Origin: Candidatus Jordarchaeum sp. LHC_1308 | GTDB taxonomy: Archaea > Asgardarchaeota > Jordiarchaeia > Jordiarchaeales > Freyrarchaeaceae | Length of the DNA: 64,000 bases | Assembly: GCA_019057675.1 (NCBI GenBank) | Contig: JAHLWX010000002.1 | Location: forward strand, 5,239 to 69,238 | Direction of reading: 5' to 3' | In this document: one piece after another, positions 1 through 64,000 of the stretch | Numbering within the stretch: the stretch's first letter is position 1 | Layout of the letters: the number at the start of each line of letters is the position of its first letter | Notes under the pieces: generated by a model | Databases searched by the model: none | What the model saw: only the letters and a program-made list of their open reading frames with translations | Told to the model about the DNA's origin: nothing | Made by a program: the position numbers and the translations under genes

Positions 1-10
1 AAAATGATAT

Positions 11-727
11 GTGAATGATGAAAAGTGGTTCTTAGGAAGGGAAGAGCCAATGGAAGTAATAGAGGAGATAAATAGTGTTAATACTTTGTTAAAGGAAATC
101 TGCGGGAGGGTGGAGTCTGTCAATCATAAGGTAGCTGAAATAACTTACATTCTAGCATCCAGAGACAGGGAAATAGAGGAGAAAAACGCAGAAATAAATA
201 GGCTTAGTTCTATTTTGAAAACTAAAGAAGAAGAGTTAAACAAAATTAAATCTGACATTGAGAGGTTACAAAAGGAACTTGAAATTACTAGAGAAAACTT
301 GGCAAAAACAGAAAGAACATTGGAAGCAACTAAAGAAACAGTCACCGCAAAGGACGAAGAACTAGCCAAGGTGTTGAAAGAGAGAAACAAGCTTGAGGAG
401 GAATTAAAATCTATAAGGGAGCAGCTTTCAAGAATCTCAAAAATGTACCGAGAAATGACTAAGGAGAAAGAGGAAATCGAAGATGTAAGGCGGCTTCTTT
501 CGATATACATAACTTTGCTTGAGGATGTCTTCGGTGGGCAACCTCACGCTAAGGTTCTATACTTGCTTCATGGCGCTAAAAATGTCATGAAACGCAAAGA
601 AATAACTGAAGCTGCTGGCTTTCAACCCGCAGTAATCTTAAAGAGTATCCATGACTTAGCTAACGCCAAACTTGTAGAGTACAATTTAGAAAGTGAAGAA
701 GTACGATTGATCAGAAGAATATACTAG
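11..727 (+). CDS. Coiled-coil protein with C-terminal winged-helix-like domain (paralog A of a family that recurs in this window); possible GTG start at 11
   Basis: Long heptad-rich Glu/Lys helical region, then a C-terminal ~60 aa with a wHTH-like pattern ending EEVRLIRRIY; the C-terminal pattern is shared with ORFs 38011..38676(-) and 42586..43320(+). Confidence 0.5.
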   Translation: MNDEKWFLGREEPMEVIEEINSVNTLLKEICGRVESVNHKVAEITYILASRDREIEEKNAEINRLSSILKTKEEELNKIKSDIERLQKELEITRENLAKTERTLEATKETVTAKDEELAKVLKERNKLEEELKSIREQLSRISKMYREMTKEKEEIEDVRRLLSIYITLLEDVFGGQPHAKVLYLLHGAKNVMKRKEITEAAGFQPAVILKSIHDLANAKLVEYNLESEEVRLIRRIY

Positions 728-766
728 CTAGAAGAAAAGAGAAAGAAAGTTGAACCTAGTGTGTTC

Positions 767-1171
767 TTAGTAACCCATTGCTTGGAGAATTGGAGCAAGT
801 CTCATGGCTGCCCGGCTAACGTCCACGTAACTTCCACCAGTATCTCCTTGAGGCGACACATAAGTCAATAGAAGGCCATGGTACCGTATAGTCGCCATTA
901 TTATATGTCCAAGTCCGCTTACATTTGTCGCAACGAGCCTTTCCTCGGTTGTTTGGAGAACAGAGTACTTGATGCCTTGAACTGATATTGCTGGCGCCTT
1001 TTCCCTCCAAGCAGAAATTAAGTTCGGTGCGTCTCCTCTAACGTCCCAGTTCTCAGTTTGATATATCACACGTCCATCGTTCGTCAGAACTGCTACTGCA
1101 GTTATGTTCTCATTGGCTGAAATAAGCTCATTTATAACGGCAATTATTTGTTCGACTGACAAAGCCAACAA
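767..1171 (-). CDS. Roadblock/LC7 (MglB-like) alpha/beta-fold protein; a profilin-like fold cannot be excluded
   Basis: 134 aa; motif ITAVAVLTNDGRVIYQT resembles the roadblock core (GVxGxxvvnxdGxpIxST); a later stretch (EERLVATNV ... GLLLTYVS) fits the roadblock beta3-alpha2-beta5 pattern. Confidence 0.4.
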   Translation of the reverse strand: MLALSVEQIIAVINELISANENITAVAVLTNDGRVIYQTENWDVRGDAPNLISAWREKAPAISVQGIKYSVLQTTEERLVATNVSGLGHIIMATIRYHGLLLTYVSPQGDTGGSYVDVSRAAMRLAPILQAMGY

Positions 1172-1344
1172 CCTCTTACACGAGTTTCAATAAAAAAATC
1201 ACTCCCTTAATAGTTATATCTTTAACGCTATTAAAAATTTTTGCAAAATAAAACAAATTTACGTCTTTCTTTTACCTTTATATGAAAAGTAAAGTTGCAC
1301 CTTAATGAGGAATACTTGCATTTTAAAGCGCCCCTTTTAACTAT

Positions 1345-3093
1345 CTACTTTTTCTGTTGCTCGTACATTTCAATTATTTCTCTTACTGTTGTTGCCTCCT
1401 CTGGTCCTTTGTCGTCTCTCCATCTGCCAGTGAATCTTGGAAACCTGACAGCTATCCCGCTGTCTTTTTTAACGTATCCTAGAGCGCATGTGTGCACTTG
1501 GCTTACGGTTAACTCAGCGCCGATTATTTCGATTACCTTGGCGGGAGTAAACCATATGTCTGCCTTAAGCTTTGAATCTACCCTTGGATGTTTGTGCGGT
1601 ATCTGGTAAGACTTAAGTGTATCTGGAAGGCTTTCCAGCTCCTCATCGCTGAACCCAGTTCCAACCTTGCAGATCGTCTTAAATGTATCCGATTCATCGT
1701 CATAAACAGCAACTAGTAGCGCTCCGTATGACCCGGCTCGTTTCCCCTTACCCATATATGCGCCCACTATAACTACGTCTATTGTGTCGGTCATTTCCGT
1801 TTTGTATTCTCGCTTAAATTTAAGCCACTTGTACCCCCTACTTCCAGCTTCATATATCGAGTCTTGCTGAATTGACTTAACCATTATGCCTTCACATCCA
1901 TTTTCAATTGCAGCGTCAAAAAATCTCTCTATGGCTTCTACGTTATCAACAATCTCAGCTTTAACAAGTTTTATTCGCTCTTCTTCACGTGTCACTTCTG
2001 CAAGCCTTCTTCTGCGCTCGGGGTAAGGTTTCCCTGTAAGGTCTTCATCCTCAATTAGAAGCGCGTCGAAGAGATATATCATGGCTGGATACTTTTCCAT
2101 TGCTTCCTCGATTCCGTAAACCCTTCTCCTCCTCATCAACTGCTGAAAGGGTAGCATTTCTCCAGTGTTAGTGTTTATAGCCACACATTCCCCCTCAACT
2201 ATCGCCCTTCTCGCCGTCAAATTTTCCACTGTAATCTTAACTATGTCGGGATACTGGTATGTTATGTTTTCAAGCCTTCTAGAGAAAATGTCTACCCTGT
2301 TCTCATCCTTGTGAATTTGCATCCGTTCTCCATCAAGTTTATATTCAGCCGAACAACGACCACCCATGCGTTCCAAAATCTCCTCTGGTGATGAAGCTCT
2401 TTGTGCAAGCATCATTCTAACCGGTTTTCCAACGGTAACCTTAAAGTTTCGGAGGGCTTCAAGCCCCTCGGTTGCAACCACCTTAGCTACAAGTCCTAAA
2501 TCCGACGTGATGTTATACGCCCTTTCAAGAACAGGCCTATTCTCTCTTGAGCCAGTAAACGCCACGGCTAGTGCATCAAGAATGGTGTAGTCTGCTATGC
2601 CGAGACGGAGCGCACCTACAACTATCCTTACAATGTATTTGTCCTCCTTAGGTGTGCCATCAAGTAATAACTTGGAAAGGTGCTTTAGCTTAGCTTCCAC
2701 AGAACCTTCTCCACTCTCCCTCGCTATTCTATCCAGCGTCTCGTAAACCGTCTCAATAGTTAATGGCTGATAAAAAAGAGATGCCTGCCTCTTCTTTTTC
2801 ATAAATGCCTCAGCGACCAGTCCTAAATCACCTACCTCCTTAAGGGCATTCTCCACGTCCTTAAGGGAAACACCGGCAACCATAGCAATGCTCCTCATAG
2901 CCAGCTTTTCAGATACTCCCAACTCTATCGGAACAAATAACGGGTAGAGCCTACCTGTGGTTAGATAAACCACCTTGTCAATTATCTCTCTCGGAGTTTC
3001 TGAGAAAAGATCAACAAGAAGTTCTATCATTTCTAGCCGCTTCGTCGTAGCCTCTATCTTCTCATAGAAATCTGCTATCTTCGAAAACAGCAT
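1345..3093 (-). CDS. lig: ATP-dependent DNA ligase
   Basis: 582 aa; KxDG adenylation motif (EYKLDGERMQIH), OB and DNA-binding domain architecture typical of archaeal Lig. Confidence 0.9.
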   Translation of the reverse strand: MLFSKIADFYEKIEATTKRLEMIELLVDLFSETPREIIDKVVYLTTGRLYPLFVPIELGVSEKLAMRSIAMVAGVSLKDVENALKEVGDLGLVAEAFMKKKRQASLFYQPLTIETVYETLDRIARESGEGSVEAKLKHLSKLLLDGTPKEDKYIVRIVVGALRLGIADYTILDALAVAFTGSRENRPVLERAYNITSDLGLVAKVVATEGLEALRNFKVTVGKPVRMMLAQRASSPEEILERMGGRCSAEYKLDGERMQIHKDENRVDIFSRRLENITYQYPDIVKITVENLTARRAIVEGECVAINTNTGEMLPFQQLMRRRRVYGIEEAMEKYPAMIYLFDALLIEDEDLTGKPYPERRRRLAEVTREEERIKLVKAEIVDNVEAIERFFDAAIENGCEGIMVKSIQQDSIYEAGSRGYKWLKFKREYKTEMTDTIDVVIVGAYMGKGKRAGSYGALLVAVYDDESDTFKTICKVGTGFSDEELESLPDTLKSYQIPHKHPRVDSKLKADIWFTPAKVIEIIGAELTVSQVHTCALGYVKKDSGIAVRFPRFTGRWRDDKGPEEATTVREIIEMYEQQKK

Positions 3094-3233
3094 GCCGAAG
3101 GCCCCCCTTTTATTGAAAATTGTTTTTATTGCTTCATTAAATACATTACCTAGACTTCACCTAAAAAAGGATTAGTAATATATGATTTCGACTAAAATTC
3201 AAAGGAAAGGAACTTTAGCATCTGGAAGAGCTA

Positions 3234-4781
3234 ATGTTAGCTGGTTGGAGGTTAATGATTTTGAAGATGTTTGAAGTCCGCGTCTTAGATCTTGAGTTTG
3301 AGAGCCAAACTATTGTCATGAATGAAAGTGACGCTGAAGAACTTCACGTTGGTCTTGGAAGCCGTGTTAAAGTTACTGTTGATGGACGCGAAGCGATAGC
3401 TAACACGTCATTTTCCAGCTTTTTGGTGGCGCGAGGCGAGATAGGTGTCTGCAGAAGCTTAGTTAAGCTCTTAGGAGTATCAGGTGGAGAACAAGCAACT
3501 CTAGAAGTAATGACTCCCCCTCTCGCTTTAGAGTACGTAAGAAAGAAAATGAAAGGTGAGGAGCTGAGCTATAACGAGATCTTTGCAATAATCCAAAGCA
3601 TAGCTAAGGAGGAGTTAAGTTCTGCTGAAATTACAGCATTCGTCTTGGCACAGTATTTTAAGGGAATGAGCGACAGAGAAATAGAAGCCTTAACTATTTC
3701 TATGGCTGAAAGTGGGGAAAAGTTGCGTTTTAAAGAAAAAACCTATGATAAGCACTCTGTTGGCGGCGTTCCTGGCAACAAGGTGAGCCTTCTAATAGTA
3801 CCCATAATAGCAGCCTCAGGTCTCCTTATTCCCAAGACCAGTAGTAAAGCTATTACGAGCCCGAGTGGAACTGCAGACACTATGGAAGTTTTAGCACCAG
3901 TAACCTTTACTATTGATGAATTTAGGGAAATCGTTGAACGCGTTGGGGGGGCCATAGTTTGGGGTGGCGGGTTAAACATAGCACCGGTTGACGACATTAT
4001 AATCAGGGTGGAGCACCCCCTGATGATTGATCCACTTCCCCAGATGATAGCTAGCATTTTGGCTAAAAAGCTCGCTGTAGGCGTGAACAACATGGTTTTG
4101 GATATACCGATCGGAAGAGGATGCAAAGCGCAAAGCAAGGAGGATGCAGAAAAACTGGCGGCGAAATTCCTAAAAATAGGCGGAAAGCTAGGCATTAACA
4201 TTCAGTGCGGTATTACATATGGAGGGCAGCCGGTGGGATACACTGTTGGCCCAACTTTAGAGGCGAAGGAGGCATTGGAGGCGTTAATGGGCAGAGGACC
4301 GATGAGTTTAGTTGAGAAGGCTACAGCACTAGCGGGAATTCTTCTCGAGATGGGTGAAAGGGCTGAAATTGGTCAGGGTCATGTCGTCGCTAAAGATATT
4401 CTAAGAAATGGTAAGGCGCTTCTAAAGATGAGAGAGATAATAGAAGCTCAGGGAGGAGATCCACATGTTAAGCCGGACGACCTCCCTGTCGGGGAGCACG
4501 TCGCAACGATTAAAGCTGAGAACGACGGTTACGTCGTAGACGTTGATAATGAAGCCGTGAAATTGATAGCTAGAGCGGCCGGTGCTCCAACTGATAAGGG
4601 CGCCGGAATAATTTTAAGGTTTAAGAGGGGCTACAAAGTGTCTAAAGGCGATGTACTTATGGAAATTCACTCGGAAAACGAGCGTAGGCTTTCTAAAGCC
4701 GTCGAGTTGGCTTTATCTCTCATTCCAGTTCGGGTTGAAGGCATGCTTCTAGGCAGAGTGTTAAGAGATAATGCGCTATGA
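3234..4781 (+). CDS. deoA: AMP phosphorylase / thymidine phosphorylase family protein (archaeal type)
   Basis: 515 aa; glycosyltransferase family 3 motifs (SVGGVPGNKVSL, TSSKAITSPSGTADT), N-terminal extension as in archaeal AMP phosphorylases. Confidence 0.8.
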   Translation: MLAGWRLMILKMFEVRVLDLEFESQTIVMNESDAEELHVGLGSRVKVTVDGREAIANTSFSSFLVARGEIGVCRSLVKLLGVSGGEQATLEVMTPPLALEYVRKKMKGEELSYNEIFAIIQSIAKEELSSAEITAFVLAQYFKGMSDREIEALTISMAESGEKLRFKEKTYDKHSVGGVPGNKVSLLIVPIIAASGLLIPKTSSKAITSPSGTADTMEVLAPVTFTIDEFREIVERVGGAIVWGGGLNIAPVDDIIIRVEHPLMIDPLPQMIASILAKKLAVGVNNMVLDIPIGRGCKAQSKEDAEKLAAKFLKIGGKLGINIQCGITYGGQPVGYTVGPTLEAKEALEALMGRGPMSLVEKATALAGILLEMGERAEIGQGHVVAKDILRNGKALLKMREIIEAQGGDPHVKPDDLPVGEHVATIKAENDGYVVDVDNEAVKLIARAAGAPTDKGAGIILRFKRGYKVSKGDVLMEIHSENERRLSKAVELALSLIPVRVEGMLLGRVLRDNAL

Positions 4782-4943
4782 ATTTTTTACTTAAGTGCTT
4801 ATTTCTTTAAACTTATCTTTAAACTTAAGATTCGTCGTTAGATTCAGGATAAAAAAGAGAAACATTTAATTTATGGTAAGTTAAATTTTTAACAAAAGAA
4901 TCATGTCAAGTTTGAGTCAATCGAAAAAGAGGTGTTTTGTTAA

Positions 4944-5429
4944 ATGGAAATAGACTCGCTTGACATTGAAATCTTGAAGATCCTTCAGAACGACTCAAGA
5001 GTACCTTTCACCCAGATTGCAAAACAGCTTCAAGTGCCTGATACAACAGTACACTTTAGGGTTCGTAAGCTTGTTGAGCGGGGTATTATACGCAAGTTTA
5101 CTGTGGCAGTGTCAGCTGAAAAGCTCGGTTATAATGCCTTGGCATTTATTAGAATACTCGTAGGCGGACACATAGTTAGGGATCTCACTCTCAAAAGAAC
5201 AAGAGAGATTGCCGAGAGCTTGGTGAAAAACGATTTTATACGGCTGATCGGTGTGGGGGATGAGGGGAACGAACTTTACTTAGTAGCTATTGCAAGATCA
5301 GAGGAAGAGCTCGAAAGCATAATCTCTGGTTTTAGAAGGAGCCCTGACGTTCAGGAAGTCAGCGTGTGGCGCCTGAACGAGCTTCTCAAAGGAGAAGAAA
5401 TAATAGGATTAATAACCCAAGAGAAATAG
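4944..5429 (+). CDS. lrp: Lrp/AsnC family transcriptional regulator
   Basis: 161 aa; N-terminal HTH (DSLDIEILKILQNDSRVPFTQIAKQLQV) plus C-terminal RAM domain pattern. Confidence 0.8.
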   Translation: MEIDSLDIEILKILQNDSRVPFTQIAKQLQVPDTTVHFRVRKLVERGIIRKFTVAVSAEKLGYNALAFIRILVGGHIVRDLTLKRTREIAESLVKNDFIRLIGVGDEGNELYLVAIARSEEELESIISGFRRSPDVQEVSVWRLNELLKGEEIIGLITQEK

Positions 5430-5439
5430 GGGGGAGCCG

Positions 5440-6168
5440 ATGATGATTGAAAAAATTAAAACAGGTATTCCTGGTCTTGATGAAATAACTAATGGAGGCT
5501 TCATTAAGGGAACTAACGTTCTAGTAACTGGCGGGACAGGAACAGGGAAAACTATTTTTTGCACTCAGTCTCTTTATTATGGAGCTAGAGATTACGATGA
5601 ACCCGGTGTTTTTGTGACACTTGAGGAAAGGCCAGATGACATAAGACGGGAAGCAATGCAGTTCGGCTGGGATTTGAAGAAATTGGAGGAGGATGGAAAA
5701 CTAATCATAATAGATGCTGCTTCCAGTAAAGCAGGAGTACCTACATCAGAGCCCTATGCTTTGAGAAGAGGTTTTGACATAAGCACCTTGGCACAGGAGA
5801 TCTACAAAGCTACAAAGGAAATAAATGCTGAACGTGTAGTAATAGACTCCCTCTCGAGTCTCGGTATAAGATTCGAGTCACTAACGGCCATTAGAACAGC
5901 CATATTCAAGATAGCATCACTGCTAAACGACTTGAACACGACGAGCCTCTTAACCTCTGAGATAACTTCTAGAAATGAGTTGTCAAGGTTTGGCGTGGAG
6001 GAATTCATAGCTCAAGGAATAATAGTTCTTTACTTGAACGAGGAACGGGGTGAGCTAAAGAGATCCTTAGTGGTTAGGAAGATGAGGTTCACGAAGCATT
6101 CCTTGAAAGTTGTACCATTCGAGATTAGTGATAAAGGAATAGTAATACTGCCTAGTAGCGGAATATAA
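5440..6168 (+). CDS. KaiC-like / RadB-like RecA-superfamily ATPase (single domain)
   Basis: 242 aa; Walker A GGTGTGKT, GIPGLDE motif, length and pattern of archaeal KaiC-like ATPases. Confidence 0.65.
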   Translation: MMIEKIKTGIPGLDEITNGGFIKGTNVLVTGGTGTGKTIFCTQSLYYGARDYDEPGVFVTLEERPDDIRREAMQFGWDLKKLEEDGKLIIIDAASSKAGVPTSEPYALRRGFDISTLAQEIYKATKEINAERVVIDSLSSLGIRFESLTAIRTAIFKIASLLNDLNTTSLLTSEITSRNELSRFGVEEFIAQGIIVLYLNEERGELKRSLVVRKMRFTKHSLKVVPFEISDKGIVILPSSGI

Positions 6169-6182
6169 TTTAATTTCAAGCA

Positions 6183-6698
6183 TCAACTTGGAACCCTGAG
6201 CAGGAACATGACGTCTTCATCTACTTCTAAAACTTTTTTGGCATATTTTCTGAAGGGAGAATCCGAAATAGCTTTTTTAGATAGAGTGGATGCTATACCC
6301 CAACCGTTAGAGTGGCACACCCTAATGATTTCCCTGAACAACCTTGCCTCGTCAACATTCTGAAGAAGTGTTATTGCGAAAAACTTGTCACAAGTGCTAC
6401 TTCTTAGTGGAAGGTGGTGCACGTCGGCTAATAGAATGTCAAGGTCACTGTATTTTTTCCTCGCTTCTAAGAGCATTCTATAAGAAAAGTCTACGCCTAA
6501 ACATGCACACCCCATATTTCTAATTTTTTTCAGGAAGTCTCCCGTTCCACAGCCCAAATCAACTACGACGTCCCGTCTCTCCACTGGTAACTCTAATAAT
6601 GCAACAGAGTGTTTTAGGCTTTGCTGAACACCGTAACGCTTATCATACATCCATGCTGTCTCATTATAAAACCGGGCCTTTCTCTTCAAATTAAACAT
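6183..6698 (-). CDS. Class I SAM-dependent methyltransferase
   Basis: 171 aa; motif I VVDLGCGTGDF. Confidence 0.7.
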   Translation of the reverse strand: MFNLKRKARFYNETAWMYDKRYGVQQSLKHSVALLELPVERRDVVVDLGCGTGDFLKKIRNMGCACLGVDFSYRMLLEARKKYSDLDILLADVHHLPLRSSTCDKFFAITLLQNVDEARLFREIIRVCHSNGWGIASTLSKKAISDSPFRKYAKKVLEVDEDVMFLLRVPS

Positions 6699-6729
6699 AT
6701 GATAAGAGGATGCGAGCTAAAATAAAAGG

Positions 6730-7506
6730 GTGATCCTTTTGCATAAATACAAGTTACTTCTTAATCCGTCTTTAGACGAGACTGTCCACGTGGTCAACGA
6801 GGCTCTGAAGAAGGGTTTTTTATCGCTACTTGTTGGGTTATGCAGGGTTAACTATAAGGGTCGGGCAAGTTCGGTTCTAGGCTGGGGGGAAAGGTTGGTG
6901 ATAATCAAGAGAGATGGCAGCGTCCTCGTTCATAGAACATGGGATTTTCAACCAGTGAACTGGCAGCCTCCCGGCTCTGTTTTGCAAGCGTCAACTCGAG
7001 GAAGAAATTTGACCATTAGGAGCGTTAGGCTTAAGCCCAGGGAATCTTTGGAAATCGAGTTCGAAAAAGTGTTCAGCGTTCTTGTTATGGACTTGGTTGA
7101 TGAGGCGGAGTTTACCATGTATGCAAGCGAGAAGGATATGCAAAAAGCGGTCATGGCTAACCCCGAATTAGTCGAGGAAGGTCTAAGACCATTAGTAAAG
7201 GAGAAAGAGGTTGAACATGGATTTATAGACGTCTACGCCGTGGATAGAGAAGGAAACATTGTGATTATCGAGCTTAAAAGAAGAATTGCCACTAGCGATG
7301 ATGCACTCCAGCTTTCAAGCTACGTTGAAGAAGTTAAAAAGCGTAGTGGTGGACGTGGTGTGAGAGGCATTTTAGTAGCCCCATCAGCTTCTAAGAAAGC
7401 TCTATTTCTTCTAGAGAAGCATGGGCTGGAGTTCAGGACGCTTAACCCCCAAAAATGCGCCGAGCTCGTTGAGTCCTCCTCGAAAAGGATTACTGATTTC
7501 TTTTAA
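6730..7506 (+). CDS. nucS: Endonuclease NucS (EndoMS, mismatch-specific)
   Basis: 258 aa; N-terminal DNA-binding half and C-terminal RecB-like nuclease motifs (GFIDVYAVD...IIELKR). Confidence 0.8.
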   Translation: MILLHKYKLLLNPSLDETVHVVNEALKKGFLSLLVGLCRVNYKGRASSVLGWGERLVIIKRDGSVLVHRTWDFQPVNWQPPGSVLQASTRGRNLTIRSVRLKPRESLEIEFEKVFSVLVMDLVDEAEFTMYASEKDMQKAVMANPELVEEGLRPLVKEKEVEHGFIDVYAVDREGNIVIIELKRRIATSDDALQLSSYVEEVKKRSGGRGVRGILVAPSASKKALFLLEKHGLEFRTLNPQKCAELVESSSKRITDFF

Positions 7507-8062
7507 CATAAAGAGACTGCCCATGCGAGTCTATGGCGATAACCAAGGGGCCAAAGGATTCAACTTCAAGTATCCATAAAGCCTCCGGCATCCCTAAATC
7601 CATCCACTCAACTCCAAGAATCCTCTTAATTTTTGAGGCCGCCAGAATGCCGGCTCCGCCAGGGAAAGCCGCATAAACTGCTCCGTAACGTTTCATAGCG
7701 TCAATGGTTGCATCTCCCATGCCTCCCTTGCCGATGATCATTCTAACCCCGAGACAGGCAATAATAATAGATTCAAAATCATCCATTCTTGAGCTCGTAG
7801 TGGGACCTGCAGAGATGACCTCTATCCTTTCATTATGCTGTTTAACTATTGGTCCACAATGATATATGACACCACCCCTCAAATCTACCGGGATAGGCTT
7901 CCCAGACCGAATATGCTCCACCATTCTCTTATGGGCGGCGTCTCTAGCTGTAGTTATAACGCCTGAGAGAAACACTATGTCCCCAACTTGTAGCGACCTG
8001 ATCTCCTCCTCGGATAAAGGCGTCCTCAGAATCCTACTAAAACTTTCTTTTCCGGCTCTCAT
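7490..8062 (-). CDS. Class I fumarate hydratase / tartrate dehydratase beta subunit
   Basis: 190 aa; FumA C-terminal-domain-like; immediately downstream of and overlapping the alpha subunit gene. Confidence 0.75.
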   Translation of the reverse strand: MRAGKESFSRILRTPLSEEEIRSLQVGDIVFLSGVITTARDAAHKRMVEHIRSGKPIPVDLRGGVIYHCGPIVKQHNERIEVISAGPTTSSRMDDFESIIIACLGVRMIIGKGGMGDATIDAMKRYGAVYAAFPGGAGILAASKIKRILGVEWMDLGMPEALWILEVESFGPLVIAIDSHGQSLYVKRNQ

Positions 8063-8919
8063 TCAAAACACCATTCCCCTTTAGGAGAGACTCTGATCCT
8101 CGCTCTCCTTACGACGTAGCAGTTAAACAGGACAGCTACTGGGTATGATGCAGGGTGGCGGTGTGCGTTTTCAATGTTTACTCCTATTGTCGTACTCCTT
8201 CCTCCGAGTCCCATGGGGCCTATTCCTGTCTTGTTAACATCCTCAAGGATCTCATTCTCCAACCGTGCCACTCTTGGATTACTGTTCCTTTTTGTTAATG
8301 GGCGCATGAGCGCCATCATAGCTAGCTTCATGGCGATGTATGCTCCTCCACCTATGCCGATGCCTAAAATTACTGGAGGACACGGCCCTCCTCCAGCCGC
8401 TAGTACGGCCTTTAGGATGCACGCCTTAACCCCGTTTATTCCTTCACTTACTGGAAGAAACGTCAGCATACTCGCATTGTCGGCTCCTCCGCCTTTATGA
8501 AAAACCGTTACTTCAATGTAGTCGTCGTTGCTTGGTTCAAACTCGATCCATGGAACGTTGATGCCAACGTTATTCCCGCTGTTCTTGTTGGTTATAGGAT
8601 CGACGGCATTAGGCCTCAGGGGGACCTCACGTGTTGCCTTAATAGTAGCGCTCAGTATAACTTTTTTGATTCGTTTAGCGTCAGCGGGTTGTGGTAAACG
8701 TACATGAAAATAAGGTATACCAGTGTCTTGGCAGATTGGTATCTTTCTCTCCTCTGCTAACCTTATGTTCTCGATCATAGCTTCAAGTTGCATTTTAGCC
8801 ACTTCGTTTTGTTCTCGTCTCAGCGCTTCATTTAAAGCAGACTTAACGTCGGGTGGCACTGTAGAAACCGCCTTTCTGATCAGTTCGATTATCCCTTTTT
8901 CCAGTTTTTTCTCGTTCAA
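8059..8919 (-). CDS. Class I fumarate hydratase / tartrate dehydratase alpha subunit (Fe-S)
   Basis: 286 aa; Fe-S hydro-lyase alpha-subunit pattern (CQDTGIP, cysteine ligands); 4-nt overlap with the beta gene. Confidence 0.8.
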   Translation of the reverse strand: MNEKKLEKGIIELIRKAVSTVPPDVKSALNEALRREQNEVAKMQLEAMIENIRLAEERKIPICQDTGIPYFHVRLPQPADAKRIKKVILSATIKATREVPLRPNAVDPITNKNSGNNVGINVPWIEFEPSNDDYIEVTVFHKGGGADNASMLTFLPVSEGINGVKACILKAVLAAGGGPCPPVILGIGIGGGAYIAMKLAMMALMRPLTKRNSNPRVARLENEILEDVNKTGIGPMGLGGRSTTIGVNIENAHRHPASYPVAVLFNCYVVRRARIRVSPKGEWCFE

Positions 8920-9021
8920 TTCATGTCACCACAACATTGTCCATTCTTGAAGGTGTTAGTGAACCTTAAAAGAGTATTTGAAGTATTGATCTCATGAAGT
9001 ATCTTAAGTGGAGGGCTCTTC

Positions 9022-10704
9022 TTGAGCCTAGAAGAAAAAGTAGATCTAGTGATTGAGAAAACGGGTGTTTCGAGAAAGGAGCTGCAACACCTCATAGAGA
9101 AGAAAAAGAGGGAGATGGGCGGCTTAATTAGTGATGAAGGAGCTCTGCACCTTGTTGCAAGAGACCTTGGAATAAACCTTTCAGAGATAGACGACTATAA
9201 ACCCGTCAGAGTATACGTGAAGGATTTAAGACCGGAAATGCGGAGCGTTACTATGACGGGGAGGGTAAACAGAATTTACCCTGTAAGAGAGTTTGAAAAA
9301 AGAGGGGTTAAAAGCAAAGTTGCCAGCATGATTGTGAGCGACTTGACAGGAGATGTTCGGGTGGTGATGTGGGGGAACCATGCTGACCTTGTGGAAGAGG
9401 GAAAGATAAGAGAAGGCATGATAATACGCATCGTTAAGGGATATATAAGGGAGGGGTTAAGGGGGGAACTGGAGGTTCATTTAGGTAAGGGGGGAAGCTT
9501 GGAGATTGAACCAGATGATGTAGATGACAAGGAATATCCGGTAATTGAAAGAAAGCTAGTTAAGCTTAGCGATCTCATGCCTGAAATGCAGGATGTTGAT
9601 GTGGAAGCAGTCGTACAGAAAATTTACCCGACAACAGTTTTCAGTAGGGAGTTTGGGGAAGGAAAGAGAAAATCAGTGATATTATCAGATGAAACAGGGA
9701 GTGTGAGGGCGGTTTTCTGGGATGAGAGCGCTGAGCTTTTAGAGAACGCTAAGGAGGGCGACAAGTTAAGAATAGAAGGTGGCTACACAAAGTTAGGCCT
9801 TCAAGGCGACGTAGAACTTCACGCGGGAAAACTTGTACGAATAACCATTAATCCAAGTAAAGAACACGAAAAAAGAATAGCAAAACTGAACGCTTTGGAG
9901 CCAGGAATGCCGGCTGTGAACGTAGAGGGCAAAGTTACCGTTTCCTCCAACGTCAAAGAGTTTACTAGGAGCGATGGGACAACAGGCGTTGTAGCGTCTC
10001 TTTACATCATGGATGAAACGAGAAGCGTCAGAGTTGTCGCATGGGATGAACAAGCCGAGAACATTATCGATGCAGAACCAGGCGATATATTAAGAATTAA
10101 GGGGGGATACACTAGAGCAGGAATGAATGGCGAGGTAGAAGTTCATGTGGGGCGTTTCTCAAAAGTCGAGCTTATCTCTCTCGAAGAAGAAATTGGTCAG
10201 GCAATTTCAAGGGGCACTCCTCCACGTAAATTTCTCTTCCAACTAGAAGACGACGACTTTGTCGAAGTCAGAGGAACTTTAAGGCGCCTCCTGCGTAAGA
10301 AAGCGGTTTATGAAGTGTGTCCCACTTGTGGCAGAAGACTGGAAGATAATGGATTTTGCGTTATGTGTGGAGAAGTTGAACCAATATTGCTCCTTACAGT
10401 TAACGCGCTGATTGACGACGGAACTGCAGTTGCAAAGGCCTTATTCAGAGGAAAAGAAGCTGAAAAACTTCTAAACATAACGGCAAGAGAAGCATATGAA
10501 GTTGCGAAGAGAGAAGGGGACGAGGCTGCTCCACTAAAAATGAAAGCATACGATCTGGAAGGGAAAGAGCTAGTTTTAACTGCTAAAGCAGACTTTAACC
10601 CCGTGGCAGGAAAAATCACACTTAAAGTTTACTCATTCAAGGAGGCGAACCCGAAAGATGAAGCCGAAAAACTCCTTTCAAGCACCGAATCACTTAAACA
10701 ATGA
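9022..10704 (+). CDS. rpa: Replication protein A (ssDNA-binding protein, multi-OB-fold with Zn ribbon)
   Basis: 560 aa; several repeated OB-fold modules (repeated ...RV.VWDE.AE... patterns) and a C4 zinc ribbon CPTCGRRL...CVMCG. Confidence 0.8.
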   Translation: MSLEEKVDLVIEKTGVSRKELQHLIEKKKREMGGLISDEGALHLVARDLGINLSEIDDYKPVRVYVKDLRPEMRSVTMTGRVNRIYPVREFEKRGVKSKVASMIVSDLTGDVRVVMWGNHADLVEEGKIREGMIIRIVKGYIREGLRGELEVHLGKGGSLEIEPDDVDDKEYPVIERKLVKLSDLMPEMQDVDVEAVVQKIYPTTVFSREFGEGKRKSVILSDETGSVRAVFWDESAELLENAKEGDKLRIEGGYTKLGLQGDVELHAGKLVRITINPSKEHEKRIAKLNALEPGMPAVNVEGKVTVSSNVKEFTRSDGTTGVVASLYIMDETRSVRVVAWDEQAENIIDAEPGDILRIKGGYTRAGMNGEVEVHVGRFSKVELISLEEEIGQAISRGTPPRKFLFQLEDDDFVEVRGTLRRLLRKKAVYEVCPTCGRRLEDNGFCVMCGEVEPILLLTVNALIDDGTAVAKALFRGKEAEKLLNITAREAYEVAKREGDEAAPLKMKAYDLEGKELVLTAKADFNPVAGKITLKVYSFKEANPKDEAEKLLSSTESLKQ

Positions 10705-11386
10705 AGAGTCAGCCGAAACAGAAACAACATGTCCATCCTGCGGTGGAAAAGCAAGGATAACTCAGACATGCATCAACGTACCCTTCTTCCACGATATATT
10801 ATTGGTAACCATTAAATGTGAAAAATGTAATTTAAGGTCAAGTGATGTGATAAATATGAATTTTGGTAAACCTGTACGGTTCACGTTTCAAGTGAAAAAT
10901 CTGCAAGACCTCACAGCCAAAGTTATTAAATCAACATCAAGCACTATAAGAATTCCGGAGCTCGGCGCATCCATAGAGCCCGGTCCAGCATCCCAACCAT
11001 TTATAACTAACGTGGAAGGTGTCCTATACCGCTTTTTGGATGTTGCAAAAACACTCAAGAACTGGTCTACTACTCCCCAGCAAGCACAGAAATGCCAGCA
11101 AGCAATAGAAAACATTCAAATGGCAATAGAAGGACGAATAACTTTCACCATAATTCTCGAGGACCCGTTCGGAAACGGAATGATAATCCATCAGGATCAA
11201 GAGAAAGTTATGATTGAGGAGCTATCAGAAGAGGAAGCAAAAAACCTAAAAACAGGACCATACATTGTACTAAAACCAGGAAAACGCAGGAAGTACCACA
11301 AGACTAAACGCTACCAGCATAACCAGAAAGCGCCCGAGTTAGCCAATTCCCTGCACCACTCAAATACAACGCTAAAGCAACAATAA
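10658..11386 (+). CDS. ZPR1-type zinc-finger protein
   Basis: CPSCGG...IPFF...IKCEKCNLRS ZPR1 zinc-finger signature plus following A-domain; the ORF 5' end overlaps the RPA 3' end, so the true start is probably downstream of 10658. Confidence 0.7.
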   Translation: MKPKNSFQAPNHLNNEESAETETTCPSCGGKARITQTCINVPFFHDILLVTIKCEKCNLRSSDVINMNFGKPVRFTFQVKNLQDLTAKVIKSTSSTIRIPELGASIEPGPASQPFITNVEGVLYRFLDVAKTLKNWSTTPQQAQKCQQAIENIQMAIEGRITFTIILEDPFGNGMIIHQDQEKVMIEELSEEEAKNLKTGPYIVLKPGKRRKYHKTKRYQHNQKAPELANSLHHSNTTLKQQ

Positions 11387-11522
11387 CCACTATGGAAACC
11401 GCAACAGTAACCACCATAAAGGGGCTAACCTTCACACCAACGCTTTCATCCTCAAAAAACCTTATAAGACCTGCACTTGTTGCAGGAAGAGGAGCTTCAT
11501 CACCACGCTTCTTCTTGGACAA
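11304..11522 (-). CDS. secG: Preprotein translocase subunit Sec61beta (archaeal SecG)
   Basis: 72 aa; basic N-terminus, SSAGLIRFFEDE motif and a single C-terminal TM helix, typical of archaeal Sec61beta; convergently overlaps the ZPR1 ORF tail. Confidence 0.55.
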   Translation of the reverse strand: MSKKKRGDEAPLPATSAGLIRFFEDESVGVKVSPFMVVTVAVSIVVIVALALYLSGAGNWLTRALSGYAGSV

Positions 11523-11863
11523 AGACCAGCCCCCCTAACAAATCACTTAGCAAGCAACAATACTTCCCTCCATCCTTTTATACATTTCCTTCTCCTCCTA
11601 AATCTATACCTTCACTGCATGTTTTTGCCTTCCAAGCTTTTCCTCCAGACAATTTTTCTCCCAGAAGATACATGGGCTATCATTATCTGAAAATCGCCGA
11701 ACCAAAAAGAAAACGCCATGTACAAATCGCCGCATCTTAATCTTAAAACTGAAGCAACCGACTATGCGACAGGGTATTGAACAAGAAAACTTTTTAAACC
11801 GTAATGCGTTAGCAGTCACAATAGTCTCCAGTAAACCCCTAAGTAAATGAGTGGTGGCCGTTA

Positions 11864-12592
11864 ATGGGCAAGAGAATACTGGTTCAGAGAAGAGGAAAAG
11901 GCACTCCTACGTTTAGGGCGCCAACCCATAAACGTATGGGCGAAGTAAAATATAGGCTTACAAGTGGCGATGTCGTTGTCCGTGGAAAGGTAATCGCATT
12001 ACTTCATGAGTCGGGTCGAGGAGCCCCAGTTGCTAAGGTAAAGTTTGAAGATGGCCTAGAACAGATTATGCTTCCCCCAGAAGGAATTGCAGTAGGCCAA
12101 GAGGTAGAGATTGGCACTGGTGCTTCACTAAGGGCCGGAAACGTTCTGCCCCTCGGAAAAATACCCGAGGGAACTCCCATTTACAATATAGAGAGCCTCC
12201 CCGGAGATGGAGGAAAATTTGTGCGTTCCTCTGGAACATACGCCACCATCCTCTCCCACACTCCGGATAAGACAATAGTCCTCCTCCCATCGAAGAAGGT
12301 TAGGGCCTTTGACCCTAACTGCAGAGCAACAATCGGTGTAGTTGCGGGTGGAGGACGTATAGAGAAACCCTTCGTTAAGGCTGGAAAGAAGTACTACTTG
12401 GCTAAGGCAAAAGGACGGGTGTGGCCCAAAGTTAGAGGCGTAGCCATGAACCCCGTTTCTCATCCACACGGTGGAGGAAGTCATCAGCACCCGGGAAAGC
12501 CCTCCACGGTATCCAGAAACGCTCCTCCCGGAGCAAAGGTAGGCTTGATAGCTGCGAGAAGCTCCGGACGAAAAAAAGGAAAGAAAAGGTAA
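11864..12592 (+). CDS. rpl2: 50S ribosomal protein L2
   Basis: 242 aa; HPHGGG motif and conserved L2 C-terminus. Confidence 0.95.
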
Positions 12593-12672
12593 AGGAGGAC
12601 GTTACCTTTTTCGTAATATCATTCTATAAAGCATCATCCTTATAATGATTCAACTGTTCGAGGGAGAAACAT

Positions 12673-13788
12673 ATGGGACATCGAAAATATCATGCTCCAA
12701 AAAGAGGGAGTCTAGCTTATTTACCTAAAGGTAGGGCGAGCAGGCCAGTTGCTCGCGTCAGGAGCTGGCCCTCATACTCGGGATCAGTCACATTACTGGG
12801 TATACCCGGTTATAAAGCAGGAATGACTCATGCCATAATAGTGGATAACAGGAAAACCAGTCCATACTATGGAAAAGAGTTGGCTCTTCCAGTAACCGTC
12901 CTAGATATCCCTCCAATCGTGGTTTTCGCCGTTAGAGCCTATGAGCATACCCCCTACGGTTTGAGAACGCTGAATGAGGTCTGGTCACCAAACTTGTCGA
13001 ATGACTTAGCTAGAAAAATCTCATGCAGGAAACTTTTCGAATACAGTGTTGAAGAAAGGCTGGAAAAGTTCAGGAAGAACCTCGAGCGTTTACTAGATCA
13101 CATTGACCGCATCTATGAAGTACGCGTTTTAGCTCATACTCAACCCAGATTAGCGTCCGTTCCGAAGAAGAAGCCAGAAGTTCTGGAAATAAAAATTGGA
13201 GGTGGCAGTGGGCCTAAAGATCTTCTTCTCTACGCTTCCCGCTTCTTAGGAGATGAACTTTATGGATACGCCGTGGAGAGACTTGAAGGAGACGTATCCA
13301 AACTAGGTCAGGCAAATAGCACCGTTAGTGTTAGGGACATATTCAAAGAAGGCGATTACGTCGACATTCTCGCCGTAACAAAAGGGAAGGGATTCCAAGG
13401 ACCGGTCAAACGTTGGGGAATACGAATCCTGCAACATAAATCTAGGAAGACTAAAAGAGGTGTTGGGGCTTTAGGTGCTTGGCATCCTAATCGTGTACCA
13501 TACACGACGCCGCGTGCTGGACAAATGGGATACCATCAAAGGACTGAATACAACAAGTACCTCCTAAAAATAGGAAATGTTAATAACGAAGGCGAGGACA
13601 TAAATCCGAAGGGTGGATTCATAAATTACGGCTTAGTGAAAGGCGACTACGTGTTGCTCGCCGGAAGCATACCTGGGCCAGCTAAACGCCTAGTCTTCAT
13701 GCGTTACCCTATGCGGCCATCGCCAAAAATGTTTAGCGAGGTGCCGACGATTTCCTACATAAGCACAGAATCTAAGCAGGGTGTGTGA
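12673..13788 (+). CDS. rpl3: 50S ribosomal protein L3
   Basis: 371 aa; N-terminus MGHRKYHAPKRGSLAYLPKGRA typical of archaeal L3. Confidence 0.95.
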   Translation: MGHRKYHAPKRGSLAYLPKGRASRPVARVRSWPSYSGSVTLLGIPGYKAGMTHAIIVDNRKTSPYYGKELALPVTVLDIPPIVVFAVRAYEHTPYGLRTLNEVWSPNLSNDLARKISCRKLFEYSVEERLEKFRKNLERLLDHIDRIYEVRVLAHTQPRLASVPKKKPEVLEIKIGGGSGPKDLLLYASRFLGDELYGYAVERLEGDVSKLGQANSTVSVRDIFKEGDYVDILAVTKGKGFQGPVKRWGIRILQHKSRKTKRGVGALGAWHPNRVPYTTPRAGQMGYHQRTEYNKYLLKIGNVNNEGEDINPKGGFINYGLVKGDYVLLAGSIPGPAKRLVFMRYPMRPSPKMFSEVPTISYISTESKQGV

Positions 13789-13791
13789 ACC

Positions 13792-14613
13792 ATGGATGCG
13801 GGCAAAGTGACGCTTTACAATATCAAGGGCGAAGCCGTCGGAAAGGTTCCCTTACCAAGGGTTTTCCTCACGCCTATTAGGCCGGATCTTATAAAGCGTG
13901 CAGTCCTTTCCATTCTCAGTGCTAAACGCCAATCCTATGGTGTCGACCCTATGGCAGGAAAGAGGACGACGGCGGGGTCTTGGGGTACCGGCTATGGAAT
14001 GGCCAGAGTTCCAAGAGTTAAAGGTCATCGCTACCCGGCTGCGGGAAGAGGCGCATTTGTCCCTATGGCCGTAGGCGGCAGGAGAGCTCACCCTCCGAAA
14101 TCCGGAAAGATCTTTCTTGAAAGAGTAAACAGAAAAGAGAAGAAGCTTGCCACTTGTTCAGCCATAGCAGCAACAGCGAAGCTGGAACTTATAAAGAACA
14201 GGGGCCACTGCGTCGACGGCGTACTTGAAGTGCCCCTAGTAGTTACAGATGATATTCAAAAATTGAAAAGTGCTAAGGATTTCAAAGAAGTGCTAACTGC
14301 TCTTGGATTATGGGATGACGTTCTGCGTGCCAAGCGGCGCATGGGCAAGGTACGCGCTGGAAAAGGGAAAATAAGGGGACGAAGGAGAAAGAGTGCACGT
14401 AGCGTCCTCGTAATAGTCGAGAAAGATGATGGGATATCCAAAGCTGCCAGAAACTACCCGGGAGTCGAGGTAGTCCTCGTTAGGAACCTCAACGCTGAAT
14501 TACTGGCTCCTGGAGGGCACCCGGGAAGGCTAACCCTCTGGTCCGAGTCCGCTCTAAAATCTCTAGACAAGATTTTTCCCATCAGGGAAGGCATTCTACT
14601 AGCTCAAACATAA
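13792..14613 (+). CDS. rpl4: 50S ribosomal protein L4 (L4/L1e)
   Basis: 273 aa; archaeal L4 pattern; starts 3 nt after rpl3. Confidence 0.9.
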   Translation: MDAGKVTLYNIKGEAVGKVPLPRVFLTPIRPDLIKRAVLSILSAKRQSYGVDPMAGKRTTAGSWGTGYGMARVPRVKGHRYPAAGRGAFVPMAVGGRRAHPPKSGKIFLERVNRKEKKLATCSAIAATAKLELIKNRGHCVDGVLEVPLVVTDDIQKLKSAKDFKEVLTALGLWDDVLRAKRRMGKVRAGKGKIRGRRRKSARSVLVIVEKDDGISKAARNYPGVEVVLVRNLNAELLAPGGHPGRLTLWSESALKSLDKIFPIREGILLAQT

Positions 14614-14880
14614 CCATAAAGAATCTTTTTAATTCTAGATGCTCTTGGTTTCTCATTTTCCGTTACCTGTCCTCATCGTTAGTGGCGGAAAGCTTCGAAG
14701 GTATAGTCGACAGAGGAAAGAAACAAAACCCCCATTTCTTCATATGTCATTGTTACATGTAATTTTTAGGTGAAACAACCATATTTCCTTCGTTCAAGTT
14801 CTTCAAGTTCGTCCTGCGACCCTTCATATTAACTCTTATATAACTCTTAAAAAAGAAGGAATTAACAGGAGACGGGGAAA

Positions 14881-15981
14881 TTGCGAAGGATAAGCATCGG
14901 TATAATTGGATGTGGCCTTATGGGTATACATCACGTGGTTGCACTTAAGAGCTTACGTGAAGCCGGTATTCTAGACGTGGACTTTAGGGCGGTAAGCGAC
15001 GTTGATGAACCGAAGATGATGCGTTTTGCTCAGGCTTATCGTTTCGCTAAATCTTATCCTGATGGTTTCAAGATGATGGATGATGGAGATGTTGAAGTTG
15101 TTTTTGTATGTACGCCAACAAGATATCATAAAGAATATGTTTCAGGGGCGTTGGATGCTGGCAAGTCTGTTTTCTGCGAGACTCCCTTAGCAGTTAGCTT
15201 AACCGATGCAAAAGAAATGTTGGATTTAGCAGAGCGTAGGCGAGCCAAGGCTCAAATTGGGCTTGTCCTTCGATTTCATCCAACTCTAAACTACATTGCA
15301 GACATCATTTCTTCAGGAAGGCTAGGGGAAGTGATAAGTGTCGTCTTAAAGAGTGACCAAGTTTTCCCTGTTGGCGGCTTCTATGTTAGTGATTGGAGAA
15401 GTGATCCTTCAATTTCTGGAGGCGGCGTTCTTCTTGAATATTCCATACATGACATGGATATTCTAAGGTGGCTTCTAGGCGTGCCAACGCATGTCTACGC
15501 AACGTGCACCCGTTACACGGAGAGAAACTTGGAGAGATTAGTGAGCATGACGCTGGAGTTTAAGTGTGGTGCTTTAGCGTCACTAGTCGCTGTTTGGCAC
15601 AAAGTACCTTTGCGTTTATCGGAAAGGAACTTGACAGTCTACTGCGAGGAAGGATATATCCAATTGAACCTCAGCACGATGGGTGAGGCAGCATATTTAC
15701 AGTCTAAGGGGGAAGCTGAACAATTGAATTTGGATGCGATATTTGTTGGCTTCCTAAAGCGTATCGGACTGAAAGCATCCCCTCTTGTAGTTAGGTATGG
15801 AACAGGAGAAAATTTCTATCTAGAAGATTATGCTTTTTTGCGGGCCGTGACGGAAGACGAAAGGGTTTACCCCAACTTCCAGCATGGGGTTGAAGCACAA
15901 GAACTTGTGGAAGTAGCTTACATCTCAAGCAATAAAAAGATTAAAGTAAGCCTTCCATTAAAAGAAAATAAGCTTAGATAG
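14881..15981 (+). CDS. Gfo/Idh/MocA family NAD(P)-dependent oxidoreductase
   Basis: 366 aa; N-terminal Rossmann fold GIIGCGLMG and EKP-like motif; TTG start. Confidence 0.75.
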   Translation: MRRISIGIIGCGLMGIHHVVALKSLREAGILDVDFRAVSDVDEPKMMRFAQAYRFAKSYPDGFKMMDDGDVEVVFVCTPTRYHKEYVSGALDAGKSVFCETPLAVSLTDAKEMLDLAERRRAKAQIGLVLRFHPTLNYIADIISSGRLGEVISVVLKSDQVFPVGGFYVSDWRSDPSISGGGVLLEYSIHDMDILRWLLGVPTHVYATCTRYTERNLERLVSMTLEFKCGALASLVAVWHKVPLRLSERNLTVYCEEGYIQLNLSTMGEAAYLQSKGEAEQLNLDAIFVGFLKRIGLKASPLVVRYGTGENFYLEDYAFLRAVTEDERVYPNFQHGVEAQELVEVAYISSNKKIKVSLPLKENKLR

Positions 15982-16009
15982 ACTCCGCGCCTCTAAAAAA
16001 TTGCTTGAT

Positions 16010-17596
16010 CTATTGGCCCATGGGTTTATACCCTCTTACTAGTAGCGCCTTGTTTGCAGCATTAATTATGGCTTGAACGGACGCCATAACTATATCTCCG
16101 TCTGTTGCTCTCGCCATGTATACTGCTCCATCCTTGTCCCTCAATTTTACCGTAACAAAGCCTAATGCATCTGTTCCACCTGTTATTGCTTCTAGGTTAT
16201 ACTCTTCCAAGCTCATCTCTTGAAACTCCTTAACTGCACTTTGAAGGGCATTACAGGCTGCGTCCACGGGTCCTACGCCTATTGCTGATGCGATCTTTTC
16301 CTTGTCGCCGACCCTAATCCTCACTGTAGCTGTTGGTGTTATACCTTTACCTGTTACGACGGTGAGCTCCTCAAGCCTCAATACTCTCTCCTTCTCCGCC
16401 ACTCTGCCTACTATGTCCTCAACTATCGCCATTAGATCCGCATCCGTGACTGTTTTGCCTTTATCGCCAATTTCCTTTACACGCACCATTATTTCCTTCA
16501 ATTGATCTTCAGTCACGGATATACCCATATTTTCCAGTTTTGCCCTAAGCGAGTGTCCTCCTGTGTGCTTACCTATGACTATTGCTTCTTCGACTATGCT
16601 TGTCCTCTTACGTCCTATAAGTTCGGGGGTTAATGGCTCGTAGGTGTGCGGGTTCTCGAGAACGGCATGCGCATGGATTCCGCTTTCATGCTTAAAGGTG
16701 TTAGTTCCTATTATAGGCTTATTTGGCTGAAGCCTAACGCCCGTCAGTCGCTCAATCAGCTTTGCCGTCTCATAGATATATGTTGTTTTAATGTTTGTTG
16801 TTACGCCGTAGAGGGCGAAAAGAGACATAACCACTTCTTCCAGTGAAGCGTTGCCAGCTCTTTCCCCGATGCCGTTCACCGTAACATGAACTTGCTGTGC
16901 TCCCCTCTCAACAGCTGCTAGAGCGTTTGCCGTTGCCAATCCAAAGTCATTATGCGTATGCACCGATATAGTGACTCCAGGCTTAACAGCTTTCTTAATT
17001 TCTTCAACTATATGTGCATACGCGCTAGGGGTGGTCGCTCCAACAGTGTCGGGAATGTTTATCACGTCAGCTCCAGCTTCAACGACGCTACTGTAGACTT
17101 TCTTCAAAAATCCCAAATCGCTCCTAGTAGCGTCTTCCGCTGAGAACTCAACCTTCACGCCGTGGCTCTTTGTATACTCTACCGCCTCAATAGCTCTTCT
17201 CAAAACCTCGTCAGCCGTCATTTTGAGCTTATACTTCATGTGTAACTCAGATGTAGCAATAAAAACATGCACTCTATCCACGTCGCAGTCAAGTGCAGCA
17301 TCTATGTCTTCGCGGGTGGTACGGGCCAAAGCACATATTTCAGGTCCCAGCCTCATACCTGCTATTTCCTTGATGGCTTTATTCTCTCCCTCAGAGACTA
17401 CTGGCATACCTGCCTCTATAACGTCGACGCCGAGCTTGGCCAGTTGCTCAGCTACCATCTTTTTCTCTTCAAAGGTCAAAGCAACGCCGGGCATCTGTTC
17501 GCCATCACGTAGAGTTGTGTCGAAAACATAGACTCGCTCGGGTAAGCTGGCATGCTTCAACGCGAATTTTATGTATGGACTAACGAAGAACTCCAT
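16010..17596 (-). CDS. leuA: 2-isopropylmalate synthase / (R)-citramalate synthase family (LeuA/CimA)
   Basis: 528 aa; DRE-TIM barrel motifs (DTTLRDGEQ, HTHND) plus C-terminal LeuA dimerisation/regulatory domain. Confidence 0.85.
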   Translation of the reverse strand: MEFFVSPYIKFALKHASLPERVYVFDTTLRDGEQMPGVALTFEEKKMVAEQLAKLGVDVIEAGMPVVSEGENKAIKEIAGMRLGPEICALARTTREDIDAALDCDVDRVHVFIATSELHMKYKLKMTADEVLRRAIEAVEYTKSHGVKVEFSAEDATRSDLGFLKKVYSSVVEAGADVINIPDTVGATTPSAYAHIVEEIKKAVKPGVTISVHTHNDFGLATANALAAVERGAQQVHVTVNGIGERAGNASLEEVVMSLFALYGVTTNIKTTYIYETAKLIERLTGVRLQPNKPIIGTNTFKHESGIHAHAVLENPHTYEPLTPELIGRKRTSIVEEAIVIGKHTGGHSLRAKLENMGISVTEDQLKEIMVRVKEIGDKGKTVTDADLMAIVEDIVGRVAEKERVLRLEELTVVTGKGITPTATVRIRVGDKEKIASAIGVGPVDAACNALQSAVKEFQEMSLEEYNLEAITGGTDALGFVTVKLRDKDGAVYMARATDGDIVMASVQAIINAANKALLVRGYKPMGQ

Positions 17597-17726
17597 CCCT
17601 CTGCAAATTCATCAACCTCCACTCATCTTCCAGAAATTCCTCAGAGAATTTTAATGCACCATGCTTTTAAACATTGGGGGACTTCCCAGAATAAATGAGT
17701 AAATAAAAATGAAGTAGTCGTCGAGT

Positions 17727-18098
17727 TTAGGGAGTTTCATTTACGTATTTATTGATTTCATTTACGTATTTATTGATGTACTCTGTTAGCTTCCAGCAGT
17801 GGTTTGGCGATATTGGTTGTCCTGCGCCGCAACGAGAAATTTGCGTGCATGTAAAGCAAGGGCATCCTCCCAATGTATCCCATCTTACTTCGACTTTCTC
17901 TCTCGTATTAGCGAAAAGCCTATAGGTCCATCTACCCTTATACAGTTCTTTCATTCTCCGCACAACTCCTTTTTTCTCAAGTTTCATAGCTATTCTCGAA
18001 CCTTCTCTGCTATTTACCCCCAATTTCCTCCATAAATCACTCTGAAGGAGTCCTCTTTCGCCTGCCTCCAATATGATTTGATAGGCTCTTTCTTCCAT
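17727..18098 (-). CDS. Small winged-helix DNA-binding protein with C-terminal Cys cluster
   Basis: 123 aa; N-terminal wHTH (LLQSDLWRKLGVNSREGSRIAMKLEKKGVV), then CPCFTC...C...HC cysteines; the C-terminus contains a 7-aa tandem duplication. Confidence 0.45.
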   Translation of the reverse strand: MEERAYQIILEAGERGLLQSDLWRKLGVNSREGSRIAMKLEKKGVVRRMKELYKGRWTYRLFANTREKVEVRWDTLGGCPCFTCTQISRCGAGQPISPNHCWKLTEYINKYVNEINKYVNETP

Positions 18099-18099
18099 C

Positions 18100-19660
18100 T
18101 GGGACCCCTCGGGTCAACATGGACTCGTTCCCCTAAAAAACTTTTAGGGTTTTAAGCACAAACCTACAGTTCTTCATTCTCGTATAACCTCATCGAATTA
18201 TCGCTCTATGTACGTTTTATCCAATTGACTAAAGGCGGTCTCCAAGCATCATATGGCTTTAGAACGTAGCCAGCATTAAGACGCCATTTACATTGGACAT
18301 TGGCACTTGTGGAGCCGGGTTGTTACGAGTCCATCCTTATTTATCTTCTCGAAGAAGCTTGTATCATGATTTTGCATGATTCTTCAGCCTTAATTCCATG
18401 TTTATTTTTTATCTCCTTTTTCGTTGTCTCTCCCTAACGAAGGCTCCTGCAGCGTAGAATATTCAATACACGCCGTCGGCACCAAAGCCGACTACAAAAA
18501 CGTCTTTTAGTCCTGCTATTTAGGGCTGTATTCAAAGCAAGCTCCTGATTTCTTACCCCTACCCCATCATCTTCACTTATAATTACCGTTGCTTCCCCAT
18601 CAATCACGATTAAAGCAGTCTTTTAAGTGACTCTTGGTTTAATGCGATGCTTTTAATGATTCCAGCCGCTAAGTAGCCGGCTTCTTCACTTCCCCCATCC
18701 ATGCGTGTAGTCAAGATGAACAAGTGTAGCCCTCTCCGTTAAGCCTCATTGGTCACCGTATTGACGCTCCCTATTGTTGGTAAAAGAAAGTTCTGAACCC
18801 TCCTTCTGAAAACTGGGTCGCTGGGCTTCAGCCTCTTCTCAACTATTCCCACTGTTCCCCCCCATGTTGAGCCTAGTCTTAATACTATTCACATTTCTCC
18901 CATTTCATATCTCTTCAAGAAATTTATAGCATCTGGAAAAGTTGTTGGATCCTGCGCTGTTGGTTCTGAAGCCACATTCTCTAACCTGTCACCTACAACG
19001 TCAGATACTGTCAGGCTTACAACGCGAGCAGGAAGCCAGTCCTACAGCAGTTCGCCTTTAACCTTTGAAAGATGCCTTCTCGTAACGCTAATCCCTATGT
19101 TCACCCTTCTCTTTAGAGGGCAGACGCTGCCCCCCATGGATATCTTAGATTTTCACATCTATCAGCTGGGAAGGGTAAGCATTGTTGAGCCACACCTGAA
19201 ATCAAACATATAACAAAGTTGTTTCCCGCCTTCTTAACTAGCCTAACAACTACTTCTTCCCCCTGATATATCCCCCCGTTTGGATTGGGGGCGCGTTGTC
19301 TCGAAAGGCTGAATACGCTTGGTGCTAAACATGCCAAAATCACCCCTTCTATGTGCAGACAGCACCATCCATTAATTCCCCTAAGGAGATTTCCTTTAAG
19401 GCTTCCACCAATGACGCCGCTCACTTCACGGCTCATACAACATATATTTTCTCAACGTTTCACAAAGGCATATGATCGCCACATACTGCTAAGCCTCAAT
19501 CATAAAGTTTCACAGCACTCTTAACGGCATTTCTCGACTCAGAAACCCTTATGGCAAGCTCCACTAAGTCTAGGAGCAAACCTTCGCTTATCTTTCACCC
19601 TCTCTAAGAGCTCTTCGCGGCCCTTCACGATTAGCCCCTTTTGCCATCTTATTTTTCCCT
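18100..19660. pseudogene. About 1.5 kb without an intact ORF; short in-frame protein-like segments interrupted by stops on the minus strand (decayed gene remnants)
   Basis: Only short overlapping ORFs; minus-strand translations give plausible peptide stretches (e.g. LVELAIRVSESRNAVKSAVKLYD, GGIYQGEEVVVRLVKKAGN) broken by stops and frame changes. Confidence 0.3.
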
Positions 19661-19661
19661 C

Positions 19662-21068
19662 TTAAAGTATTAACGAGATCTCCTCAAGCGCCCTCAGAAC
19701 TCGTCTCCCCCTCTGCGTCAACCTGAAGTACTTCCTTCTCCCCCTGTAGTATTCCTCAATGAGCCCTCTCTCCTGAAGTTCTCCTAAGTGTTGATAAACC
19801 GCTTGAATAGAGAGTTGCTTGCCGATAAACTTCCAAATCTCATAACCATATGACTCACCGATCTCTAAGAACCTCAAGATTTCGAACTTTGTCTTGAAGC
19901 CCCCTCTAGACTTTACCCCCCTCCTTCCTCCATCCGCCAATGCATCTATAACATAAGGGTCTTTCAAACCACTCGCTGTGATAAGGCAGACCGCGACTTC
20001 TGAAGGGTCAACGAGTCCCTCCTCCCTCATTTTTCTGAGGCAGGCAACTGATGCGGCGCTTGCCGGCTCAGAAAATACTCCCTCAGCTTTAGCTAAGAGC
20101 TTCTCAGCTTCTATTATTTCCCTATCAGTAACTGTGACGACAACCCCGCCACTTTCCTCAACGGCCTGAGCTGCCAGCCGGCCGTAAGCTGGCATCAGAG
20201 AAACGAGGGGGGACGCCGCCGTTGCGGTTTTCTCAACTCTTCTAACCCTGACCTTTCCTCCTTCACTGATTAAAGTGGCGCACCCATCTGGCTGAACCAG
20301 AACCATTCGAGGGGGGTGATCCGTCACGCCGAGGGCCAAACACTCCTTGATTCCCTTCCAGATAGAGTAGGCCGTATTCCCTGTCCCTGTAGGGACGATC
20401 ACTAGGTCAACATTCCTGCAATCCTCTAAAACTTCATGAGAAATGGTCTTCTGAGCTTCAACGGATAAAGGGTTGAGCTCCGGTGTGGCTTGGTAATATC
20501 CGTCAGCAATCCTCTCCGCCTCAGCTATAGCATCATCTATAACGTTTCCATTTCTTACTATGAGACCCCCATAAATGTACATCTGAGCCAGTTTACTCGC
20601 GTTAACGTTCCTCGGAATTATGATCATACACTCGATTTTTGCCCTAGCACAATAAGCAGCAGCTGAGGCGCCAAAGTTCCCATATGAAGCACAAATCAAC
20701 TTCTTTGCACCGGAATCAAGGGCATTAGAGACAATTAGGGAAGCAGCCCTATCCCTGTAGGAGTTTGTAGGGTTAGCTGTTTCATCTTTAAGTAAAACCC
20801 TTCCTCCCCCCATAGTCTCAGCAAGCTCCTTCGCCTCCCTAAGCGGGGTACCCCCCTCCCCCATGCTTATAATATTCTCATCGCTAATCGGAGGAAAAAT
20901 GGGGCGATACTTCCACATGCCCCGCCTGTTACTGTAAGGCGATTTAATCATCCAGTATTCATAAACATAATCAAGTATCCCCCCACACCTGTCACATCTT
21001 GCTACGGGCGGAAACGGATTCTTCTCTCTTCCGCACGACGTGCACCATAGAACGACGCTCAAGCTCAT
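19662..21068 (-). CDS. thrC: Threonine synthase with C-terminal PadR-like winged-helix extension
   Basis: 468 aa; N-terminal Zn ribbon and PLP-dependent fold (NPTNSYRDR ... lysine region); last ~75 aa (KFEILRFLEIGESYGYEIWKFI...YFRLTQRGRRVL) match the PadR HTH pattern. Confidence 0.85.
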   Translation of the reverse strand: MSLSVVLWCTSCGREKNPFPPVARCDRCGGILDYVYEYWMIKSPYSNRRGMWKYRPIFPPISDENIISMGEGGTPLREAKELAETMGGGRVLLKDETANPTNSYRDRAASLIVSNALDSGAKKLICASYGNFGASAAAYCARAKIECMIIIPRNVNASKLAQMYIYGGLIVRNGNVIDDAIAEAERIADGYYQATPELNPLSVEAQKTISHEVLEDCRNVDLVIVPTGTGNTAYSIWKGIKECLALGVTDHPPRMVLVQPDGCATLISEGGKVRVRRVEKTATAASPLVSLMPAYGRLAAQAVEESGGVVVTVTDREIIEAEKLLAKAEGVFSEPASAASVACLRKMREEGLVDPSEVAVCLITASGLKDPYVIDALADGGRRGVKSRGGFKTKFEILRFLEIGESYGYEIWKFIGKQLSIQAVYQHLGELQERGLIEEYYRGRRKYFRLTQRGRRVLRALEEISLIL

Positions 21069-21139
21069 CCTCCCTTACACACAACTTTATTAGGGTTCGA
21101 ATTTAACATAAAAGTTGCTTCAGCGCCGGGTGATCACAC

Positions 21140-21676
21140 GTGAAAAATGCTTTAACGAGACGCTTTTCACGCTTGCTCTTCCAATTAGAAGAACAAGACG
21201 TTCAGATTGTTATGCTTAAACCCACGCCGAAGATTGATTTGGGGGAAGACGAAGCCATAGGTCCATTTAATGAAGGCGAGATAGTCACACTCCCAGCTTG
21301 GCAAGCACTTCACTTAGTTAAGGCTGGGTTAGCTAAGCTCAAGAACGATGAACCCGTCAATCTAGCTGAGCTTTACAGTTGTCTTTGGAAAGAGGAGCGC
21401 CAGACAGCACTACAGCCTCTCCCAGAAAACTTTCTCCTCCGTCTAAGGTTCTTCATCGAGACTTTCCCTGAGGATGAAAAGAAGAAATTAGCTTCCGCAT
21501 TCAGGGATCTCGTATGTCGAAGGCTGGAGAAAGTCGCTAAAGTCGCTGTTAGGGCGAGGCAGAATGTGAAGGCAACTGAAAATATGCTCCCCGAGGAAAA
21601 AGTGCTTTACTCCGAGCTCGCATCAAACATAAACGAGTGGCTAAAGGTGTTGCATAAGTTTTTAAACATAGAATAA
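21140..21676 (+). CDS. GINS subunit (Gins23/Psf-like)
   Basis: 178 aa; N-terminal B-domain-like segment (EIVTLPAWQALHLVKAGLA) followed by a helical A-domain; lies immediately upstream of mcm as in crenarchaea. Confidence 0.55.
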   Translation: MKNALTRRFSRLLFQLEEQDVQIVMLKPTPKIDLGEDEAIGPFNEGEIVTLPAWQALHLVKAGLAKLKNDEPVNLAELYSCLWKEERQTALQPLPENFLLRLRFFIETFPEDEKKKLASAFRDLVCRRLEKVAKVAVRARQNVKATENMLPEEKVLYSELASNINEWLKVLHKFLNIE

Positions 21677-21696
21677 TCCTTCCCACTTAGAGAAAG

Positions 21697-23763
21697 GTGC
21701 TCATCATGCAGTTAAATCCCCAAGCTAGGTTTGAAGCTTTCCTGAGGGAATATCGTTCAGCTTCGGGAGCTCCCATATATAGAGAGAAAATAAAGCAGTT
21801 AACTGTGAGCGAATCAAGAAGCCTTATAGTCGACTTCAATCACCTCATCGCATTTGACCCGGAGCTAGCCCGAATGGCCCTCGAACACCCCGACCGCTAC
21901 CTTACAGCTGCAAATCAAGCATTTAAAGAAATTCTAAAAGAAATGGATTCGGAATACTTAGACAAAGTTGAGAGAGTTTATGTTAGACTCTCAAGCTTCC
22001 CTGAAGAATATCGCGTCCCATTAAGAAAACTGAGAGCAGAACACATAGGGAAACTAATAGTAGTTAATGGAATTCTAGTAAGAGCGACTGAGGTAAAACC
22101 TCGCCTTGTTGAAGCCATCTTCAAGTGCCGCAGGTGCGGAGAGCAAATGTCAATTCTTCAGGAGGAAAGAGTACTCATAACCCCCGTGGAATGTGCAAAT
22201 CCTAACTGCAGGCGTAAAGGTCCATTCGACCTAATAGTTGAAGATTCAACCTTCATCGATTGGCAAAAAATAAGGATGCAGGAGAAGCCAGAGGATCTCC
22301 CACCAGGCCAGCTGCCGAGGAGTATAGACGCTATACTAACAGACGATATAGTTGATATAGCCCGTCCTGGGGATAGAATTACGCTGATCGGGGTTCTCAG
22401 ACCAGTTCCTGAAAGTCTCGTAGGTAAGCGGTCAAAGCTCGTAACCTTCAATACCGTACTGGAGGTCAACAACATAGAGGTTGTTGGTGCTGAAGCGGAA
22501 AAGCTTGAAATAAGCGAGGAAGACGAACAAAAAATAAATCAACTATCCCAAGACCCATATGTTACGCAAAAGGTTATCCGCTCGATAGCCCCGAGCATAT
22601 ATGGATACGAGCAAATCAAAGAGGCAATAGCTCTCCTCCTCTTCGGAGGCGTACCCAAAGAGATGCCTGATGGGCACAGGATCCGCGGAGACATAAACGT
22701 GCTTCTCCTAGGAGACCCGGGAGTGGGAAAATCACAAATACTACAATACGTGGCTAGGATAGCCCCCAGAGGACTCTACACTTCAGGAAGAGGCGCCACA
22801 GCTGCCGGCTTAACTGCAGCGGTGATGAAAGATCCCGACAGCGGAACGATGCTTCTTGAAGCCGGAGCCCTCGTCTTGGCAGACCAAGGCGTTGCATGTA
22901 TAGACGAGATGGACAAAATGCGCGAGCAAGATCGCGTCGCCCTGCACGAGGCCATGGAAAGCGGCATGTTATCAATAGCCAAAGGCGGGATAGTGGCGAC
23001 TCTTAATGCCAGAACATCAATCCTTGCTGCAGCCAACCCGGCTCTAGGACGCTACAACCCATATAGGCCTCCCTCAGAAAACTTCAGCTTACCGCCAACT
23101 ATACTTTCAAGGTTCGACCTTATCTTCGTAATGATAGACAAGCCTGCTAGGGAACATGACGAAAAAATGGCTGACCACATACTTCACCTCCATCGTGAAT
23201 ACTCCAGCGAGGAGCCACCGCCGATACCTCCAGACCTACTGAGAAAGTATATTGCATATGCTAGAAAAAACGTTAAGCCACGCCTCTTGCCTGACGCCGT
23301 GGAAAAGTTGCGTGGTTTCTACCTTGAAATGAGGAGTAAAGGAGAGCAGCCAGACGCCCCGGTTCCCATCACGGCGAGGCAGCTTGAAGCACTAGTAAGG
23401 TTAGCAGAGGCTAGGGCGAAAATGGCTCTGAGAAGCGAAGTCACAGCCGAGGACGCTGAGGCAGTAATAAGATTGATGAAAGCATCCTTACAACAAATTG
23501 GAAGAGATACTGAGTCAGGCCTCTTTGACATTGATACTATCTATCTCGGTAGCCCGAAGAGCCAGCGCGACAAAATGCAGGCCGTTCTTGACATAATTAG
23601 TGGTTTAGAAGCAGAGCTAGGCGGACCAGTACCTGTTGAACGAATAATAAGTGAAGCAACCGCGGAGAACATAGACAGGAAATTCGTGGAGAAAGCGCTA
23701 AATAAATTCCTCAGTGATGGCTTACTTTTCGAGCCAAAGCCAGGATATGTTAAACATACATGA
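21697..23763 (+). CDS. mcm: Replicative helicase MCM
   Basis: 688 aa; zinc motif, Walker A GDPGVGKSQ, Walker B DEMDKM, arginine finger SRFDL, C-terminal wH. Confidence 0.95.
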   Translation: MLIMQLNPQARFEAFLREYRSASGAPIYREKIKQLTVSESRSLIVDFNHLIAFDPELARMALEHPDRYLTAANQAFKEILKEMDSEYLDKVERVYVRLSSFPEEYRVPLRKLRAEHIGKLIVVNGILVRATEVKPRLVEAIFKCRRCGEQMSILQEERVLITPVECANPNCRRKGPFDLIVEDSTFIDWQKIRMQEKPEDLPPGQLPRSIDAILTDDIVDIARPGDRITLIGVLRPVPESLVGKRSKLVTFNTVLEVNNIEVVGAEAEKLEISEEDEQKINQLSQDPYVTQKVIRSIAPSIYGYEQIKEAIALLLFGGVPKEMPDGHRIRGDINVLLLGDPGVGKSQILQYVARIAPRGLYTSGRGATAAGLTAAVMKDPDSGTMLLEAGALVLADQGVACIDEMDKMREQDRVALHEAMESGMLSIAKGGIVATLNARTSILAAANPALGRYNPYRPPSENFSLPPTILSRFDLIFVMIDKPAREHDEKMADHILHLHREYSSEEPPPIPPDLLRKYIAYARKNVKPRLLPDAVEKLRGFYLEMRSKGEQPDAPVPITARQLEALVRLAEARAKMALRSEVTAEDAEAVIRLMKASLQQIGRDTESGLFDIDTIYLGSPKSQRDKMQAVLDIISGLEAELGGPVPVERIISEATAENIDRKFVEKALNKFLSDGLLFEPKPGYVKHT

Positions 23764-23891
23764 AAAGCGTCCAAAACTAAAAATTAACTTCATTTATTCC
23801 AATATCAAATTAGCTTTCCTTCTTTTTTGCAGCAGAGAAACTTTAATTAGAGTCTCGTTTTCTACTTCTTTTTTTTGGAGGGTGAGCTTAG

Positions 23892-25065
23892 TTGAGTTCA
23901 CCTGTTAGCATTAATTTTGAGGCTAGGCTTAGAAAAATTAGGGGAAAGATGGAAGAAGAAGGCATTGATTTGATCGTCGGCACACGCCTTCGGACGCTAG
24001 GCTATGTTACTGGCGCCTTTATTCCTTGGAGGAGTGCTGTGATAATACCATTACAAGGTGAGCCTGAAATCTTCACAATACTCTTGGATGTCGAAAGGGT
24101 GAAGGATGACAGCTGGATCAAAAATGTCAGGGGATGGGGTCCGGCTGAGGGAATGTATTTAGAACCGCTGATCGCCGACTCGATTAAAAATCTCGGGTAT
24201 GATAAAGGTAGGATAGGCATAGAATACGGACAAGAATGGATTCTCGCTTCAGGACATATTCTTGCCTCCGAGTATGACAACTTGAGAAAGTTGTTGCCTG
24301 ACGCTGAGTTCAAGAATGCTACGCCGTTGATCGACAATCTGACCCTCTACAAGGAACCAGAGGAAATTAAGCTACTCAGAAGAGCGTCAGAAATAACTGA
24401 TGTCGGCCAGCAGGCAGTCAAGGATTCTTTAGAAGTCGGAATGACGGAAACCGAGGTCGCCGGAATAGCAGAATACGCTATGCGAAGCGGGTAGCGACTG
24501 GGCTTGGACGCTGACCGGAGGACAAGAGATCGCATCAGGATACAGGACGGCCTATGCTTGGGGAGGATGCACCCCTGCGTCGGACAAAATAATTCAGCCA
24601 GGAGACAACGTGCTTGTCGACCTTCACGCCATGTACCGCCTTTACTACGGAGACTTATCTCACAACTACATCATGGGACGCCCCTCAGAGGAACAGAAAA
24701 AGCTCTCCGATGCATTCGTCGAAATCTCGTACACTTTAATAGATGAAATGCAGCCGGGAGCAAAAATAGGGGAGATTGCAAGGAAAGCGCTCAGAGTTGC
24801 GGAGAAGCACGGATATGGCAGTAATGTTCTCTTTGGCTTCGGCCACGGGATAGGTGGCGTGGGCAATGAGTCGTACCCCCTCATACTAGACATGCAGCCT
24901 TGGAGCGATATGGAACTTGAGCCAAACATGGTTGAAATAGCAGCAGTAGTTCTGAACAAGCCTGGTGTTGGAGGAATGAGGCTGGAAGCGCCAGTCTGGA
25001 TAAGGGAAAACGGAAACGAAGTTCTCCCTAAAACACCAATAGAGCCAGATGTGATCGAAATATAA
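23892..25065 (+). pseudogene. pepQ: Xaa-Pro dipeptidase / M24 metallopeptidase interrupted by a +1 frameshift
   Basis: ORF 23892..24494 is the creatinase-like N-domain; ORF 24610..25065 is the M24 C-domain (HGIGGVGNESYP); upstream of 24610 the second frame reads SDWAWTLTGGQEIASGYRTAYAWGGCTPASDKIIQPGDNVLV back to 24493, so one reading-frame change at 24489-24494 (GGG TAG C) restores a ~390-aa protein. Confidence 0.7.
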
Positions 25066-25148
25066 AAAATCTTTTTTACTTTTAATGCCTTGACGTTTCA
25101 TGCTTTTTCAGAAAAAATAAAATTGGGGAGACTCTTATTTTTCTTTTA

Positions 25149-25214
25149 GGGCTCTGATGAAGAAAGTTCGGACTCTGAATTAATTGATGAGCTCACGCAG
25201 GCCTTGAGGAGCCC
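25149..25214 (+). ncRNA. C/D-box sRNA candidate (2'-O-methylation guide)
   Basis: GGGCUC-[C box UGAUGA 25155-25160]-14 nt-[D' CUGA 25175-25178]-6 nt-[C' UGAUGA 25185-25190]-13 nt-[D-like UUGA 25204-25207]-GGAGCCC; terminal complementarity GGGCUC/GAGCCC; intergenic. Confidence 0.45.
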
Positions 25215-25274
25215 TAATTTATGCTACGTCTAAGGAGGTCTTTTGTTCTCCTGCCGTCTCTTGGGTGATCACGA

Positions 25275-25610
25275 TTAGTATTCTAGTTCCTTGATTTTCT
25301 TGAGAACCCGTGGTTTTATTTTTGCCTTGTTCAGCGTTGTCTCTTCTTCAAATGGTACTTCTTCCTCTTCTTCGGAGGCTTCTCTTTGCTCTTTTTTGAT
25401 TGATAGTCCGCATATTAAGTCCTTCTGTAGCTGTCCCTTGACGCATATGGCGTATTTGCATGATGGTCCTTGGCATGGGTCCTCAGCCCATTGGCACCAT
25501 ATGAGCTTTCTGTTTCCTGACTGCATTATTCTCATACTTTTGTTGGCGCACCTGAAAAGCTTGCAAAAGGGAGTGCACCGTTTCGCGCTCGACAAATTCA
25601 TTAGCCCCAA
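25275..25610 (-). CDS. Small Cys-rich protein with acidic linker and basic C-terminus (hypothetical)
   Basis: ORF of 111 aa (probable start at the internal Met MRIMQSG); C-x9-C-x4-C-x4-C-x12-C pattern, EEEEE tract. Confidence 0.35.
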   Translation of the reverse strand: MGLMNLSSAKRCTPFCKLFRCANKSMRIMQSGNRKLIWCQWAEDPCQGPSCKYAICVKGQLQKDLICGLSIKKEQREASEEEEEVPFEEETTLNKAKIKPRVLKKIKELEY

Positions 25611-25666
25611 AACAGAGCTTTCAAAGAACTCAGAAAACTAATTAGTAAATAAAATTTACGATCAAT

Positions 25667-26233
25667 TCACCCGTCTTTTTCGCCTTCCCATCTTTTGTAG
25701 AGGTTATGTGGCAATCTTAAAGCATCGAGTATCTTTCCAACGATGAAGTCTACCAAGTCGTTCACTGTTTTTGGCGAGTGGTAGAACGCCGGCATAGCAG
25801 GCAGTATAACTGCTCCTGCAGTCTTAACCAGCATCATGTTTTTTATGTGAATAAGATTTAGGGGGGTCTCCCGGGGGACAAGTATCAGGGGCCTGCCTTC
25901 GGAGAGGGCGCAGTCAGCAGCCCTTCTTATCAACGTGTCCGCTTGGCCTGCGGCTATCGCCGCTAGGGTCGCCATGGAGCACGGGACAATAACTACGGCG
26001 TCTACCTGGTACGAGCCACTAGCTATTGGCGCTGCTAAGTCATTGTTCTCAAACACTTGCGTGGCTAACTCATAAAACTTCTCCACCTCGACTTTAAGCT
26101 CGAATCTTATTACCTTCTTGGCGGCACTCGAAACCACTAGAATAGATTCCTCCCTTCTCTTCCTCAACTCTTCCAGAAGCCTGTATGCGTATATAGCTCC
26201 ACTTGCCCCTGTAACCCCGACAACAATCCTCAC
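25667..26233 (-). CDS. ubiX: Flavin prenyltransferase UbiX/PAD1 family
   Basis: 188 aa; MRIVVGVTGASGAIYAYRLLEEL flavoprotein motif. Confidence 0.85.
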   Translation of the reverse strand: MRIVVGVTGASGAIYAYRLLEELRKRREESILVVSSAAKKVIRFELKVEVEKFYELATQVFENNDLAAPIASGSYQVDAVVIVPCSMATLAAIAAGQADTLIRRAADCALSEGRPLILVPRETPLNLIHIKNMMLVKTAGAVILPAMPAFYHSPKTVNDLVDFIVGKILDALRLPHNLYKRWEGEKDG

Positions 26234-27519
26234 AGGAATTCCTCCTCGGGTTCATTAATCTCCCAGATTGGCCTGAAAAGCTTCACAGTAACTTCCTCGC
26301 CCTGCTCTATGAAACTTCGGTTCGCCTTTATTTCTATGTAGCCATGAGTCGATGTAAGAGTCGTTATCGCCTCTGACCCTGTAGGAGTAGGGTACGCTAT
26401 CAGCTCATTTTCCTCCTTCCTAAGCCTTACCGGCTTAAATTCGAGCCTTCCCTCCTCAGAAAAGATCCTAACTCCCGCTCTTGCCTTAACTTCCATACCC
26501 TCACGAGGGGGAAGATAGGACCATTTCCTTATGTAAGGGTCAACTATAACGTAGTAGGTTAAAAGGGCGGAAGTAGGATGTCCGGGGAGCATGAAGATAG
26601 GCTTACCTTTGTGAGACGCCACGGCTGTAGGCTTACCTGGCTTCATGGCCAGTCCATGAACCATGAAGTCAAGAGCTTCCAGCTCACGTAGGGCAGAGGG
26701 GACGGCGTCTCCTGGACCTTTGGATGTTCCACCAGAGAACACCACTAAGTCGCACGTCGTGAGTGCACTCCTTAAAACCTTTATAATCGCTTCCCTGTTA
26801 TCTCTAACAATCCCCATGTAGAATGGTTCTCCTCCTGATGCTCTAACAGCGTTAATCAACGTGACGGAGTTCACATCATATATCTTCCCCGGCCTCAGTT
26901 CCTCTCCAAGCTTAACAAGCTCATCGCCTGTGCTTGCGACGGCAACTTTCAGCTTCCCATAAACCCGCACCTTTTCTACACCTGTAGCAGCTATTGCACC
27001 AACATCTTGCGGTGACAGCACCCTTCCTTCTTTAACGACTAGCTCCCCCCTCCTTATGTCCTTTCCTTCCTCAACTATGTTTTCCCCAGGAGTTACAGCC
27101 CTATATACCTTTATGTGGCCTTCACCTTCGACTGTGTGCTCCACCATGACGACGGCGTCCGCCCCGTCAGGCATTAGGGCCCCGGTAGCTACCCTCACGC
27201 ACGTCCCCTCACTTACTTGAGGAGCTTGCTCATCACCTGCCTTAACTTCGCCTACCACCTTTAAGGTGACGGGCTCCTCCTCTCCGGCGCCGAACGTATC
27301 CCTTGCAACTACCGCGTATCCATCCCTAGCCGCCCTCCTGAAGTGAGGTACGTTCACCGGGGATCTAAAGTCCTCTGCCAAAACTCTCCCCAACGCTTCC
27401 CAAACACTGACCTCCACTTTGGGAGGAGTCACGTTGAGCTTATCCAATTTCGAGAAAAGGTCCTTTAAAGAAGTCACCGAGTAAAAAATTTCCCTCACCG
27501 GGACCCTCCTAGAAAACAT
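26230..27519 (-). CDS. moeA: Molybdopterin molybdenumtransferase MoeA
   Basis: 429 aa; MoeA N, MoCF-binding (GGTSKG) and C-terminal domains. Confidence 0.85.
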   Translation of the reverse strand: MFSRRVPVREIFYSVTSLKDLFSKLDKLNVTPPKVEVSVWEALGRVLAEDFRSPVNVPHFRRAARDGYAVVARDTFGAGEEEPVTLKVVGEVKAGDEQAPQVSEGTCVRVATGALMPDGADAVVMVEHTVEGEGHIKVYRAVTPGENIVEEGKDIRRGELVVKEGRVLSPQDVGAIAATGVEKVRVYGKLKVAVASTGDELVKLGEELRPGKIYDVNSVTLINAVRASGGEPFYMGIVRDNREAIIKVLRSALTTCDLVVFSGGTSKGPGDAVPSALRELEALDFMVHGLAMKPGKPTAVASHKGKPIFMLPGHPTSALLTYYVIVDPYIRKWSYLPPREGMEVKARAGVRIFSEEGRLEFKPVRLRKEENELIAYPTPTGSEAITTLTSTHGYIEIKANRSFIEQGEEVTVKLFRPIWEINEPEEEFL

Positions 27520-28759
27520 GCAGGAAAAGCTTAACTTTCACTTTTTCTCCTTCATCAAATCCCTCAACATCCTCAGGAATTTCAACCACCCCGTCAGCCC
27601 TCGTCATACTGCTCAGTATGCCTGAACCAGCAACCCTCAATGGAATTGCTATAAGTCCACTTCCACTTTCTTCAATCTTAACTCTAAGAAAGTCCCGTCT
27701 ACCGAGCGTGGATGGTACACGCCTAACTAAAACAGCCTCGACGACTGGCCTTGGATCAATCTTACCTGCTCCAAGCATTTTTCTTATCGAGGGAGCCACA
27801 AGGCTTTCAAAGGCTATCATAGCCGCTACAGGAAATCCCGGAAGACAGAAAACGGGTTTCCGACCTATAAGGAACACCGCGGTTGGCCCTCCAGGCCTTA
27901 TGGTTAAGCCATGCGCCACATTTTTACCTCCAAACTCGGCCACTGTCTCGGGCATATAATCATATTTTCCTACTGATGTTCCTCCCGAGAAAACCGCCAT
28001 GTCGAAGGTTAAGGCCTTATTTATAGTAAGCCTTAACGCATCACGCTCATCAGGCACCACTCCTAGGTATACTGGCTCACCGCCATAAGTCTTAGTTAAT
28101 GCTGCTAACATGTACTCGTTTGACGCGACAACCTGACCTACATCTGGCTCTTCATTTATATCAACAAGCTCGCTTCCAGTTGAGGCTATGGCGACTCTTG
28201 GTTTTGCCGCAACACTCACCTTTTTAACTCCACACTGAAGCAGTAAACCTATTTCCTGAGGACGGATAACTTCACCATCGGCAATCACCACGTCCCCCGC
28301 CTTGACATCCTCTCCTCTACGCGAAACATTCTGGAATGGAGCCACCGGCTTGTAAACATGAACGTACCCCTCGCTAACCGACGCGTACTCTAACATTACA
28401 ACGGCGTCTGCCCCGCGAGGCATGGGCGCCCCAGTAGATATCTGAGCGGCTTCCCCCCTTCTAACTTCAACATCAGAAACCCTTCCAACCGTGCATTCTC
28501 CGACAAGTTTCAGTCTCGCAGGCTTCTCCTGGCTACAGTTAAAGGTATCCGCGGCGACCACGGCATAGCCATCCATCGCAGCCCTGTCAAAGTGGGGGAC
28601 GTCGCGTTCAGCTACTATATTCCCATGAACGATACGTCCTAAAGCCGAAATAGTTGGAATTCTTTCAGGCGGCATCCTGGGAAGAGCTGAGAGAACTTCT
28701 CCAAGAACCTCCTCAAGCGTTCTTCTTTCATCGAACCCTTTCATTCTTACCGATTTCAT
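27509..28759 (-). CDS. moeA: Molybdopterin molybdenumtransferase MoeA (second tandem paralog)
   Basis: 416 aa; same architecture (GGTSVG); tandem with the preceding MoeA. Confidence 0.85.
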   Translation of the reverse strand: MKSVRMKGFDERRTLEEVLGEVLSALPRMPPERIPTISALGRIVHGNIVAERDVPHFDRAAMDGYAVVAADTFNCSQEKPARLKLVGECTVGRVSDVEVRRGEAAQISTGAPMPRGADAVVMLEYASVSEGYVHVYKPVAPFQNVSRRGEDVKAGDVVIADGEVIRPQEIGLLLQCGVKKVSVAAKPRVAIASTGSELVDINEEPDVGQVVASNEYMLAALTKTYGGEPVYLGVVPDERDALRLTINKALTFDMAVFSGGTSVGKYDYMPETVAEFGGKNVAHGLTIRPGGPTAVFLIGRKPVFCLPGFPVAAMIAFESLVAPSIRKMLGAGKIDPRPVVEAVLVRRVPSTLGRRDFLRVKIEESGSGLIAIPLRVAGSGILSSMTRADGVVEIPEDVEGFDEGEKVKVKLFLHVF

Positions 28760-29298
28760 TGTTTAACCTCTCCCTTGACGTGAAACGTTAAGTGCACGGC
28801 TTCTGGAAGAATTAGCTTGGTTAGCGCGATGTGAACTGCATTCGGTGATCCGGGAAGACAAAAAATAGGTGTCCCCCTATACACTCCTGCGTCAGCCCGC
28901 GTAAGCATGGCTGCAGAACCGATCTCCTTGTAGCTTTCAAGCCTTAGAAGCTCGCCGAATCCCGGAATCCTCTTTTCAAAAAGCTGGCCTAGCGCTTCTA
29001 GGGTAACATCCCTCTCTGAAAGCCCTGTCCCCCCCGAGGTTACGACCAAGTCTGCCCCCTCATCAACAGCATGCCTAACCGCCTCAACAATCATCTCAGC
29101 ATCGTCGGGAACAATTTTCCTCAGAATAAACCTGTGACCAGCTTCTTCAACCAGCCTCTTGAACATAGGCGTCGTCTCATCACTGCTCTCTTTCCCCTCT
29201 TTTTCCTCCCTATAGCGCGTGTCGCTTACCACTATGAGAGCAAAGTTTAATGGCTTGGTGAATTTCCTATGCTTGTAATGCGTCGGCTCAGGCCTCAC
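28756..29298 (-). CDS. moaB: Molybdenum cofactor biosynthesis protein MoaB/MogA
   Basis: 180 aa; MoCF-biosynthesis domain, GGTGLSERD motif. Confidence 0.8.
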   Translation of the reverse strand: MRPEPTHYKHRKFTKPLNFALIVVSDTRYREEKEGKESSDETTPMFKRLVEEAGHRFILRKIVPDDAEMIVEAVRHAVDEGADLVVTSGGTGLSERDVTLEALGQLFEKRIPGFGELLRLESYKEIGSAAMLTRADAGVYRGTPIFCLPGSPNAVHIALTKLILPEAVHLTFHVKGEVKQ

Positions 29299-29741
29299 AT
29301 ACCCTCCTCCTTCAGTTTACTTGTAACCCGAACTTCCTCTATCACTGTTTCAGGGTACTGCCCACGTTCATCTTTTTCGTACTGTTTGCACATGTCCCAA
29401 ATTACGAGCAGGGCTATAGAGACCGCCGTTAATGCCTCCATTTCGACCCCCGTCTTTCCCATAGACCTGACCGTTGCTTTAACCTCAACAAAAAAGTCGC
29501 CAGCCTCCACGTTCACATCCACGCTGGTTATCGGTATCGGGTGGCAGAGTGGTATAAGTTCCGGCGTCCTCTTAGCCGCCAGAATCCCCGCTATTTGAGC
29601 CGCTGCCACCACGTCTCCCTTATCGATCATCCCCTCCCTTATTCTCCTTAAGGTGTCCGGCTTAAGCCTTATTCTCCCTCTTGCCTCGGCAGTCCTTAAA
29701 ACATCCTTCTTTTCCCCTATGTCCACCATTTTCGCCTTCAA
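29295..29741 (-). CDS. moaC: Cyclic pyranopterin monophosphate synthase accessory protein MoaC
   Basis: 148 aa; conserved MoaC motifs (KGDVVAAAQIAGI, LIPLCHP). Confidence 0.9.
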   Translation of the reverse strand: MKAKMVDIGEKKDVLRTAEARGRIRLKPDTLRRIREGMIDKGDVVAAAQIAGILAAKRTPELIPLCHPIPITSVDVNVEAGDFFVEVKATVRSMGKTGVEMEALTAVSIALLVIWDMCKQYEKDERGQYPETVIEEVRVTSKLKEEGM

Positions 29742-29825
29742 GCATAGACACCTCAGCTAATGAGACATGAAAAGTTAGATTTAAACCATTTCATGCCCTG
29801 TTAAGACTAAGGACTTCTCTGGCGG

Positions 29826-30626
29826 GTGCTACTGTTGTTCGTTTTCCAGTTTGTAGGTCTAGGCAGGCGCGCAGGCAAGACATCCACCATAGTGCAGCTA
29901 GTGAAGCTTTTCAGTAAGAAAGGGATAAGAGTTGGAGTGGTTAAGCATGGCCATAGCTATGACCCAGCCTTCGATTTGAGAAGCGGGGAGGATGCTAAGG
30001 ACACTGTAAGATTCGTCGAGGCAGGATCCGCGGTCGCAGTGGTGGTGACAGATGAGTTGACCGTGACCATCACAAACATCGAGAGCCTTGAAAGAGTTGT
30101 AGAAAATCTTTCAAACCAAGTAGACATAGCATTTCTGGAGGGATTTAAGGAAACGAAGTGTTACCCTCGGGTTATCGTGGCGGAGGCGACTAGTGATATC
30201 TCCCAGCTCCTAACCAGCACCACCATAGCAGTTACAGGGAAAGCGGCTGTGATGTGTTATGAGGAGCTTAAGCATCTTTATCCTTCACTTAACATTGCTA
30301 GGAGTGCTGAAGAGCTGGCTGAAACCCTTTACTCTTTCATGATTGAAAGTATTACGGAGAAAATTGGAGGTAAGAGTTGCGGTGTCTGTGGCCACCTCAA
30401 CTGTGAAGAGTTTATTAAAGCCTTAAGAACCGGGAAAGCTAGGCCAACAGCTTGCCCCCAGGTTTCCCCTAGAGTCTCGGTATACTTAGATGGGAAGCCT
30501 TTATCGTTAAATCCCTTCGTTCAATCTATAATCGAAAAAACTTTGCGTGGTATGCTGAGTTCTCTTAAAGGCGTTGGAAAACACAGGAGAACGGAGATCT
30601 TCATATCCTCTCCTCCGGAGGAATAA
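29826..30626 (+). CDS. mobB: MobB-like P-loop protein with C-terminal cysteine cluster
   Basis: P-loop GRRAGKTS and VVKHGHSYDPAFD as in MobB; C-terminal CGVCGHLNCEEF...C motif; true start probably downstream of 29826 (GTG/TTG). Confidence 0.6.
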   Translation: MLLLFVFQFVGLGRRAGKTSTIVQLVKLFSKKGIRVGVVKHGHSYDPAFDLRSGEDAKDTVRFVEAGSAVAVVVTDELTVTITNIESLERVVENLSNQVDIAFLEGFKETKCYPRVIVAEATSDISQLLTSTTIAVTGKAAVMCYEELKHLYPSLNIARSAEELAETLYSFMIESITEKIGGKSCGVCGHLNCEEFIKALRTGKARPTACPQVSPRVSVYLDGKPLSLNPFVQSIIEKTLRGMLSSLKGVGKHRRTEIFISSPPEE

Positions 30627-30703
30627 CGACAAACTTTGGGAACTGCGTTGAGAAGCAACATACTCTTAGCTAGCTAAGGGAGGAGGTTACCTATTTAGGA
30701 GGG

Positions 30704-31531
30704 GTGCTTCTGCGGTACGCTGTTAAGCTCGCCTACGTTGGCTCAAACTATTTTGGATTTCAGCGTCAGCCGTCGAAGCTCACCGTGGAGAGCGTCCTGC
30801 TAGAGGCGATGCGTAGAGCTGGAGTACTCTACAACCCTAAGGAAGCCAGATACTCTTCCGCTGGGAGAACCGACAGAGGCGTTCACGCTCTAAGTCAGGT
30901 TGTGGCGTTCAACTTGGACGCCCCCCTCTCCCTCCCAAGAATTAACGCCTTTCTCCCGAGGGATGTACGGTGCTGGGCTTATGCCCTTGTTAATGATGAT
31001 TTCAATCCGCGAAAAGATGCGATACTGAGAACGTACAAATATTATGTTGTTTGGAGAGGGGAAGAGCTAGACCGCATGAGGGAAGCCGCATCATTACTTG
31101 TCGGGACACACGACTTCAGAAATTTCTGCAAGCCTCGCAGTGGTGAGTCGACCATTAGGACATTAAGCCAAGTTGACATCGAAGCACAAGGCGAAATATT
31201 GTGCTTTACTTTCTCGGCCAAGAGCTTTCTTTGGGGTATGGTGAGAAAAATTGTTTCCGCCTTACTCATGGTTGGGACTGGATTAAAGGACGTCGACTTC
31301 GTCTCTTCGCTTCTTAATCCTGAGTTTAATCCAAGGGAAGGAATTAGGCCGGCTGATCCAAGGGGACTTGTACTTTACGACATAAAGTATCCCTTTAGAT
31401 TTAAAGTATGCGAGAAAAGTAGAAGGTCTTTCCTAAACTATTTAACTGAAGAGCTTCACGCTACTATTACTCTTTCATCGGTTTACCATGCATTGATAGA
31501 TAGTATAACGGTTAACTCAAAATTTTCTTGA
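30704..31531 (+). CDS. truA: tRNA pseudouridine synthase TruA (Pus1-like)
   Basis: 275 aa; catalytic motif RTDRGVHA. Confidence 0.85.
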   Translation: MLLRYAVKLAYVGSNYFGFQRQPSKLTVESVLLEAMRRAGVLYNPKEARYSSAGRTDRGVHALSQVVAFNLDAPLSLPRINAFLPRDVRCWAYALVNDDFNPRKDAILRTYKYYVVWRGEELDRMREAASLLVGTHDFRNFCKPRSGESTIRTLSQVDIEAQGEILCFTFSAKSFLWGMVRKIVSALLMVGTGLKDVDFVSSLLNPEFNPREGIRPADPRGLVLYDIKYPFRFKVCEKSRRSFLNYLTEELHATITLSSVYHALIDSITVNSKFS

Positions 31532-32777
31532 CTTTCTCAGCGACTTCCTTAGAGATAAGCCCTCCAACAACCTCTGGCTCGATGTCAAACAATTTAACCA
31601 GATTTGCCCCCGCCTCCGGGTTAGCCTCGATGATGAATTTAATGTAAGGAAGATACGACGTAAACGCCTCTCTAGAGGAGACATGACACTTCTTACCTAT
31701 TTTGCTGGCTATGCTTCCTATAGCGTTTCTTCTAGCTTTAGCAGCACTCATCATTTTCACCCAGCTTGGAAACTGGTACTTTGGTACGCCTCCTCCGCTC
31801 GTTTTTCTTGAAAGTGAAACTCCTGCGGACATCAAAGTGAAAACATACGAGAGCAACCCCCAATGTTGTCTCTTCCTTATTCTTCCAAGAAACACGTCCG
31901 CCCTAGAGAGAGCGTTATAGGCGTCTGCTAGCTCCTTAGGATATTGCATGTGTTGCCATGCGTTTTCACATATCCATTGCATAAGCAACTCGTAATCCAC
32001 GTCGGATGAAGATGCCGCCATAACTATTTTTTGCGCGTCCTTACCGTAAAATATGGCTTTAAGTATATCAAACACGTTCCTTTCTTGGTCCCTTAATGAA
32101 AGAATACGCAAGTCATCCATAGTTATACGCTCTCTTCCCTCAGCCACCATCTGAAGATCATTTATGGCAGCTCTCAAGTCTCCTCTAGCGTTTTCAGCTA
32201 TTCCTCTGAGGGCTGCGGGATCGGCTTGCACCCCTTCCCTTTCACATATCCTAGCCAGAATACTGGATATAACGTTCGACCTTATCCTATTGAACCTCAC
32301 AAGTTCACAGTACTCTCTTACGGAGGCAAGCTTAGGATCCCAAGGATCATTGGCAACTAAGATAACTGGGTGAACAGTATTTTTCAGGATCTCCACAAGC
32401 CCACTTATACCGCCTTTATCCTCGCTCCCGCTTATCCCGTCAACCTCATCAACTAGAATAACCCTCTTTCTCCCCATTATGAGAGAAGAAAGAGAGGATG
32501 CTGTACCCACCGTCTTCCGAATTTCATCTAAGCTTCTCTTGTCACTTGCGTTAACCTCCACCAGGTCATATTCCAGCTCTTTAGCCGCAGCGTAGACTGA
32601 AGCAGTCTTACCCACACCGGCAGGACCCCAGAGAAGGAGCGCCCTAGGCTTTTGATCTGGACGCCAATTCGAAATAAACTCGGCAACTCTCTCCGCAGCC
32701 TTCCTGTTCTCGACTATCTCACTCACCTTTCTTGGGGCATATTTCTCCGCCCAAAGCATCCTAGACAATTTTTTCAC
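31512..32777 (-). CDS. rfcL: Replication factor C large subunit
   Basis: 421 aa; AAA+ Walker [13 protein letters not shown] box, C-terminal PCNA-interacting tail; overlaps the rfcS start by 4 nt. Confidence 0.85.
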
Positions 32778-33763
32778 CCACCGATCTGCGAACCTACGTA
32801 AGCGAATTTTGCAAGAAGAGCGCTGAGCTGAATCTCCTCGTCAGCCCCCTCACTCATCCTGAAATCTATTTCTCCAACAATGTCCGCTAGCTGAGCCTTC
32901 CACCCCTCAGGAATATCAAGGTTAAAAAGCTCCCTATGTATCTGTCTGACGACGTCTATTCCTGAGAGCCCATATGTTACTAAAAGATCATGGAGCATTT
33001 TCCTTGCCTTTACAAAGTCTCCCTTAAGCGCTAGCCCGATCATCTCGCGTACCTCCTCCGGCCTCGCCTTGCCGGTAACCATGAAGACAGAGTCTGCTGT
33101 GATGGGACCGCCTATTGCTGCAGCCGCTTGAAGCGTGTTTACTGCACGCCGTAAGTCTCCCTCGCTCACGTAAAGGATCGCCTCTATACCACTGTCATCT
33201 AGCTCTACACTCTCTCTCCCAGCTATGTAGAGAAGGCGTTTTGCCACGTCCTCCCTACTTAGAGGAGAAAACCTGAAGAGTGCGCATCTTGACTGGATTG
33301 GCTCGATTATTTTGCTGGAATAGTTGACTATAAGAATGAACCTACACGTCCTAGTGAAGCGTTCCATCGTTCTCCTCAGAGCTTGCTGTGCCTCTTGGGT
33401 AAGTGCATCAGCTTCATCCAGCACTAGGATCTTAAATGGTACTTCGCCAAGCGGCATAGTCCTAGCAAAGTCCTTAACGACGCCTCTGATCACATCGATG
33501 CCCCTAGCATCGCTTGCATTGAGTTCTAAAAAGTTTCCTTGAAAATATTCCCCGAAAAGGTCATGGGCTAAGCAAAGAGCCGCCGTGGTTTTGCCAGTTC
33601 CCGGCGGCCCTGAAAAAAGGCAGTGCGGCATATCCTTTTTCTCAACGAACGTCCGAAGCCTAGAGACGATTTCTGCTTGATTCACAATATCGTTTAGAGT
33701 TCTAGGCCTATACTTTTCAGTCCACATTAATGTTTCCTCGCTCGCCAAGCGCCTACCCCCCAA
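32774..33763 (-). CDS. rfcS: Replication factor C small subunit
   Basis: 329 aa; [17 protein letters not shown] motif. Confidence 0.95.
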
Positions 33764-33824
33764 TCGCTAAGCAAACATACCCCGCCATCCCCAATTTAAA
33801 TTATTTACAAGAAGAAAAATGTTT

Positions 33825-34838
33825 TCACATAAAAAATCCGTCGATCCTTGTTTTGTCCCCGTATGATGACACCTCTTCATTACTTTGAAGAAATCTAATT
33901 ATGCTCTCCGCCTCCTCAAGCCGCCCTTTGATTCCTCCGTCTGTTTTCGACTCGCAAAGCAGAATGACCTTTCCAAGGTAGTTTTGTTCCCGCAAAACCG
34001 ACAGGAAAAACGTCCAAGGGACTCCTCCCATCATGAGAGGAGCATGCTTTTTCTCCCCCCTTTTCGTGGCAACCACTCCTGAAATATGGATCGGCACTCT
34101 GTGTCCTTTCATCTGTATGTGGTCGTCCAGAAGCTCCAAGCGCCTTAATATGCCCTCCTTCATGGTTATAAGTCCACCACGGGCATAGTCGTGGGCTATG
34201 TCCCAACATATAAGACACCCGACTTCCCCTGCAACTCTTACTATTGTCTCGAAGCCAGCAAAACTCCCCTTCTTACCCGCGACTTCTGGGGCAGGCATAG
34301 TCACATATCCCTGCTCTTCCCTTACCTTCATAATCTCTTTCAGGAAGTCCTTCACATTACTTTCAGCGTCTTTTCTTGTCGGGCCACAGTGAAAAGTCAA
34401 ATGGTTTGCCAGTAATACTTTACCGAGCTTAAAATTCATGGTGAAGTGGGCTTTAGCCAGCCTCCTAGTTTTAGAACTAGACGATGAAATAACAAGCGTG
34501 TATGGTGCATGAATCCCAATAGTCGTCCCCTCAAAGATCACTTTAGCCTCCTCGGCCTGAGCTAAGGAAGGATACATCAAACCTTGGCTTTTAGAGTTAA
34601 CATAAAGCCTACACTTTGAAAAAGAAAGCTCAATAGCATTCAGCCCCCTCCCTCTCAAACCACTAGCAACTTTTTCCAATGTCTCCCTATCAGTAAACCT
34701 TGTGAAGGGAAAACCAGCAAATCCAGCCGCAACATTCAACACCCAAAACGCCTCCACATAAATAAAGACACCAATTACAGATAAAAATCGTCTTGCGAGC
34801 GGAAAAAATTGATGGGGAAACTTTTTAACCTTCGCCAT
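33825..34838 (-). CDS. nfo: Endonuclease IV-like (AP endonuclease family 2, xylose-isomerase TIM barrel)
   Basis: HAPYTLVIS and CWDIAHDYARG resemble Endo IV metal-ligand motifs (HAPYLINL / ClDTCH); N-terminal extent uncertain. Confidence 0.6.
   Translation of the reverse strand: MAKVKKFPHQFFPLARRFLSVIGVFIYVEAFWVLNVAAGFAGFPFTRFTDRETLEKVASGLRGRGLNAIELSFSKCRLYVNSKSQGLMYPSLAQAEEAKVIFEGTTIGIHAPYTLVISSSSSKTRRLAKAHFTMNFKLGKVLLANHLTFHCGPTRKDAESNVKDFLKEIMKVREEQGYVTMPAPEVAGKKGSFAGFETIVRVAGEVGCLICWDIAHDYARGGLITMKEGILRRLELLDDHIQMKGHRVPIHISGVVATKRGEKKHAPLMMGGVPWTFFLSVLREQNYLGKVILLCESKTDGGIKGRLEEAESIIRFLQSNEEVSSYGDKTRIDGFFM
34822..34832 (+). promoter_or_regulatory. TATA/BRE-like element about 25 nt upstream of the putative SRP RNA 5' end
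   Basis: aaactttttaacc followed ~25 nt later by the GGGUGGUGG 5' end. Confidence 0.3.
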
Positions 34839-34852
34839 CTATAATAATTTAC

Positions 34853-35210
34853 GGGTGGTGGTGTAGGCGGGCGGCTAGGGGTCGCCTGATGGGGAAGCAT
34901 TGCTTCCCTTGACCGCAAACCCTCTTATGGCGGGCCGAAAGCCGGCGTGAGGCGTTCGTCAACCGTCACATCCCCTTCACGTTAAGGCGATGAAAACTCG
35001 TCCCAGAGGGCTAGCGGCGTCCGTCCGTCCTCCGTAGGGAGGACATGTTCGGTCTCTACTAGGGGAAACTGGCCAGGCCCGGGAGAGCTTGTCACGGCCC
35101 CGATGGAGCAACCTAACCCTAGACGCGTGGCGCTTCTGGGGAAGCGGGTTTGAGACCAAATGTGAAGGGTGTGGCGGGAGAGGTCGTCGATCGCCGGGAC
35201 CACCACCCGC
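34853..35210 (+). ncRNA. ffs: Signal recognition particle 7S RNA (probable)
   Basis: ~358-nt GC-rich (~62%) non-coding island; 5' GGGUGGUGG pairs with 3' CCACCACCC; contains helix-8-like CCAGGCCCGGGAGAGC and GGAGCAAC motifs; followed by a T5 terminator; no RNase P P4 consensus. Confidence 0.5.
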
Positions 35211-35213
35211 TTT

Positions 35214-36149
35214 TTACAATTTATTTATAACTTCTTCTAGCAACTGGCAGACCTTACACTTTTCGCCTGAGGCTGGTTGCCCGCATTTGACGCAAGTTGC
35301 GATTTTTATCTCTTCTTCTGAGATCAAATTAACGAGCTTTTCATGAACCCTGACAATGTCGTACTTGGTTCCTGGCCTTCGCGTTTCCATCATGTTAATA
35401 AATGCTCTTACATCATCTCTGTAGGCCTCCGTGTGGTAAGGACATGGTGTTTCATGGTAGTTTATCCGGTTAAAGTAAGCGTAAAGAACTATTTCCTCTT
35501 CTGGAATCTCCCTTAAAGGCTTCACTCGTGGAACAAATCCCTCCACATTTTTCCGGGTCGGCCTGTTTCTCAAGAATCGAATCAAATCTCCCTTAAGGAT
35601 GTTCATGAGTATAGTTTGCGCTTCGTCATCTAGGTTATGCGCCGTTGCCACAACGTCCGCACCAGCTTCAACAGCTAGAGTGTTTATGGCTCTCCTTCTT
35701 AGGACGCCGCAGTATGTGCATGCACCAAGTCTCCTCTCGCCTAAAGTATTACTCGCGACGCGGATTATCTCGTCTAGCGTCATCCCAAACAGTTCCTTAA
35801 ATGAATTCTTTAACCAAGGAACTTGAAGACGCCTAACAGTTTCTTTCACTATTCCTAGAGACTCATTCCTGTATCCTTCTATTCCTTCGTCCACGGTTAT
35901 TGCTATGAGCTCACTTTTCGGGAATCGCTTCTCGAGCTTGGCGAGAACGTGGAGAAGGACTGTGCTGTCCTTTCCCCCTGAGACAGCAACAGCTATTCTG
36001 CTGTCGGGCTGAAGCATTTTGTAGCGTGAGATTGTTCTCCTAATTTTGTTCTCAACCGACTCCGTAAAACAACTTCTGCAAAGCATTTCCCCAGAATAAG
36101 GTCGGTAGACCGCTGCCTCACGTCCACACCGCATACACTTGCTTCTCAT
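35214..36149 (-). CDS. tRNA 2-thiolation protein TtuA/NcsA family (PP-loop ATPase with Zn fingers)
   Basis: 311 aa; N- and C-terminal CxxC pairs, PP-loop SGGKDS. Confidence 0.8.
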   Translation of the reverse strand: MRSKCMRCGREAAVYRPYSGEMLCRSCFTESVENKIRRTISRYKMLQPDSRIAVAVSGGKDSTVLLHVLAKLEKRFPKSELIAITVDEGIEGYRNESLGIVKETVRRLQVPWLKNSFKELFGMTLDEIIRVASNTLGERRLGACTYCGVLRRRAINTLAVEAGADVVATAHNLDDEAQTILMNILKGDLIRFLRNRPTRKNVEGFVPRVKPLREIPEEEIVLYAYFNRINYHETPCPYHTEAYRDDVRAFINMMETRRPGTKYDIVRVHEKLVNLISEEEIKIATCVKCGQPASGEKCKVCQLLEEVINKL

Positions 36150-36179
36150 TTTACATCATTCCCGGAAAGCAGTCTACGC

Positions 36180-37379
36180 TTAGAGAGGAGTAAAACCTGA
36201 TACCAGGATGGGGACTATGAAGTTTAGAGCGAGAAAACACACAGTTATGGTTCTCGCTACGTTTAAAATGAGCTTTCTTGTTGAAATTTCTTTTCCGAGT
36301 ACCGGCGTTTTCTTTTTCTCAGCCACGAGAACGTTCACTATTTCTTGGAATATCTTATCTCCGTCGAATGCGGGAATAGGCATCATATTCACTATGGAAA
36401 CGCTAAATGAAACTATAAACACCCATTGAAGTACCATGTATAAGTGGTTTGGAAACATGTATCCCAGCCACCAAGAACTTGGATAAGGTAAGTAGAATGG
36501 TTGCGGATACAGGATCCCTATGTATCCCTTATAAGGAGCTCTGGGATTCATTCCTGCGATAACCGTCACTTCCCCCATGCTCGTCGTAAGTCTAAGCGTG
36601 TCGAAGGGCTTAACATTAAGGAGGTATAAATCTAAAATCGTCGGTGACCATATTGGAGTTCCATTTATGGCGAATAGCACCGTCGAGGGGGCAAGCTCCC
36701 CATAAGCAAAGGACTGTGAATCGACATTCGTTACAACGACGCCGACGGAGGGACCATACCCGGGTGAGATCACCGCTTGGAAGTTAGCTATGAGCAAGAG
36801 GACTAGCAAGGCTGTGGCTATGTTCGTAGCGGAGCCGGAGCTCAGTATCCTGAGCTTGGATCGGGTGCGCTTTTTCTTCATGGCCTCGTCGTCTATTTCA
36901 ACGAAGCCCCCTGGCAGAAGTAGAAGTAAAAGAACCCCTGACGACTTTATGGGTATTTCTTCTGCCCTAGCCGCTATACCATGAGCCATTTCGTGAAATA
37001 CAAGCGTTACGACTACTCCCACCAAGGCATAAATGAAACTGAACCAAGTAATTGTTACTCCCGGTATTAGAGGAACTATAGGTGATGACTGCTGAGGATG
37101 GAAGAATGCGTTCATCAAATTCAATGATAACAAGTATATCCCATAACCTAAAGCAGAGTAACTTAAGGGGATGGAGACATCTCCCAATATGTGCCACGCT
37201 CGGGGGAACTTAAGCGCAGTATTCGAAAGGAAATTATTCAGCTTCGTGGTCTTCCAGATAAGGAAGAAAGGAAGGACGTCTAAGCCGTACCTTTTAAGGT
37301 TAAAAATTTTATCCATGATCATTAATCCGCCCCAAAACATAAGTAGCGTTGCTAAAACAAGCTGCCACTCCGTGGGCAT
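36180..37379 (-). CDS. Site-2 protease family (M50) membrane metalloprotease with PDZ-like insert
   Basis: 399 aa; HEMAHG zinc motif within a TM helix, multiple TM segments. Confidence 0.7.
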   Translation of the reverse strand: MPTEWQLVLATLLMFWGGLMIMDKIFNLKRYGLDVLPFFLIWKTTKLNNFLSNTALKFPRAWHILGDVSIPLSYSALGYGIYLLSLNLMNAFFHPQQSSPIVPLIPGVTITWFSFIYALVGVVVTLVFHEMAHGIAARAEEIPIKSSGVLLLLLLPGGFVEIDDEAMKKKRTRSKLRILSSGSATNIATALLVLLLIANFQAVISPGYGPSVGVVVTNVDSQSFAYGELAPSTVLFAINGTPIWSPTILDLYLLNVKPFDTLRLTTSMGEVTVIAGMNPRAPYKGYIGILYPQPFYLPYPSSWWLGYMFPNHLYMVLQWVFIVSFSVSIVNMMPIPAFDGDKIFQEIVNVLVAEKKKTPVLGKEISTRKLILNVARTITVCFLALNFIVPILVSGFTPL

Positions 37380-37528
37380 GCACTTACCTCCTAGTTGCTT
37401 AAACTAAACGTGCTCCTTTTTTGAAGCTTCCTGTTCTGGGAACCTTTCTAGGAATTCTTTTTAGATAATCTTTAATTGTTCTTTAAGATAAAGATCTAAT
37501 TAGCTAAATTTCTTCTCGAGGTGCTTTT

Positions 37529-38014
37529 TTGTCAAACGAGAGAAAGTTTGAAATAGACGTTGAAGTGATAAAGACTCCGGCAGGTAATGTTCCAACAGCT
37601 AAGACAGTTGAGAGAATAATTGAAGGAATGAACGTTTTAAGTGAGGATTTGAGTTCTGTCTCTTCTTCATTATCTGAATCCCTAAAGCATATTACTACTG
37701 AGTTGAAAAGTATTAAAAAAATGATGTCAAAAACTACCGTTTCCTCTGAGGCAACCATGGAGGCCGTTAAGAGGCTGGAGAAGAAAATCAACCAGTTCTC
37801 TAAGGAAGAAGCTGAAAGGTGGAGGCGCCTCCAGCAAGTCCTCACACTAATAACGGAAGTCCTTAAAGTCATTCACAACGAGGTGAACGAGAAAAGCATC
37901 AGGACAACATCAAAAATAGACAAGCTACTATCCCTGCTAGCTCCCACTACACCTGCAAAAACAGTTCCAGCAAAGCTGGATAAACCAGCAAAGCCCCTCA
38001 AAAAGGTTACCTAA
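37529..38014 (+). CDS. Coiled-coil hypothetical protein (partner of 38011..38676)
   Basis: 161 aa; predicted all-helical with Ser/Thr-rich segments and a basic Pro/Lys tail; 4-nt convergent overlap with the next gene. Confidence 0.4.
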   Translation: MSNERKFEIDVEVIKTPAGNVPTAKTVERIIEGMNVLSEDLSSVSSSLSESLKHITTELKSIKKMMSKTTVSSEATMEAVKRLEKKINQFSKEEAERWRRLQQVLTLITEVLKVIHNEVNEKSIRTTSKIDKLLSLLAPTTPAKTVPAKLDKPAKPLKKVT

Positions 38015-38676
38015 CCACTTTTCCCGCCGAACAAATCCTCGTTAAGCCTCACCTCATCTCCATTCAACCTTACTATTCCCATCCTTTCCATTCTAGCCAA
38101 AACAAGTTTCACTTGTCCCTCAGAAACCCCCATCGTCTTAGACAAGTCTGTTACCTTGCATCGACCTATGCTTTTCAAAATGAAATACGGCTTATAATTG
38201 ATGTCGCCTTCTATTAGCTTCTCAAGCGAGCTTAAAAGCTCCTCCAGCCTCTTTCTCTCCTCCTCTAAACTGGAAACTTTCTTTCTCAAATATTCAACTT
38301 CCCCTCCAAGCTCTCCTATTCTTTCTTCCTTAGCAAGTATCTCTCCCTTTAACCTTGAGATTTCGGCTTGAAGCATTTCCTCACTAAGCCTCTTATCCTC
38401 CTCAAGACGCCTAAGCTTAAGCTTTTCCTCCTCAAGCATCATCTCCAACTTCTTTTTCTCACGGGAAGCCTCCTCCATGGAATCCAATACCTTCTCAAGC
38501 CGTTTAACTTCTCCCTCACGCTCTCTCCTAGCCGCATCAAACCTTGTTCTCCACTCTTCAACCTCTCTCTCAAGCTCCTCTATGCGCGCCTTCTGCCTCT
38601 TAATCTCCTCCCCCTGTTTTTCCAACTTAGCCTCCAAGATTCTTAGGGCCTCCATCCTTCCCTCAGGCTCCCCCAA
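38011..38676 (-). CDS. Coiled-coil protein with C-terminal winged-helix-like domain (paralog B)
   Basis: 221 aa; extreme E/K/R coiled-coil, then C-terminus YFILKSIGRCKVTDLSKTMGVSEGQVKLVLARMERMGIVRL...EVRLNE matching paralogs A and C. Confidence 0.5.
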   Translation of the reverse strand: MGEPEGRMEALRILEAKLEKQGEEIKRQKARIEELEREVEEWRTRFDAARREREGEVKRLEKVLDSMEEASREKKKLEMMLEEEKLKLRRLEEDKRLSEEMLQAEISRLKGEILAKEERIGELGGEVEYLRKKVSSLEEERKRLEELLSSLEKLIEGDINYKPYFILKSIGRCKVTDLSKTMGVSEGQVKLVLARMERMGIVRLNGDEVRLNEDLFGGKSG

Positions 38677-38821
38677 AGAAATTTCCCTCCAATAATCACT
38701 TGAAAGAGAAGATCAGGTTGTCATGAGCTCTTCATCGTTTCCTCGGACTGGGACGGCGCCATCATCTCTACACTCAAATGGACGAATGGGAGAATTTATA
38801 ATTATCGTTTTTAGCGGAAAG

Positions 38822-39160
38822 CTATGCCTTGAACCTTTCAGCTATTTCTCTGGCTTTCTTCAAGCTTCCTGTAACTTTTTTTACGTCAGTTAGGACGGGC
38901 GTGCCAGATACCTCTGAAATCATGCTTACCCCTGCATGTACTATGTCAACGGTTTTATGTGTACAGCGTAGTATGCCGAAACCTGACTGTTTATTGTACT
39001 CGATGAATCTCAGGTTCATGAGGCTAACCCCAACTTCACCGAAAAGTTTGAGCAGTGTGCTCCATAGACTTCGAGCTACATCTTCGTATTCGAGCTCTTG
39101 TTCGCTTATAACTTGGAAGATGATGTACCGTGCTCTGTCACTTAGCTTTGCTCCGACCAA
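38822..39160 (-). CDS. rnp2: RNase P protein subunit Pop5 (Rpp14)
   Basis: 112 aa; RYIIFQV...FG...G..R.I-style Pop5 pattern; adjacent to Rpp30. Confidence 0.7.
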   Translation of the reverse strand: MVGAKLSDRARYIIFQVISEQELEYEDVARSLWSTLLKLFGEVGVSLMNLRFIEYNKQSGFGILRCTHKTVDIVHAGVSMISEVSGTPVLTDVKKVTGSLKKAREIAERFKA

Positions 39161-39177
39161 ATATACGTCACTCCTCT

Positions 39178-39846
39178 CTAGGCTTCTTCTCTAACTCCTT
39201 CGTAGCCTCTCCATTCTAATATAATTGAAGGATAGAAGGAGATTGCTCTTACTGCTGCTTCTCTAGGAATTCCAAGGAGACGCGCTACAGCTATGAGGCT
39301 TCTAGGAGAACGCAGTTCATATTCTGTCTTAGGCTCTCTGGTTATGAAAAAAACGGCTCCTTTTTCCAGCAAAACTGTGACAGCTTTTCTGAGCGTTGAG
39401 AATGCTTGTACACGTTTTGCTCCTTCCTTTTCGAAGAGGGGGGATAGCGAGAGCTCGACAGCTGTCCTTCCCTCATAGGAAAGTTTGACAAGAGAATTAT
39501 CTAAGTACTTGTAATGTTCGAGGGATGGAAAGTAAATGATGTCCACATCAGGATTTCGGGCAGCCCACGTGGCCACCTCCCTGTTCATGCATGGAACAGC
39601 CACCAGATCCGCTTTTTTCCTTTCTTCGCTTAGTCTTTTCTTTATCTGAGATAAATTTTCCCCTTCAAGATCCCTTCTCGAGAATACTTCAATCCCTTCG
39701 GCTTTTTCTCCCCCGTTTGTTGCGAAAAGAACGCTAAATCCCAACTTGCTCGCGAGCTCAAGGAACCTTTGCTTGGAGGACACTGAGCTGAAGTGCACGT
39801 GTGTTTCAGCGAATCTCAGTCTACTATTAGGTTGTGCCTCCTGCAT
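39178..39846 (-). CDS. rnp3: RNase P protein subunit Rpp30
   Basis: 222 aa; PHP-like TIM-barrel pattern of Rpp30 (ETHVHFS ... DLVAVPC ... DVDIIYFP). Confidence 0.7.
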   Translation of the reverse strand: MQEAQPNSRLRFAETHVHFSSVSSKQRFLELASKLGFSVLFATNGGEKAEGIEVFSRRDLEGENLSQIKKRLSEERKKADLVAVPCMNREVATWAARNPDVDIIYFPSLEHYKYLDNSLVKLSYEGRTAVELSLSPLFEKEGAKRVQAFSTLRKAVTVLLEKGAVFFITREPKTEYELRSPRSLIAVARLLGIPREAAVRAISFYPSIILEWRGYEGVREEA

Positions 39847-40256
39847 ATTTCACGTATCTCCTCAAGCTCTCTTCTAGAGAACTTAACCTTGACTTTGACA
39901 ACGTCCTCATAATCGCTTAAATACACTTCCCCCAGATACGCCTTCTGCTTGTCGAAACGAAGGTAAATGTTTCCATGTCCATTATGTCTTAGAGCTAACT
40001 GCTTCTCTAGCCTTTTCTTATCTTCCTCATTCATCAACGAGGCCAGCCGGTCAATAACTTCTTCAGCCTCCCCCCTCCCGGATACCTTCACTCTATAGAT
40101 TACCACTTCATTACCATAGTGTCCCCTAATTTTTTCCTCTTTGATTTCTCCCCTATTGTTTGAAAGAAAAAGTAGCGCTTTCAAGACCTTTTCAGAGTCC
40201 TCCGTTGAGTGAACAAAAACTTCAAACTCCACGCTGGATAAGTCTTTACTATCCAA
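39816..40256 (-). CDS. Conserved archaeal protein, possibly DUF54/COG1325-like predicted RNA-binding protein of the exosome/RNase P superoperon
   Basis: 146 aa; N-terminal FEVFVHSTEDSEKVLKAL motif; sits between rpl15e and rpp30. Confidence 0.4.
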   Translation of the reverse strand: MDSKDLSSVEFEVFVHSTEDSEKVLKALLFLSNNRGEIKEEKIRGHYGNEVVIYRVKVSGRGEAEEVIDRLASLMNEEDKKRLEKQLALRHNGHGNIYLRFDKQKAYLGEVYLSDYEDVVKVKVKFSRRELEEIREICRRHNLIVD

Positions 40257-40272
40257 TCTTCACACCAATTTT

Positions 40273-40872
40273 TTAATCGTAGTACTTCTCACGGCTCGGT
40301 CTAACCTTCTCGGCGCCCTTCCCCTTCTTCCTTAGGGCTCTCGCTCTTTTGCCGCTACTCGTAAGTCCTCTGAATACTCTGCTACGGTGTGCTTTGCTAC
40401 AGATCCAGTTTATTTTCAGGTCGGACTTTATGGCTGGATGGTGTGGGTCGACCAAGATGACTTCAAACCACTTCCACCTGCCGTCCTCCCCGACATAATA
40501 CGAGTTAAGAACCTCCATGTTTGGATACTTGCGGGCAACTCTTTCCTCGGCAATCCATTGAATGTTTTTTCCAGGTGTTTTTTTAGTTACGCCTAGTCCC
40601 TTTGGCTTCCTGCCACTCCTAGGCCTAGGCTTCCTCAATCCTCCCTTACGAACTCGAACCCTAACTACGATAAAGCCCTGTTTAGCCCTGTAACCAAGCC
40701 TCCTCGCCCTATCCGGCCTAGTAGGTCTTTCCACTCTTACGATAACTGGCTGCTTACGCCAGAGTATCAATCTTTCATGTAAAAATGATTTTATATCGCC
40801 TTTCTTACCCACTATCTCTCTCCAGCTCTCTGAAATGTAACTGTACATTGACTTCACCATGTTTACGTCCAC
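40273..40872 (-). CDS. rpl15e: 50S ribosomal protein L15e
   Basis: 199 aa; strongly conserved L15e sequence ([11 protein letters not shown]...[10 protein letters not shown]). Confidence 0.9.
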
Positions 40873-41515
40873 TCCTCAGAACCACTTTCGACTAAAAGTC
40901 TACTTCCCCCCATAACACAATCTCCTTTTATAGTTTACCGTTACTGAAGGGCACAATACTCTAAAAGGGAGAGTACTAGGCAGCCTAAAACTAATGAATA
41001 TGGCTGTGCTGAGTGAAGTAAGTGATTTCAAGTCCGGGTCAAATACTGAAAGCATTTCTCTTTTGTTGACTGAAGTAGTATCTAAATTCAGGATAGCGTC
41101 TATTCTCTAGGACTAATAGGGGAAAGAGTTCCTGAAGCCTGAAGACGGCTAGCAATAAAGGTGAAATGCGTCAAAAGGGACATGAGCATCTTAAAGCAAG
41201 TTGCAATCATGGGAACAGAGAAAACCAGTAAGAATCGCCTTTAGTCATTCTGAACTGGACAAAAGATGGGAAATGCCATCGTGAACGACTTCATTCTTTT
41301 TAGATTCAAGCTGCATCGTGGAAGCTTGAAGAACTCCAGCATACTAGAGAAAACACCCGGTAAGTTAATACTTTTATATTCTTCACAGGAATCGAATCTC
41401 TGGCAGGGAGTGCAGTTTTTCATACGTCATAGGGGAAACATAAACTACGTCTAAAGGAAGTTGAAAACAAAACATATATGGTGTTAAGGTCGTTAACGCA
41501 ACAAACACCTATTTT

Positions 41516-42274
41516 TCATCGTTCTTCCCTCAGGCTGCTTATTTTTTCCTCTATTTCTTTCATTTCTCTTAGCTTGGCGTTCAGCGCATCTTTTTCTTCA
41601 ACCCCTCCAAGTCCCATGTCGATCAACATCTGCAAGCTTGAAATTTCTCCTTTAAGTTTAGCTCGTCTTGCCTCAAGCCGTGCTATCTCCTTCATTTTTT
41701 CAACATCCTTAGTTGAAGGGAAGACAGGCTCCTCCTCCCTCGTAACCTCCTCGCTTCTCTTGACAATTGCCTCCTCCACGCTTGCAGATACATTGGTCTG
41801 CTCTCGAATTTCGGTGCTTCTCTCTTGGACTTTAACTTCCTTATCCTCCTCCACCCATTCTTTTCCTGCTACTTTCCTCCCCTCTTCAATTTTGTCTTCT
41901 CGCCTCTCGAGAAGGGAAGTGAACCGCTCCTCCAGGCTTATGAGACTTTCATTCAGCATTCTTAATTGATCACGGAGCATAAGTACTTCCTTCATTATGC
42001 TCAACTTAAAATCTGCCACTTCCTTTTCCATTCTTATAACTACATCCTCGACCTTTTCCATCCGCTCTAATACTGGCTTCAAGGTTCCGTAAACATCTTT
42101 AGCATTCTCCGTGAGAGAATCGACTTTTGCCATATGCTCTAATACTGGCTTCAGGGCTTCCCTGAATGCCGCCACAATTTTTTCGATGTTCCTGCTAATC
42201 AATAACTCTCCAAGCCCACTTATAATGGCGTCCACATCCACCGCAGTCCCCTTACCTGAATCTGCCGGGTTCAC
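41516..42274 (-). CDS. Coiled-coil hypothetical protein with internal repeats (partner of 42586..43320)
   Basis: 252 aa; heptad-rich; repeated LKPVLE(H/R)M(A/E)KV(D/E) modules encoded by repeated DNA around 42060-42160. Confidence 0.45.
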   Translation of the reverse strand: MNPADSGKGTAVDVDAIISGLGELLISRNIEKIVAAFREALKPVLEHMAKVDSLTENAKDVYGTLKPVLERMEKVEDVVIRMEKEVADFKLSIMKEVLMLRDQLRMLNESLISLEERFTSLLERREDKIEEGRKVAGKEWVEEDKEVKVQERSTEIREQTNVSASVEEAIVKRSEEVTREEEPVFPSTKDVEKMKEIARLEARRAKLKGEISSLQMLIDMGLGGVEEKDALNAKLREMKEIEEKISSLREER

Positions 42275-42585
42275 TTTAACCCCTCCAATGCCCCCTTCTC
42301 AACTGCAAAATCAGCTTCAAATAACCTGTTATGAAATCCCTGTTATTAAACTGTTTCTGCCTATAACTTTTTCATATCTTTTTGTGTTTTAATGTCTAAC
42401 TTAAACGACCATCTAGTAATTATTTCAGTAATTTCCCGAGGAGAATTGATAATTTGCCATTTACCAACGCATATCTTTCCATTTTGGGCTCTACTTCTTT
42501 GAGAGAAAAATAATTATTAGACCAAAATGATAATAGTATAAATTGCATTTGTTCTCGAGTAGAATTAAACTAGAATGGTGGTTGA

Positions 42586-43320
42586 ATGACGGCTTCACAG
42601 CAAGCGCCGCTTCAAAGCGAAGAAGCCGCCTCTAAAACTCAAAAGTTAATCGAGTTGCTCGCGCCAGTTAAGGAACATGTGATACGTAATATTCTGGCAA
42701 GGTTTCCCATGCGTGGATTAGAGCAAATACTTCGTGAGACATTTGACAGTGCAGTTACCGAAAACATAGAATTATTCTCCAGTTTCATTAATTCCACCCC
42801 CCCGGAAGGAGGCAGAGATCCAAGCAAGCATCAGTCGCAGAAGGAGCAAGAGGGAGGACAGTTAAAGGCGGCAATGCTGGAAGCCAAAGAGCTTCTAAAG
42901 AATCCTCCTTCAGAGAGTGAGGAAAAAGGAGAGCCGCTTAAAGAGGATCTTTCACGTTTAAAGAGAGAGATTGATCGCTTAGTTCTCGAACTGAAGATTA
43001 AAGATAAGAAGCTTAGAGAGCAGGAAAAGCTTCTGGAAAAGTTGCGCGTGATTGCCGAAAACGGGCTGATACCCGTTTTCGAAAATACTTCGTCATCCAA
43101 TATTGAAGTTCGTTCCTTCTGGAAACGTCTAGGTGAATTCTTAGAAAAAGATCCGAAATTCAAAATCTTGCGTCTCCTTGTGGGCGTGAAGGAAGCTAAT
43201 GTAGACAGCATCTACAAGTCTGTCGGAACGCACAGGGAATTGGTGGCAAAGTGTCTTGAGGAGATGAAAAATGCGAACTTGATAAAAGTTACAGGAGAAA
43301 GCATAAGCCTGAACTTATAA
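42586..43320 (+). CDS. Coiled-coil protein with C-terminal winged-helix-like domain (paralog C)
   Basis: 244 aa; central coiled coil, C-terminus KFKILRLLVGVKEANVDSIYKSVGTHRELVAKCLEEMKNANLIKV matching paralogs A and B. Confidence 0.5.
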   Translation: MTASQQAPLQSEEAASKTQKLIELLAPVKEHVIRNILARFPMRGLEQILRETFDSAVTENIELFSSFINSTPPEGGRDPSKHQSQKEQEGGQLKAAMLEAKELLKNPPSESEEKGEPLKEDLSRLKREIDRLVLELKIKDKKLREQEKLLEKLRVIAENGLIPVFENTSSSNIEVRSFWKRLGEFLEKDPKFKILRLLVGVKEANVDSIYKSVGTHRELVAKCLEEMKNANLIKVTGESISLNL

Positions 43321-43322
43321 AA

Positions 43323-43649
43323 TTACCGCCGTTTTCCAACTTTAAGTTTGTTAAGCGGTATTCTGTAAGCTCCCTCTCTGTCTGACACTATAGGCGGGGC
43401 ACCCTTGAAAAGTGCTTCAATATCTATTTCAAACACTCCTCTACGCAGAATTCTCACGGTTTCCAACTTATCTTCTTCACTTCGCGTCATAGGAAGCAGA
43501 TTCTTCTCTTCCTCCTTTTTCTCCTCTTTTACTTCGCGCATAAGTTTGAAGACGTTAGAGCCGCACGCCGGGCAGTTCAGTTCATTATGACCTTGAGGCA
43601 TCCTTTTGCCACATACCACACAGACATTATAGAAACTCACTTCGTACAC
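43323..43649 (-). CDS. Zn-ribbon protein (DUF2072-like)
   Basis: 108 aa; CVVCG...CPACG zinc ribbon, then a charged region. Confidence 0.55.
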   Translation of the reverse strand: MYEVSFYNVCVVCGKRMPQGHNELNCPACGSNVFKLMREVKEEKKEEEKNLLPMTRSEEDKLETVRILRRGVFEIDIEALFKGAPPIVSDREGAYRIPLNKLKVGKRR

Positions 43650-43954
43650 CCCACCGTGTATGCCAGAGATATGAAGTCTCCTTCCCTCGTTACCTCTACG
43701 ATGTCGGATGGTGCCACAACAGTTATTTTGCCCCCCTTCTTCTCTCCGTTAAATGTGATTACTTCTATTCCATTAAACTCCTTGAAGTCAATCTCCAACA
43801 TGGTTTCCTTTATGAGTTCAACTTGCTCCTCAGGCTTTAGCCTCTCCTCCAAAATCAATATTCTTTTTCCCTTCACTCTTTCAATGATCATTCTAACTTT
43901 ATCGTTGGGACTTAATCTCCTAGTAGCCTTCTCGGAGATTATATCTATTTTCAA
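43637..43954 (-). CDS. DUF2073-like conserved archaeal protein
   Basis: 105 aa; overlaps the Zn-ribbon gene by 13 nt and follows the GTPase gene (conserved triad arrangement). Confidence 0.45.
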   Translation of the reverse strand: MKIDIISEKATRRLSPNDKVRMIIERVKGKRILILEERLKPEEQVELIKETMLEIDFKEFNGIEVITFNGEKKGGKITVVAPSDIVEVTREGDFISLAYTVGCTK

Positions 43955-43966
43955 GATGGCACCCTC

Positions 43967-44572
43967 CTAGCAGGACTCTGCTATCACCTTATAAAGCTCC
44001 TCCATGTTGTCTCCTTTAAGAGCGGATACGCATACAACCTTGTAACCCGGGAAGGACTCCTTTATAAGCTCAGGTCGCGCCTCTGGAAGGTCTATCTTGT
44101 TCGCGACGAGAATCGTCGGTATCCTTTTAGCCTTCAAATTTCCCAATATTACGAGGTTAACTTGGTCGAAAGGAACCTTCGTTGCATCAAAAACAGTTAA
44201 AGCTAAATCTATGTTATCAAGCCACTGTATGGCCTCTATGACGCCACGTGTAGCCTCTTTAGCTCTCTCCACAGCCTCCTCTTCGCTTAACCCGTGCCTC
44301 ATGAAATCCCTGTAATCCACTTTGCTAGCTATTCCCGGCATGTCGACCAAGTCAACGTTAACTCCCTTACCGTTAAACCTTATGTTGACCTGTCTCACAA
44401 TGGTTGCCTTCCTCGTCTCGTGGGGTATAGGCGATACGGTGCCAACTTCAACACCTGAAAAGTCCAAGGATATCCTGTTCGCAAGAGTGGTCTTGCCAGC
44501 ATTAGGCGGCCCGTAAATTCCTAAAATCAAGCTCTGCTTTTTCTTAAACATCTTCGAAATTTTGTCGAGCAA
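43967..44572 (-). CDS. Small TRAFAC-class GTPase
   Basis: 201 aa; G1 GPPNAGKT, G3 DMPG, G4 NKID, G5 SAL. Confidence 0.8.
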   Translation of the reverse strand: MLDKISKMFKKKQSLILGIYGPPNAGKTTLANRISLDFSGVEVGTVSPIPHETRKATIVRQVNIRFNGKGVNVDLVDMPGIASKVDYRDFMRHGLSEEEAVERAKEATRGVIEAIQWLDNIDLALTVFDATKVPFDQVNLVILGNLKAKRIPTILVANKIDLPEARPELIKESFPGYKVVCVSALKGDNMEELYKVIAESC

Positions 44573-44647
44573 CTCTACTCCCTCTCATAACCCTTAACTA
44601 GAGCGCTCTCATAGCCGGAAACCTTCCAGGTTATTAATTGAGCAAAA

Positions 44648-45235
44648 ATGGTTTTAAGCGTGAATAATACAATGAAAACATTAAAACACGCTTCAGGTAG
44701 CCGCAATGGAGGTATCTGTTTGTTAAGGAAAAAGGTGATACGTCTGACATTCGTTTTTCTAGTCGCGTTATCCTTTACTGTTGGCTTAACTCCAACAGGA
44801 TTAGCTTCCCTACTGGGAGCCAACATGACAAAAATATACTTCGCTCCGTTAAACCAATCGGTCGAATATCCGCCTCCATGGGATACGTTTTATTACTTCT
44901 ACTCTGTGATTCTTGGCTACAATGGATATGCGCTAGACCTTAATGTGATCCTAATAGTAGATGTAAGGAAGGGATCCCCTTACGGGGAACTGGCTGGTGA
45001 TCATAGTTTTGCGTATGACATGGCACTGTTTATGCAGCCCGGAAGCCTGAAGCTTCTGAACCTCTCCTTATCCGTTCCAGCATCCGAAATCGAGGCTGCG
45101 GCTAATGGTAGCCCCCTTTGGATGACTATAACCACTGTGGCATGGTTCACCACTTGGTTCATGGGAAATATCCAAATTATAACGCCAACTGTTATTAGAA
45201 CCCTTATACCTCTACATGTACTACTCACGAAGTGA
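44648..45235 (+). CDS. Hypothetical secreted/membrane-anchored protein
   Basis: N-terminal hydrophobic anchor (LTFVFLVALSFTVGL), then a probable extracytoplasmic domain; start likely at an internal Met. Confidence 0.4.
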   Translation: MVLSVNNTMKTLKHASGSRNGGICLLRKKVIRLTFVFLVALSFTVGLTPTGLASLLGANMTKIYFAPLNQSVEYPPPWDTFYYFYSVILGYNGYALDLNVILIVDVRKGSPYGELAGDHSFAYDMALFMQPGSLKLLNLSLSVPASEIEAAANGSPLWMTITTVAWFTTWFMGNIQIITPTVIRTLIPLHVLLTK

Positions 45236-45698
45236 GGCGACAACCTTGAAGAAGCAACTTGATAGACCTGCTGTGAGAGCCCTTCTTATGTCCTCCTTAA
45301 CGTTTCTCTCGACAGCCGTGGCGCCAGCCCTAGGAAAGAGTCTTGCACAGCGGTTCAACCTATTCATTCAACTTTTGGATCCGCTCGTCATAGGATTAAT
45401 AGGAGCAGTCGTGAGTGTCATGGTTTTCCTAGACAACTTCTTCCGCCGTTCAAACCCTGTCTTAAGTGGGGTCTTCGGCACGCTCAACAACCTTATTGGA
45501 TTAATCTATATGTTAGTTTTCGCCGAAATGTTAACTAGCATAAGCATTCCTGTAACCCAGATTTTCTACAGCTCTTTAACGTTCGTAACAATAAACTATC
45601 AGCCAATAGTAACTCTCATCATAATAGTATTCGTCGTCAGAATGTTACGTCACTTCTACCAAATACTCTTCCACGAGCAACTAAAGGAAGTAGCTTAG
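45216..45698 (+). CDS. Hypothetical integral membrane protein
   Basis: 160 aa with 3-4 predicted TM helices; overlaps the preceding gene by 20 nt. Confidence 0.45.
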   Translation: MYYSRSEATTLKKQLDRPAVRALLMSSLTFLSTAVAPALGKSLAQRFNLFIQLLDPLVIGLIGAVVSVMVFLDNFFRRSNPVLSGVFGTLNNLIGLIYMLVFAEMLTSISIPVTQIFYSSLTFVTINYQPIVTLIIIVFVVRMLRHFYQILFHEQLKEVA

Positions 45699-45776
45699 GG
45701 TTAATTTTATTTTTTCATTATGCTTTCCCTCTAACTGAAAATAAGACAGCCTTTAGCGTATGGGAGGGTTTTTGAG

Positions 45777-47147
45777 TTGGTAGAGATCAAGGAAATCCTC
45801 CCTGGGCGATTCGAGAGAATAGGAGCCCACTCCCACGTAAAGGGGCTCGGGCTACGGGGGCTCAAGGCTGAGCTGGTTGCCGATGGCATGGTTGGCCAAA
45901 CCGAGGCGAGGGAAGCGGCGGGCATAGTGGTCAGAATGATAAAGGAGGGAAAAATGGCGGGAAGAGCAGTGCTCTTAGCAGGTCCACCCGGAACGGGTAA
46001 AACCGCCATAGCGATTGCTATAGCCAAGGAACTCGGCCCAGACGTCCCCGTCGTGATGATCACAGGATCAGAAATATACTCCGAGGAGGTTAAGAAGACA
46101 GAGATCCTAACACAAGTGATGAGGAAGGCGATAGGAGTCAGGATACATGAGATGAAAAAGATATACGAGGGCGTCGTTAAGAACTTGGACGTGACAATGG
46201 CCAAGAATCCCTACAACCCGTACCAGCAAATTCCCCAGTCGGCGAAGATAACCATAGCTACGAAAGACGAGTCTAAGACTTTTGAGGTTGGACAAACTAT
46301 AGCAATGCGCATTATAAATGAAGGCATCAGCGTGGGCGACGTAATAATGATAGACGCGGAGACAGGCAGAGTTACCCGCCTCGGAAAGGCTGAGTCACCT
46401 GATGTCAAGCGATATGACATAGAATCTGAGGAACCAGTACCTATACCGACAGGTTCCATATTGAAGGAGAAAGAGTTCATCTACACACTGACACTCCACG
46501 ACCTTGATGAGATAAACGCTAGGAGAAGCAGCTTCTCCCTTTTCAGCATCTTCGGAGGCGGAAGAGAAGAGAAAGAAATCGACCCAGAGATACGGGAAAG
46601 AGTAAACCAGCTAGTGAAGAACATGGTCGAGGAAGGACGAGCAGAGATACTACCAGGTGTCTGCTTCATCGACGAGAGCCACATGCTCGACGTTGAAGCT
46701 TACAGTTTCATTGCGAGAGCTATGGAGTCAGACCTAGCACCAATCATAATACTGGCATCGAACAGGGGGTTCACGAAGATAAGAGGAACAGAGTTGGTGT
46801 CGCCTCACGGAATTCCCCTAGACCTGCTGGACAGACTTCTCATAATCAATACACGACCATACAAGGAGGAGGAAATCAGGGAAATAATCAAAATAAGGGC
46901 GAAAGAAGAAAAGATAGAGATGGAAGGGGAAGCACTAGAATATCTGACCCAAATAGGAGTAAAGACCAGCCTCCGCTATGCAGTGCAACTCCTGACGCCA
47001 AGCATGGAGCACGCCAAAGAGAATGGACGCGGGAAAATAACCAAGGAAGACGTGCAAGCGGTAGAGGCGCTCTTCGTGGACGTCAAGCGTTCCGCCAACT
47101 ACGTGAGAAGCCTCGAAAAAGAATTCATGATCTCAGAGCAATCATGA
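45777..47147 (+). CDS. TIP49 / RuvB-like AAA+ ATPase (TBP-interacting protein)
   Basis: 456 aa; conserved RuvBL N-terminus (IGAHSHVKGLGL...MVGQ..AREAAG), Walker [10 protein letters not shown], domain II insertion, Walker B DESH; TTG start. Confidence 0.85.
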   Translation: MVEIKEILPGRFERIGAHSHVKGLGLRGLKAELVADGMVGQTEAREAAGIVVRMIKEGKMAGRAVLLAGPPGTGKTAIAIAIAKELGPDVPVVMITGSEIYSEEVKKTEILTQVMRKAIGVRIHEMKKIYEGVVKNLDVTMAKNPYNPYQQIPQSAKITIATKDESKTFEVGQTIAMRIINEGISVGDVIMIDAETGRVTRLGKAESPDVKRYDIESEEPVPIPTGSILKEKEFIYTLTLHDLDEINARRSSFSLFSIFGGGREEKEIDPEIRERVNQLVKNMVEEGRAEILPGVCFIDESHMLDVEAYSFIARAMESDLAPIIILASNRGFTKIRGTELVSPHGIPLDLLDRLLIINTRPYKEEEIREIIKIRAKEEKIEMEGEALEYLTQIGVKTSLRYAVQLLTPSMEHAKENGRGKITKEDVQAVEALFVDVKRSANYVRSLEKEFMISEQS

Positions 47148-47791
47148 AAAGTGCGAAAAAGATCGCCAATACAACGCACCCAAACCAAACGGATCTCCTT
47201 TTTTTCGGAAACCCTGTTGAGACTACGTATTCCTCGTCCCTCTTAAACCATCCTTCTTAGCTAAGGAAGTACTCGTTTTTACATCTAAAAATCTGCTGGC
47301 ATGAAAATTTAAACCCCTTTAACCTTGTTTTTAACTAATCGCCTTCTGGTGCAATTGATGACCCAAAATATGCACAGCATGCATGGAATTGTGCGCTAAG
47401 AAAAACTTACACCATACAATTCAGTGGATACGTTTCACATGGTCCTCTACGTAATTCGAACTGTAAACCCAAAACTTGGCAAGCGAAGTTTAAAGAGGCC
47501 ATTCCTAAACCCTGCTTCGTAGCACTATTCATATGTCGAAAGTCGGAAAACAAAAAGGCTAACTGCGTTGCAATCTTTATAAAAATAATCGGTAAATGTG
47601 CTTCATTACCTAATTATTCTATCTTATGGTAATGTTTTTCCACCTTTCCCCAAGAAGTTCTTGGAGTAGTAGCCTAATGAAGATGCCGTAGACTAAATTT
47701 TTAAGATCAGCTTCAGCTGAGTTATCCTGTCGTCTGGTACCATGACCTGCTTGCTTGGAACAAGCCTTGAGACTATTATTACCGCTCAGTC

Positions 47792-48994
47792 ATGGCCCTC
47801 TCTGCCGAAGCCCCGTCCTCCTCTGGGCTAGAAGATGCATTTTCTTATCTGCCTCACGTTTTCCCTCTACTGAGAGCAAAAATGGAAAACGCTAATTTGC
47901 GTAACAGAGCACGATATTATGTAGTAGTTTTCGTAAGTTTTTTGACTTGCTTTGTCTCGTTCTGTTTTTGGGTGGTTATAGTGTTTAGGCGGGTTGTTTG
48001 GTCTTCTGTTTTTCTTGATCCTAAGCGGGGTTTTGAGCGCGTATATCTACCTGTTGAGGCTAGGTTTGACCCGTTGACTGGTAGGGTGTGCGTTGTTTCG
48101 GAACTTCGCTTCAGTCTTCCTATGAAAGCTGACTTTTCAGAGCTAGCCAGAGTTACTGAGGCTTTCTGCCCCTTCTGCCCTGAGAAGGTTGAGGCGGCTA
48201 CGCCGAGGTTTCCGGAGGAGTTCGTTCCGGGTGGGCGGATAAGAGTTGGTGAGGCTGTTGTAGTACCCAACCTCATGCCATACTCGCAGCATAGCGCGGT
48301 AACCGTGATCTCTCGGAAACACTTCCTCACTCTAACAGATTTCACACAGGATCTTCTGGTTAATGCCTTTATGGCTTCGCAAGAGTACCTTGAAAGGGTA
48401 GCTCTTTACAATGTGTCACAGAAGCACTTCCTCATAGTCTGGAACTTCATGCCTCCCTCAGGAGGTAGCATAATTCACCCTCACCTTCAACCAGTTAGCT
48501 ATGATGAACCCATGGGATACTACGCGAAACAGCTTGAGGCGTCAAAGAAGTTTTACGAGGAGCACGGATACAGTTTCTGGCAACACCTCGTGGAAGAAGA
48601 AAAACGACTGGGAGAACGATATATCGGAGCAACTGGCTCCGTCCAATGGCTCACAGCTTTCGCCCCGAGAAACTACCTCTTCGAAGTCACCGCCGTATTC
48701 CCCGAGAGAACATCTATACTCGAACTAGGACGAAATAACATAAACGACTTCGCCGAAGGACTAATAAAAATCCTAAACTACATGAACGCGCTGAACGTAT
48801 CCAGCTTCAACCTAACCCTCCAGTCAGGATCACCAGATGAAAAACACTACAGGGTTAACGCGTCAATAATACCCAGATTTACGCTACCACCACTAGGCAC
48901 ATCAGACACAGCCTCCCTCCGAGCATTAAACGACCTTTCAGTATGCTACAAGAAGCCGGAGACCACATGCACAGAGCTCAAACAGTACTTCTAA
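47792..48994 (+). CDS. Galactose-1-phosphate uridylyltransferase-like nucleotidyltransferase (HIT superfamily)
   Basis: CPFCP zinc motif, DPLTG, and HIT-like HPHLQ (HxHxQ); 5' part of the ORF (47792-48000) is a TG-rich low-complexity tract, so the true start is probably near a GTG at ~47981. Confidence 0.65.
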   Translation: MALSAEAPSSSGLEDAFSYLPHVFPLLRAKMENANLRNRARYYVVVFVSFLTCFVSFCFWVVIVFRRVVWSSVFLDPKRGFERVYLPVEARFDPLTGRVCVVSELRFSLPMKADFSELARVTEAFCPFCPEKVEAATPRFPEEFVPGGRIRVGEAVVVPNLMPYSQHSAVTVISRKHFLTLTDFTQDLLVNAFMASQEYLERVALYNVSQKHFLIVWNFMPPSGGSIIHPHLQPVSYDEPMGYYAKQLEASKKFYEEHGYSFWQHLVEEEKRLGERYIGATGSVQWLTAFAPRNYLFEVTAVFPERTSILELGRNNINDFAEGLIKILNYMNALNVSSFNLTLQSGSPDEKHYRVNASIIPRFTLPPLGTSDTASLRALNDLSVCYKKPETTCTELKQYF

Positions 48995-49689
48995 ACCCTT
49001 ACCAACAACTTACACCAGCCGATATTACGTTAATTACGTTATTTTGGTAAGAGCACGCCTTTTGTTTCTTAGTATAGGCTACTAGGCGCCTGCGATGGAC
49101 GGAACATAGGCTGAAAAGGCGACTTAATAGCATCGCTTGGGTTCTCATCTTTTTGTCTGGCATTTTTCGTCGATTAATAACTTCATGCGTCGAAGTCTGA
49201 AAGTGGATGGATGAGAAGATGGCTCTTCCAGCGAACTAAAGGGGAAAGAGCTGGGGAACAGAGAAGTTAGATTATAGTGACAAAGGCGAGAAGTTCTGAA
49301 GATATTTTTCAAGAGAGAGTTAACCTACTAGGTTCTTTGACGGCTTAGACTTCAGGTAAACATCGGCTACTGGGAGGGTTTTCAAGGGGTTCTACGGTGA
49401 CGAAGTTTCTCGACGCTAACGTCTTCATCTCTTATTATAAGTCAGACGGGATATTAATAAAGGAAGCAGAAAGGATGAAAGAACAAAGCCGAGGAAATAA
49501 TAAGTCAGGTTAACGCTGGAAAGAATCGTGACCACAGTGGCCCATTCTTCATAAGTTCTTCCCATTAAGAGTCACCATTAACACCTCAATCATTTATGTG
49601 CGTTCTATGCTTCCCGAAACAGCCACCATAAAAACATAAAAAACTCAACGAGCATATAACAAGAAAAATTAACAATGAAACTTTTAAAA

Positions 49690-49777
49690 TGGCGGCCCCG
49701 AGGGGATTCGAACCCCCGACACCCGGCTTAGGAGGCCGGTACCCTCTCAGAACACATCCTGGCTGGGTTACGGGGCC
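49690..49777 (-). tRNA. tRNA-Arg (anticodon CCU) with putative ~11-nt non-canonical intron in the D-loop
   Basis: Minus-strand reading: acceptor GGCCCCG/CGGGGCC, anticodon arm CCGGC-CUCCUAA-GCCGG, T-arm GGGGG-UUCGAAU-CCCCU, encoded CCA; D-stem ACCC/GGGU encloses 20 nt (AGCCAGGAU + extra GUGUUCUGAGA). Confidence 0.7.
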
Positions 49778-49847
49778 ACAGCTAATAAATCCTAAAAACT
49801 TCGTAGTTTTTTAACTCTTTTCCCCCTTCTTGAAAGTTGCGAGAAAG

Positions 49848-49860
49848 ATTTAAGTATAAT
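49848..49860 (+). promoter_or_regulatory. TATA-like box upstream of tRNA-Gly
   Basis: tttaagtataata about 28-38 nt upstream of the tRNA 5' end. Confidence 0.3.
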
Positions 49861-49885
49861 AGCCGTTTCTATCCAGAACTTGGGC

Positions 49886-49982
49886 GCGGGCGTAGTCCAG
49901 CCTGGTCTAAGACGTCGGCCTGCCACGCCGAGGACCCGGGTTAGGGCATTGTCCCCTCGAACGAATCCCGGCGCCCGCACCA
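49886..49982 (+). tRNA. tRNA-Gly (anticodon GCC) with putative ~19-nt non-canonical intron in the T-loop
   Basis: Acceptor GCGGGCG/CGCCCGC, A73, encoded CCA; anticodon arm UCGGC-CUGCCAC-GCCGA; 4-nt variable loop; T-stem CCGGG/CCCGG encloses 26 nt = UU + AGGGCAUUGUCCCCUCGAA + CGAAU (UUCGAAU when the insert is removed). Confidence 0.7.
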
Positions 49983-50084
49983 ATTTTTTCTTATGCATCA
50001 TAGTATTTTTTCTTGAGCCTGTTAATGGTAAGCTATGAGTTACATGTTTAGATTTTCTTCCAAAAAAGAAAAGAAAAATTTTTG

Positions 50085-50921
50085 TTATATTCTCGTTTTT
50101 AGCCATTCATCTATGTCTTTGAGAACTTTTTCTTTTTCTAGTTCATTGAGTATTTCGTGGTACATGTTCTTGTAGATTTTCATCGTGAAGTCTTTTTGTT
50201 TTACTTTTTCTGCTAGTTCCATGCTCCCTTTTGAGTTTACCAGCTTGTCTTCTCCAGCTACTAATAGCAGCGTTGGGACTTTGAGCTTGTCAGCGTCTTC
50301 AAAAATCCTATTCATAGCTTTGACGAACTCCACAATGAACTTAGCCGTAATCGTTTTGAATACTAGTGGGTCGTTGGCGTATGCTTCGCATACCTTTTTG
50401 TCATGTGACAGGGTGTAGGGATCTATCTGGCTTGGTATCTCCTGTTTGGGGTTTGTCTTCGCGAGCTCTTCAAGCATCTTCACCGTCCCAGCATCAATGT
50501 CACTTGCGAGCCTCAATGCTGGGGAGGAAAGTATCAAGTAGTTGATTTTCTTCGGGTTCCTGAGAGCGTATAGTAGAGCTATCGTTCCCCCCATGCTGTG
50601 GCCGAGAAGAATGAGCTTTTTTCCTTCCTCTCTTTTCTTAACTATGTCGATGAAGGTGTCAAGGTCCGTTATGTAATCGTCGAAGCTGTCCACGTATCCT
50701 CTATCTCCTTCAGAAAGCCCGTGGCCTCTGTGATCTAGTGCATAGAACGCAATGTTCTCATTGGCGAAGTGCCCCGCCACATGCTTGTACCTTCCCGAGT
50801 ACTCAGCTAAGCCATGTGCCACTATCATTATTGCTCTAACTTGTTTAGGCCTCCAACACTGGTAATACAGCTTTAATCCGCCTTTTCCCTTAAACTCTCC
50901 CTCCTCATGGACAGCCTCCAA
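50085..50921 (-). CDS. Alpha/beta hydrolase (lysophospholipase / monoacylglycerol lipase family)
   Basis: 278 aa; GHSMGG nucleophile elbow, HG oxyanion motif. Confidence 0.75.
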   Translation of the reverse strand: MEAVHEEGEFKGKGGLKLYYQCWRPKQVRAIMIVAHGLAEYSGRYKHVAGHFANENIAFYALDHRGHGLSEGDRGYVDSFDDYITDLDTFIDIVKKREEGKKLILLGHSMGGTIALLYALRNPKKINYLILSSPALRLASDIDAGTVKMLEELAKTNPKQEIPSQIDPYTLSHDKKVCEAYANDPLVFKTITAKFIVEFVKAMNRIFEDADKLKVPTLLLVAGEDKLVNSKGSMELAEKVKQKDFTMKIYKNMYHEILNELEKEKVLKDIDEWLKTRI

Positions 50922-51899
50922 TTCTTAAACCCTCCCTCTTTCCACAAGGTGCAATAAACTCCCACATCATTGTCGATTTAAAATTTTTGGGTTACACCTC
51001 GTAAAACATGCCTTGCTGCTAAAGCATTTTTCTCTTCCCTTACCCCGTATTTACTTTGGATCCCTTTTAAGACTAGTGGAAAGAGCCGCTTTAAAACACT
51101 AAAGAAATGGAATTAATTGGGAGACAATTAAAAAAGATCCGCGATGTCTCGCGTTAAGAGAGCAGAATGATTACGAATGATGGAAACACTTTCAACCACA
51201 TCGAGAACCTGATAATTCATAAACTTCAGTAGAAGCATCGTAAGGTAACATTTAAAGTACATTAAAGGAATTCGTAATTATGTCTTCTCAGGCTCAACAT
51301 GGCTCCATCCTGAGGAAGACATCATAACAAGCACCTCGGTCAAATATAAAATACATGGACGAAAACGTAGAAAACCACTTGGAAGAAGTAGCGGCCTTAC
51401 GTATTTTTCCTCCGAATAACGCTTCTAATTGATTTCGGAAATATTTCAATTAAGTAGCACGGTTTCAAAGGTTACATTATCTTATCCCTCAGAGCAATCA
51501 ACCTCTGCCTCATGAAGTTTTACACGTGAAGGTGTCCAAGTTAAACTTTGAGTCAACCCATACATTGCACGCGCGTCTACTCTGATTATTTCTTTTCGTG
51601 TTTAATCTCATATCCCCCCACTAGTATTTGCCTGTCAAGTTGTTGTTTCTGATCCTTACTCAACCAAATTAAAAGTTTCAGAGAGAAGTGAAGAAATGAA
51701 AAGAAAGAAATATATAACATGGTGGTGAAAAATTCTCCTGATGGGGGCGTAGCGCAGCTAGAACAATTCCATGTGGCAAGGTAGCGCGGCTGGCTCCAGA
51801 AGCAATGAAATCAAACTGGTGCACTGACCGGAGATGATGACCTTCTGGAGCTCCGAGCTGGAGAGAAATATATCCCAGAAGCACCAGTTGGTTAAAAGG

Positions 51900-52682
51900 T
51901 TAATTGGTCGTGGGTTCATCTCTATAAGGGAGCCTAAAAGTCCCACCGCCCCCATCAACTTCGCTATTTCTGCTCTGTCTTGCGGTATTAGGCTTCGCTC
52001 TACCTGGAAGTTTATCCCTGATCATTATGATTTTCTCCGGCTCGGATACTTCATACACGAGTTCCGTGAGATGGTGTTCTTTTCTTTTTGCTTCATGAAT
52101 GTTGGGATAAATTCTTCCTGCAGCTTCCTCATCTTCGTCGCTTAGGATACATGCAATGATCGCCTTATCAAACTCGTCAAGTTGTGTAGCTTTTCTTTCG
52201 ACGATCTCAGCAGCTCTCCGGGACAATCGGATCATGCGGATCCAGTTAAGCCGGCGCGTATAGCGGTGCGCTTCCTCTTTTTCGGGAGACCCCTTTGGGT
52301 TGCGAAACTCACACTCATTCCACCACGGGATCTTCACGTTAAGCCTTATGGCGTGGTCATAGAGTCCCATGTTTACCAGTTTGTCAACTAGTCGCCCAAA
52401 AATTAGAAGGTATGCCCCCGCTCTCTCGTTACCTCCCTCATCAAAGAGCCTTCTGCCCATGGAGACTATTTCTTCATCTATCTCTTTTGCAAGTTGCTCC
52501 GCAAGCTTAACTATCATCTCAAATTTTCTCTCCTCATTCATGTCACCCGCTCTGAGCTTTTCAAGGTTCAATGACTTCACCAATTCAACCGCCTCATCAG
52601 ATAAAAGCCGTTTAAGGCTTTTATCGAAGTCCTCGTTAAACTCGTTTACGTCCATCCTCCACCCCCACGCCCTTCCCCTCAA
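51900..52682 (-). CDS. Hypothetical protein (mostly helical)
   Basis: ORF of 260 aa, probable start at the internal MDVNEF; no recognisable motif. Confidence 0.35.
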   Translation of the reverse strand: MRGRAWGWRMDVNEFNEDFDKSLKRLLSDEAVELVKSLNLEKLRAGDMNEERKFEMIVKLAEQLAKEIDEEIVSMGRRLFDEGGNERAGAYLLIFGRLVDKLVNMGLYDHAIRLNVKIPWWNECEFRNPKGSPEKEEAHRYTRRLNWIRMIRLSRRAAEIVERKATQLDEFDKAIIACILSDEDEEAAGRIYPNIHEAKRKEHHLTELVYEVSEPEKIIMIRDKLPGRAKPNTARQSRNSEVDGGGGTFRLPYRDEPTTN

Positions 52683-53021
52683 CTAAAACTCAACTCATGT
52701 TGTACATATGTTATCTTATGTCACTATTATGTGGATCTGTATGCGATGTTCCCGTTTAACCCCTTTTCCTAAGCAATAACCCAACTTTCGGTCATCCATC
52801 ACTTATTCATGTTACGTTGCTGAAGTTTTTCACATCCATCCTCAAATTGTCTCTTAAGAGGTTTATATTAAAGCATAACGTTGGCATTGCTTCATATGTT
52901 TCTATCAGCGGGATATTTATAGGCAGTACTTTGACACGTGATGGGCTGTTTTATCAGCGTCCCCTCTTAGAGGGTTTATGAAAAAGCTTTTATTTTGCCT
53001 GTTAGATTTTCTTTATGTTAA

Positions 53022-53639
53022 ATGTTAGAAAAGGGAGGAGTTAGTGTGCGTTTATGGTTGCTTGATATCCTCGCCTGTCCGGCTGATGGGTGCAAGCATT
53101 ATCCCTTGAAACTTTTGATTTTCGAGTGGGAGGACGACGATGCAAAACGCATTTTGAGGGCAGGCGAGTCCTACGCTAAGGGGGATATCAGCGATTTAAA
53201 GAAGGATTTGAAGGGCAGCATTAAAATTGATAGAAATAAGGGAACAGTGGAGGATGAATTAGCTAGGTCCTCTATGAGTGTAGAAGACTACGCTGTCCTC
53301 TTTAAAGAGAAGGTGGATAGCATTTTCAGAAACGTAGTTGCAGACGAGACCGGTGCCTCTACCTCGCTAATAAACGCGATAATCAACTTTAATGTTCCCT
53401 CTAAACTTGACGAGGGATTTGAAAACGTGATACATCTTGCCAATTGGCTCGCCTTCAAGGTTAACGTGCAAAGCGGAATTTTGATCTGCGAGAAATGCGG
53501 GAGATCCTTCCCCATAATTGAAACAATTCCGAACATGTTGCCCGACGATTTAAGGGACAAAAAAGAGGATAGGGAATTCCTGTTAAAGTGGCGGAAGTAT
53601 GTTCCAAAAAGAATATTGGAAGCGGAGGGCATCACGTAG
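53022..53639 (+). CDS. Trm112-like methyltransferase activator with a large central insertion
   Basis: N-terminal LLDILACPADGC and C-terminal ILICEKCGRSFPIIETIPNML halves of the Trm112 zinc-knuckle domain separated by ~130 aa. Confidence 0.6.
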   Translation: MLEKGGVSVRLWLLDILACPADGCKHYPLKLLIFEWEDDDAKRILRAGESYAKGDISDLKKDLKGSIKIDRNKGTVEDELARSSMSVEDYAVLFKEKVDSIFRNVVADETGASTSLINAIINFNVPSKLDEGFENVIHLANWLAFKVNVQSGILICEKCGRSFPIIETIPNMLPDDLRDKKEDREFLLKWRKYVPKRILEAEGIT

Positions 53640-53651
53640 CCTCGTTTACCA

Positions 53652-54815
53652 CTAAAATAGCGGGGCGTACTTTGAAACAGTTTCTTTCAGCTCTTTCACG
53701 GTTTCCTTGACCACTGCGAATATTCTCTTTCTCTCATAGGTTAACGGGGGCTTCTCCTGATCATACATGGTGTCAATGTGCTTTGGTACGTCGCCGAGTT
53801 CGAGCGCCATTTTCGTGTAGAGTTCTCTCCATGATGGTGGCGTATACTCCGGAGGCTTGACTTCCAGTAGTTTGCATACCATTAGAGTCCACGCCTTCGC
53901 AGTAGACCCTATTTCATACCCTCCTCCGCCAAAAAGTATTAGTTTCCCATCAGTAGCTTCATGTGCTAAGTAGTGAAGCGTCTCCATTATTTTTTCGTAA
54001 CAGTCCATTGTGAGCGCCTCGGTTGTCAATGGATCCCCAAAGTGGGTGTCAACACCACATTGTTGCATTATTATGTCAGGTTCATATGACTTCACAAGTG
54101 GAGGAACTACTTCGTTGTAAGCGTAAAGGTAAGCCTCAGTAAATGTGAGAGGCGGGAGGGGGACATTTACGCAGTATCCTTTACCTTCACCCTCTCCAAC
54201 CTCGTCTATGAAGCCTGTCCCAGGATACAGGAATCGTCCATCCTCATGAAAGGAAACTGTCAGAACGCTTGGGTCGGAATAAAAGGTTTCCTGCGTTCCA
54301 TCTCCGTGGTGGCAGTCTATGTCCACTATCATTATCCTTTTCAAACCATACCTTTTCTGAAGGTACCTCGCAGTTATGGCAACGTCATTAAAAACGCAGA
54401 AGCCAGCCCCTCTATCCCTAGCAGCATGGTGCAACCCTCCACCCGGATTAAAAGCATGAATTGCCTCCCCCTCCATTACTAGCTCGGCAGCCCTAAGCGA
54501 GCCGCCTACAAGCATAGATGCCGCACTAAACATTCCTCTAAAAGCAGGTGTGTCGCCATAATCTAAGTACCCTACACCTTTCTCGTCCAACCTCTTAACA
54601 CGTTGCAAATAAGATTCACTATGAACTAACTTCAGCTCCTCCTCACTAGCCATCCTAGCATCGGCAATGTAGAGATCAGAGTGATCTAGGAGACCTATTC
54701 CTTTCATAAGCTCCAGCATGAGTATTAGCCTCTGAGGGCGTAACGGATGCTCAGGGCCAAGGAAATATTTAAGATATTCATCCGAGTAGACAAGCGCAAC
54801 TTTCCCGCCCAACAT
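53652..54815 (-). CDS. Histone deacetylase / acetoin utilisation AcuC family (arginase-deacetylase fold)
   Basis: 387 aa; DIDCHHGDGTQ and GGGGY motifs. Confidence 0.85.
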   Translation of the reverse strand: MLGGKVALVYSDEYLKYFLGPEHPLRPQRLILMLELMKGIGLLDHSDLYIADARMASEEELKLVHSESYLQRVKRLDEKGVGYLDYGDTPAFRGMFSAASMLVGGSLRAAELVMEGEAIHAFNPGGGLHHAARDRGAGFCVFNDVAITARYLQKRYGLKRIMIVDIDCHHGDGTQETFYSDPSVLTVSFHEDGRFLYPGTGFIDEVGEGEGKGYCVNVPLPPLTFTEAYLYAYNEVVPPLVKSYEPDIIMQQCGVDTHFGDPLTTEALTMDCYEKIMETLHYLAHEATDGKLILFGGGGYEIGSTAKAWTLMVCKLLEVKPPEYTPPSWRELYTKMALELGDVPKHIDTMYDQEKPPLTYERKRIFAVVKETVKELKETVSKYAPLF

Positions 54816-55122
54816 AGGAGACCTCCATTTCCCATTAAACTCGAACTCTTTCTCCTAAATAAAAACAACGCAAGGGAAACTGAAAGGAAAAAAGTAAGCT
54901 AAGCGAACCATTTATTTCTAGGTTTTTAGCTTTCTTAAGAAATTTCAACTAAATTGGAAAATTTAGCGGCTAAATATTTGTAAGAGAGGAAATAAAAAGT
55001 AGGAATGTTAAAAGGTATGCTGAGGCACGCTTGTAAATTCGTTTAAGAGCACAGGAAAATGGAGAAATATGCGAGGGGAATGGTCGAATTTGTAGCTTCC
55101 CTTTAAAACAAAGGAGTGATCA

Positions 55123-55557
55123 TTAATGGACGACGAGTACATCCTTATTGGTCCAACGAATTACTTTTTGAGTGGTGCTTCCGAGAACTACACGTTTAAC
55201 TCCTGTTAATCCTCTTGTTCCTATAGCTATAAGGTCAACGTTTTCGTTGTTTGCCTCATCAATTATTTTTTCTGCCGGATCTCCAAAAAGAATCTTCTTC
55301 ACAACATCCTCTAATCCTTTCTTCTTGGCTTTATCCTCGGCTTCTGTGAGTAATTTTTCAGCTGTCTGCTCGAGGTAACTTTTGACAAGGTCGTATGATG
55401 ACTCGGAGTACTGCTTTATTACGTCAAGTTCCTCAGTCTTTATAACGTTCAGCAAAATTATCTGAGAATTAAACATCTTAGCGATGCTTATCGCCTTCTC
55501 CAGCGCTCTTTCAGAGTATTCCGATCCATCTAAAGCGACAAGTATCTTCTTGTACAA
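55123..55557 (-). CDS. Universal stress protein (UspA family)
   Basis: 144 aa; MYKKILVALDGSEYS ... GTRGLTG ... GSTT pattern. Confidence 0.8.
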   Translation of the reverse strand: MYKKILVALDGSEYSERALEKAISIAKMFNSQIILLNVIKTEELDVIKQYSESSYDLVKSYLEQTAEKLLTEAEDKAKKKGLEDVVKKILFGDPAEKIIDEANNENVDLIAIGTRGLTGVKRVVLGSTTQKVIRWTNKDVLVVH

Positions 55558-55620
55558 TCAAATCACCCTAAAGAAGTAGGCTAGTTCCTTTTTTAAAAAT
55601 ATCTTTTTTAAAGTCCTATT

Positions 55621-55938
55621 CTAGCCGCCATGTGTTACACTTAACACGGTCACAACATCCCCCTCACTAACCTTTGTATCCAGTCCTTTTAGTACCCTTA
55701 CGTCTTTCTCGTTGAGCAGTATAATCATCCCCGGGGCCACTGCTTCACCATTAACAACCATGCGGTAAGCCTCCTCATTATTAAGAGCCGATGAAAGAAC
55801 ATCTTTAACAGAGGCTTCGTCCTTCACTTTTACCTTTAGGCTTTTAGTTCCGACTATCCTTGCTAGCCTTAATGGCAGTTCGACCTTAACCTCCATATGC
55901 TTCCCCGTCATGGCATTAAGAAGTCCATCCCCCGCCAT
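55621..55938 (-). CDS. MoaD/ThiS/SAMP-type ubiquitin-like small protein ending in Gly-Gly
   Basis: C-terminus ...VTVLSVTHGG stop; beta-grasp-like length if started at the internal MEVKV. Confidence 0.55.
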   Translation of the reverse strand: MAGDGLLNAMTGKHMEVKVELPLRLARIVGTKSLKVKVKDEASVKDVLSSALNNEEAYRMVVNGEAVAPGMIILLNEKDVRVLKGLDTKVSEGDVVTVLSVTHGG

Positions 55939-55939
55939 C

Positions 55940-57200
55940 AGGGGAGATGCATCTCTTCACAGCCATCTTCGGCTCAGAGTAGGTCAATCTCCTCATCCAT
56001 CATATTTATGAGAAGTTCAAATCTATAAAGCTAGCGTCATCCGTTTCAGTTGCCCTAGTTATTCAGTTGCCCTACTATTTTTGGCTACAGAGGAAGTAGC
56101 GCTTCAACTATAACTTTCTACATCCTTTACGGCCGATGGTCAACTGAGATCAATTTTTGAAGCCGCCTTGACGAGATCCAAATTTCCTTCGCTTTCCTCC
56201 TGAGAAATAAATCTCTGAGCTTAGGGACTTCCACCTAACTCACCTCCATTTTTACCGAGCCGCCTGCCATATTTCAGCATCCGTTTCCATCCCTTCTCGT
56301 TTGCCTCAATTACGACCTCGGCGTTCGTTCTCCCGCTCCATTGTGAAGTACACTCCCTCCCAGTTATCGCTGAAACCACTCCAACAGACCCTCAACTCCT
56401 ATCAACCTTCCCCCCTTCACAAAATCTTCTAAGATTCCTAAGAGAGGAACCAATGCATTCCCAATACAATTTTCTCATTTTAAGTTTGGTGTTAGTAGAA
56501 GGGTTGTTTCTCAATGAAGTGATCTAAAACATTTAAGTGGAACTTCCTCTGAGAGCGATGACCCTACGCCAAATGCTAGCGACTTCCTCGGAAAATCTAA
56601 GGGTACCCAAAAAAGCGAGACTTTCACTACCATAGTAGAAGTAGTTTCTATATCCAAATAACTTGTCAGCATCTTATTATTAACCCACTTTCACAGTATA
56701 CTGGACACATGCTCTCAGCTGGTTCCTCTTTTAATTTCACCCTGAAATCCACTTTGAAAGCGAGAAAACTTCATCAGCGAACATCATCACATCGCACCTA
56801 TAACATTTTGTTCCCATGGCAGGATACATCTTACCTTTGAATGAAACCTCGTTCACCTCTTTTTTTTTATAAAAACCCTTCCACTTTTCAGCCAAAGCAT
56901 ATTCCAAGTTTTTGCTCTATTAACGTTAGCTCCCACTCGTTTATGGTAGTTCAACCCAAACTGCTTATCGCCCACAGAAACTCTGTGACACTGTATAGCT
57001 TTCTTTCAGAGATATCCAAGCTGGTCCCGGTTTTCAATAGGCTCTCTCGGTGAGCATCCCCGCAAGTTTTCTCCTTGTTCGGCACTCCCTCCTCCTAATA
57101 TCCACATTTTTCAAACCGGCCTTTGCCAAATGTTCGCCGCAAATTAATCCGGCAGAATCGACCCCTTCCACGACCACCACGTTACCCCCTTTACTATCTC
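55940..57200. pseudogene. About 1.2 kb lacking intact ORFs, with protein-like fragments on the minus strand (decayed gene remnant)
   Basis: Only short unsupported ORFs; minus-strand translation gives stretches such as VNEVSFKGKMYPAMGTKCYRCDVMMFADEVFSLSKWISG interrupted by stops. Confidence 0.25.
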
Positions 57201-57944
57201 CTAAACCTCTATTTCAGAGAGTGCGTCGAGGGCTATTTCGACAGCATTGTCAAGGCCATTTATCACTTTTCCACCTATACAATCAAAGATGTCTTTTCCT
57301 TCGACGGGCTTATCGCTTACAGTCATCACTGCACCACTCTTGATGCCGTAAAACGAGCATACTGCGAACACGGCAGAGGTCTCCATGTCTATTCCAATGC
57401 AACCAGCCTTTACCGCTTTCTTCAGGTCTTCCTCCTCTCTAAAGAGGACGTCGGTAGTCCAGATCGAACCCACATGAACCCTCCAACCTTTGCTCAACGC
57501 CGAGTTGATAAGGGTGTCTGTCACATCCCGGCTTCCCTCCACGACGTTTTCATTAACATAATGTTTGGAGGTTCCATCCCCGGCAAATGCCCTCTCAGCC
57601 ACTATGACGTCGCCCAGTTCAACTTCTCTCTTAACGGCGCCAGCGAAGTCGCTCCTAACAACTAAACGGATGCCTGCTTTGTTGAGTGCCTCCAGTACTA
57701 CGGCGGTCGCCGGAGAACCTAATCCAGTGTATACGACTGAGATGGCGACGTCACCGTAATGCCCATGAAACGTCTCCCCCCTCTTCTCGATTCCCTTGAG
57801 AAGCCGTAACGCCCTTCTAGTAGCTATTCTCGTCGCAGTTAATAGGACGCGTCTCTCCACCTTACCTGGTCTGCAGCCGAGAATGGCGTAAACTTCCCTC
57901 ACATGTTTAGGGGCAGTTCTCAGAAGACTGGCAGCCAGCTTCAA
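57201..57944 (-). CDS. Nucleoside phosphorylase, PNP/UDP family 1 (purine/uridine/MTA phosphorylase-like)
   Basis: 247 aa; YTGLGSPATA and GIDMETSA motifs. Confidence 0.8.
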   Translation of the reverse strand: MKLAASLLRTAPKHVREVYAILGCRPGKVERRVLLTATRIATRRALRLLKGIEKRGETFHGHYGDVAISVVYTGLGSPATAVVLEALNKAGIRLVVRSDFAGAVKREVELGDVIVAERAFAGDGTSKHYVNENVVEGSRDVTDTLINSALSKGWRVHVGSIWTTDVLFREEEDLKKAVKAGCIGIDMETSAVFAVCSFYGIKSGAVMTVSDKPVEGKDIFDCIGGKVINGLDNAVEIALDALSEIEV

Positions 57945-57990
57945 AAACCAACTCCCCCAGCACTTTAGATATGTGATAAAGAAGAAAAGG

Positions 57991-58854
57991 TTATGTCAGT
58001 AAGGCCAGAATGACCTTCACTTCATCGCTGAAGTTTCCTGAGATGAAAATGAACTGGCGAAGTATCCTGCTGGGCTCTGAAGGCTGAGGCACTCTGCCGG
58101 TTAAGCCGTGAAGAGCCACGCTTATAGGGTCGAAGAACATTGCTGCAAGCACTGTTATACATGCCGCCGTCATTATGCTGACTAGTAGCATGAGAAGAGT
58201 GAATGGTCTCCTAACGAGGCTTCCTTTAAGGTATACTATCAACAATAATGCCATTATGACCGTAAGGGCAAGAGCGTATATGGCATATTGTCCCTCAACT
58301 GTGGCTAGAGTGATTATTAAGGTGAACATGATGGACGATGTTGCTATAGCCGTATAGTCCGTCGCCGCTAATTTTTCCTCCTCTCTATGCCACAACTCCA
58401 GTAGTACACCTCCCACCATAAGTCCAAAAAACCCCGTATAAACAAGCTGGTGCCCCAGCACCTCGTCAAGGTAGTATGTCGGGACATATATTGCGGAAAG
58501 ATAGATCAATGCCTCAAGACTAGTAGCCACCCTTGGAACTACGAGAAGCGTGGCTTCGTTCTCAGCCATTATAACCTCAATCTTGTTTGCGGCGAAGTGT
58601 AAACCGTAACCGACAAAGAACATCATCAAAGAGAAAAGGAGTAGAAGGTCCAAAGCAGTCCTTTTCCATCCTTCTCTGCAAACTTCCTTAGAGAGAATCC
58701 TATAGAACCCATAGAACATGAAGATCATGTAGGGCGCCTGAACGACAAGCTCGAACCACTCGCCAAAACCGCCAAAGTTAGCCACAAAGGAAATTATGAA
58801 GAATAACCCTATAAGTGTCAGAGAAAACTTGGCCACGTCATTCATCAGGATCAC
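57991..58854 (-). CDS. Hypothetical polytopic membrane protein
   Basis: 287 aa, 7-8 predicted TM helices. Confidence 0.5.
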   Translation of the reverse strand: MILMNDVAKFSLTLIGLFFIISFVANFGGFGEWFELVVQAPYMIFMFYGFYRILSKEVCREGWKRTALDLLLLFSLMMFFVGYGLHFAANKIEVIMAENEATLLVVPRVATSLEALIYLSAIYVPTYYLDEVLGHQLVYTGFFGLMVGGVLLELWHREEEKLAATDYTAIATSSIMFTLIITLATVEGQYAIYALALTVIMALLLIVYLKGSLVRRPFTLLMLLVSIMTAACITVLAAMFFDPISVALHGLTGRVPQPSEPSRILRQFIFISGNFSDEVKVILALLT

Positions 58855-58938
58855 CTCTATTTAGAACATCTTGATGTTCAAATTAGAGTTTCGCTTCTTA
58901 AACATGATAAACTAAATATCCCCGTAGATCTACTCTTT

Positions 58939-59559
58939 ATGCAAGGTGAAATAAAAATGGAGCCAGACGTTCTTAAAGAAACTGTTAAGGAATTAGACCA
59001 GTCGGCAAAGCTAATAAGAGACCTCGTATCCGACCTTATAAAGTTAAGGCGTAGCCTCCTAAAGGCGTACTCAGGCCTCAGTAAGCTCGTAGAAGAACCT
59101 GAGCTCCTAAAGCCAGCAGCTCCTTTACCATCTCTCTCCACGCCACCTTCGCCTCCGACGCCCATACCTCAACAAGCCGAGATAGCGCCGCCGTCGGCTC
59201 TTCATACAACTACACCTCCATTAGTGCAGCCTCAAGCTAAGCCGTCAGTAACCTCCATCACGACGCCTTCCGCGGCACCTCCAACAGTCAAGGAGACTGC
59301 TGCTAAAGGGGAGATGAGCAACTTCGTAGTGGCGTTCTCAGAATCGGTAAAGTCTGATCCGCATGTTTCCAACGTCATAAAAAAACTTAGTGAGTTTAGA
59401 GAGAAAATCGAGAAAAAATACGTTTATCATCCTATTCTTTCAGAGGTCAAACTGGTTGTTTCGAAATTCCAAGGAATTCCCGAGGACAGCGTGCTGAGCG
59501 AGGATGACGTGAATAAGCTTCTGGAGAAGCTTTCTGACTGGGTTTCCCGGCTTTCATAG
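58939..59559 (+). CDS. Hypothetical protein with central Pro/Thr/Ala-rich linker
   Basis: 206 aa; helical N-terminal region, PT-rich low-complexity middle, C-terminal domain. Confidence 0.4.
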   Translation: MQGEIKMEPDVLKETVKELDQSAKLIRDLVSDLIKLRRSLLKAYSGLSKLVEEPELLKPAAPLPSLSTPPSPPTPIPQQAEIAPPSALHTTTPPLVQPQAKPSVTSITTPSAAPPTVKETAAKGEMSNFVVAFSESVKSDPHVSNVIKKLSEFREKIEKKYVYHPILSEVKLVVSKFQGIPEDSVLSEDDVNKLLEKLSDWVSRLS

Positions 59560-60906
59560 TTGTCTCGTGACCACTTTGACCTCGGAGAAACTTACCGAAG
59601 GAGAAACTAAGTAAGAATATTTTCTTACGTCATCTGCGACCTCATCAACCCGTTTAAGCATCTCGTAGAAGTTATCCGCTATCATGACTCCCTTTGCCGC
59701 TCCGAGAACCTCCCCATTTTTGACCACCCAGCATGGATTCGCAACAACACTTATCTCTCCTGAAACCGGATTGCTAGAGTGGGCCCCCTGCACATCCAAA
59801 ACGATCAATCCGCTATCCATTCCTTCGATGAGCTCTTCGCGGCTGATGTTTCCCTTCTTCACCACGAGGTTTGTCGCAGATATATGTGGCGTTGAGGCAT
59901 AATCTGCGCGTCCAGCATTACCCGTCGACTCGAAGCCTGCCACACCACCCCAATAACTGTCAAACAAGAACCCCCTCAAAACTCCCTTATCAATTATCTC
60001 CTTTCTTTGAGTTGGAACTCCCTCACCGTCAAAGGGAAACGTGTTAAGCCCCTCCTCGAGTGTTCCGTCATCTACGACGTGAAGCATGCTAGATGCCACC
60101 AGCTCTCCAAGCTTTCCAGTGTAAGGGGATCTTTCCCTTACCACGTTGTCCCCTGACACGGCATGCAATAAAGTGTAGCCGATCAACGCGTGAAGGGCAG
60201 GGTGAAAAAGAATCACCTTACATCGTCCTTGTTCCACATTCGCCTTCCTCAAAGACTCGACGGCTAGTCTTGCAGCCTCTCTTCCAACCTTCTCTGGATT
60301 TATTTTTCGTCTTCTTTGGAAGTCGAACTCGCTACACTCAGGCGATACTTCATCACCATCCCTAGCTACTGTTCCGAGAGCGCACCCCATCATAGTTTCC
60401 TCGGCTTTCACATTTAGGCCGTGAGTATTCATCAAAGCCACCTCCCCCCACTCGCTCACCACAACCCCCCAGTATGCTGAAATCTTGCTACTGTAGTCTG
60501 TCGCAGCATTGAGCATAGTCTTGGCGTCTTCAACAAGCTCCTCCTCGCTTATCTCACAAACCCTCTTATCAAATATCCCTGAAACCGTGGATGGCTTCTT
60601 GGGTGCTGGTAGCCCTCTCCATTTTTCGTCAGGCTTACTTGCCTTAGCCGCCTTGACAGCCCTCACTACAACCTCCTCTAACTTACCTCTCTCTAAACTA
60701 TTCGAGAAGCTGAAGCCGACCGCCCCCTTCACGACGACTCTTAGCCCGACTCCTTGTTCATCTGAGAAGTGGCAGGAGGAGACTTGCCCAAGGTTAACTT
60801 CAACTCTCAGCTCTCTGCTGTAATTATAGTATATTTCTGCCTCGTCCGCTCCATGCCTCTCAGCATAGTCAAGAACCCACTCAATTGACTTGGCACCATC
60901 ATTCAA
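59554..60906 (-). CDS. pmbA: PmbA/TldE-like metalloprotease subunit
   Basis: 450 aa; TldD/PmbA family without the HExxxH motif; overlaps tldD by 8 nt. Confidence 0.8.
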   Translation of the reverse strand: MNDGAKSIEWVLDYAERHGADEAEIYYNYSRELRVEVNLGQVSSCHFSDEQGVGLRVVVKGAVGFSFSNSLERGKLEEVVVRAVKAAKASKPDEKWRGLPAPKKPSTVSGIFDKRVCEISEEELVEDAKTMLNAATDYSSKISAYWGVVVSEWGEVALMNTHGLNVKAEETMMGCALGTVARDGDEVSPECSEFDFQRRRKINPEKVGREAARLAVESLRKANVEQGRCKVILFHPALHALIGYTLLHAVSGDNVVRERSPYTGKLGELVASSMLHVVDDGTLEEGLNTFPFDGEGVPTQRKEIIDKGVLRGFLFDSYWGGVAGFESTGNAGRADYASTPHISATNLVVKKGNISREELIEGMDSGLIVLDVQGAHSSNPVSGEISVVANPCWVVKNGEVLGAAKGVMIADNFYEMLKRVDEVADDVRKYSYLVSPSVSFSEVKVVTRQL

Positions 60907-62335
60907 GCTTCATCCCTCCAACAAGCATCCTACTACACCGTATATGTGGTCCGCCGTCTCCTACGTTTACTGTTTGGCCTTTGCCACACCATCCAACGTT
61001 GAGCTTAAAGTCATTTCCGACAGCGTCAACATGCATGAGCGTCTCAAGCGTGTTCCCGCTAATGGAAAGATTCCTAACAGGCCTGCCAACTTCTCCGTCC
61101 ACTATCTCGTAAGCTTTCTGGACGCCAACCTGAAATGTCCCGTCAAGGTTCGCCTGTCCCCCTCTAAAGCTTTCAAGAAGGTAGCCGAAGGATAAGTCTT
61201 CTATCATCTCTTCAAGCGTCCAGTCTCCGGAAGCCATGCAGGTGTTTCTCATTCTCACAAGCGGGGGAACTCTAAAGCCTTCAGCTCTAGCATTTCCCGT
61301 AGGTTCAGTGTTAAACCCTTCGCACACCTTAAGGTGATGCTTATTAATCATCTCCTGAATTTTAGCCGCGGTTTCCCTATCATACATTAAACCGACCACG
61401 CGCCCCTCTTTCACTATTATGCTTCTTTGTGCACGCACCCCTTCATCATCGTACTTGAAGCTTCCAAAGCCCCCCTCTATTGTTGCATCGTCGAATATGT
61501 TTACCAAGGGTGAGGCAACTCTTTCCCCCAACTTGTGAAGAAGTAACCCGCCTGCAAGTGCCGAGTCGGCCTCTGCAAGGTGTCCAAATGCTTCATGAAC
61601 CAGCACGCCTGTCACGTTTGGCCCCATTACGACGGGAAAAATACCCCCCCTCGGAGTGGCAGCCTCCAGTTGTTCGAGTAAAGCATGCGAGATTTTTTCT
61701 GCCAGTTCGCCGGGTGGGTTCTCCCTCCAAACCTTGAATCCCTTAACCGATCCCAGCTCCTCCCTGTAAGCTGCGTAAACGTCCCCTTCCCTCGCAGTGG
61801 CCACGGCTCTCCCCCAAACATATAGTACATCCTGAACTATCCTTGTTCCATCACTATTAAAGTACCATTTTCTTCCATAAACATCGCTGTAGTTGAAGTT
61901 GAAGCTTTTAATCCTGTCATTAAAAGACAGTATGGCTCTTCCCAACTCTAAGAACATCTCTATCTTTTCATCTACCCCCACGTTGGCAGGGTTCTCGTCG
62001 GGCTTCACGTGCACCCTATCCACGGATGTTTTAACTTCTGCCAGCTCCACCTTTTCCTTAACTGCCCGACTTGCCGCAGAAGCCAGTTTCACCGCGCTTC
62101 TACAAGCATCCCTCAACCTCTCAAGGCTACTGGTGGACGCAAACCCCCATGCCCCACCCGATATTACACGTACGGAGAATCCACGATCAACTCCCTGCTC
62201 CACGATCCTAACGCGTTCATCCTCAATTTCCAATGATGCCTCCATAAGCTCCTCTCCTCTGATCTCAACGTAGCTGGCACCTAAACTGAGCCCATAGTCG
62301 ACCGTCCTTACCAGTTCGTCCTCCATGAATGTCAC
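60899..62335 (-). CDS. tldD: TldD metalloprotease
   Basis: 478 aa; HEAFGH zinc motif, GxC...D...H C-terminal ligands. Confidence 0.85.
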   Translation of the reverse strand: MTFMEDELVRTVDYGLSLGASYVEIRGEELMEASLEIEDERVRIVEQGVDRGFSVRVISGGAWGFASTSSLERLRDACRSAVKLASAASRAVKEKVELAEVKTSVDRVHVKPDENPANVGVDEKIEMFLELGRAILSFNDRIKSFNFNYSDVYGRKWYFNSDGTRIVQDVLYVWGRAVATAREGDVYAAYREELGSVKGFKVWRENPPGELAEKISHALLEQLEAATPRGGIFPVVMGPNVTGVLVHEAFGHLAEADSALAGGLLLHKLGERVASPLVNIFDDATIEGGFGSFKYDDEGVRAQRSIIVKEGRVVGLMYDRETAAKIQEMINKHHLKVCEGFNTEPTGNARAEGFRVPPLVRMRNTCMASGDWTLEEMIEDLSFGYLLESFRGGQANLDGTFQVGVQKAYEIVDGEVGRPVRNLSISGNTLETLMHVDAVGNDFKLNVGWCGKGQTVNVGDGGPHIRCSRMLVGGMKLE

Positions 62336-62418
62336 CTCTGGATAAGGAATATTAATTAAAAGATAAAGTTGTTTGTTAGAACTTCGATTTTTAGCTTCAT
62401 GGCTGGGGGTTTAAAGAG

Positions 62419-63291
62419 TTGTGCGGCGCTATCACGGTGGCAGCCATTCAGTTGAAGAAGGCCAATAGCAAGGAGGAAAATTTTAGAAGTGTTTCTAGAC
62501 TGATTAATGAGGCTATTAAGAGGGAAAACGTGGATCTTGTATGCCTTCCCGAAAAGTGGAACATTAAAGAGGGCAACCCCCCCGCGGACTCTGAGAGTCC
62601 TGACGGCCCCAGCATAAGGTTCCTAGAGTCTGTCGCCGAGGAATACGGAGTCTACGTGCTCGGCGGCTCGCTGTGGGAGAAGTGGGATGGAAAAATATAC
62701 AACGTTTCTCGCCTTCTAGATAGGTCAGGTAGATGCGTCGGAATACATCAGAAGATCCACCTTTACGGCATGGAGAAACAGTTTTTCGAGCCGGGCAACC
62801 GCCTTGAACCATGTGAGACAGAGTTCGGCAAGGTGGGCCTAACCGTGTGTTTTGACCTAGCTTTCCCCGAAGTTGCAAGACTTCTCACACTCAAAGGAGC
62901 CGACATTATTTTAAACCCTGCTTTCATACCCTCAGATGGCGTGGAGAACTGGCACGTCTACGTGAAAGCCAGAGCTTTAGAGAACAGGATACCCATCGTC
63001 GGAATAAACTCTGTGAGCTTCGAAAGGGGGATCAGCTGGCCTGGAGAAAGCATAATAGTCGGCTTTCATGAGGGACATGAATCCCCAGCTAAATTAAATA
63101 TCCTCGTCGGAAAAAGAGGAGAAGAAGACGTGCTAATCCAAAAAGTTGATTTGGATTATCCGCGCCGAATTAGGGCGATTCGTTTATCTGAAAAAGCAAA
63201 GGTTGTAGATGAGCTTTTTAAGTCACATAGCTCGGAAACCTTTTTTAGTTTAAGGTGTGATGAGCTGAGGCGGAGGCGGAACCATGGGTAA
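62419..63291 (+). CDS. Carbon-nitrogen hydrolase (nitrilase superfamily)
   Basis: 290 aa; catalytic E-K-C triad context (CLPEKW, ..K.., VCFDLAFPE); TTG start. Confidence 0.8.
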   Translation: MCGAITVAAIQLKKANSKEENFRSVSRLINEAIKRENVDLVCLPEKWNIKEGNPPADSESPDGPSIRFLESVAEEYGVYVLGGSLWEKWDGKIYNVSRLLDRSGRCVGIHQKIHLYGMEKQFFEPGNRLEPCETEFGKVGLTVCFDLAFPEVARLLTLKGADIILNPAFIPSDGVENWHVYVKARALENRIPIVGINSVSFERGISWPGESIIVGFHEGHESPAKLNILVGKRGEEDVLIQKVDLDYPRRIRAIRLSEKAKVVDELFKSHSSETFFSLRCDELRRRRNHG

Positions 63292-63556
63292 GAAAATGAA
63301 GCAGGAGGAAAAAGTTGTCGAAAAGGAAGTGCGCAAGGTAATGGTTGACGAGGCAATACTTGAATCCATAGAAAAAGAAACTCCGAAAATGAAGGTCATA
63401 ACGCTGAGCGAAATATCCGACAAGTATGGCATAAGAGTTAGTACTGCTAAGTTGATCCTGAAACGCTTGGAGGAAAAGGGACTTATAAAACTAGTATCCT
63501 CTGATAGGCGGCTTAAGATCTGGACTGGGACAAAGGCTGAAGCGGCTGCAAGCTAA
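63284..63556 (+). CDS. rps25e: 30S ribosomal protein S25e
   Basis: 90 aa; basic N-terminus and wHTH (ITLSEISDKYGIRVSTAKLILKRLEEKGLIK). Confidence 0.75.
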   Translation: MGKKMKQEEKVVEKEVRKVMVDEAILESIEKETPKMKVITLSEISDKYGIRVSTAKLILKRLEEKGLIKLVSSDRRLKIWTGTKAEAAAS

Positions 63557-64000
63557 GGTTTGACCGTGGATAAAGCTTCCTCGAACGCCTTTATCTGCCC
63601 CTCGTTTATGTCACACAGAATCACTTTTTTCAGCTTCGTTCCCGAGTCAACATGCCGAAAAAGCGCCCTAACAATTCTCCTAGCAGCCTCATCCTTCGAG
63701 ACGCCGCCGACCCCTGTTCCCAGAGCAGGTACTGCTATCGACTCAACTCCCAACTCCTCAGCGCATCTAAGCGTAGCCTCCATGGCCATCTCAACCTTCT
63801 TAGGCGTAGTAGTCATACCTGGCTCCTCCATAGTTGGTGCATGAATCACGTACTTTGCCCTAAGTCTTCCTGCCGTTGAAGCCACAGCTTGGCCCACAGG
63901 CACAAACGGCTCGCCTTTCTCATTTTTCGGCGCCCTCCTTCGCGCATCCTCCTCGATCTCGACACCACCAGCTCTCTTAATGGCTCCTGCCACCCCACCA
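63553..64000 (-). CDS. Macro domain protein (ADP-ribose binding / O-acetyl-ADP-ribose deacetylase), truncated by the window end
   Basis: GGGVAGAI-like and ...IAVPALGTGVGG macro-domain motifs; N-terminus lies beyond position 64000. Confidence 0.7.
   Translation of the reverse strand, partial: GGVAGAIKRAGGVEIEEDARRRAPKNEKGEPFVPVGQAVASTAGRLRAKYVIHAPTMEEPGMTTTPKKVEMAMEATLRCAEELGVESIAVPALGTGVGGVSKDEAARRIVRALFRHVDSGTKLKKVILCDINEGQIKAFEEALSTVKP

Follow-up and report, generated by a model that had tools for sequence, protein, structure and literature searches.

Transcription factors of the MocR family, which are found in Bacteria and include GabR and PdxR, combine an N-terminal winged helix-turn-helix (wHTH) of the GntR type with a fold-type-I aminotransferase domain that has retained its PLP lysine. 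The regulons of the PLP-sensing PdxR proteins cover vitamin B6 synthesis, salvage, and the transporter gene pdxU, whereas Archaea have no transcription factors of the MocR type (PMC5320631). Canonical regulators of the PadR family are stand-alone proteins of ~100–180 amino acids, with an effector pocket in or near the wHTH dimer. Among vitamin-type ECF S-components, HmpT/PdxU2 (4HZU chain S) binds pyridoxamine (PMC4860826), although its specificity is disputed between HMP and B6. A protein architecture that joins threonine synthase (ThrC) to a wHTH is already catalogued, as NCBIfam NF004170 (PRK05638), under the name of the enzyme.

We analyzed an open reading frame (ORF) with this architecture in a 64-kb stretch of DNA, hereafter the window, from a Jordarchaeia-like Asgard archaeon. 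An earlier note had described the product as a complete threonine synthase fused to a PadR-type winged helix. Our sequence comparisons suggest instead that it is most likely a small-molecule-sensing transcription regulator.

Results

Domain architecture of the ORF product

The ORF runs unbroken on the minus strand for 468 codons plus a stop, as the earlier note had read it. The true start may be a TTG at 21062, two codons in, which would give a protein of 466 amino acids; this start is suggested by the 466 residues of the database copy (P0001) and by a GGGAGG sequence that abuts the ATG. The features of the locus are collected in Table 1.

Table 1 Features of the locus, in window coordinates.
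Feature	Residues	Position	Strand	Basis or remark
Whole ORF	1–468	19662–21068	−	Zinc ribbon, ThrC-like domain, linker, PadR-type wHTH
N-terminal zinc ribbon	5–36	20961–21056	−	C9, C12, C25, C28; AF2 model and alignment
ThrC-like fold-type-II PLP domain	67–364	19977–20870	−	Pfam PALP; predicted to be catalytically dead
Codon AGG (Arg105)	105	20754–20756	−	Aligned to PLP Schiff-base lysine; SFKDR replaced by SYRDR
Flexible linker	371–389	19902–19958	−	pLDDT <50 in AF2 model
PadR-type wHTH and terminal helix	390–467	19668–19901	−	Pfam PF03551, PDB PadR matches, AF2
Predicted recognition helix, IQAVYQHLGELQE	421–433	19770–19808	−	Alignment and AF2
Divergent intergenic region shared with GINS gene		21069–21139		Presumed promoter, candidate operator region
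Decayed MOFRL/DUF4147 glycerate-kinase-like remnant		18262–19579	−	tblastn pieces

The central domain matched Pfam PALP (PF00291) with an E value of 2.7e-66. The N-terminal zinc ribbon that the earlier note had recognized was borne out; its four cysteines are all kept in 149 of the 183 fused relatives that lack the Schiff-base lysine, and the ribbon is also present in unfused ThrC relatives (CCCC in 62 of 69). Assignment of the C-terminus to the PadR type likewise held, being confirmed by Pfam, PDB matches, and the AF2 model. PF03551, with a gathering cutoff of 27 bits, matched residues 397–459 at 36.1 bits for the whole protein and at 38.4 bits for the tail alone, and the best PDB sequence matches of the tail were PadR regulators (9QBC, E = 1.7e-7, as well as 9QBD). 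The AF2 model of the whole protein had a pLDDT of 89.2, with the wHTH folded and the linker disordered. Its elements (helices at 390–403, 408–414, and 421–433, a wing at 437–450, and a helix at 452–467) give the topology H-H-H-wing-H. All clades have the same core of the recognition helix, YQHLxEL, unchanged across very deep divergence. The linker, of ~20 residues, is predicted to be disordered, is of low complexity (GGRRGVKSRGG), and differs in length from clade to clade.

Distribution of the fused architecture

The ThrC-wHTH architecture is common to ~190 cluster representatives, and PF00291 and PF03551 occurred together in nearly all of the best 120 matches. The fused form was found in at least eight archaeal lineages: within Asgard archaea in Jord-, Frey-, Odin-, Thor-, Hermod-, Heimdall-, and Baldrarchaeia, and outside them in Bathyarchaeia, Nitrososphaerota, Desulfurococcales, and Thermococcus. 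It is encoded by the complete genomes of Thermococcus chitonophagus (CP015193) and Ca. Heimdallarchaeum endolithica (CP084167). Sixty-five homologues align colinearly through the domain junction, with K394 and L398 being invariant. Proteins of ~620 residues that appeared to combine the lysine with a wHTH turned out to be alignment artefacts, consisting of ThrC and a LeuA_dimer domain.

The earlier note had regarded the extension as not standard for ThrC. The alignment with archaeal ThrC orthologues that it proposed revealed the same extension in the relatives, an outcome that the note itself had held to count against its view, and NF004170 models the wHTH as its profile positions 371–442.

Loss of catalytic and substrate residues with retention of the cofactor site

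In an alignment with solved ThrC structures (2ZSJ, 1UIM, 2D1F, 6CGQ), Arg105 occupies the position of Lys61 of Thermus thermophilus ThrC. The five closest homologues also have Arg at this position, and Arg105 is therefore not a sequencing error. A comparison that drew on 269 sequences showed that the lysine is missing almost exactly where the wHTH is present. The Schiff-base lysine was lacking in 183 of 192 wHTH-bearing relatives and present in the other nine, whereas 69 of 73 unfused relatives had Lys and four did not, with three of these four being fragments (Fisher p ~1e-45, for sequences that are phylogenetically non-independent). Residues at this position in fused relatives include R, L, I, V, T, M, and F, and clades other than that of the window protein show L, I, V, M, F, T, S, N, A, or Y; such variety indicates that no chemistry is conserved there. 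The homologue alignment revealed no new invariant lysine in the PALP domain.

Residues T88, N154, S155, and R160 of T. thermophilus ThrC, which we take to be those that bind the phosphate of O-phosphohomoserine (OPHS), align to F132, P196, E197, and S202 of the window protein; the family consensus at these positions is M/L, P/A, E, and variable, respectively. The residues that hold the ring and phosphate of PLP are kept, namely Asn131 (O3′), Thr364, and the Gly-rich loop G228-x-G230; in the family as a whole, N131, G228, G230, and T364 vary little or not at all.

The top Foldseek matches were all ThrC proteins, with TM scores of 0.81–0.85 to solved ThrC structures and sequence identities to them of 34–38%. 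The window protein reached the cutoff of no curated ThrC equivalog, scoring 157 versus 167.1 for TIGR00260, 224.2 versus 303 for PRK08197, and 374.7 versus 421 for PRK05638. The description of a complete threonine synthase thus does not fit a protein with Arg105 in place of the lysine, a replaced phosphate site, and scores under the ThrC cutoffs. Judged from these features, the ORF product is probably not a threonine synthase, and its ThrC-like half is predicted to be a sensor domain rather than an enzyme, since neither the catalytic lysine nor the phosphate site for the substrate has been retained.

Genomic neighborhood in relatives and in the window

A PF07155 ECF S-component adjoins the fused gene in 24 of 34 loci across phyla, at a distance of 0–150 bp and in co-directional, divergent, or convergent arrangement, with an EcfAA′ ATPase added downstream in two lineages. 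The lysine-retaining fused member P0119 has the same association. The only PDB match to the S-component profile was 4HZU_S (E = 7.6e-27). A Lokiarchaeota homologue of the S-component has no such regulator nearby.

Other neighbors were more restricted. A ThiL/HypE-like AIRS gene is present at nine fused loci, and at four loci of Bathyarchaeia (L012, L015, L016, L017) the fused gene has a canonical thrC as its divergent neighbor. A canonical ThrC paralogue encoded next to the fused gene in Bathyarchaeia has the lysine and scored 367.2 and 331.4 bits (the former for TIGR00260, against its cutoff of 167). These AIRS genes and adjacent thrC genes hint at thiamine- or threonine-related ligands instead of B6. 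An APC-type amino-acid permease gene is divergent at the Nitrososphaerota locus L032, and leuA and a glycerate-kinase-like gene are found near the fused gene in Jordarchaeia loci. An extra PALP gene near a Freyarchaeota orthologue was rejected as a paralogue, being TrpB-like and unrelated.

The 64-kb window contains no ECF S-component and no second ThrC or other PALP paralogue. The window gene is flanked by GINS-MCM and by a decayed glycerate-kinase-like gene, the latter recovered by tblastn as pieces in three frames with ~43–47% amino acid identity and no ORF of >107 residues. The closest relatives have an intact MOFRL gene, 12 bp downstream of the fused gene. An RNA gene was considered for the ORF-poor stretch 18100–19660; an Rfam scan of 18100–19660 yielded none at gathering score, and the stretch corresponds to the decayed MOFRL gene.

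Candidate operators

The divergent intergenic region of the window holds an inverted repeat, CAACTTT-N22-AAAGTTG (21082–21117), and a palindrome, GTGATCAC. In relatives, a perfect palindrome, (G)CCTATATATAGG(C), occurs at four Thorarchaeota loci, 12–24 bp ahead of the start of the fused gene and immediately after a ATATATAA box, and it recurs with one mismatch in two Nitrososphaerota loci. The palindrome GCCTATATATAGGC, of 12–14 bp, is located upstream of both Thor and Nitrososphaerota orthologues, for a background (≤1 mismatch) of ~0.2% per 170-bp window. Its sequence is TATA-like, and it might be no more than a promoter element. The best match upstream of the window gene had five mismatches, which is the background level, and matches with ≤2 mismatches were not enriched across the window (3 versus 1.9 expected). 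No operator was recognized at the window, Jord/Frey, or Bathyarchaeia loci.

Discussion

We consider it probable, with some room for doubt, that the ORF product is a one-component regulator of transcription, with a ThrC-derived pseudo-enzyme as its ligand module. The ThrC-like domain would dimerize as ThrC enzymes do, so that the two wHTH domains of the dimer could engage a palindromic operator. A B6 vitamer is the leading candidate for the ligand: PLP or PMP, or a PLP–amino-acid adduct, may bind reversibly and non-covalently in the old active site and thereby drive the movement between open and closed domain states that is typical of ThrC, altering DNA affinity. The regulator would be expected to act on its own promoter and, in most lineages, also on the neighboring ECF importer of the vitamin type. 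In the lineage of the window, where the importer is not adjacent, the intergenic region shared with GINS would be the first candidate target. Of the two roles that the earlier note proposed for the fusion of an enzyme with a transcription-factor domain, metabolite sensing survives as the best reading, whereas autoregulation by the ThrC enzyme does not, given the loss of the catalytic lysine and substrate site.

A more specific proposal is that the family is the archaeal counterpart of PdxR, that is, an unrecognized class of B6 sensor in which a lysine-less ThrC fold binds PLP or PMP reversibly and controls a PdxU2-like ECF importer of B6, with the class extending from Asgard archaea to Thermoproteota and being misannotated as threonine synthase. 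We put this forward tentatively, at somewhat below an even chance. The same sensor and transcription factor might instead respond to a pathway intermediate or an amino acid, for example threonine, serine, or homoserine, which would bind either directly or as a PLP aldimine, with a regulon of amino-acid biosynthesis or transport rather than B6. ThrC ancestry, the permease at L032, and the leuA and glycerate-kinase-like genes near Jordarchaeia loci speak for such a ligand, the divergent canonical thrC of the four Bathyarchaeia loci makes a regulatory link to threonine possible, and without the lysine a resident PLP could form a stable external aldimine that does not turn over. The main neighbor across phyla is, however, a vitamin-type S-component and not an amino-acid pathway gene; the residues that recognize the phosphorylated ThrC substrate are gone; and adjacency to thrC is seen only in a single subgroup of Bathyarchaeia, where it may have been left behind by a tandem duplication. 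We regard an amino-acid ligand as unlikely, though worth keeping in view.

Three further explanations carry less weight. That the wHTH serves protein contact or dimerization, with the protein acting as a non-transcriptional carrier of PLP or B6 or as a regulatory partner of the ECF transporter, would accord with the occasional reuse of wHTH domains for protein contacts, with the tight linkage to a membrane transporter gene, and with the lack of an operator at the window, Jord/Frey, and Bathyarchaeia loci. It is nevertheless improbable, because the tail matches PadR over the entire wHTH including recognition helix and wing, the YQHLxEL core has stayed invariant, and the perfect palindrome of the Thor and Nitrososphaerota promoters stands where a repressor site is expected. 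Slightly less credence still is due to a bifunctional protein, one that is still active as a threonine synthase and in addition binds DNA to autoregulate the biosynthesis of threonine. The overall ThrC fold and identity, the name in public databases, the minority subclade of fused proteins that retains the lysine, and the divergent thrC of the Bathyarchaeia can be cited for it; against it are the replacement of a lysine that serves as both Schiff base and general base by Arg105 here and by varied residues elsewhere, the substituted OPHS phosphate site, scores under every ThrC equivalog cutoff, and the coexistence of real ThrC paralogues with the fused gene. An artefact of assembly or annotation, in which a separate small padR gene was merged with thrC by a missed stop or frameshift, is scarcely credible. 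Beyond prior plausibility it has in its favor only the disordered, low-complexity linker, whereas the architecture recurs in independent assemblies and complete genomes, a curated HMM (NF004170) spans both parts, and the colinearity of the orthologues across the junction, with its two invariant residues, rules out the merging error for which the earlier note had allowed.

The family is named threonine synthase in NCBI, JGI, and UniRef, and the reading as a pseudo-enzyme regulator would thus correct a widespread annotation, given that the misnaming can falsely fill the threonine pathway in reconstructions for Asgard archaea, Bathyarchaeia, and Nitrososphaerota. With prokaryotic B6 transporters being poorly known and Archaea having no MocR, the family also offers a candidate regulator–transporter pair. 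It further presents a natural case of the conversion of an enzyme to a sensor, with the lysine and substrate site lost, the cofactor pocket kept, and a DNA-binding domain gained in tight coupling. Our literature searches, including those for ThrC with ECF and for fold-type-II transcription factors, found no description of a ThrC-PadR family, and this functional reinterpretation appears to be new.

Comparison with known systems

The window protein is colinear with NF004170/PRK05638 (residues 8–462 to profile positions 3–442), with its wHTH alone matching positions 371–442 at E = 3e-21. It has the same architecture and belongs to a divergent Asgard branch, with a score of 374.7 bits that falls short of the cutoff of 421, and whereas the family name implies an enzyme, the window protein lacks the Schiff-base lysine and the OPHS phosphate site. 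It has the same fold as canonical Zn-ribbon ThrC proteins (TIGR00260/PRK08197; 1UIM, 2ZSJ, 2D1F, 6CGQ), the N-terminal zinc ribbon of the PRK08197 type, and the same cofactor-holding residues (Asn for O3′, the Gly loop, and Thr at N1). It differs from them in the replacement of K61 by R, T88 by F, N154 by P, S155 by E, and R160 by S, and in the additional linker and wHTH.

The tail resembles short PadR proteins of the PadR-s2 type and the archaeal AspA in having a wHTH and a single C-terminal helix (E ~0.004–0.006 for 4RS8/5K1Y). In contrast to canonical PadR regulators, the effector domain of the window protein would be an enzyme-derived module of 370 residues.

The archaeal S-component neighbors share PF07155 with PdxU and PdxU2 and keep E41 (D/E), Y120, N140, and Q143 of HmpT/PdxU2, whereas two of six pocket residues are changed (H84 to K and Q87 to E), as is S136 (to E). 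Given these changes, the archaeal proteins may take up a different B6 vitamer or a heterocycle related to it. The presence of pdxU in the PdxR regulon parallels that of the PdxU2-like neighbor of the fused genes. As in MocR proteins, the fold of a PLP enzyme appears to have been reused as the effector module of a wHTH regulator; the window protein differs from them in its C-terminal PadR-type wHTH, its fold-type-II ThrC domain, the lack of the lysine, and its archaeal origin. It is therefore best read, by analogy, as a functional analogue of MocR/PdxR and not as a member or architecture-level homologue of that family.

Domain organization and distribution of the fused protein

The ORF was recovered as the earlier note described it, with 468 codons and zero internal stops. 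Given that its database twin (protein P0001) consists of 466 aa and that a GGGAGG box directly abuts the ATG, the true start is probably the TTG located two codons downstream. The last 87 aa scanned alone scored 38.4 bits for PadR (Pfam cutoff 27). Among solved structures, the sequence of this winged helix-turn-helix (wHTH) tail best matched PadR regulators (9QBC, E 1.7e-7), along with AspA, a PadR-like protein of archaea. An AlphaFold2 model obtained with 65 homologues as input (mean pLDDT 89.2) showed a well-folded ThrC-like core. The top matches of a Foldseek comparison with the PDB were exclusively threonine synthases (target TM 0.81–0.85), and no ThrC-wHTH fusion was found there among solved proteins.

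The NCBIfam model NF004170 (PRK05638, "threonine synthase"), a profile of 442 positions, aligned to aa 8–462 of the window protein, and the 87-aa tail alone matched positions 371–442 (E 3e-21). In a search of 5.8 billion proteins, PF00291 and PF03551 were present together in essentially all of the best 120 matches, whose sources include Jordarchaeales (88% identity), Freyarchaeota, Odinarchaeota, Bathyarchaeia, and Geothermarchaeales. The 88% identity marks the window as DNA of a Jordarchaeia-like Asgard archaeon. An exhaustive search of representatives at 50% identity and a scan of GTDB genomes added Thor-, Hermod-, Heimdall-, and Baldrarchaeia, Nitrososphaerota/Nitrosopumilales, Desulfurococcales, and Thermococcus chitonophagus (WP_068578498.1). 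The 65 homologues were colinear across the domain junction, with K394 and L398 invariant. An artefactual fusion is ruled out by this colinearity, by a profile that spans both parts, and by the many archaeal lineages, and we regard the fusion as virtually certain to be real and conserved. The earlier note had considered the arrangement non-standard for ThrC unless orthologues carried the same extension; they do, as is apparent from NF004170, the protein searches, and the 65-homologue alignment, and its object is real, yet not rare.

Coordinates of features in the window, the window protein (aa), and loci of relatives (L)
Feature	Position	Strand	Remarks
Fused ORF	19662–21068	-	
N-terminal Cys pairs	C9-x2-C12 ... 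C25-x2-C28		
PALP (fold-type-II PLP enzyme) domain	aa 67–364		Pfam, E 2.7e-66
Arg105 codon	20754–20756		AGG
Linker	aa 371–389		Disordered, pLDDT <50 (AlphaFold2)
H-H-H-wing-H domain	aa 390–467		Confident (AlphaFold2)
PadR wHTH	aa 397–459		Pfam, 36.1 bits (whole protein), gathering cutoff 27
123-aa ORF	17727–18098	-	Between leuA and decayed MOFRL gene
Decayed MOFRL/DUF4147 gene	~18262–19579	-	tblastn fragments, three frames, ~43–47% aa identity
Archaeal SRP RNA	34855–35206	+	
tRNA-Leu(GAG)	49690–49777	-	ARAGORN
94-nt tRNA	49886–49979	+	Rfam; missed by ARAGORN
Canonical thrC	L012:155–1432, L015:144–1406, L016:3891–5150, L017:4061–5317	-	
TrpB2-like PALP protein	L004:4687–6069		460 aa
AIRS gene	L006:10013–11020, L007:10157–11047, L092:4563–5570, six other loci		
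AIRS-related gene	L035:3942–5402		Nitrosopumilales genome
Palindrome CCTATATATAGG after ATATATAA	L027:5978–5989, L028:5978–5989, L030:5960–5971, L031:5957–5968, L032:5955–5966, L035:5819–5830		

Active site of the ThrC-like domain

In HMMER alignments to the four solved bacterial ThrCs (2ZSJ, 1UIM, 2D1F, 6CGQ), Arg105 falls at the position of the S-F-K-D-R lysine. That residue, Lys61 in T. thermophilus ThrC, forms the Schiff base with PLP and acts as catalytic base, as is established for fold-type-II enzymes. Window residues F132, P196, E197, and S202 align with ThrC T88, N154, S155, and R160, presumably the holders of the substrate phosphate in the T. thermophilus structures. The family shows little or no variation at the residues that hold the cofactor (N131 for O3', G228-x-G230 of the Gly-rich phosphate loop, and T364), and no substitute invariant lysine was found in the alignment of its PALP domain. 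The window protein also fell below every curated ThrC cutoff (TIGR00260, 157 vs 167.1; PRK08197, 224.2 vs 303; PRK05638, 374.7 vs 421). The description as a complete threonine synthase is thus not borne out, and, judged from these residues and scores, the fused protein is very probably not a functional threonine synthase.

Loss of the lysine is coupled to the wHTH across the family. In an alignment of 269 sequences (120 word-index matches and 150 exhaustive representatives), 183 wHTH-bearing sequences had a residue other than Lys at the Schiff-base position (R 126, L 18, I 15, V 6, T 5, M 4, F 3, and others) and 13 had Lys before re-sorting; the corresponding numbers for unfused sequences were 4, three of them fragments, and 69 (Fisher's exact p ~1e-45, for sequences that share ancestry and are not independent). 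Four of the 13 proved to be ThrC joined to LeuA_dimer, leaving nine true Lys-retaining fusions. With replacements so varied, no chemistry is conserved at this position, a pattern that is the signature of a pseudo-enzyme. A rough NJ tree separated one unfused Lys clade and two fused clades, a hydrophobic-type clade and an R-type clade that includes the window protein and a small nested Lys subclade. A different fusion of ~620 aa (proteins P0198, P0214, P0252, and P0256) joins a Lys-bearing ThrC to a C-terminal LeuA_dimer allosteric domain, suggestive of a genuine enzyme under feedback-type control.

A canonical ThrC of ~420 aa, with a Zn ribbon and PTGSFKDR and without a wHTH, is encoded divergently upstream of the fused gene in four Bathyarchaeia loci and scored above both cutoffs (TIGR00260, 367 bits; PRK08197, 331). 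The two genes may be neighbours because of an old tandem duplication, or they may form a regulatory pair. A PALP protein near the Freyarchaeota orthologue (L004) resembles TrpB2 (GSHKPN motif) and does not belong to the ThrC family; the window has no counterpart.

Association with an ECF importer

Clustering of neighbouring ORFs in 34 fused loci yielded one dominant, conserved neighbour, a membrane protein of ~200 aa (PF07155/PF12822, ECF S-component) located within 0–150 bp of the fused gene in 24 loci. It is co-directional in Bathyarchaeia, Heimdall locus L042, and Desulfurococcales locus L047, divergent in four Thorarchaeota loci, and convergent in Hermod-like loci L022, L023, and L025 and Odin locus L008. 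In L042 and L047 a duplicated, EcfAA'-like ABC ATPase follows, and a complete dedicated ECF importer is therefore encoded. The Lys-retaining fusion P0119 has an S-component neighbour as well. Viewed from the S-component, a Bathyarchaeia-like locus showed the order regulator, S-component, AIRS, and a Lokiarchaeota locus had no regulator nearby; the 64-kb window contains no S-component homologue.

A profile of 17 neighbour S-components matched a single solved structure, 4HZU chain S (E 7.6e-27), and no other solved S-component even at E up to 10. This chain is L. brevis HmpT/PdxU2, whose bound substrate was pyridoxamine by mass spectrometry (PMC4860826). PdxU and PdxU2 both belong to PF07155/COG4720, and few B6 transporters are known (PMC9997740). 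Among the six conserved pocket residues of HmpT/PdxU2, the archaeal family keeps E41 (D/E), Y120, N140, and Q143, whereas H84 and Q87 are replaced by invariant K and E.

A gene for an AIR-synthase-related protein with AIRS and AIRS_C domains (HypE/ThiL/SelD-like, below all cutoffs), counted in nine loci, recurs in Bathyarchaeia directly after the S-component gene, and in L035 it adjoins the regulator gene. One possible identity for this protein is a so far unrecognised kinase of a vitamin or precursor.

Candidate DNA targets

The core of the predicted recognition helix, (A/S)(V/I)YQHLxEL, is invariant across every clade examined. Four Thorarchaeota loci carry a perfect palindrome, (G)CCTATATATAGG(C), upstream of the regulator gene, 12–24 bp from the start codon and 8–9 bp past a ATATATAA box; two Nitrososphaerota loci show the same arrangement with one mismatch. 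It is conserved despite ~33–36% protein identity to the window protein, and a match with up to one mismatch occurs in ~0.2% of random 170-bp windows. Sites resembling CTTATATATAAG are present in the S-component promoter of three Hermod-like loci. A palindrome between TATA box and start is in the classical place for an archaeal repressor site, and the CCTATATATAGG palindrome is a candidate operator, but it is itself TATA-like and may be no more than a symmetric promoter element. Neither the window gene nor its Jord, Frey, and Bathyarchaeia orthologues have it upstream, and its matches are not enriched across the window. Within the window's 71-bp intergenic region lie CAACTTT-N22-AAAGTTG, an inverted repeat, and GTGATCAC; these may be the two divergent promoters.

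Genomic neighbourhood

The fused gene is divergent from GINS-MCM in the window, in its closest relatives (L001–L003, 88% identity), and in the Freyarchaeota-type loci L004 and L009, and in these relatives a MOFRL/DUF4147 glycerate-kinase-like gene comes next downstream. In an 88%-identical relative this MOFRL gene is intact (461 aa) and lies 12 bp past the regulator gene. The corresponding region of the window has no ORF >107 aa and looks like a MOFRL/DUF4147 pseudogene; the 1.5 kb downstream of the fused gene is ORF-poor because this gene is left only as fragments, which could reflect genuine decay or a local assembly error. The nearby 123-aa ORF has a wHTH-like NH2-terminal half and a Cys-rich COOH-terminus (GGCPCFTCTQISRCG); its counterpart in relatives (116 aa) has a faint DUF7646 match alone. 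Elsewhere in the window, the 94-nt tRNA, which may contain an intron, lies ~100 bp from tRNA-Leu on the opposite strand.

Proposed function and relation to known systems

The reading as enzyme plus regulator is only partly right: a regulatory role is likely for a protein with a PadR-type wHTH, but the half without the catalytic lysine is very probably not a working enzyme. We consider the fused protein likely to be a ligand-responsive transcription factor. Dimerization of the ThrC-like domain would set two wHTH domains on flexible linkers, and reversible binding of ligand would shut the small domain onto the large one in the manner of ThrC, changing operator occupancy at the regulator's own promoter and at the importer.

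Given that the cofactor pocket is kept, covalent attachment is lost, and a PdxU2-like importer is adjacent, a B6 vitamer is a possible ligand, proposed here tentatively. Against it count the disputed substrate history of HmpT (HMP vs B6), the ThiL/HypE-like AIRS gene in nine loci, the canonical thrC adjoining the fused gene in four, and an amino-acid permease at one Nitrososphaerota locus.

The architecture is already catalogued in NF004170 and precomputed Pfam annotations, uniformly under the name threonine synthase, and no account of a ThrC-PadR family turned up in targeted full-text searches of the literature. Bacterial PdxR, a MocR regulator that senses PLP, governs pdxST, pdxK, and pdxU, and MocR regulators are reported to be absent from Archaea (PMC5320631). 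The fused protein would work in a manner similar to MocR, PdxR, and GabR, but it has none of their defining features: its wHTH is not of the GntR type, its fold is not fold type I, and the lysine is not retained. Compared with other proteins with a PadR-type wHTH, its effector module is unprecedented. What appears to be new is the interpretation of this family as sensor regulators that have a ThrC fold without the lysine and are linked to a PdxU2-like importer, which would place them in a known kind, the enzyme-derived one-component regulators.

Follow-up and report, generated by a model that had tools for sequence, protein, structure and literature searches.

A coiled-coil/winged-helix protein family of Asgard archaea, represented by three paralogues in one genomic region of Candidatus Jordarchaeum

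Small archaeal proteins that join a winged-helix (wH) domain to a coiled coil have been described in the Sulfolobales. Lrs14 and Sul10a/Sso10a are nucleoid-associated dimers with one wH per chain plus a coiled-coil helix, and they structure or bridge DNA (PMC11841832, PMC12529230). The wH of these families is N-terminal and the coil spans a few dozen residues. In CRP/FNR proteins a C-terminal winged helix-turn-helix (wHTH) follows immediately after a dimerising helix, with two heads at one end of a parallel pair; CRP also bears an N-terminal cyclic-nucleotide β-barrel, and its C-helix is short. In CdvB, an ESCRT-III protein, a helical part is followed by a wH at the C-terminus; the adjacent gene encodes CdvA, which is likewise helical and ends in a conserved peptide, E3B (PMC10936438, PMC12818579). 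Finally, arCOG09748 proteins from Thermococcales ESCRT loci comprise an N-terminal helical part, a coiled coil, a globular domain and a C-terminal wH, and have no assigned function (Makarova et al. 2024, PMC10936438).

We analysed a stretch of 64,000 nucleotides from Candidatus Jordarchaeum sp. LHC_1308 (contig JAHLWX010000002.1; hereafter the window) that encodes three coiled-coil/winged-helix (CC-wH) proteins. The main gene of this study, CC-wH copy 1, lies at 38011-38676 on the minus strand, starts with TTG and encodes 221 residues. Its AF2 model has a pLDDT of 88.5. According to DSSP, residues 4-156 (38209-38667, minus strand) form a single continuous α-helix (block pLDDT 90-97), a coiled-coil stalk that would measure about 23 nm if straight and in which heptad periodicity is strong (z = 14.7). 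Residues 157-221 (38014-38208, minus strand) form the wH module, canonical in fold, with the order H1-S1-H2-H3-S2-S3 and an NYKPYFILKS motif. Conservation is bipartite, comprising the N-terminal tip of the rod and the C-terminal module. In the alignment, the tip columns (residues about 5-39, 38560-38664, minus strand; E..EAL..LE....Q..I..Q..RI.ELE..V) are invariant across Jordarchaeales and a divergent lineage at 31-34% overall identity, and the start of the recognition helix (E186-G187-Q188) is invariant as well; the middle of the stalk is variable and tolerates an indel. Within Jordarchaeales, orthologues are 60-76% identical. The 221-aa protein is a rod made up of a conserved tip of ~40 residues, a variable single-helix stalk of ~150 residues and a basic C-terminal wH head. 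The tip may be a partner-binding or higher-order assembly site.

The wH heads have a pI of 8.9-9.5, against 5.0-5.9 for the stalks (5.2 in copy 1), and their net positive charge is modest. Foldseek gave DNA- and RNA-binding wH domains as the closest folds to the head (MarR, IclR, ArsR, CRP, SelB, Zalpha), with several CRP/GlxR/FNR chains among the matches; all structural neighbours returned were generic wH domains, such as those of MarR/IclR/ArsR type. The wings are short in all three copies and their tips neutral or acidic (NGD, TGE, NLESEE). Such wings count against DNA binding, and many DNA-binding wH domains have basic ones.

No curated Pfam or NCBIfam family accommodates the CC-wH architecture, in agreement with the earlier note, which had not recognised it as a characterised one. 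For the regulators of the MarR/ArsR/IclR/TrmB type, the copy 1 head reaches no gathering score: TrmB (PF01978) gave 17.7 bits (E 3.4e-3, residues 163-204; gathering score 25.6), MarR (PF01047 and PF12802) gave 17.3 and 13.8 bits (24.6 and 27), and ArsR/SmtB (PF01022, HTH_5) gave 15.2 bits (22). The same holds on copy 2 for ArsR NF033788 (17 bits, cutoff 55) and HTH_Crp_2 (14.4 bits, cutoff 27), and HTH_24, Fe_dep_repress and Csa3 were further sub-threshold head matches. Copy 1 also departs from these regulators in layout: its head is C-terminal to a long N-terminal coiled-coil rod, its wing is short and not basic, and it has neither a ligand-binding domain nor the MarR-type dimerisation domain of N- and C-terminal helices, the AF2 model showing one long helix only. 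SMC, Rad50 and ASRP resemble it in their heptad-rich E/K/R/L composition and in weak HMM matches, but the ATPase heads are missing: the 221-aa, single-helix protein has neither of the ABC ATPase head halves that flank the antiparallel coil in those proteins. The matches are confined to the coil and score no more than about 36 bits, where the cutoffs lie between 300 and 1000 (ASRP 36.2 against 300, SMC 26.5 against 729). ScpB was absent among the best 25 of 37 Pfam matches at E <= 1, and the model has one wH, not the tandem wH domains of ScpB. Across all five proteins of interest in the window, Pfam, NCBIfam, PHROGs and PADLOC yielded only sub-threshold wHTH matches and matches of coiled-coil composition (tape-measure, LmuB/JetC, SMC). 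PDB sequence and profile searches with three of the alignments yielded coiled-coil noise or nothing.

The described systems compare with copy 1 as follows. Lrs14 and Sul10a/Sso10a are the nearest analogue in the sense of working alike, should CC-wH have an architectural role; they differ in their N-terminal wH and in a coil far shorter than the roughly 150 residues of copy 1, they are crenarchaeal whereas copy 1 is Asgard, and no sequence relationship was detected. CdvB/CdvA offers the best precedent for a partnership between a tail and a wH. However, the Pfam matches listed for copy 1 (E <= 1) include no Snf7/ESCRT-III domain, the continuous helix 4-156 is not the Snf7-type hairpin of ESCRT-III, no Vps4 was found among the neighbours examined and no PRC-barrel gene nearby, and the partner at this locus is not conserved. 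The arCOG09748 proteins are likewise archaeal and combine a coiled coil with a C-terminal wH, but their description sets them apart: they have an extra globular central domain, occur in Vps4/ESCRT-III loci and carry a wH like that of CdvB/Vps22.

The two other CC-wH genes of the window are copy 2 (42586-43320, plus strand, 244 aa) and copy 3 (11-727, plus strand, 238 aa), the latter belonging to the 'PHAK-motif' core type, which extends across Asgard classes. A module profile that includes all three copies scored them at 96.9, 87.2 and 131.7 bits (copies 1 to 3) and found no fourth gene in the window. Pairwise BLAST among the three proteins gave no significant match; profile comparisons with hhalign gave probabilities of 83-90%, and the C-terminal modules by themselves scored 35.4, 34.1 and 24.5 against maxima of 16.8, 18.5 and 15.6 in column-shuffled nulls. 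The alignment of the three C-terminal regions claimed in the earlier note is thus upheld; its family proposal stands, with the domains aligning in a profile search and no known family matching confidently. The coiled-coil character claimed there holds for copy 1 and copy 3 (z = 23.3 in the latter) but not for copy 2 as a whole (z = 3.5). Copy 2 begins with a conserved helical domain, which a variable linker joins to a coil that is merely short and precedes the wH module.

Copy 2 stands head to head with the gene of a 252-aa helical, acidic protein (41516-42274, minus strand; internal 72-nt tandem duplication at 42048-42156) across a 311-nt spacer, and an inverted repeat lies in this divergent promoter region (42412-42425 / 42508-42521). 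On its other side, copy 2 converges with oapC/arvC at a gap of 2 nt; current work attributes a function in vesicle formation to the Oap genes. A replication-origin context for copy 2 was considered and rejected: Orc1/Cdc6 is missing among the tested neighbours, ORB-like repeats are lacking, and the skew does not turn near 41-44 kb. A linkage of copy 3 to profilin and DNA ligase was set aside as well, being confined to close relatives (5/53 loci).

Searching 1.84 billion representatives with the module profile for the phyletic distribution of the C-terminal domain returned 157 clusters at E <= 1e-3, 82 of them at E <= 1e-10. All matches that carry a name are Asgard (Jord/Frey, Odin, Borr, Prometh, Hermod, Hod, Heimdall, Hel and Thor). 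Genes of the core type, that of copy 3, were found in 53 of 185,579 GTDB species, and the named species are again Asgard except for one 'Thermoproteota' label, which is probably a mislabel. Among named matches, the family therefore appears to be restricted to Asgard archaea, and to occur in nearly every Asgard class. Its architecture is stable: a wH module of ~90 residues sits almost always at the extreme C-terminus, as it does in copies 1, 2 and 3 and in independent members with scores down to about 35 bits. The N-terminal parts consist of 35-55% E/K/R/Q, with P/G at 6% or less in most members, and the coiled coil varies in length from about 80 to >700 residues; of the three copies here, copy 2 is the one with weak heptad periodicity. 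Some members are labelled 'chromosome segregation ATPase' by JGI, an artefact of coiled-coil composition, and one from Odinarchaeia is labelled 'winged helix-turn-helix transcriptional regulator' by NCBI.

Fusions and gene order in the family point toward nucleic acids. In Hod and Heimdall proteins the same wH module is fused to HHH_5 and a MutS_V ATPase domain, above Pfam cutoffs. Core-type genes occur in the order unk322 > CC-wH > XerA in 18 loci, where the neighbouring recombinase scored 283 bits against NCBIfam recomb_XerA_Arch (cutoff 220), and in the order Top6B > Top6A > CC-wH > unk349 in about 9 loci, where the genes are spaced by -4 to +47 nt. Both orders concern copy-3-type genes in other Asgard classes, not copy 1: the association is absent from the core-type loci of Jord/Frey/Baldr/Borr/Atabey, and no XerA or Topo VI gene was found in the 64-kb window. 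Moreover, part of the XerA signal may be plain synteny, because the same block also holds the unrelated genes Dph2 and GNAT. The unk322 and unk349 proteins matched nothing in PDB, Pfam or NCBIfam, and no relation was found between them and the 161-aa or 252-aa proteins of the window. For the DNA-tethering or segregation role that had been proposed at the outset, the fusions and gene orders provide support that is indirect and holds at the level of the family.

At the copy 1 locus, the gene of a 161-aa helical protein (37529-38014, plus strand, TTG start) meets copy 1 tail to tail. Base by base, the reading frames and the 4-nt overlap reported earlier were confirmed: positions 38011-38014 read C-T-A-A, the 161-aa gene stopping with TAA at 38012-38014 and the 221-aa gene with TAG on the minus strand (the reverse complement of 38011-38013). 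SD-like GGAGG/GAGGTG motifs precede both genes, and both are under purifying selection (dN/dS against orthologues about 0.10-0.19 for the 161-aa gene and about 0.11-0.17 for the 221-aa gene). A few nt beyond the stop of the 221-aa gene, the minus strand carries five consecutive T. The AF2 model of the 161-aa protein (pLDDT only 64) contains a β-hairpin (13-22), a helical hairpin (24-67/73-121), a further helix (126-137) and a disordered Pro/Lys tail that ends in an invariant AKPLKK; the pI is 9.7 overall and 10.3 in the tail.

The earlier note had treated these two genes as a unit that recurs at 41516-43320, and comparison across lineages did not support this, except that the second site does hold a CC-wH gene, copy 2. 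The 161-aa gene is a genuine gene restricted to Jordarchaeales: its six homologues all come from Jordarchaeales/Freyarchaeota, it is missing from the five loci L007, L066, L067, L009 and L010, and no 161-like ORF was found in 53 core-family loci. In a divergent lineage, a JAB/MPN gene occupies the convergent slot beside the copy-1-type gene. The second site is divergent, neither convergent nor overlapping, and homology of its 252-aa protein to the 161-aa protein was not demonstrable (BLAST E 2e-4 over 86 aa; hhalign probability merely 18-21%). Homologous partners across lineages were thus not found for a two-gene coiled-coil/CC-wH module. The overlap geometry is identical in four loci (L001, L002, L003 and L004); since these close relatives share the gene order of the entire region, the adjacency is uninformative, and its retention does not strengthen the case for a functional link. 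The convergent 4-nt overlap reflects compact local synteny, and a physical partnership of the 161-aa protein with copy 1, to which these comparisons lend no support, is unlikely.

The conserved feature of copy 1 is instead its place behind an L15e-PF01877-Rpp30-Pop5 cluster (38822-40872, minus strand; Pfam labels from orthologous loci), which lies upstream and runs in the same direction. This order is found in Jordarchaeales and in the divergent loci L007 and L066 (38-45% module identity). Between Pop5 and copy 1 there is a gap of 145 nt in the window, 100-180 nt across loci, that includes an AT-rich, TATA-like stretch, ATAATTATAAAT. An Rfam search at the copy 1 locus gave no match, and promoter- and terminator-like sites there showed no excess over shuffle expectation.

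Our main reading, to which we assign a probability of roughly 0.4, is that the product of CC-wH copy 1 is a rod-shaped dimer that tethers nucleic acid or has an architectural function. The stalk is assumed to form a parallel homodimer, which would bring the two wH heads together at one end. The predicted target of the heads is nucleic acid, double-stranded DNA being the likeliest, and the distal N-terminal tip would touch another structure. On this view the protein would serve chromosome handling as a tether or architectural factor and not as a ligand-sensing regulator, and copy 1 would be a housekeeping gene, vertically inherited behind the L15e-RNase P gene cluster. An extended proposal, which we hold to be unlikely as a whole, makes CC-wH an Asgard-specific chromosome-handling adaptor: rigid dimeric rods would grip DNA, or DNA-bound XerA/Topo VI, with their C-terminal wH heads and dock by their conserved N-terminal tips on a cytoskeletal, membrane or division structure, coupling decatenation and dimer resolution to segregation. 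Jordarchaeales would have three or four specialised paralogues for this, and copy 1 would have recruited the basic-tailed, lineage-specific 161-aa protein as a rod-modulating partner.

The same data can be read in other ways. If the head were a protein-protein module, as in ESCRT-II, CdvB and cullins, the family would consist of cytoskeletal, membrane-remodelling or GTPase-pathway rod adaptors that join two protein machines. The neutral or acidic wing tips fit such a role, as do some neighbours: profilin adjoins copy 3 in Jord/Frey, the ArvABC vesiculation GTPase operon converges with copy 2, and Roadblock/LC7 is found close to a fourth paralogue, in Frey, and also in loci of Thor. Yet the profilin adjacency covers only 5/53 loci, all from close relatives, and that of ArvABC stays within Jordarchaeales, whereas the best structural neighbours are nucleic-acid binders, the fusions involve DNA-associated domains, and gene order ties the family most tightly to XerA and Topo VI; we find this reading improbable. 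We would also be surprised if CC-wH proteins were ordinary dimeric wHTH transcription regulators, with copy 1 regulating itself or its neighbours and the coil serving for dimerisation only. Dimerisation needs far less than a stalk of 150 residues whose distal tip is conserved separately, the stalk extends to more than 700 residues elsewhere while the head stays C-terminal, there is no ligand-binding domain, and the copy 1 locus yielded no repeated motif resembling an operator. These points have to be set against the sub-threshold TrmB, MarR, HTH_24, ArsR, Fe_dep_repress and Csa3 matches of the head, the likeness of its fold to MarR/IclR/ArsR, the NCBI regulator label in Odinarchaeia and the inverted repeat between copy 2 and its divergent neighbour.

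Two further explanations are specific to copy 1. A dedicated heterocomplex with the 161-aa protein, for example through docking of the AKPLKK tail on the wH head or the acidic stalk, comparable to the CdvA E3B peptide and the CdvB wH, would account for complementary charges (pI 9.7, tail 10.3, against 5.2 for the stalk), the invariant terminal peptide, the purifying selection on both genes and a convergent overlap kept wherever a Jordarchaeales locus is complete at this point. We nevertheless regard it as distinctly unlikely: the partner is confined to Jordarchaeales/Freyarchaeota, a JAB/MPN gene fills its slot in the divergent lineage, the 53 core-family loci have no counterpart, convergent genes are not co-transcribed, and the second 'pair' differs in geometry, its partners having no demonstrable homology. 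The L15e-PF01877-Rpp30-Pop5 order, kept across lineages at 31-34% protein identity, might suggest that copy 1 binds RNA or associates with RNPs in ribosome or RNase P biology. The gap behind Pop5, with its TATA-like stretch, suggests a separate transcription unit, though, and the paralogues occur in unrelated contexts; the archaeal exosome/RNase P superoperon, moreover, collects functionally unrelated housekeeping genes, which counts against this reading, and we consider it highly improbable.

For annotation, the lesson is that 'Chromosome segregation ATPase' labels on such genes are coiled-coil artefacts and that the convergent overlap seen here is not a functional module. To our knowledge, chromosome organisation and segregation in Asgard archaea are essentially unknown, a matter relevant to how the eukaryotic cell arose. 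Because of its spread through nearly every Asgard class, its fixed architecture, its adjacency to XerA or Topo VI in several classes and its fusion to an HhH-MutS-like ATPase, the CC-wH family is a concrete candidate in this field that is cheap to test, and its proteins are small and soluble-looking. If the reading as a chromosome-handling adaptor were true, it would place a coupling of decatenation and dimer resolution to segregation in the lineage from which eukaryotes arose.

ORF calling and base-level reading bore out both genes of the pair described in the earlier note, and their 4-nt tail-to-tail overlap: bases 38011-38014 are C-T-A-A, shared by the TAA stop of the 161-aa gene (37529-38014, + strand) and the TAG stop of the 221-aa coiled-coil/winged-helix (CC-wH) gene (copy 1; 38011-38676, - strand). 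Both genes start with TTG downstream of an SD-like motif and both are under purifying selection (dN/dS 0.10-0.19 for the 161-aa gene, 0.11-0.17 for the 221-aa gene), and we therefore consider them real. The window derives from an Asgard archaeon of the order Jordarchaeales: orthologues of the 221-aa protein are labelled Candidatus Jordarchaeales, the closest genome locus being that of Jordarchaeales isolate JZ-1_202007_bins_29.

The AF2 model of copy 1 (pLDDT 88.5) shows a single unbroken helix (residues 4-156) and, after it, a canonical winged helix (wH; H162-170, E172-174, H175-182, H186-198, E202-205, E208-211). Heptad periodicity of the hydrophobic residues reaches z = 14.7, a very strong signal; the stalk has an acidic pI of 5.2, the head a basic one of 9.3. 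When copy 1 is aligned with its divergent-lineage relatives (overall identity 31-34%), conservation lies at two ends, the N-terminal tip (E..EAL..LE....Q..I..Q..RI.ELE..V) and the NYKPYFI-wH module, while the middle is variable and tolerates an indel. Such a bipartite pattern would fit a spacer rod with a functional end at each extremity. No Pfam or NCBIfam model reached its cutoff (TrmB 17.7 vs 25.6, MarR 17.3 vs 24.6, ASRP 36 vs 300) and PDB sequence searches returned nothing besides coiled-coil noise, in agreement with the initial reading of an uncharacterised family.

A profile search found three CC-wH genes in the window, with no fourth: copy 1, copy 2 (244 aa; 42586-43320, + strand) and copy 3 (238 aa; 11-727, + strand). 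Pairwise BLAST among the three proteins gave nothing significant; hhalign with profiles made from orthologues linked them with probabilities of 83-90%. The C-terminal modules by themselves scored 35.4, 34.1 and 24.5, above the column-shuffled maxima (16.8, 18.5 and 15.6), and hence the C-terminal alignment first proposed by eye holds. A profile of this module from all three paralogue groups, searched against 1.84 billion representative proteins, matched 157 clusters at E <= 1e-3 and 82 at E <= 1e-10. In matches scoring about 35 bits or more, the module forms the very C-terminus and is preceded by an E/K/R/Q-rich, Pro/Gly-poor region of 80-250 (occasionally 400-850) residues. Four matched proteins (P0058, of 581 aa, P0131, P0145 and P0148) have 4-7 tandem module matches and are thus tandem winged-helix repeat proteins.

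Most matches are of the copy-3 ("core") type, with a PHAK motif, which occurs in 53 of the 185,579 GTDB species genomes scanned, Asgard wherever named. Named members of the whole family are all Asgard (Jord/Frey, Odin, Borr, Prometh, Hermod, Hod, Heimdall, Hel and Thor), and on these we provisionally regard it as Asgard-only. One locus labelled Thermoproteota archaeon (JAPDJY010000034.1) is probably mislabelled, since its copy-3 orthologue is 77% identical and shows the profilin-ligase synteny of Jordarchaeales. In the window, copy 3 is convergent with a profilin-like gene (767-1171, - strand; PF00235 20.2 bits, slightly below the 25-bit cutoff), followed by an ATP-dependent DNA ligase; this order is found in 5/53 core loci, all close Jord/Frey relatives.

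The pair had been thought to recur at copy 2. There, the neighbouring gene (252 aa; 41516-42274, - strand) is divergent, with a 311-nt spacer, and no relationship between the 161-aa and 252-aa proteins could be demonstrated (hhalign probability 18-21%). The overlap at copy 1 is kept in all Jordarchaeales loci, but so is synteny over the whole region, and it therefore does not strengthen the case that the two genes work together. In a divergent lineage (three loci, module 38-45% identical) the copy-1-type gene directly follows L15e-PF01877-Rpp30-Pop5 and its convergent neighbour is a JAB/MPN gene, and none of the 53 core loci has a 161-like or 252-like ORF. Two other distant copy-1-like genes, in the Freyarchaeota-type loci L009 and L010 and one of them from Freyarchaeota, lie between Roadblock and PAC2 genes; they constitute a fourth paralogue type (212-258 aa) in a conserved context (Roadblock/LC7, an uncharacterised divergent gene of 288-336 aa, CC-wH, PAC2 proteasome-assembly chaperone). 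Given these replacements, the 161-aa gene fills the slot beside copy 1 in one lineage only, outside any conserved two-gene module, and the pair is unsupported as a functional unit. A dedicated heterocomplex of copy 1 and the 161-aa protein, compatible with other readings, is quite unlikely; physical contact may nonetheless occur, since the basic tail of the 161-aa protein and the acidic stalk are complementary in charge.

The surroundings of copy 2 hold other features. The 252-aa gene contains a 72-nt (24-aa) tandem duplication (42048-42084 and 42120-42156; LKPVLEHMAKV... / LKPVLERMEKV...), missing from its orthologue in the Jordarchaeales locus L001. A 643-nt gap (40873-41515) lies where L001, L003 and L004 (all Jordarchaeales) have two genes between L15e and the 252-aa gene, one of 591-593 aa with faint Adap_comp_sub (adaptin-mu) and CLIPPER matches and one with a metallo-beta-lactamase fold. 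Between the divergent genes, a 14-nt inverted repeat (42412-42425, TCTAGTAATTATTT; 42508-42521, AAATAATTATTAGA; 93% complementary) is either a candidate operator or a coincidence of AT-rich sequence. Copy 2 and oapC are convergent, 2 nt apart; the latter belongs to a complete ArvA/OapA small GTPase-OapB-OapC operon (43323-44572, - strand; Pfam OapB 67.8 bits, OapC 42 bits). This operon drives extracellular-vesicle formation in Haloferax. ArvA is reported from only 8/183 Asgard genomes (PMC10927574), making the window operon a rare Asgard instance. Elsewhere lie an archaeal SRP RNA (34855-35206, + strand; 141.6 bits), a 94-nt tRNA match that probably holds an intron (49886-49979, + strand) and a TIP49/RuvBL-type AAA+ ATPase gene (45777-47147, + strand; PF06068, 475 bits), beside which several ORFs (44648-45235, 45216-45698 and 47792-48994) have no Pfam match.

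Functional clues come from other family members. In three long Hodarchaeota/Heimdallarchaeota members (P0046, P0057/P0184 and P0090; 681-850 aa) the module is fused to an N-terminal HhH (HHH_5) and a MutS domain V ATPase, both exceeding Pfam cutoffs, an unusual MutS-like architecture. When the neighbours in the 53 core loci were clustered without bias, two arrangements recurred. In the first, whose upstream block is common to about 20 loci (Heimdall, Hod, Hermod, Prometh and one Thor), the order is zf-PARP, unk286, Dph2 (all three on the opposite strand), then unk322 > CC-wH > Xer > GNAT; Xer is present in 18 of these loci, and the recombinase matches the NCBIfam archaeal XerA equivalog (283 vs cutoff 220). 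The other, in about 9 Thor and unnamed loci, is Top6B > Top6A > CC-wH > unk349 > Roadblock, the gaps measuring -4 to +47 nt. Each arrangement independently links the core type to chromosome-resolving or -decatenating enzymes. Both are missing from Jord, Frey, Baldr, Borr and Atabey loci and from the window, so they bear on copy 1 through paralogy only. The conserved uncharacterised proteins unk322, directly upstream of CC-wH in the XerA block (L026-L055; Heimdall/Hod/Hermod/Prometh), and unk349, directly downstream in the Topo VI block (L051-L062; Thor), have no match in Pfam, NCBIfam or PDB sequences; further recurrent neighbours of CC-wH in these loci are a TrmB-like protein of 283 aa and Roadblock/LC7 genes.

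Architecture, paralogy, phyletic range, fusions and gene order are established; we infer, with a probability of roughly 0.4, that a parallel dimer would bring a pair of basic wH heads together at the same end, that these heads would bind nucleic acid, and that the distal tip would serve in tethering or in an architectural capacity. Counting against DNA binding are the wings, which are short and neutral or acidic at their tips, and the heads' modest net charge. That the head is a protein-binding adaptor is unlikely, as is, to our minds, a plain transcription factor, and an RNA- or RNP-related role for copy 1 is very unlikely. Copy 1 is best described as one paralogue within an apparently Asgard-specific coiled-coil/winged-helix family, a variation on the wHTH theme, for which a role in chromosome handling is a plausible prediction.

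Follow-up and report, generated by a model that had tools for sequence, protein, structure and literature searches.

A Jordarchaeia-specific family of coiled-coil/winged-helix proteins encoded in the vicinity of small GTPase genes

Within a 64,000-nucleotide stretch of Jordarchaeia (Asgard) DNA, to which we refer as the window, two genes are arranged divergently, one of them encoding a coiled-coil protein of 252 amino acids and the other a coiled-coil/winged-helix (CC-wHTH) protein of 244 amino acids. Both ORFs, their divergent orientation and the 311-nt spacer between them had been proposed in the original prediction and their coordinates were confirmed. Orthologs of both ORFs, with 33-76% identity, are encoded in at least six other Jordarchaeia genomes and, as judged from this conservation at the amino acid level, both are real genes. 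Genes for MCM, RFC, RPA and DNA ligase are also present in the window. The features discussed here are listed in Table 1.

Table 1. Positions of genes, protein segments and spacer elements in the window.
Feature	Position (nt)	Strand	Residues	Remarks
Helical protein next to copy 1	37529..38014	(+)		161 aa, basic (pI 9.7); convergent with copy 1, 4-nt overlap
Distant paralog (copy 1)	38011..38676	(-)		221 aa; ~150 aa coiled coil plus winged helix homologous to that of the family
Coiled-coil partner gene	41516..42274	(-)		252 aa, GTG start
Partner, C-terminal helical hairpin	41525-41713	(-)	188-250	conserved; invariant G-L-G turn
Partner, disordered acidic linker		(-)	133-185	
Partner, LKPVLE(H/R)MxKV(D/E) unit, twice	42047..42154	(-)	41-52 and 65-76	
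Partner, long helices		(-)	14-139	
Divergent intergenic spacer	42275..42585			311 nt
TATA-like TGTTAT(G/T)AAA repeats	42325-42350			upstream of coiled-coil gene
AT-rich block TTTGAGAGAAAAATAATTATTAGACCAAAATGATAATAGTATAAAT	about 42490-42547			in spacer; ~55 nt, conserved in close relatives
GGTGG ribosome-binding site	42577-42581			upstream of CC-wHTH gene
CC-wHTH gene	42586..43320	(+)		244 aa, ATG start; clade 1 of Jordarchaeia-only family
N-terminal helical domain	42616..42786	(+)	11-67	
Single long helix	42931..43059	(+)	116-158	conserved L-x-L-x-x-K-x-R-D-x-K motif
C-terminal winged helix	43102..43311	(+)	173-242	MarR/ArsR/TrmB-like fold, pI ~9
arvC/dipC/oapC	43323..43649	(-)		Zn-ribbon, 108 aa; Pfam PF09845 OapC, 42 bits (cut-off 23)
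arvB/dipB/oapB	43637..43954	(-)		DUF2073; Pfam PF09846 OapB, 67.8 bits (cut-off 27)
arvA/dipA/oapA	43967..44572	(-)		small GTPase; GPPNAGKT, DMPG, NKID

Three parts can be distinguished in the CC-wHTH protein: a helical N-terminal domain comes first, followed by a coiled coil about 45 residues long and by a winged helix resembling those of MarR and ArsR; a disordered linker, likewise of about 45 residues, is also present. The N-terminal domain is a bundle of four short helices (7-15 residues each; about 55 residues in total) for which no Pfam or PDB match was obtained, and it carries the loop R39-F40-P41-x-x-G44-L45 together with F53-D54 (RFPxxGL...FD), near-invariant across the whole family. 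The single long helix is read as a dimerising coiled coil. The C-terminal part displays the three helices and the beta-hairpin wing of a winged-helix fold, with helix 1 (DPKFKIL) as its most conserved segment and a recognition helix that is conserved within each clade of the family and differs between clades. When the family is considered as a whole, the most conserved residues are those of the N-domain loop, of the coiled coil (KxRDxK) and of winged-helix helix 1, and the recognition helix is not among them. The winged helix is basic in 14 of 16 members (pI 8.2-10.2) and acidic or neutral in the other two (L010, pI 5.1; L013, pI 6.5); recognition helix and wing are weakly basic, and the wing tip is without a basic residue.

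None of the Pfam winged-helix models was matched at its gathering score, and a match of this type in the window protein amounted to 14.4 bits for a cut-off of 27. Below threshold, matches to MarR were obtained for 9 of 12 members, to HTH_24 for 8 and to TrmB, Crp and ArsR for 6 each, with best E-values across these 12 members of 1e-3 to 1e-4. The top matches in a PDB profile search were the archaeal regulators Lrs14-like and PH1932 (all E > 0.01), and one family member has been annotated as MarR family by NCBI. The fold is nearest to that of DNA-binding regulators, with cullin WHB and the RPA32 winged helix also among the fold matches. In contrast to MarR, ArsR, TrmB and Lrs14 regulators, however, the winged helix is preceded by a long coiled coil and a novel N-domain, and dimerisation would not occur through a helical bundle as in MarR-type proteins. 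The order of N-terminal input domain, dimerising alpha-helix and C-terminal wHTH is that of CRP/FNR proteins; Foldseek aligned the long helix and the winged helix with CRP, FNR, CprK and Vfr, with E-values that are not significant, and there is a weak match to HTH_Crp_2. However, the N-domain is all-helical instead of a cyclic-nucleotide-binding beta-barrel and gave no match to cNMP_binding, and membership in CRP/FNR was rejected on this domain content. A likeness also exists to CdvB, likewise helical with a winged helix at its C-terminus, which binds CdvA, the product of a neighbouring gene, and the CdvB winged helix (2xvc) gave a profile match with a non-significant E-value of 0.17. ESCRT-III/CdvB membership was likewise rejected: there was no match to Snf7, the N-terminal helices are too short for the long alpha1-alpha2 hairpin of the ESCRT-III core, and the partner protein is without a PRC barrel. 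In a PADLOC analysis no defence-system protein model was satisfied, the matches being due to coiled-coil bias (LmuB/JetC arms) and to generic wHTH similarity (CasR/Csa3), and the idea of a defence island was discarded.

The partner protein is acidic (pI 5.0) and known from Jordarchaeia only. A profile HMM built for it also detects the partners at the distant loci L010 (E 7.7e-8) and L020 (E 7e-7), Foldseek returned only non-significant helical hairpins (for example ESCRT-I headpiece, SerRS arm and CdsO), and hhalign detected no relationship between the partner and the CC-wHTH protein encoded opposite.

On the far side of the CC-wHTH gene lies arvC, in convergent orientation and with 2 nt separating the two stop codons. 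The arvC product has a CxxC...CxxC N-terminus, arvC overlaps arvB by 13 nt, and arvB is located directly downstream of arvA on the same strand after a gap of 12 nt. The original description of these genes as Zn-ribbon, DUF2073-like and GTPase is borne out by Pfam matches to OapC, OapB and MMR_HSR1, the latter with 51.6 bits (Arf, 20.7 bits, stays below threshold). With the GTPase motifs in ArvA, OapB directly downstream and OapC within two genes, the triad is, by its sequence features, the already known OapABC/ArvABC/DipABC, and it has the same content, the same order and the same organisation in one operon as HVO_3014/3013/3012 (OapABC) of Haloferax volcanii. In comparison with known OapABC systems, it is a rare Asgard instance with a short DipC and with no orc1/origin gene (Orc1/Cdc6) among the about 40 window ORFs screened with Pfam, and the idea of an origin-associated locus was dropped for this reason. 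The N-terminus of ArvA, MLDKISKMFKKK, could form an amphipathic helix that targets the membrane. According to two reports, ArvABC has a role in the formation of extracellular vesicles and ArvA occurs in 8 of 183 Asgard genomes (PMC10927574), DipABC oscillates from pole to pole in a Min-like fashion and positions the FtsZ divisome (bioRxiv 10.64898/2026.05.19.726155), and the functions of the triad are known only from Haloferax and Archaeoglobus; the passages searched in both reports make no mention of a coiled-coil or winged-helix neighbour of Arv/Dip. A word-indexed homolog search with ArvB gave matches in Jordarchaeia only, and a scan of viral contigs with ArvB gave no match.

With the window protein as seed, the CC-wHTH family was defined as those Jordarchaeia proteins that give a full-length profile match and possess the RFPxxGL...FD N-domain, the KxRDxK coiled coil and a DPK(F/Y)K winged helix. 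It comprises 16 distinct members in three clades and, according to an exhaustive profile search, is confined to Jordarchaeia. Members of clades 1 and 2 are encoded 0-8 kb from dip/arvCBA, and the divergent coiled-coil partner is kept in both clades. Clade 2 belongs to a distant Jordarchaeia lineage, in which ArvA is 68.5% identical and the CC-wHTH protein only about 23%, and where the same divergent pair is found 3.6-8.2 kb from arvCBA with 4-5 genes inserted between. Members of clade 3 reside within same-strand clusters of genes for Rag-like (Gtr1/RagA-like) and longin-Arf-like GTPases, with a gap of 28-73 nt to the downstream GTPase gene; these clusters already hold a bona fide regulator, TackOD1-HTH-AsnC. 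Since a small GTPase gene is present within 700 nt in 12 of the 15 informative loci, linkage of the family to GTPase modules is supported at the level of gene neighbourhood; within 9 kb, it is present in all 15. The co-localisation with the GTPase triad that had been claimed for the window thus exceeds local synteny, as the divergent pair recurs in a distant lineage and clade 3 in clusters of unrelated small GTPases.

Nevertheless, every locus belongs to a single archaeal class in which synteny is broad, leaving few independent events (about 2-3), and the GTPase neighbourhood might be meaningless, in which case a lineage-specific regulator and a structural coiled-coil protein would simply be carried in a conserved housekeeping block. 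Indeed, synteny across all clade-1 genomes extends over the whole 12-20 kb that encode TtuA, M50 protease, RNase P subunits, L15e, TIP49 and others, clades 1 and 2 possibly represent one ancestral placement, and the 8.2 kb that separate L020 from its arv genes are not significant on their own. Asgard genomes are also rich in small GTPases, with published estimates of up to about 2% of genes. The window, however, contains one small GTPase gene only, and at this density we estimate the chance of finding one within 700 nt at roughly 2% per independent event. Moreover, the linkage has outlasted rearrangements, namely the deletion of two genes in the window, the insertions in clade 2 and a shuffled gene order in clade 3 (L016 versus L013 versus L022), and in 7 distinct genomes the clade-3 gene has GTPase genes as neighbours on one side or on both. 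We regard mere adjacency as a rather unlikely explanation.

A second winged-helix gene, copy 1, had, together with its neighbour, been taken as evidence for a paralogous gene pair repeated twice. Copy 1 is without the N-domain and has only the coiled coil and the winged helix in common with the CC-wHTH family. In plain BLASTP the two are not significantly similar (E 1.5-2.1), and both proteins produce many spurious coiled-coil Pfam matches, as would be expected if the resemblance were one of coiled-coil composition between unrelated proteins, a caveat raised in the original prediction itself. Profile-profile comparison, however, gave a probability of 92% (E 6.4e-7) over the full length and of 98% (E 2.8e-13; 59 columns) for the winged helix alone after removal of the coiled coil, and an HMM of the winged helix, searched against 1800 ORFs, picked up the copy-1 proteins (E-values between 7e-11 and 3e-6) without matching any other wHTH protein. 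By these comparisons the two winged-helix proteins are true paralogs, and a compositional artefact is refuted for them and appears highly improbable overall. It does hold for the two coiled-coil partner genes, whose 252-aa and 161-aa products are unrelated by hhalign (probability 6.6%), and the arrangement differs as well, with copy 1 and its neighbour being convergent and the second pair divergent; only the winged-helix half of the proposed repetition stands. No copy-1 homolog was found at the two distant Arv loci, for which the sequence upstream of the CC-wHTH gene extends over only about 1.2 kb (L010) or 10 kb (L020). The window holds no further member of the CC-wHTH family: a weak winged-helix match at 63269-63553 looks by eye like ribosomal protein S25e, and 58939-59559 encodes a low-complexity helical protein.

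The conserved AT-rich block within the divergent spacer is interpreted as a BRE/TATA promoter from which the CC-wHTH gene would be transcribed. An inverted repeat at 42412-42425/42508-42521 is not conserved in relatives, and no operator common to the 311-nt spacer and other promoters was found. When the spacer was compared with the region upstream of copy 1, as the original prediction had suggested, k-mers common to both were traced to the TATA-like box of a C/D-box sRNA promoter, the only common element, and were rejected as an operator. Neither a dyad operator nor any other motif common to the spacer and the arvA upstream region was found in six species; the statistical power of all these operator comparisons is low.

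How the CC-wHTH protein works can be proposed as follows. The 244-aa protein would form a parallel dimer via its coiled coil and bind DNA with its two winged helices, acting as a dedicated regulator of itself and of the divergently transcribed coiled-coil partner; its N-domain would serve as the input site, with the GTPase module next door or the coiled-coil partner as a plausible source of the signal, and paralogs of the protein might act likewise in the gene clusters of other small GTPases. We infer such a role from the sub-threshold matches to wHTH regulators, the Lrs14-like and PH1932 matches and the one MarR annotation, from the predominantly basic winged helix, from the divergent pairing kept in clades 1 and 2 in spite of about 23% identity along with the conserved block upstream of the wHTH gene, from recognition helices that vary in the way that paralogous regulators with distinct targets should, and from the frequency of nearby GTPase genes. 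Arguing against it are the failure of every Pfam wHTH model to reach its gathering score, the position of the most conserved residues outside the recognition helix, a wing tip without a basic residue, the two non-basic winged helices, the negative operator comparisons and the few independent events. A further point is the embedding of clade-3 genes, on the same strand and with gaps of 28-73 nt, in GTPase clusters that already include TackOD1-HTH-AsnC, an arrangement for which a partner at the protein level would be no worse an explanation. A dimeric DNA-binding regulator is our best guess, a tentative one with less than even confidence, and a plain transcription-factor role is the most likely of the readings considered.

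The main competitor is that the CC-wHTH protein and its partner are putative protein-level GTPase accessories (effector, adaptor, scaffold or regulator) and not transcription factors. A dimeric coiled coil would then present the N-domain and a winged helix that does not bind DNA to the GTPase module, which in the window would mean working with the DipABC/ArvABC system of membrane oscillation or vesiculation, perhaps by being its cargo or by connecting it to divisome or chromosome. This is consistent with the linkage of one family to three GTPase types (ArvA/DipA, Gtr1/RagA-like and longin-Arf-like), with the operon-like spacing in clade 3, with family-wide invariant residues in RFPxxGL...FD, KxRDxK and winged-helix helix 1, with a non-basic wing and some acidic winged helices, and with the negative operator search. 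The acidic partner, with its disordered linker and helical hairpin, is typical of a structural or adaptor protein, and protein-binding winged helices exist in archaea, with that of CdvB among the weak matches and cullin WHB and RPA32 among the fold matches. On the other hand, the fold is nearest to DNA-binding regulators, the clade-1 gene is convergent with the arv operon and not co-transcribed with it, the clade-2 gene lies kilobases away and ArvABC/DipABC functions in 14 phyla without the CC-wHTH family, so that any role with this system would be a lineage-specific add-on. On balance we consider an accessory function somewhat unlikely. A narrower proposal, which we judge unlikely, is that family members are lineage-specific direct partners of small GTPases, with the winged helix anchoring the complex on DNA or on another protein. 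R39, a residue of the exposed RFPxxG loop that at least 90% of the members share, could then serve as an arginine finger or switch-binding element; in the window, the chromosome or the coiled-coil partner would be coupled to the DipABC oscillator, in the manner of a nucleoid-occlusion factor or a cargo adaptor, and at other loci the protein would serve Rag-like and longin-Arf-like GTPases.

MatP-ZapB and SlmA/Noc, accessory pairs of the bacterial division site, offer an analogy, in that a DNA-binding coiled-coil protein is paired with an all-coiled-coil protein and operates together with Min-type positioning. These proteins are not related in sequence or fold to the pair described here; the analogy rests on the adjacency to DipABC and leaves the clade in Rag/Arf-like GTPase clusters unexplained.

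Asgard archaea possess many small GTPases whose partners and cellular roles are almost entirely uncharacterised. The CC-wHTH family is uncharacterised, easily recognised and genomically tied to three GTPase types, among them Arv/Dip, the one small-GTPase system of archaea for which phenotypes have been obtained by experiment, and it provides concrete candidates for interaction and DNA-binding studies as well as lineage-specific neighbours of the Arv/Dip operon in one of the few Asgard groups carrying it. Its impact is limited by its occurrence in one class, Jordarchaeia, that is not closest to eukaryotes.

A minor feature concerns the partner protein, for which internal LKPVLE(H/R)MxKV(D/E) repeats had been predicted. 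The motif is indeed present twice, as LKPVLEHMAKVD at residue 41 and LKPVLERMEKVE at residue 65, with 10 of 12 residues identical and a spacing of 24 residues. Conservation of an LxPVxEH-like motif common to both divergent genes does not extend beyond clade 1, and the motif was treated as a chance resemblance. The repeat is not conserved across the family of partner orthologs, being a single copy in L003 and a diverged version in L005, and a 24-aa unit thus seems to have been duplicated in tandem only recently.

The divergent arrangement proposed in the original prediction was reproduced exactly, as both ORFs are present and separated by a shared spacer of 311 nt. One ORF encodes a 252-residue coiled-coil protein and the other a 244-residue coiled-coil/winged-helix protein, CC-wHTH. 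Candidatus Jordarchaeales/Freyarchaeota provide the best homologs, which assigns the window to the Asgard class Jordarchaeia. Since orthologs in at least six other genomes (33-76% identity) display clear amino acid conservation, both genes are real. A block of about 55 nt in the spacer, AT-rich and kept in close relatives, is interpreted as the CC-wHTH promoter.

Features of the window and predicted segments of the CC-wHTH protein
Feature	Position	Strand	Remarks
ATP-dependent DNA ligase	1345-3093		
RPA-like OB-fold protein	9022-10704		
MCM	21697-23763		
RFC large and small subunits	31512-33763		
Archaeal SRP RNA	34855-35206		
Probable C/D-box sRNA	38711-38768	-	promoter TATA ~38793-38801; between copy-1 wHTH gene and Rpp14/Pop5 gene
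Coiled-coil partner gene	41516..42274	-	252 aa
CC-wHTH gene	42586..43320	+	244 aa
CC-wHTH four-helix N-domain	aa 11-67		AlphaFold2; followed by disordered linker
CC-wHTH helix	aa 88-105		AlphaFold2
CC-wHTH long helix	aa 116-158		AlphaFold2
CC-wHTH winged helix	aa 173-242		AlphaFold2
oapC/arvC/dipC	43323..43649	-	Pfam OapC
oapB/arvB/dipB	43637..43954	-	Pfam OapB (DUF2073)
oapA/arvA/dipA, small GTPase	43967..44572	-	GPPNAGKT/DMPG/NKID
tRNA-Leu(GAG)	49690-49777	-	ARAGORN

AlphaFold2 models calculated from ortholog alignments gave a mean pLDDT of 69.7 for CC-wHTH and of 63 for its partner. No Pfam model matched the CC-wHTH family at threshold; weak matches among 12 members were to MarR (9/12) and to HTH_24, TrmB, Crp or ArsR (6-8/12), and the N-domain had no match in Pfam or PDB profile searches. 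Residues invariant or nearly invariant throughout the family are located in the N-domain (R39-F40-P41, G44-L45, F53-D54), the coiled coil (L132, K137, D140, K142, E145) and helix 1 of the winged helix (K191, K193, I194, L198). The partner (pI 5.0) is predicted to form long helices at residues 14-54 and 61-139, followed by an acidic, disordered stretch (133-185) and a confident helical hairpin (188-219/225-250; pLDDT ~91) around an invariant G-L-G turn. The internal repeats noticed earlier do occur (LKPVLEHMAKVD at residue 41 and LKPVLERMEKVE at residue 65); however, the motif occurs only once in one ortholog and has diverged in another, indicating that the 24-residue unit is a young tandem duplication and not a signature of the family.

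A paralogous pair repeated twice had also been proposed, and this holds for the winged-helix members only. BLASTP of CC-wHTH against the 221-residue coiled-coil/winged-helix protein of copy 1 (38011..38676, minus strand) gave no significant match. Profile-profile comparison of the ortholog alignments at full length gave a probability of 92% (E = 6.4e-7) across the C-terminal coiled coil and winged helix, and with the coiled coil removed the winged helices alone reached 98% (E = 2.8e-13), which rules out coiled-coil composition as the source of the similarity. A winged-helix-only HMM searched against 1800 ORFs also picked up every copy-1 ortholog (E = 7e-11 to 3e-6) but none of the other wHTH proteins; the two are therefore genuine distant paralogs. 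Copy 1 lacks the N-domain of CC-wHTH. The coiled-coil neighbours, acidic with 252 and basic with 161 residues, are unrelated (profile-profile probability 6.6%), and the copy-1 genes are convergent with a 4-nt overlap whereas the CC-wHTH pair is divergent. A small winged-helix ORF at 63269-63553 (plus strand) matched the copy-1 profile weakly (E = 0.0012) and was rejected as a family member, its sequence resembling ribosomal protein S25e by eye.

The Zn-ribbon, DUF2073-like and GTPase genes expected downstream of CC-wHTH are present and are the oapABC operon known from Haloferax volcanii. In the work that renamed it ArvABC, ArvA is shown to drive extracellular-vesicle formation, and just 8 of the 183 Asgard genomes were found to have it (PMC10927574), which makes the window triad a rare case among Asgard archaea. 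A 2026 preprint, using the later name DipABC, describes the system as a Min-like oscillator that moves from pole to pole and sets the position of the FtsZ divisome (bioRxiv 10.64898/2026.05.19.726155). The triad is therefore already known, and CC-wHTH is a winged-helix protein with unusual architecture and context. Its gene is convergent with arvC, the stops being 2 nt apart, and thus lies outside the arv operon. The family, its N-domain and an association with small GTPases were not described in the searched portions of the Arv, Dip and Asgard Arf papers, nor elsewhere in the literature searched.

When 1.84 billion representative proteins were searched exhaustively with an HMM of the CC-wHTH orthologs, only 10 matched, and a scan of 185,579 species (one genome per species) yielded 8 loci. 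Named records with the family are all from Jordarchaeia/Freyarchaeota, apart from one MAG labelled Thermoproteota; CC-wHTH is a Jordarchaeia-only family, whose 16 distinct sequences divide into three clades. In clade 1, which comprises the window and five further species at 45-75% identity, the order is invariably coiled-coil partner (-), CC-wHTH (+), arvC-B-A (-); this proves little on its own, as the entire surrounding block is syntenic in that lineage. Clade 2 consists of a Ca. Jordarchaeum sp. and the complete Freyarchaeia chromosome CP147778.1, with CC-wHTH about 23% and ArvA 68.5% identical to those of the window. The divergent partner is retained (HMM E = 7.7e-8 and 7e-7), so that it is conserved in two clades, and the distance to arvCBA is 3.6 kb (L010) or 8.2 kb (L020, the other clade-2 locus), the genes in between encoding TatD, an AAA_18 kinase and two or three uncharacterised proteins, small or large. 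Clade 3, present in seven distinct genomes, lies away from Arv and belongs to clusters in which other small GTPases are encoded on the same strand (L013, L016, L021-L024), with a TackOD1-HTH-AsnC regulator upstream and, immediately downstream (gaps of 28-73 nt), longin-domain/Arf-Roc-like fusion GTPases (312-346 residues), either single or as two or three in tandem. On the complete chromosome (L022 7147-14083), a Gtr1/RagA-like GTPase (372 residues, 73 bits) directly precedes CC-wHTH and three tandem longin-GTPases follow it.

The anticipated co-localisation was therefore found in related genomes: all 15 informative loci have a small GTPase gene of one of three types no more than 9 kb away, and in 12 of them the distance is at most 700 nt. 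The entire 64-kb window contains one small GTPase; we roughly estimate that an independent event would place a GTPase no further than 700 nt away with a chance of ~2%, and we count two to three such events. The adjacency might be inherited synteny devoid of functional meaning, and clade 1 would fit this; however, the association persists in clade 3 despite a gene order that varies between genomes, and we consider this explanation improbable. Linkage of the family to GTPase modules is supported but, because all data come from one class, not proven.

The regulator-like fold, the mostly basic winged-helix domains and the divergent gene arrangement lead us to suggest, tentatively, that CC-wHTH is a dimeric DNA-binding regulator, similar in topology to CRP (input domain, dimerisation helix, wHTH), that would control its own gene and that of the partner, paralogs serving other GTPase clusters. 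A role as protein-level GTPase adaptor or effector, the main rival, seems only somewhat less likely to us. In its favour, family conservation is strongest outside the recognition helix (conserved inside each clade, divergent across clades), wings are non-basic, the winged helix is neutral or acidic in two members, clade 3 is operon-like inside clusters that already have a regulator, and the partner is acidic and partly disordered. Also in favour of an adaptor, no operator was found: the suggested comparison of the spacer with the copy-1 upstream region gave GAGAATT(G/T)ATAATT as sole common element, and spacer and arvA upstream regions of six species had no common k-mer beyond AT-rich hexamers. 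An ordinary regulator is still the most likely outcome and, within the bounds of a single class, the family is a source of testable candidates, as partners or regulators, for work on Asgard small GTPases and the Arv/Dip system.

In the copy-1 region, GAGAATT(G/T)ATAATT is the TATA element before a ~58-nt element whose C, D', C' and D boxes indicate a probable C/D-box sRNA, AUGAUGG(C)-CGCCGUCCCAGU-CCGA(D')-GGAAA-CGAUGAA(C')-GAGCUCAUGACAAC-CUGA(D). The element is nearly invariant across five Jordarchaeia loci, with flanking proteins 59-75% identical, and gave only sub-threshold C/D-box matches in Rfam (sR5, GlsR4). A 94-nt Rfam tRNA call at 49886-49979 (plus strand), unreported by ARAGORN, is possibly an intron-containing archaeal tRNA.

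Replication genes, together with NucS and a KaiC-like ATPase, crowd the upstream half of the window (1345-33763); Orc1/Cdc6 was not found among the ORFs screened, so that the haloarchaeal origin-associated context of oapABC is not evident here. Divergent from arvA are two hydrophobic proteins of 195 and 160 residues (44648-45235 and 45216-45698, plus strand) without Pfam match, possible membrane partners of Arv/Dip in some lineages. The pair also adjoins arvA in L001, L007/L019, L008 and distant L010 (160-residue protein, 34% identity) and is absent from L003/L004 and L006, where TIP49 directly follows arvA. Several Jordarchaeia (L007 2711-3250, L019 14766-15422, L010 9194-9883) have an additional Ras/Arf-like small GTPase past TIP49 or the two membrane proteins, at 2-4 kb from the arv operon, with none at the equivalent window position.

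The 'Thermoproteota archaeon' MAG (L019, JAPDJY010000035.1) carries a complete Jordarchaeia-type block (161-aa gene, copy-1 wHTH, coiled-coil partner, CC-wHTH, arvCBA, two membrane proteins), its CC-wHTH being at least 97% identical to that of JGI metagenome locus L007, and is probably misclassified. Between L15e and the coiled-coil gene, relatives all carry two extra genes (L001 6298-8876), encoding a Lactamase_B protein (235 residues) and a DUF11/CLIPPER beta-sandwich protein (585-593 residues) with a near-threshold adaptor-complex mu-homology match (Adap_comp_sub, E = 2.4e-7, 30.8 vs 31.6 bits). In their place, the window has a non-coding stretch of 643 nt (40873-41515), in which 41190-41357 may be a remnant of the 593-residue gene (tblastn, 33% over 63 residues, E = 0.1).
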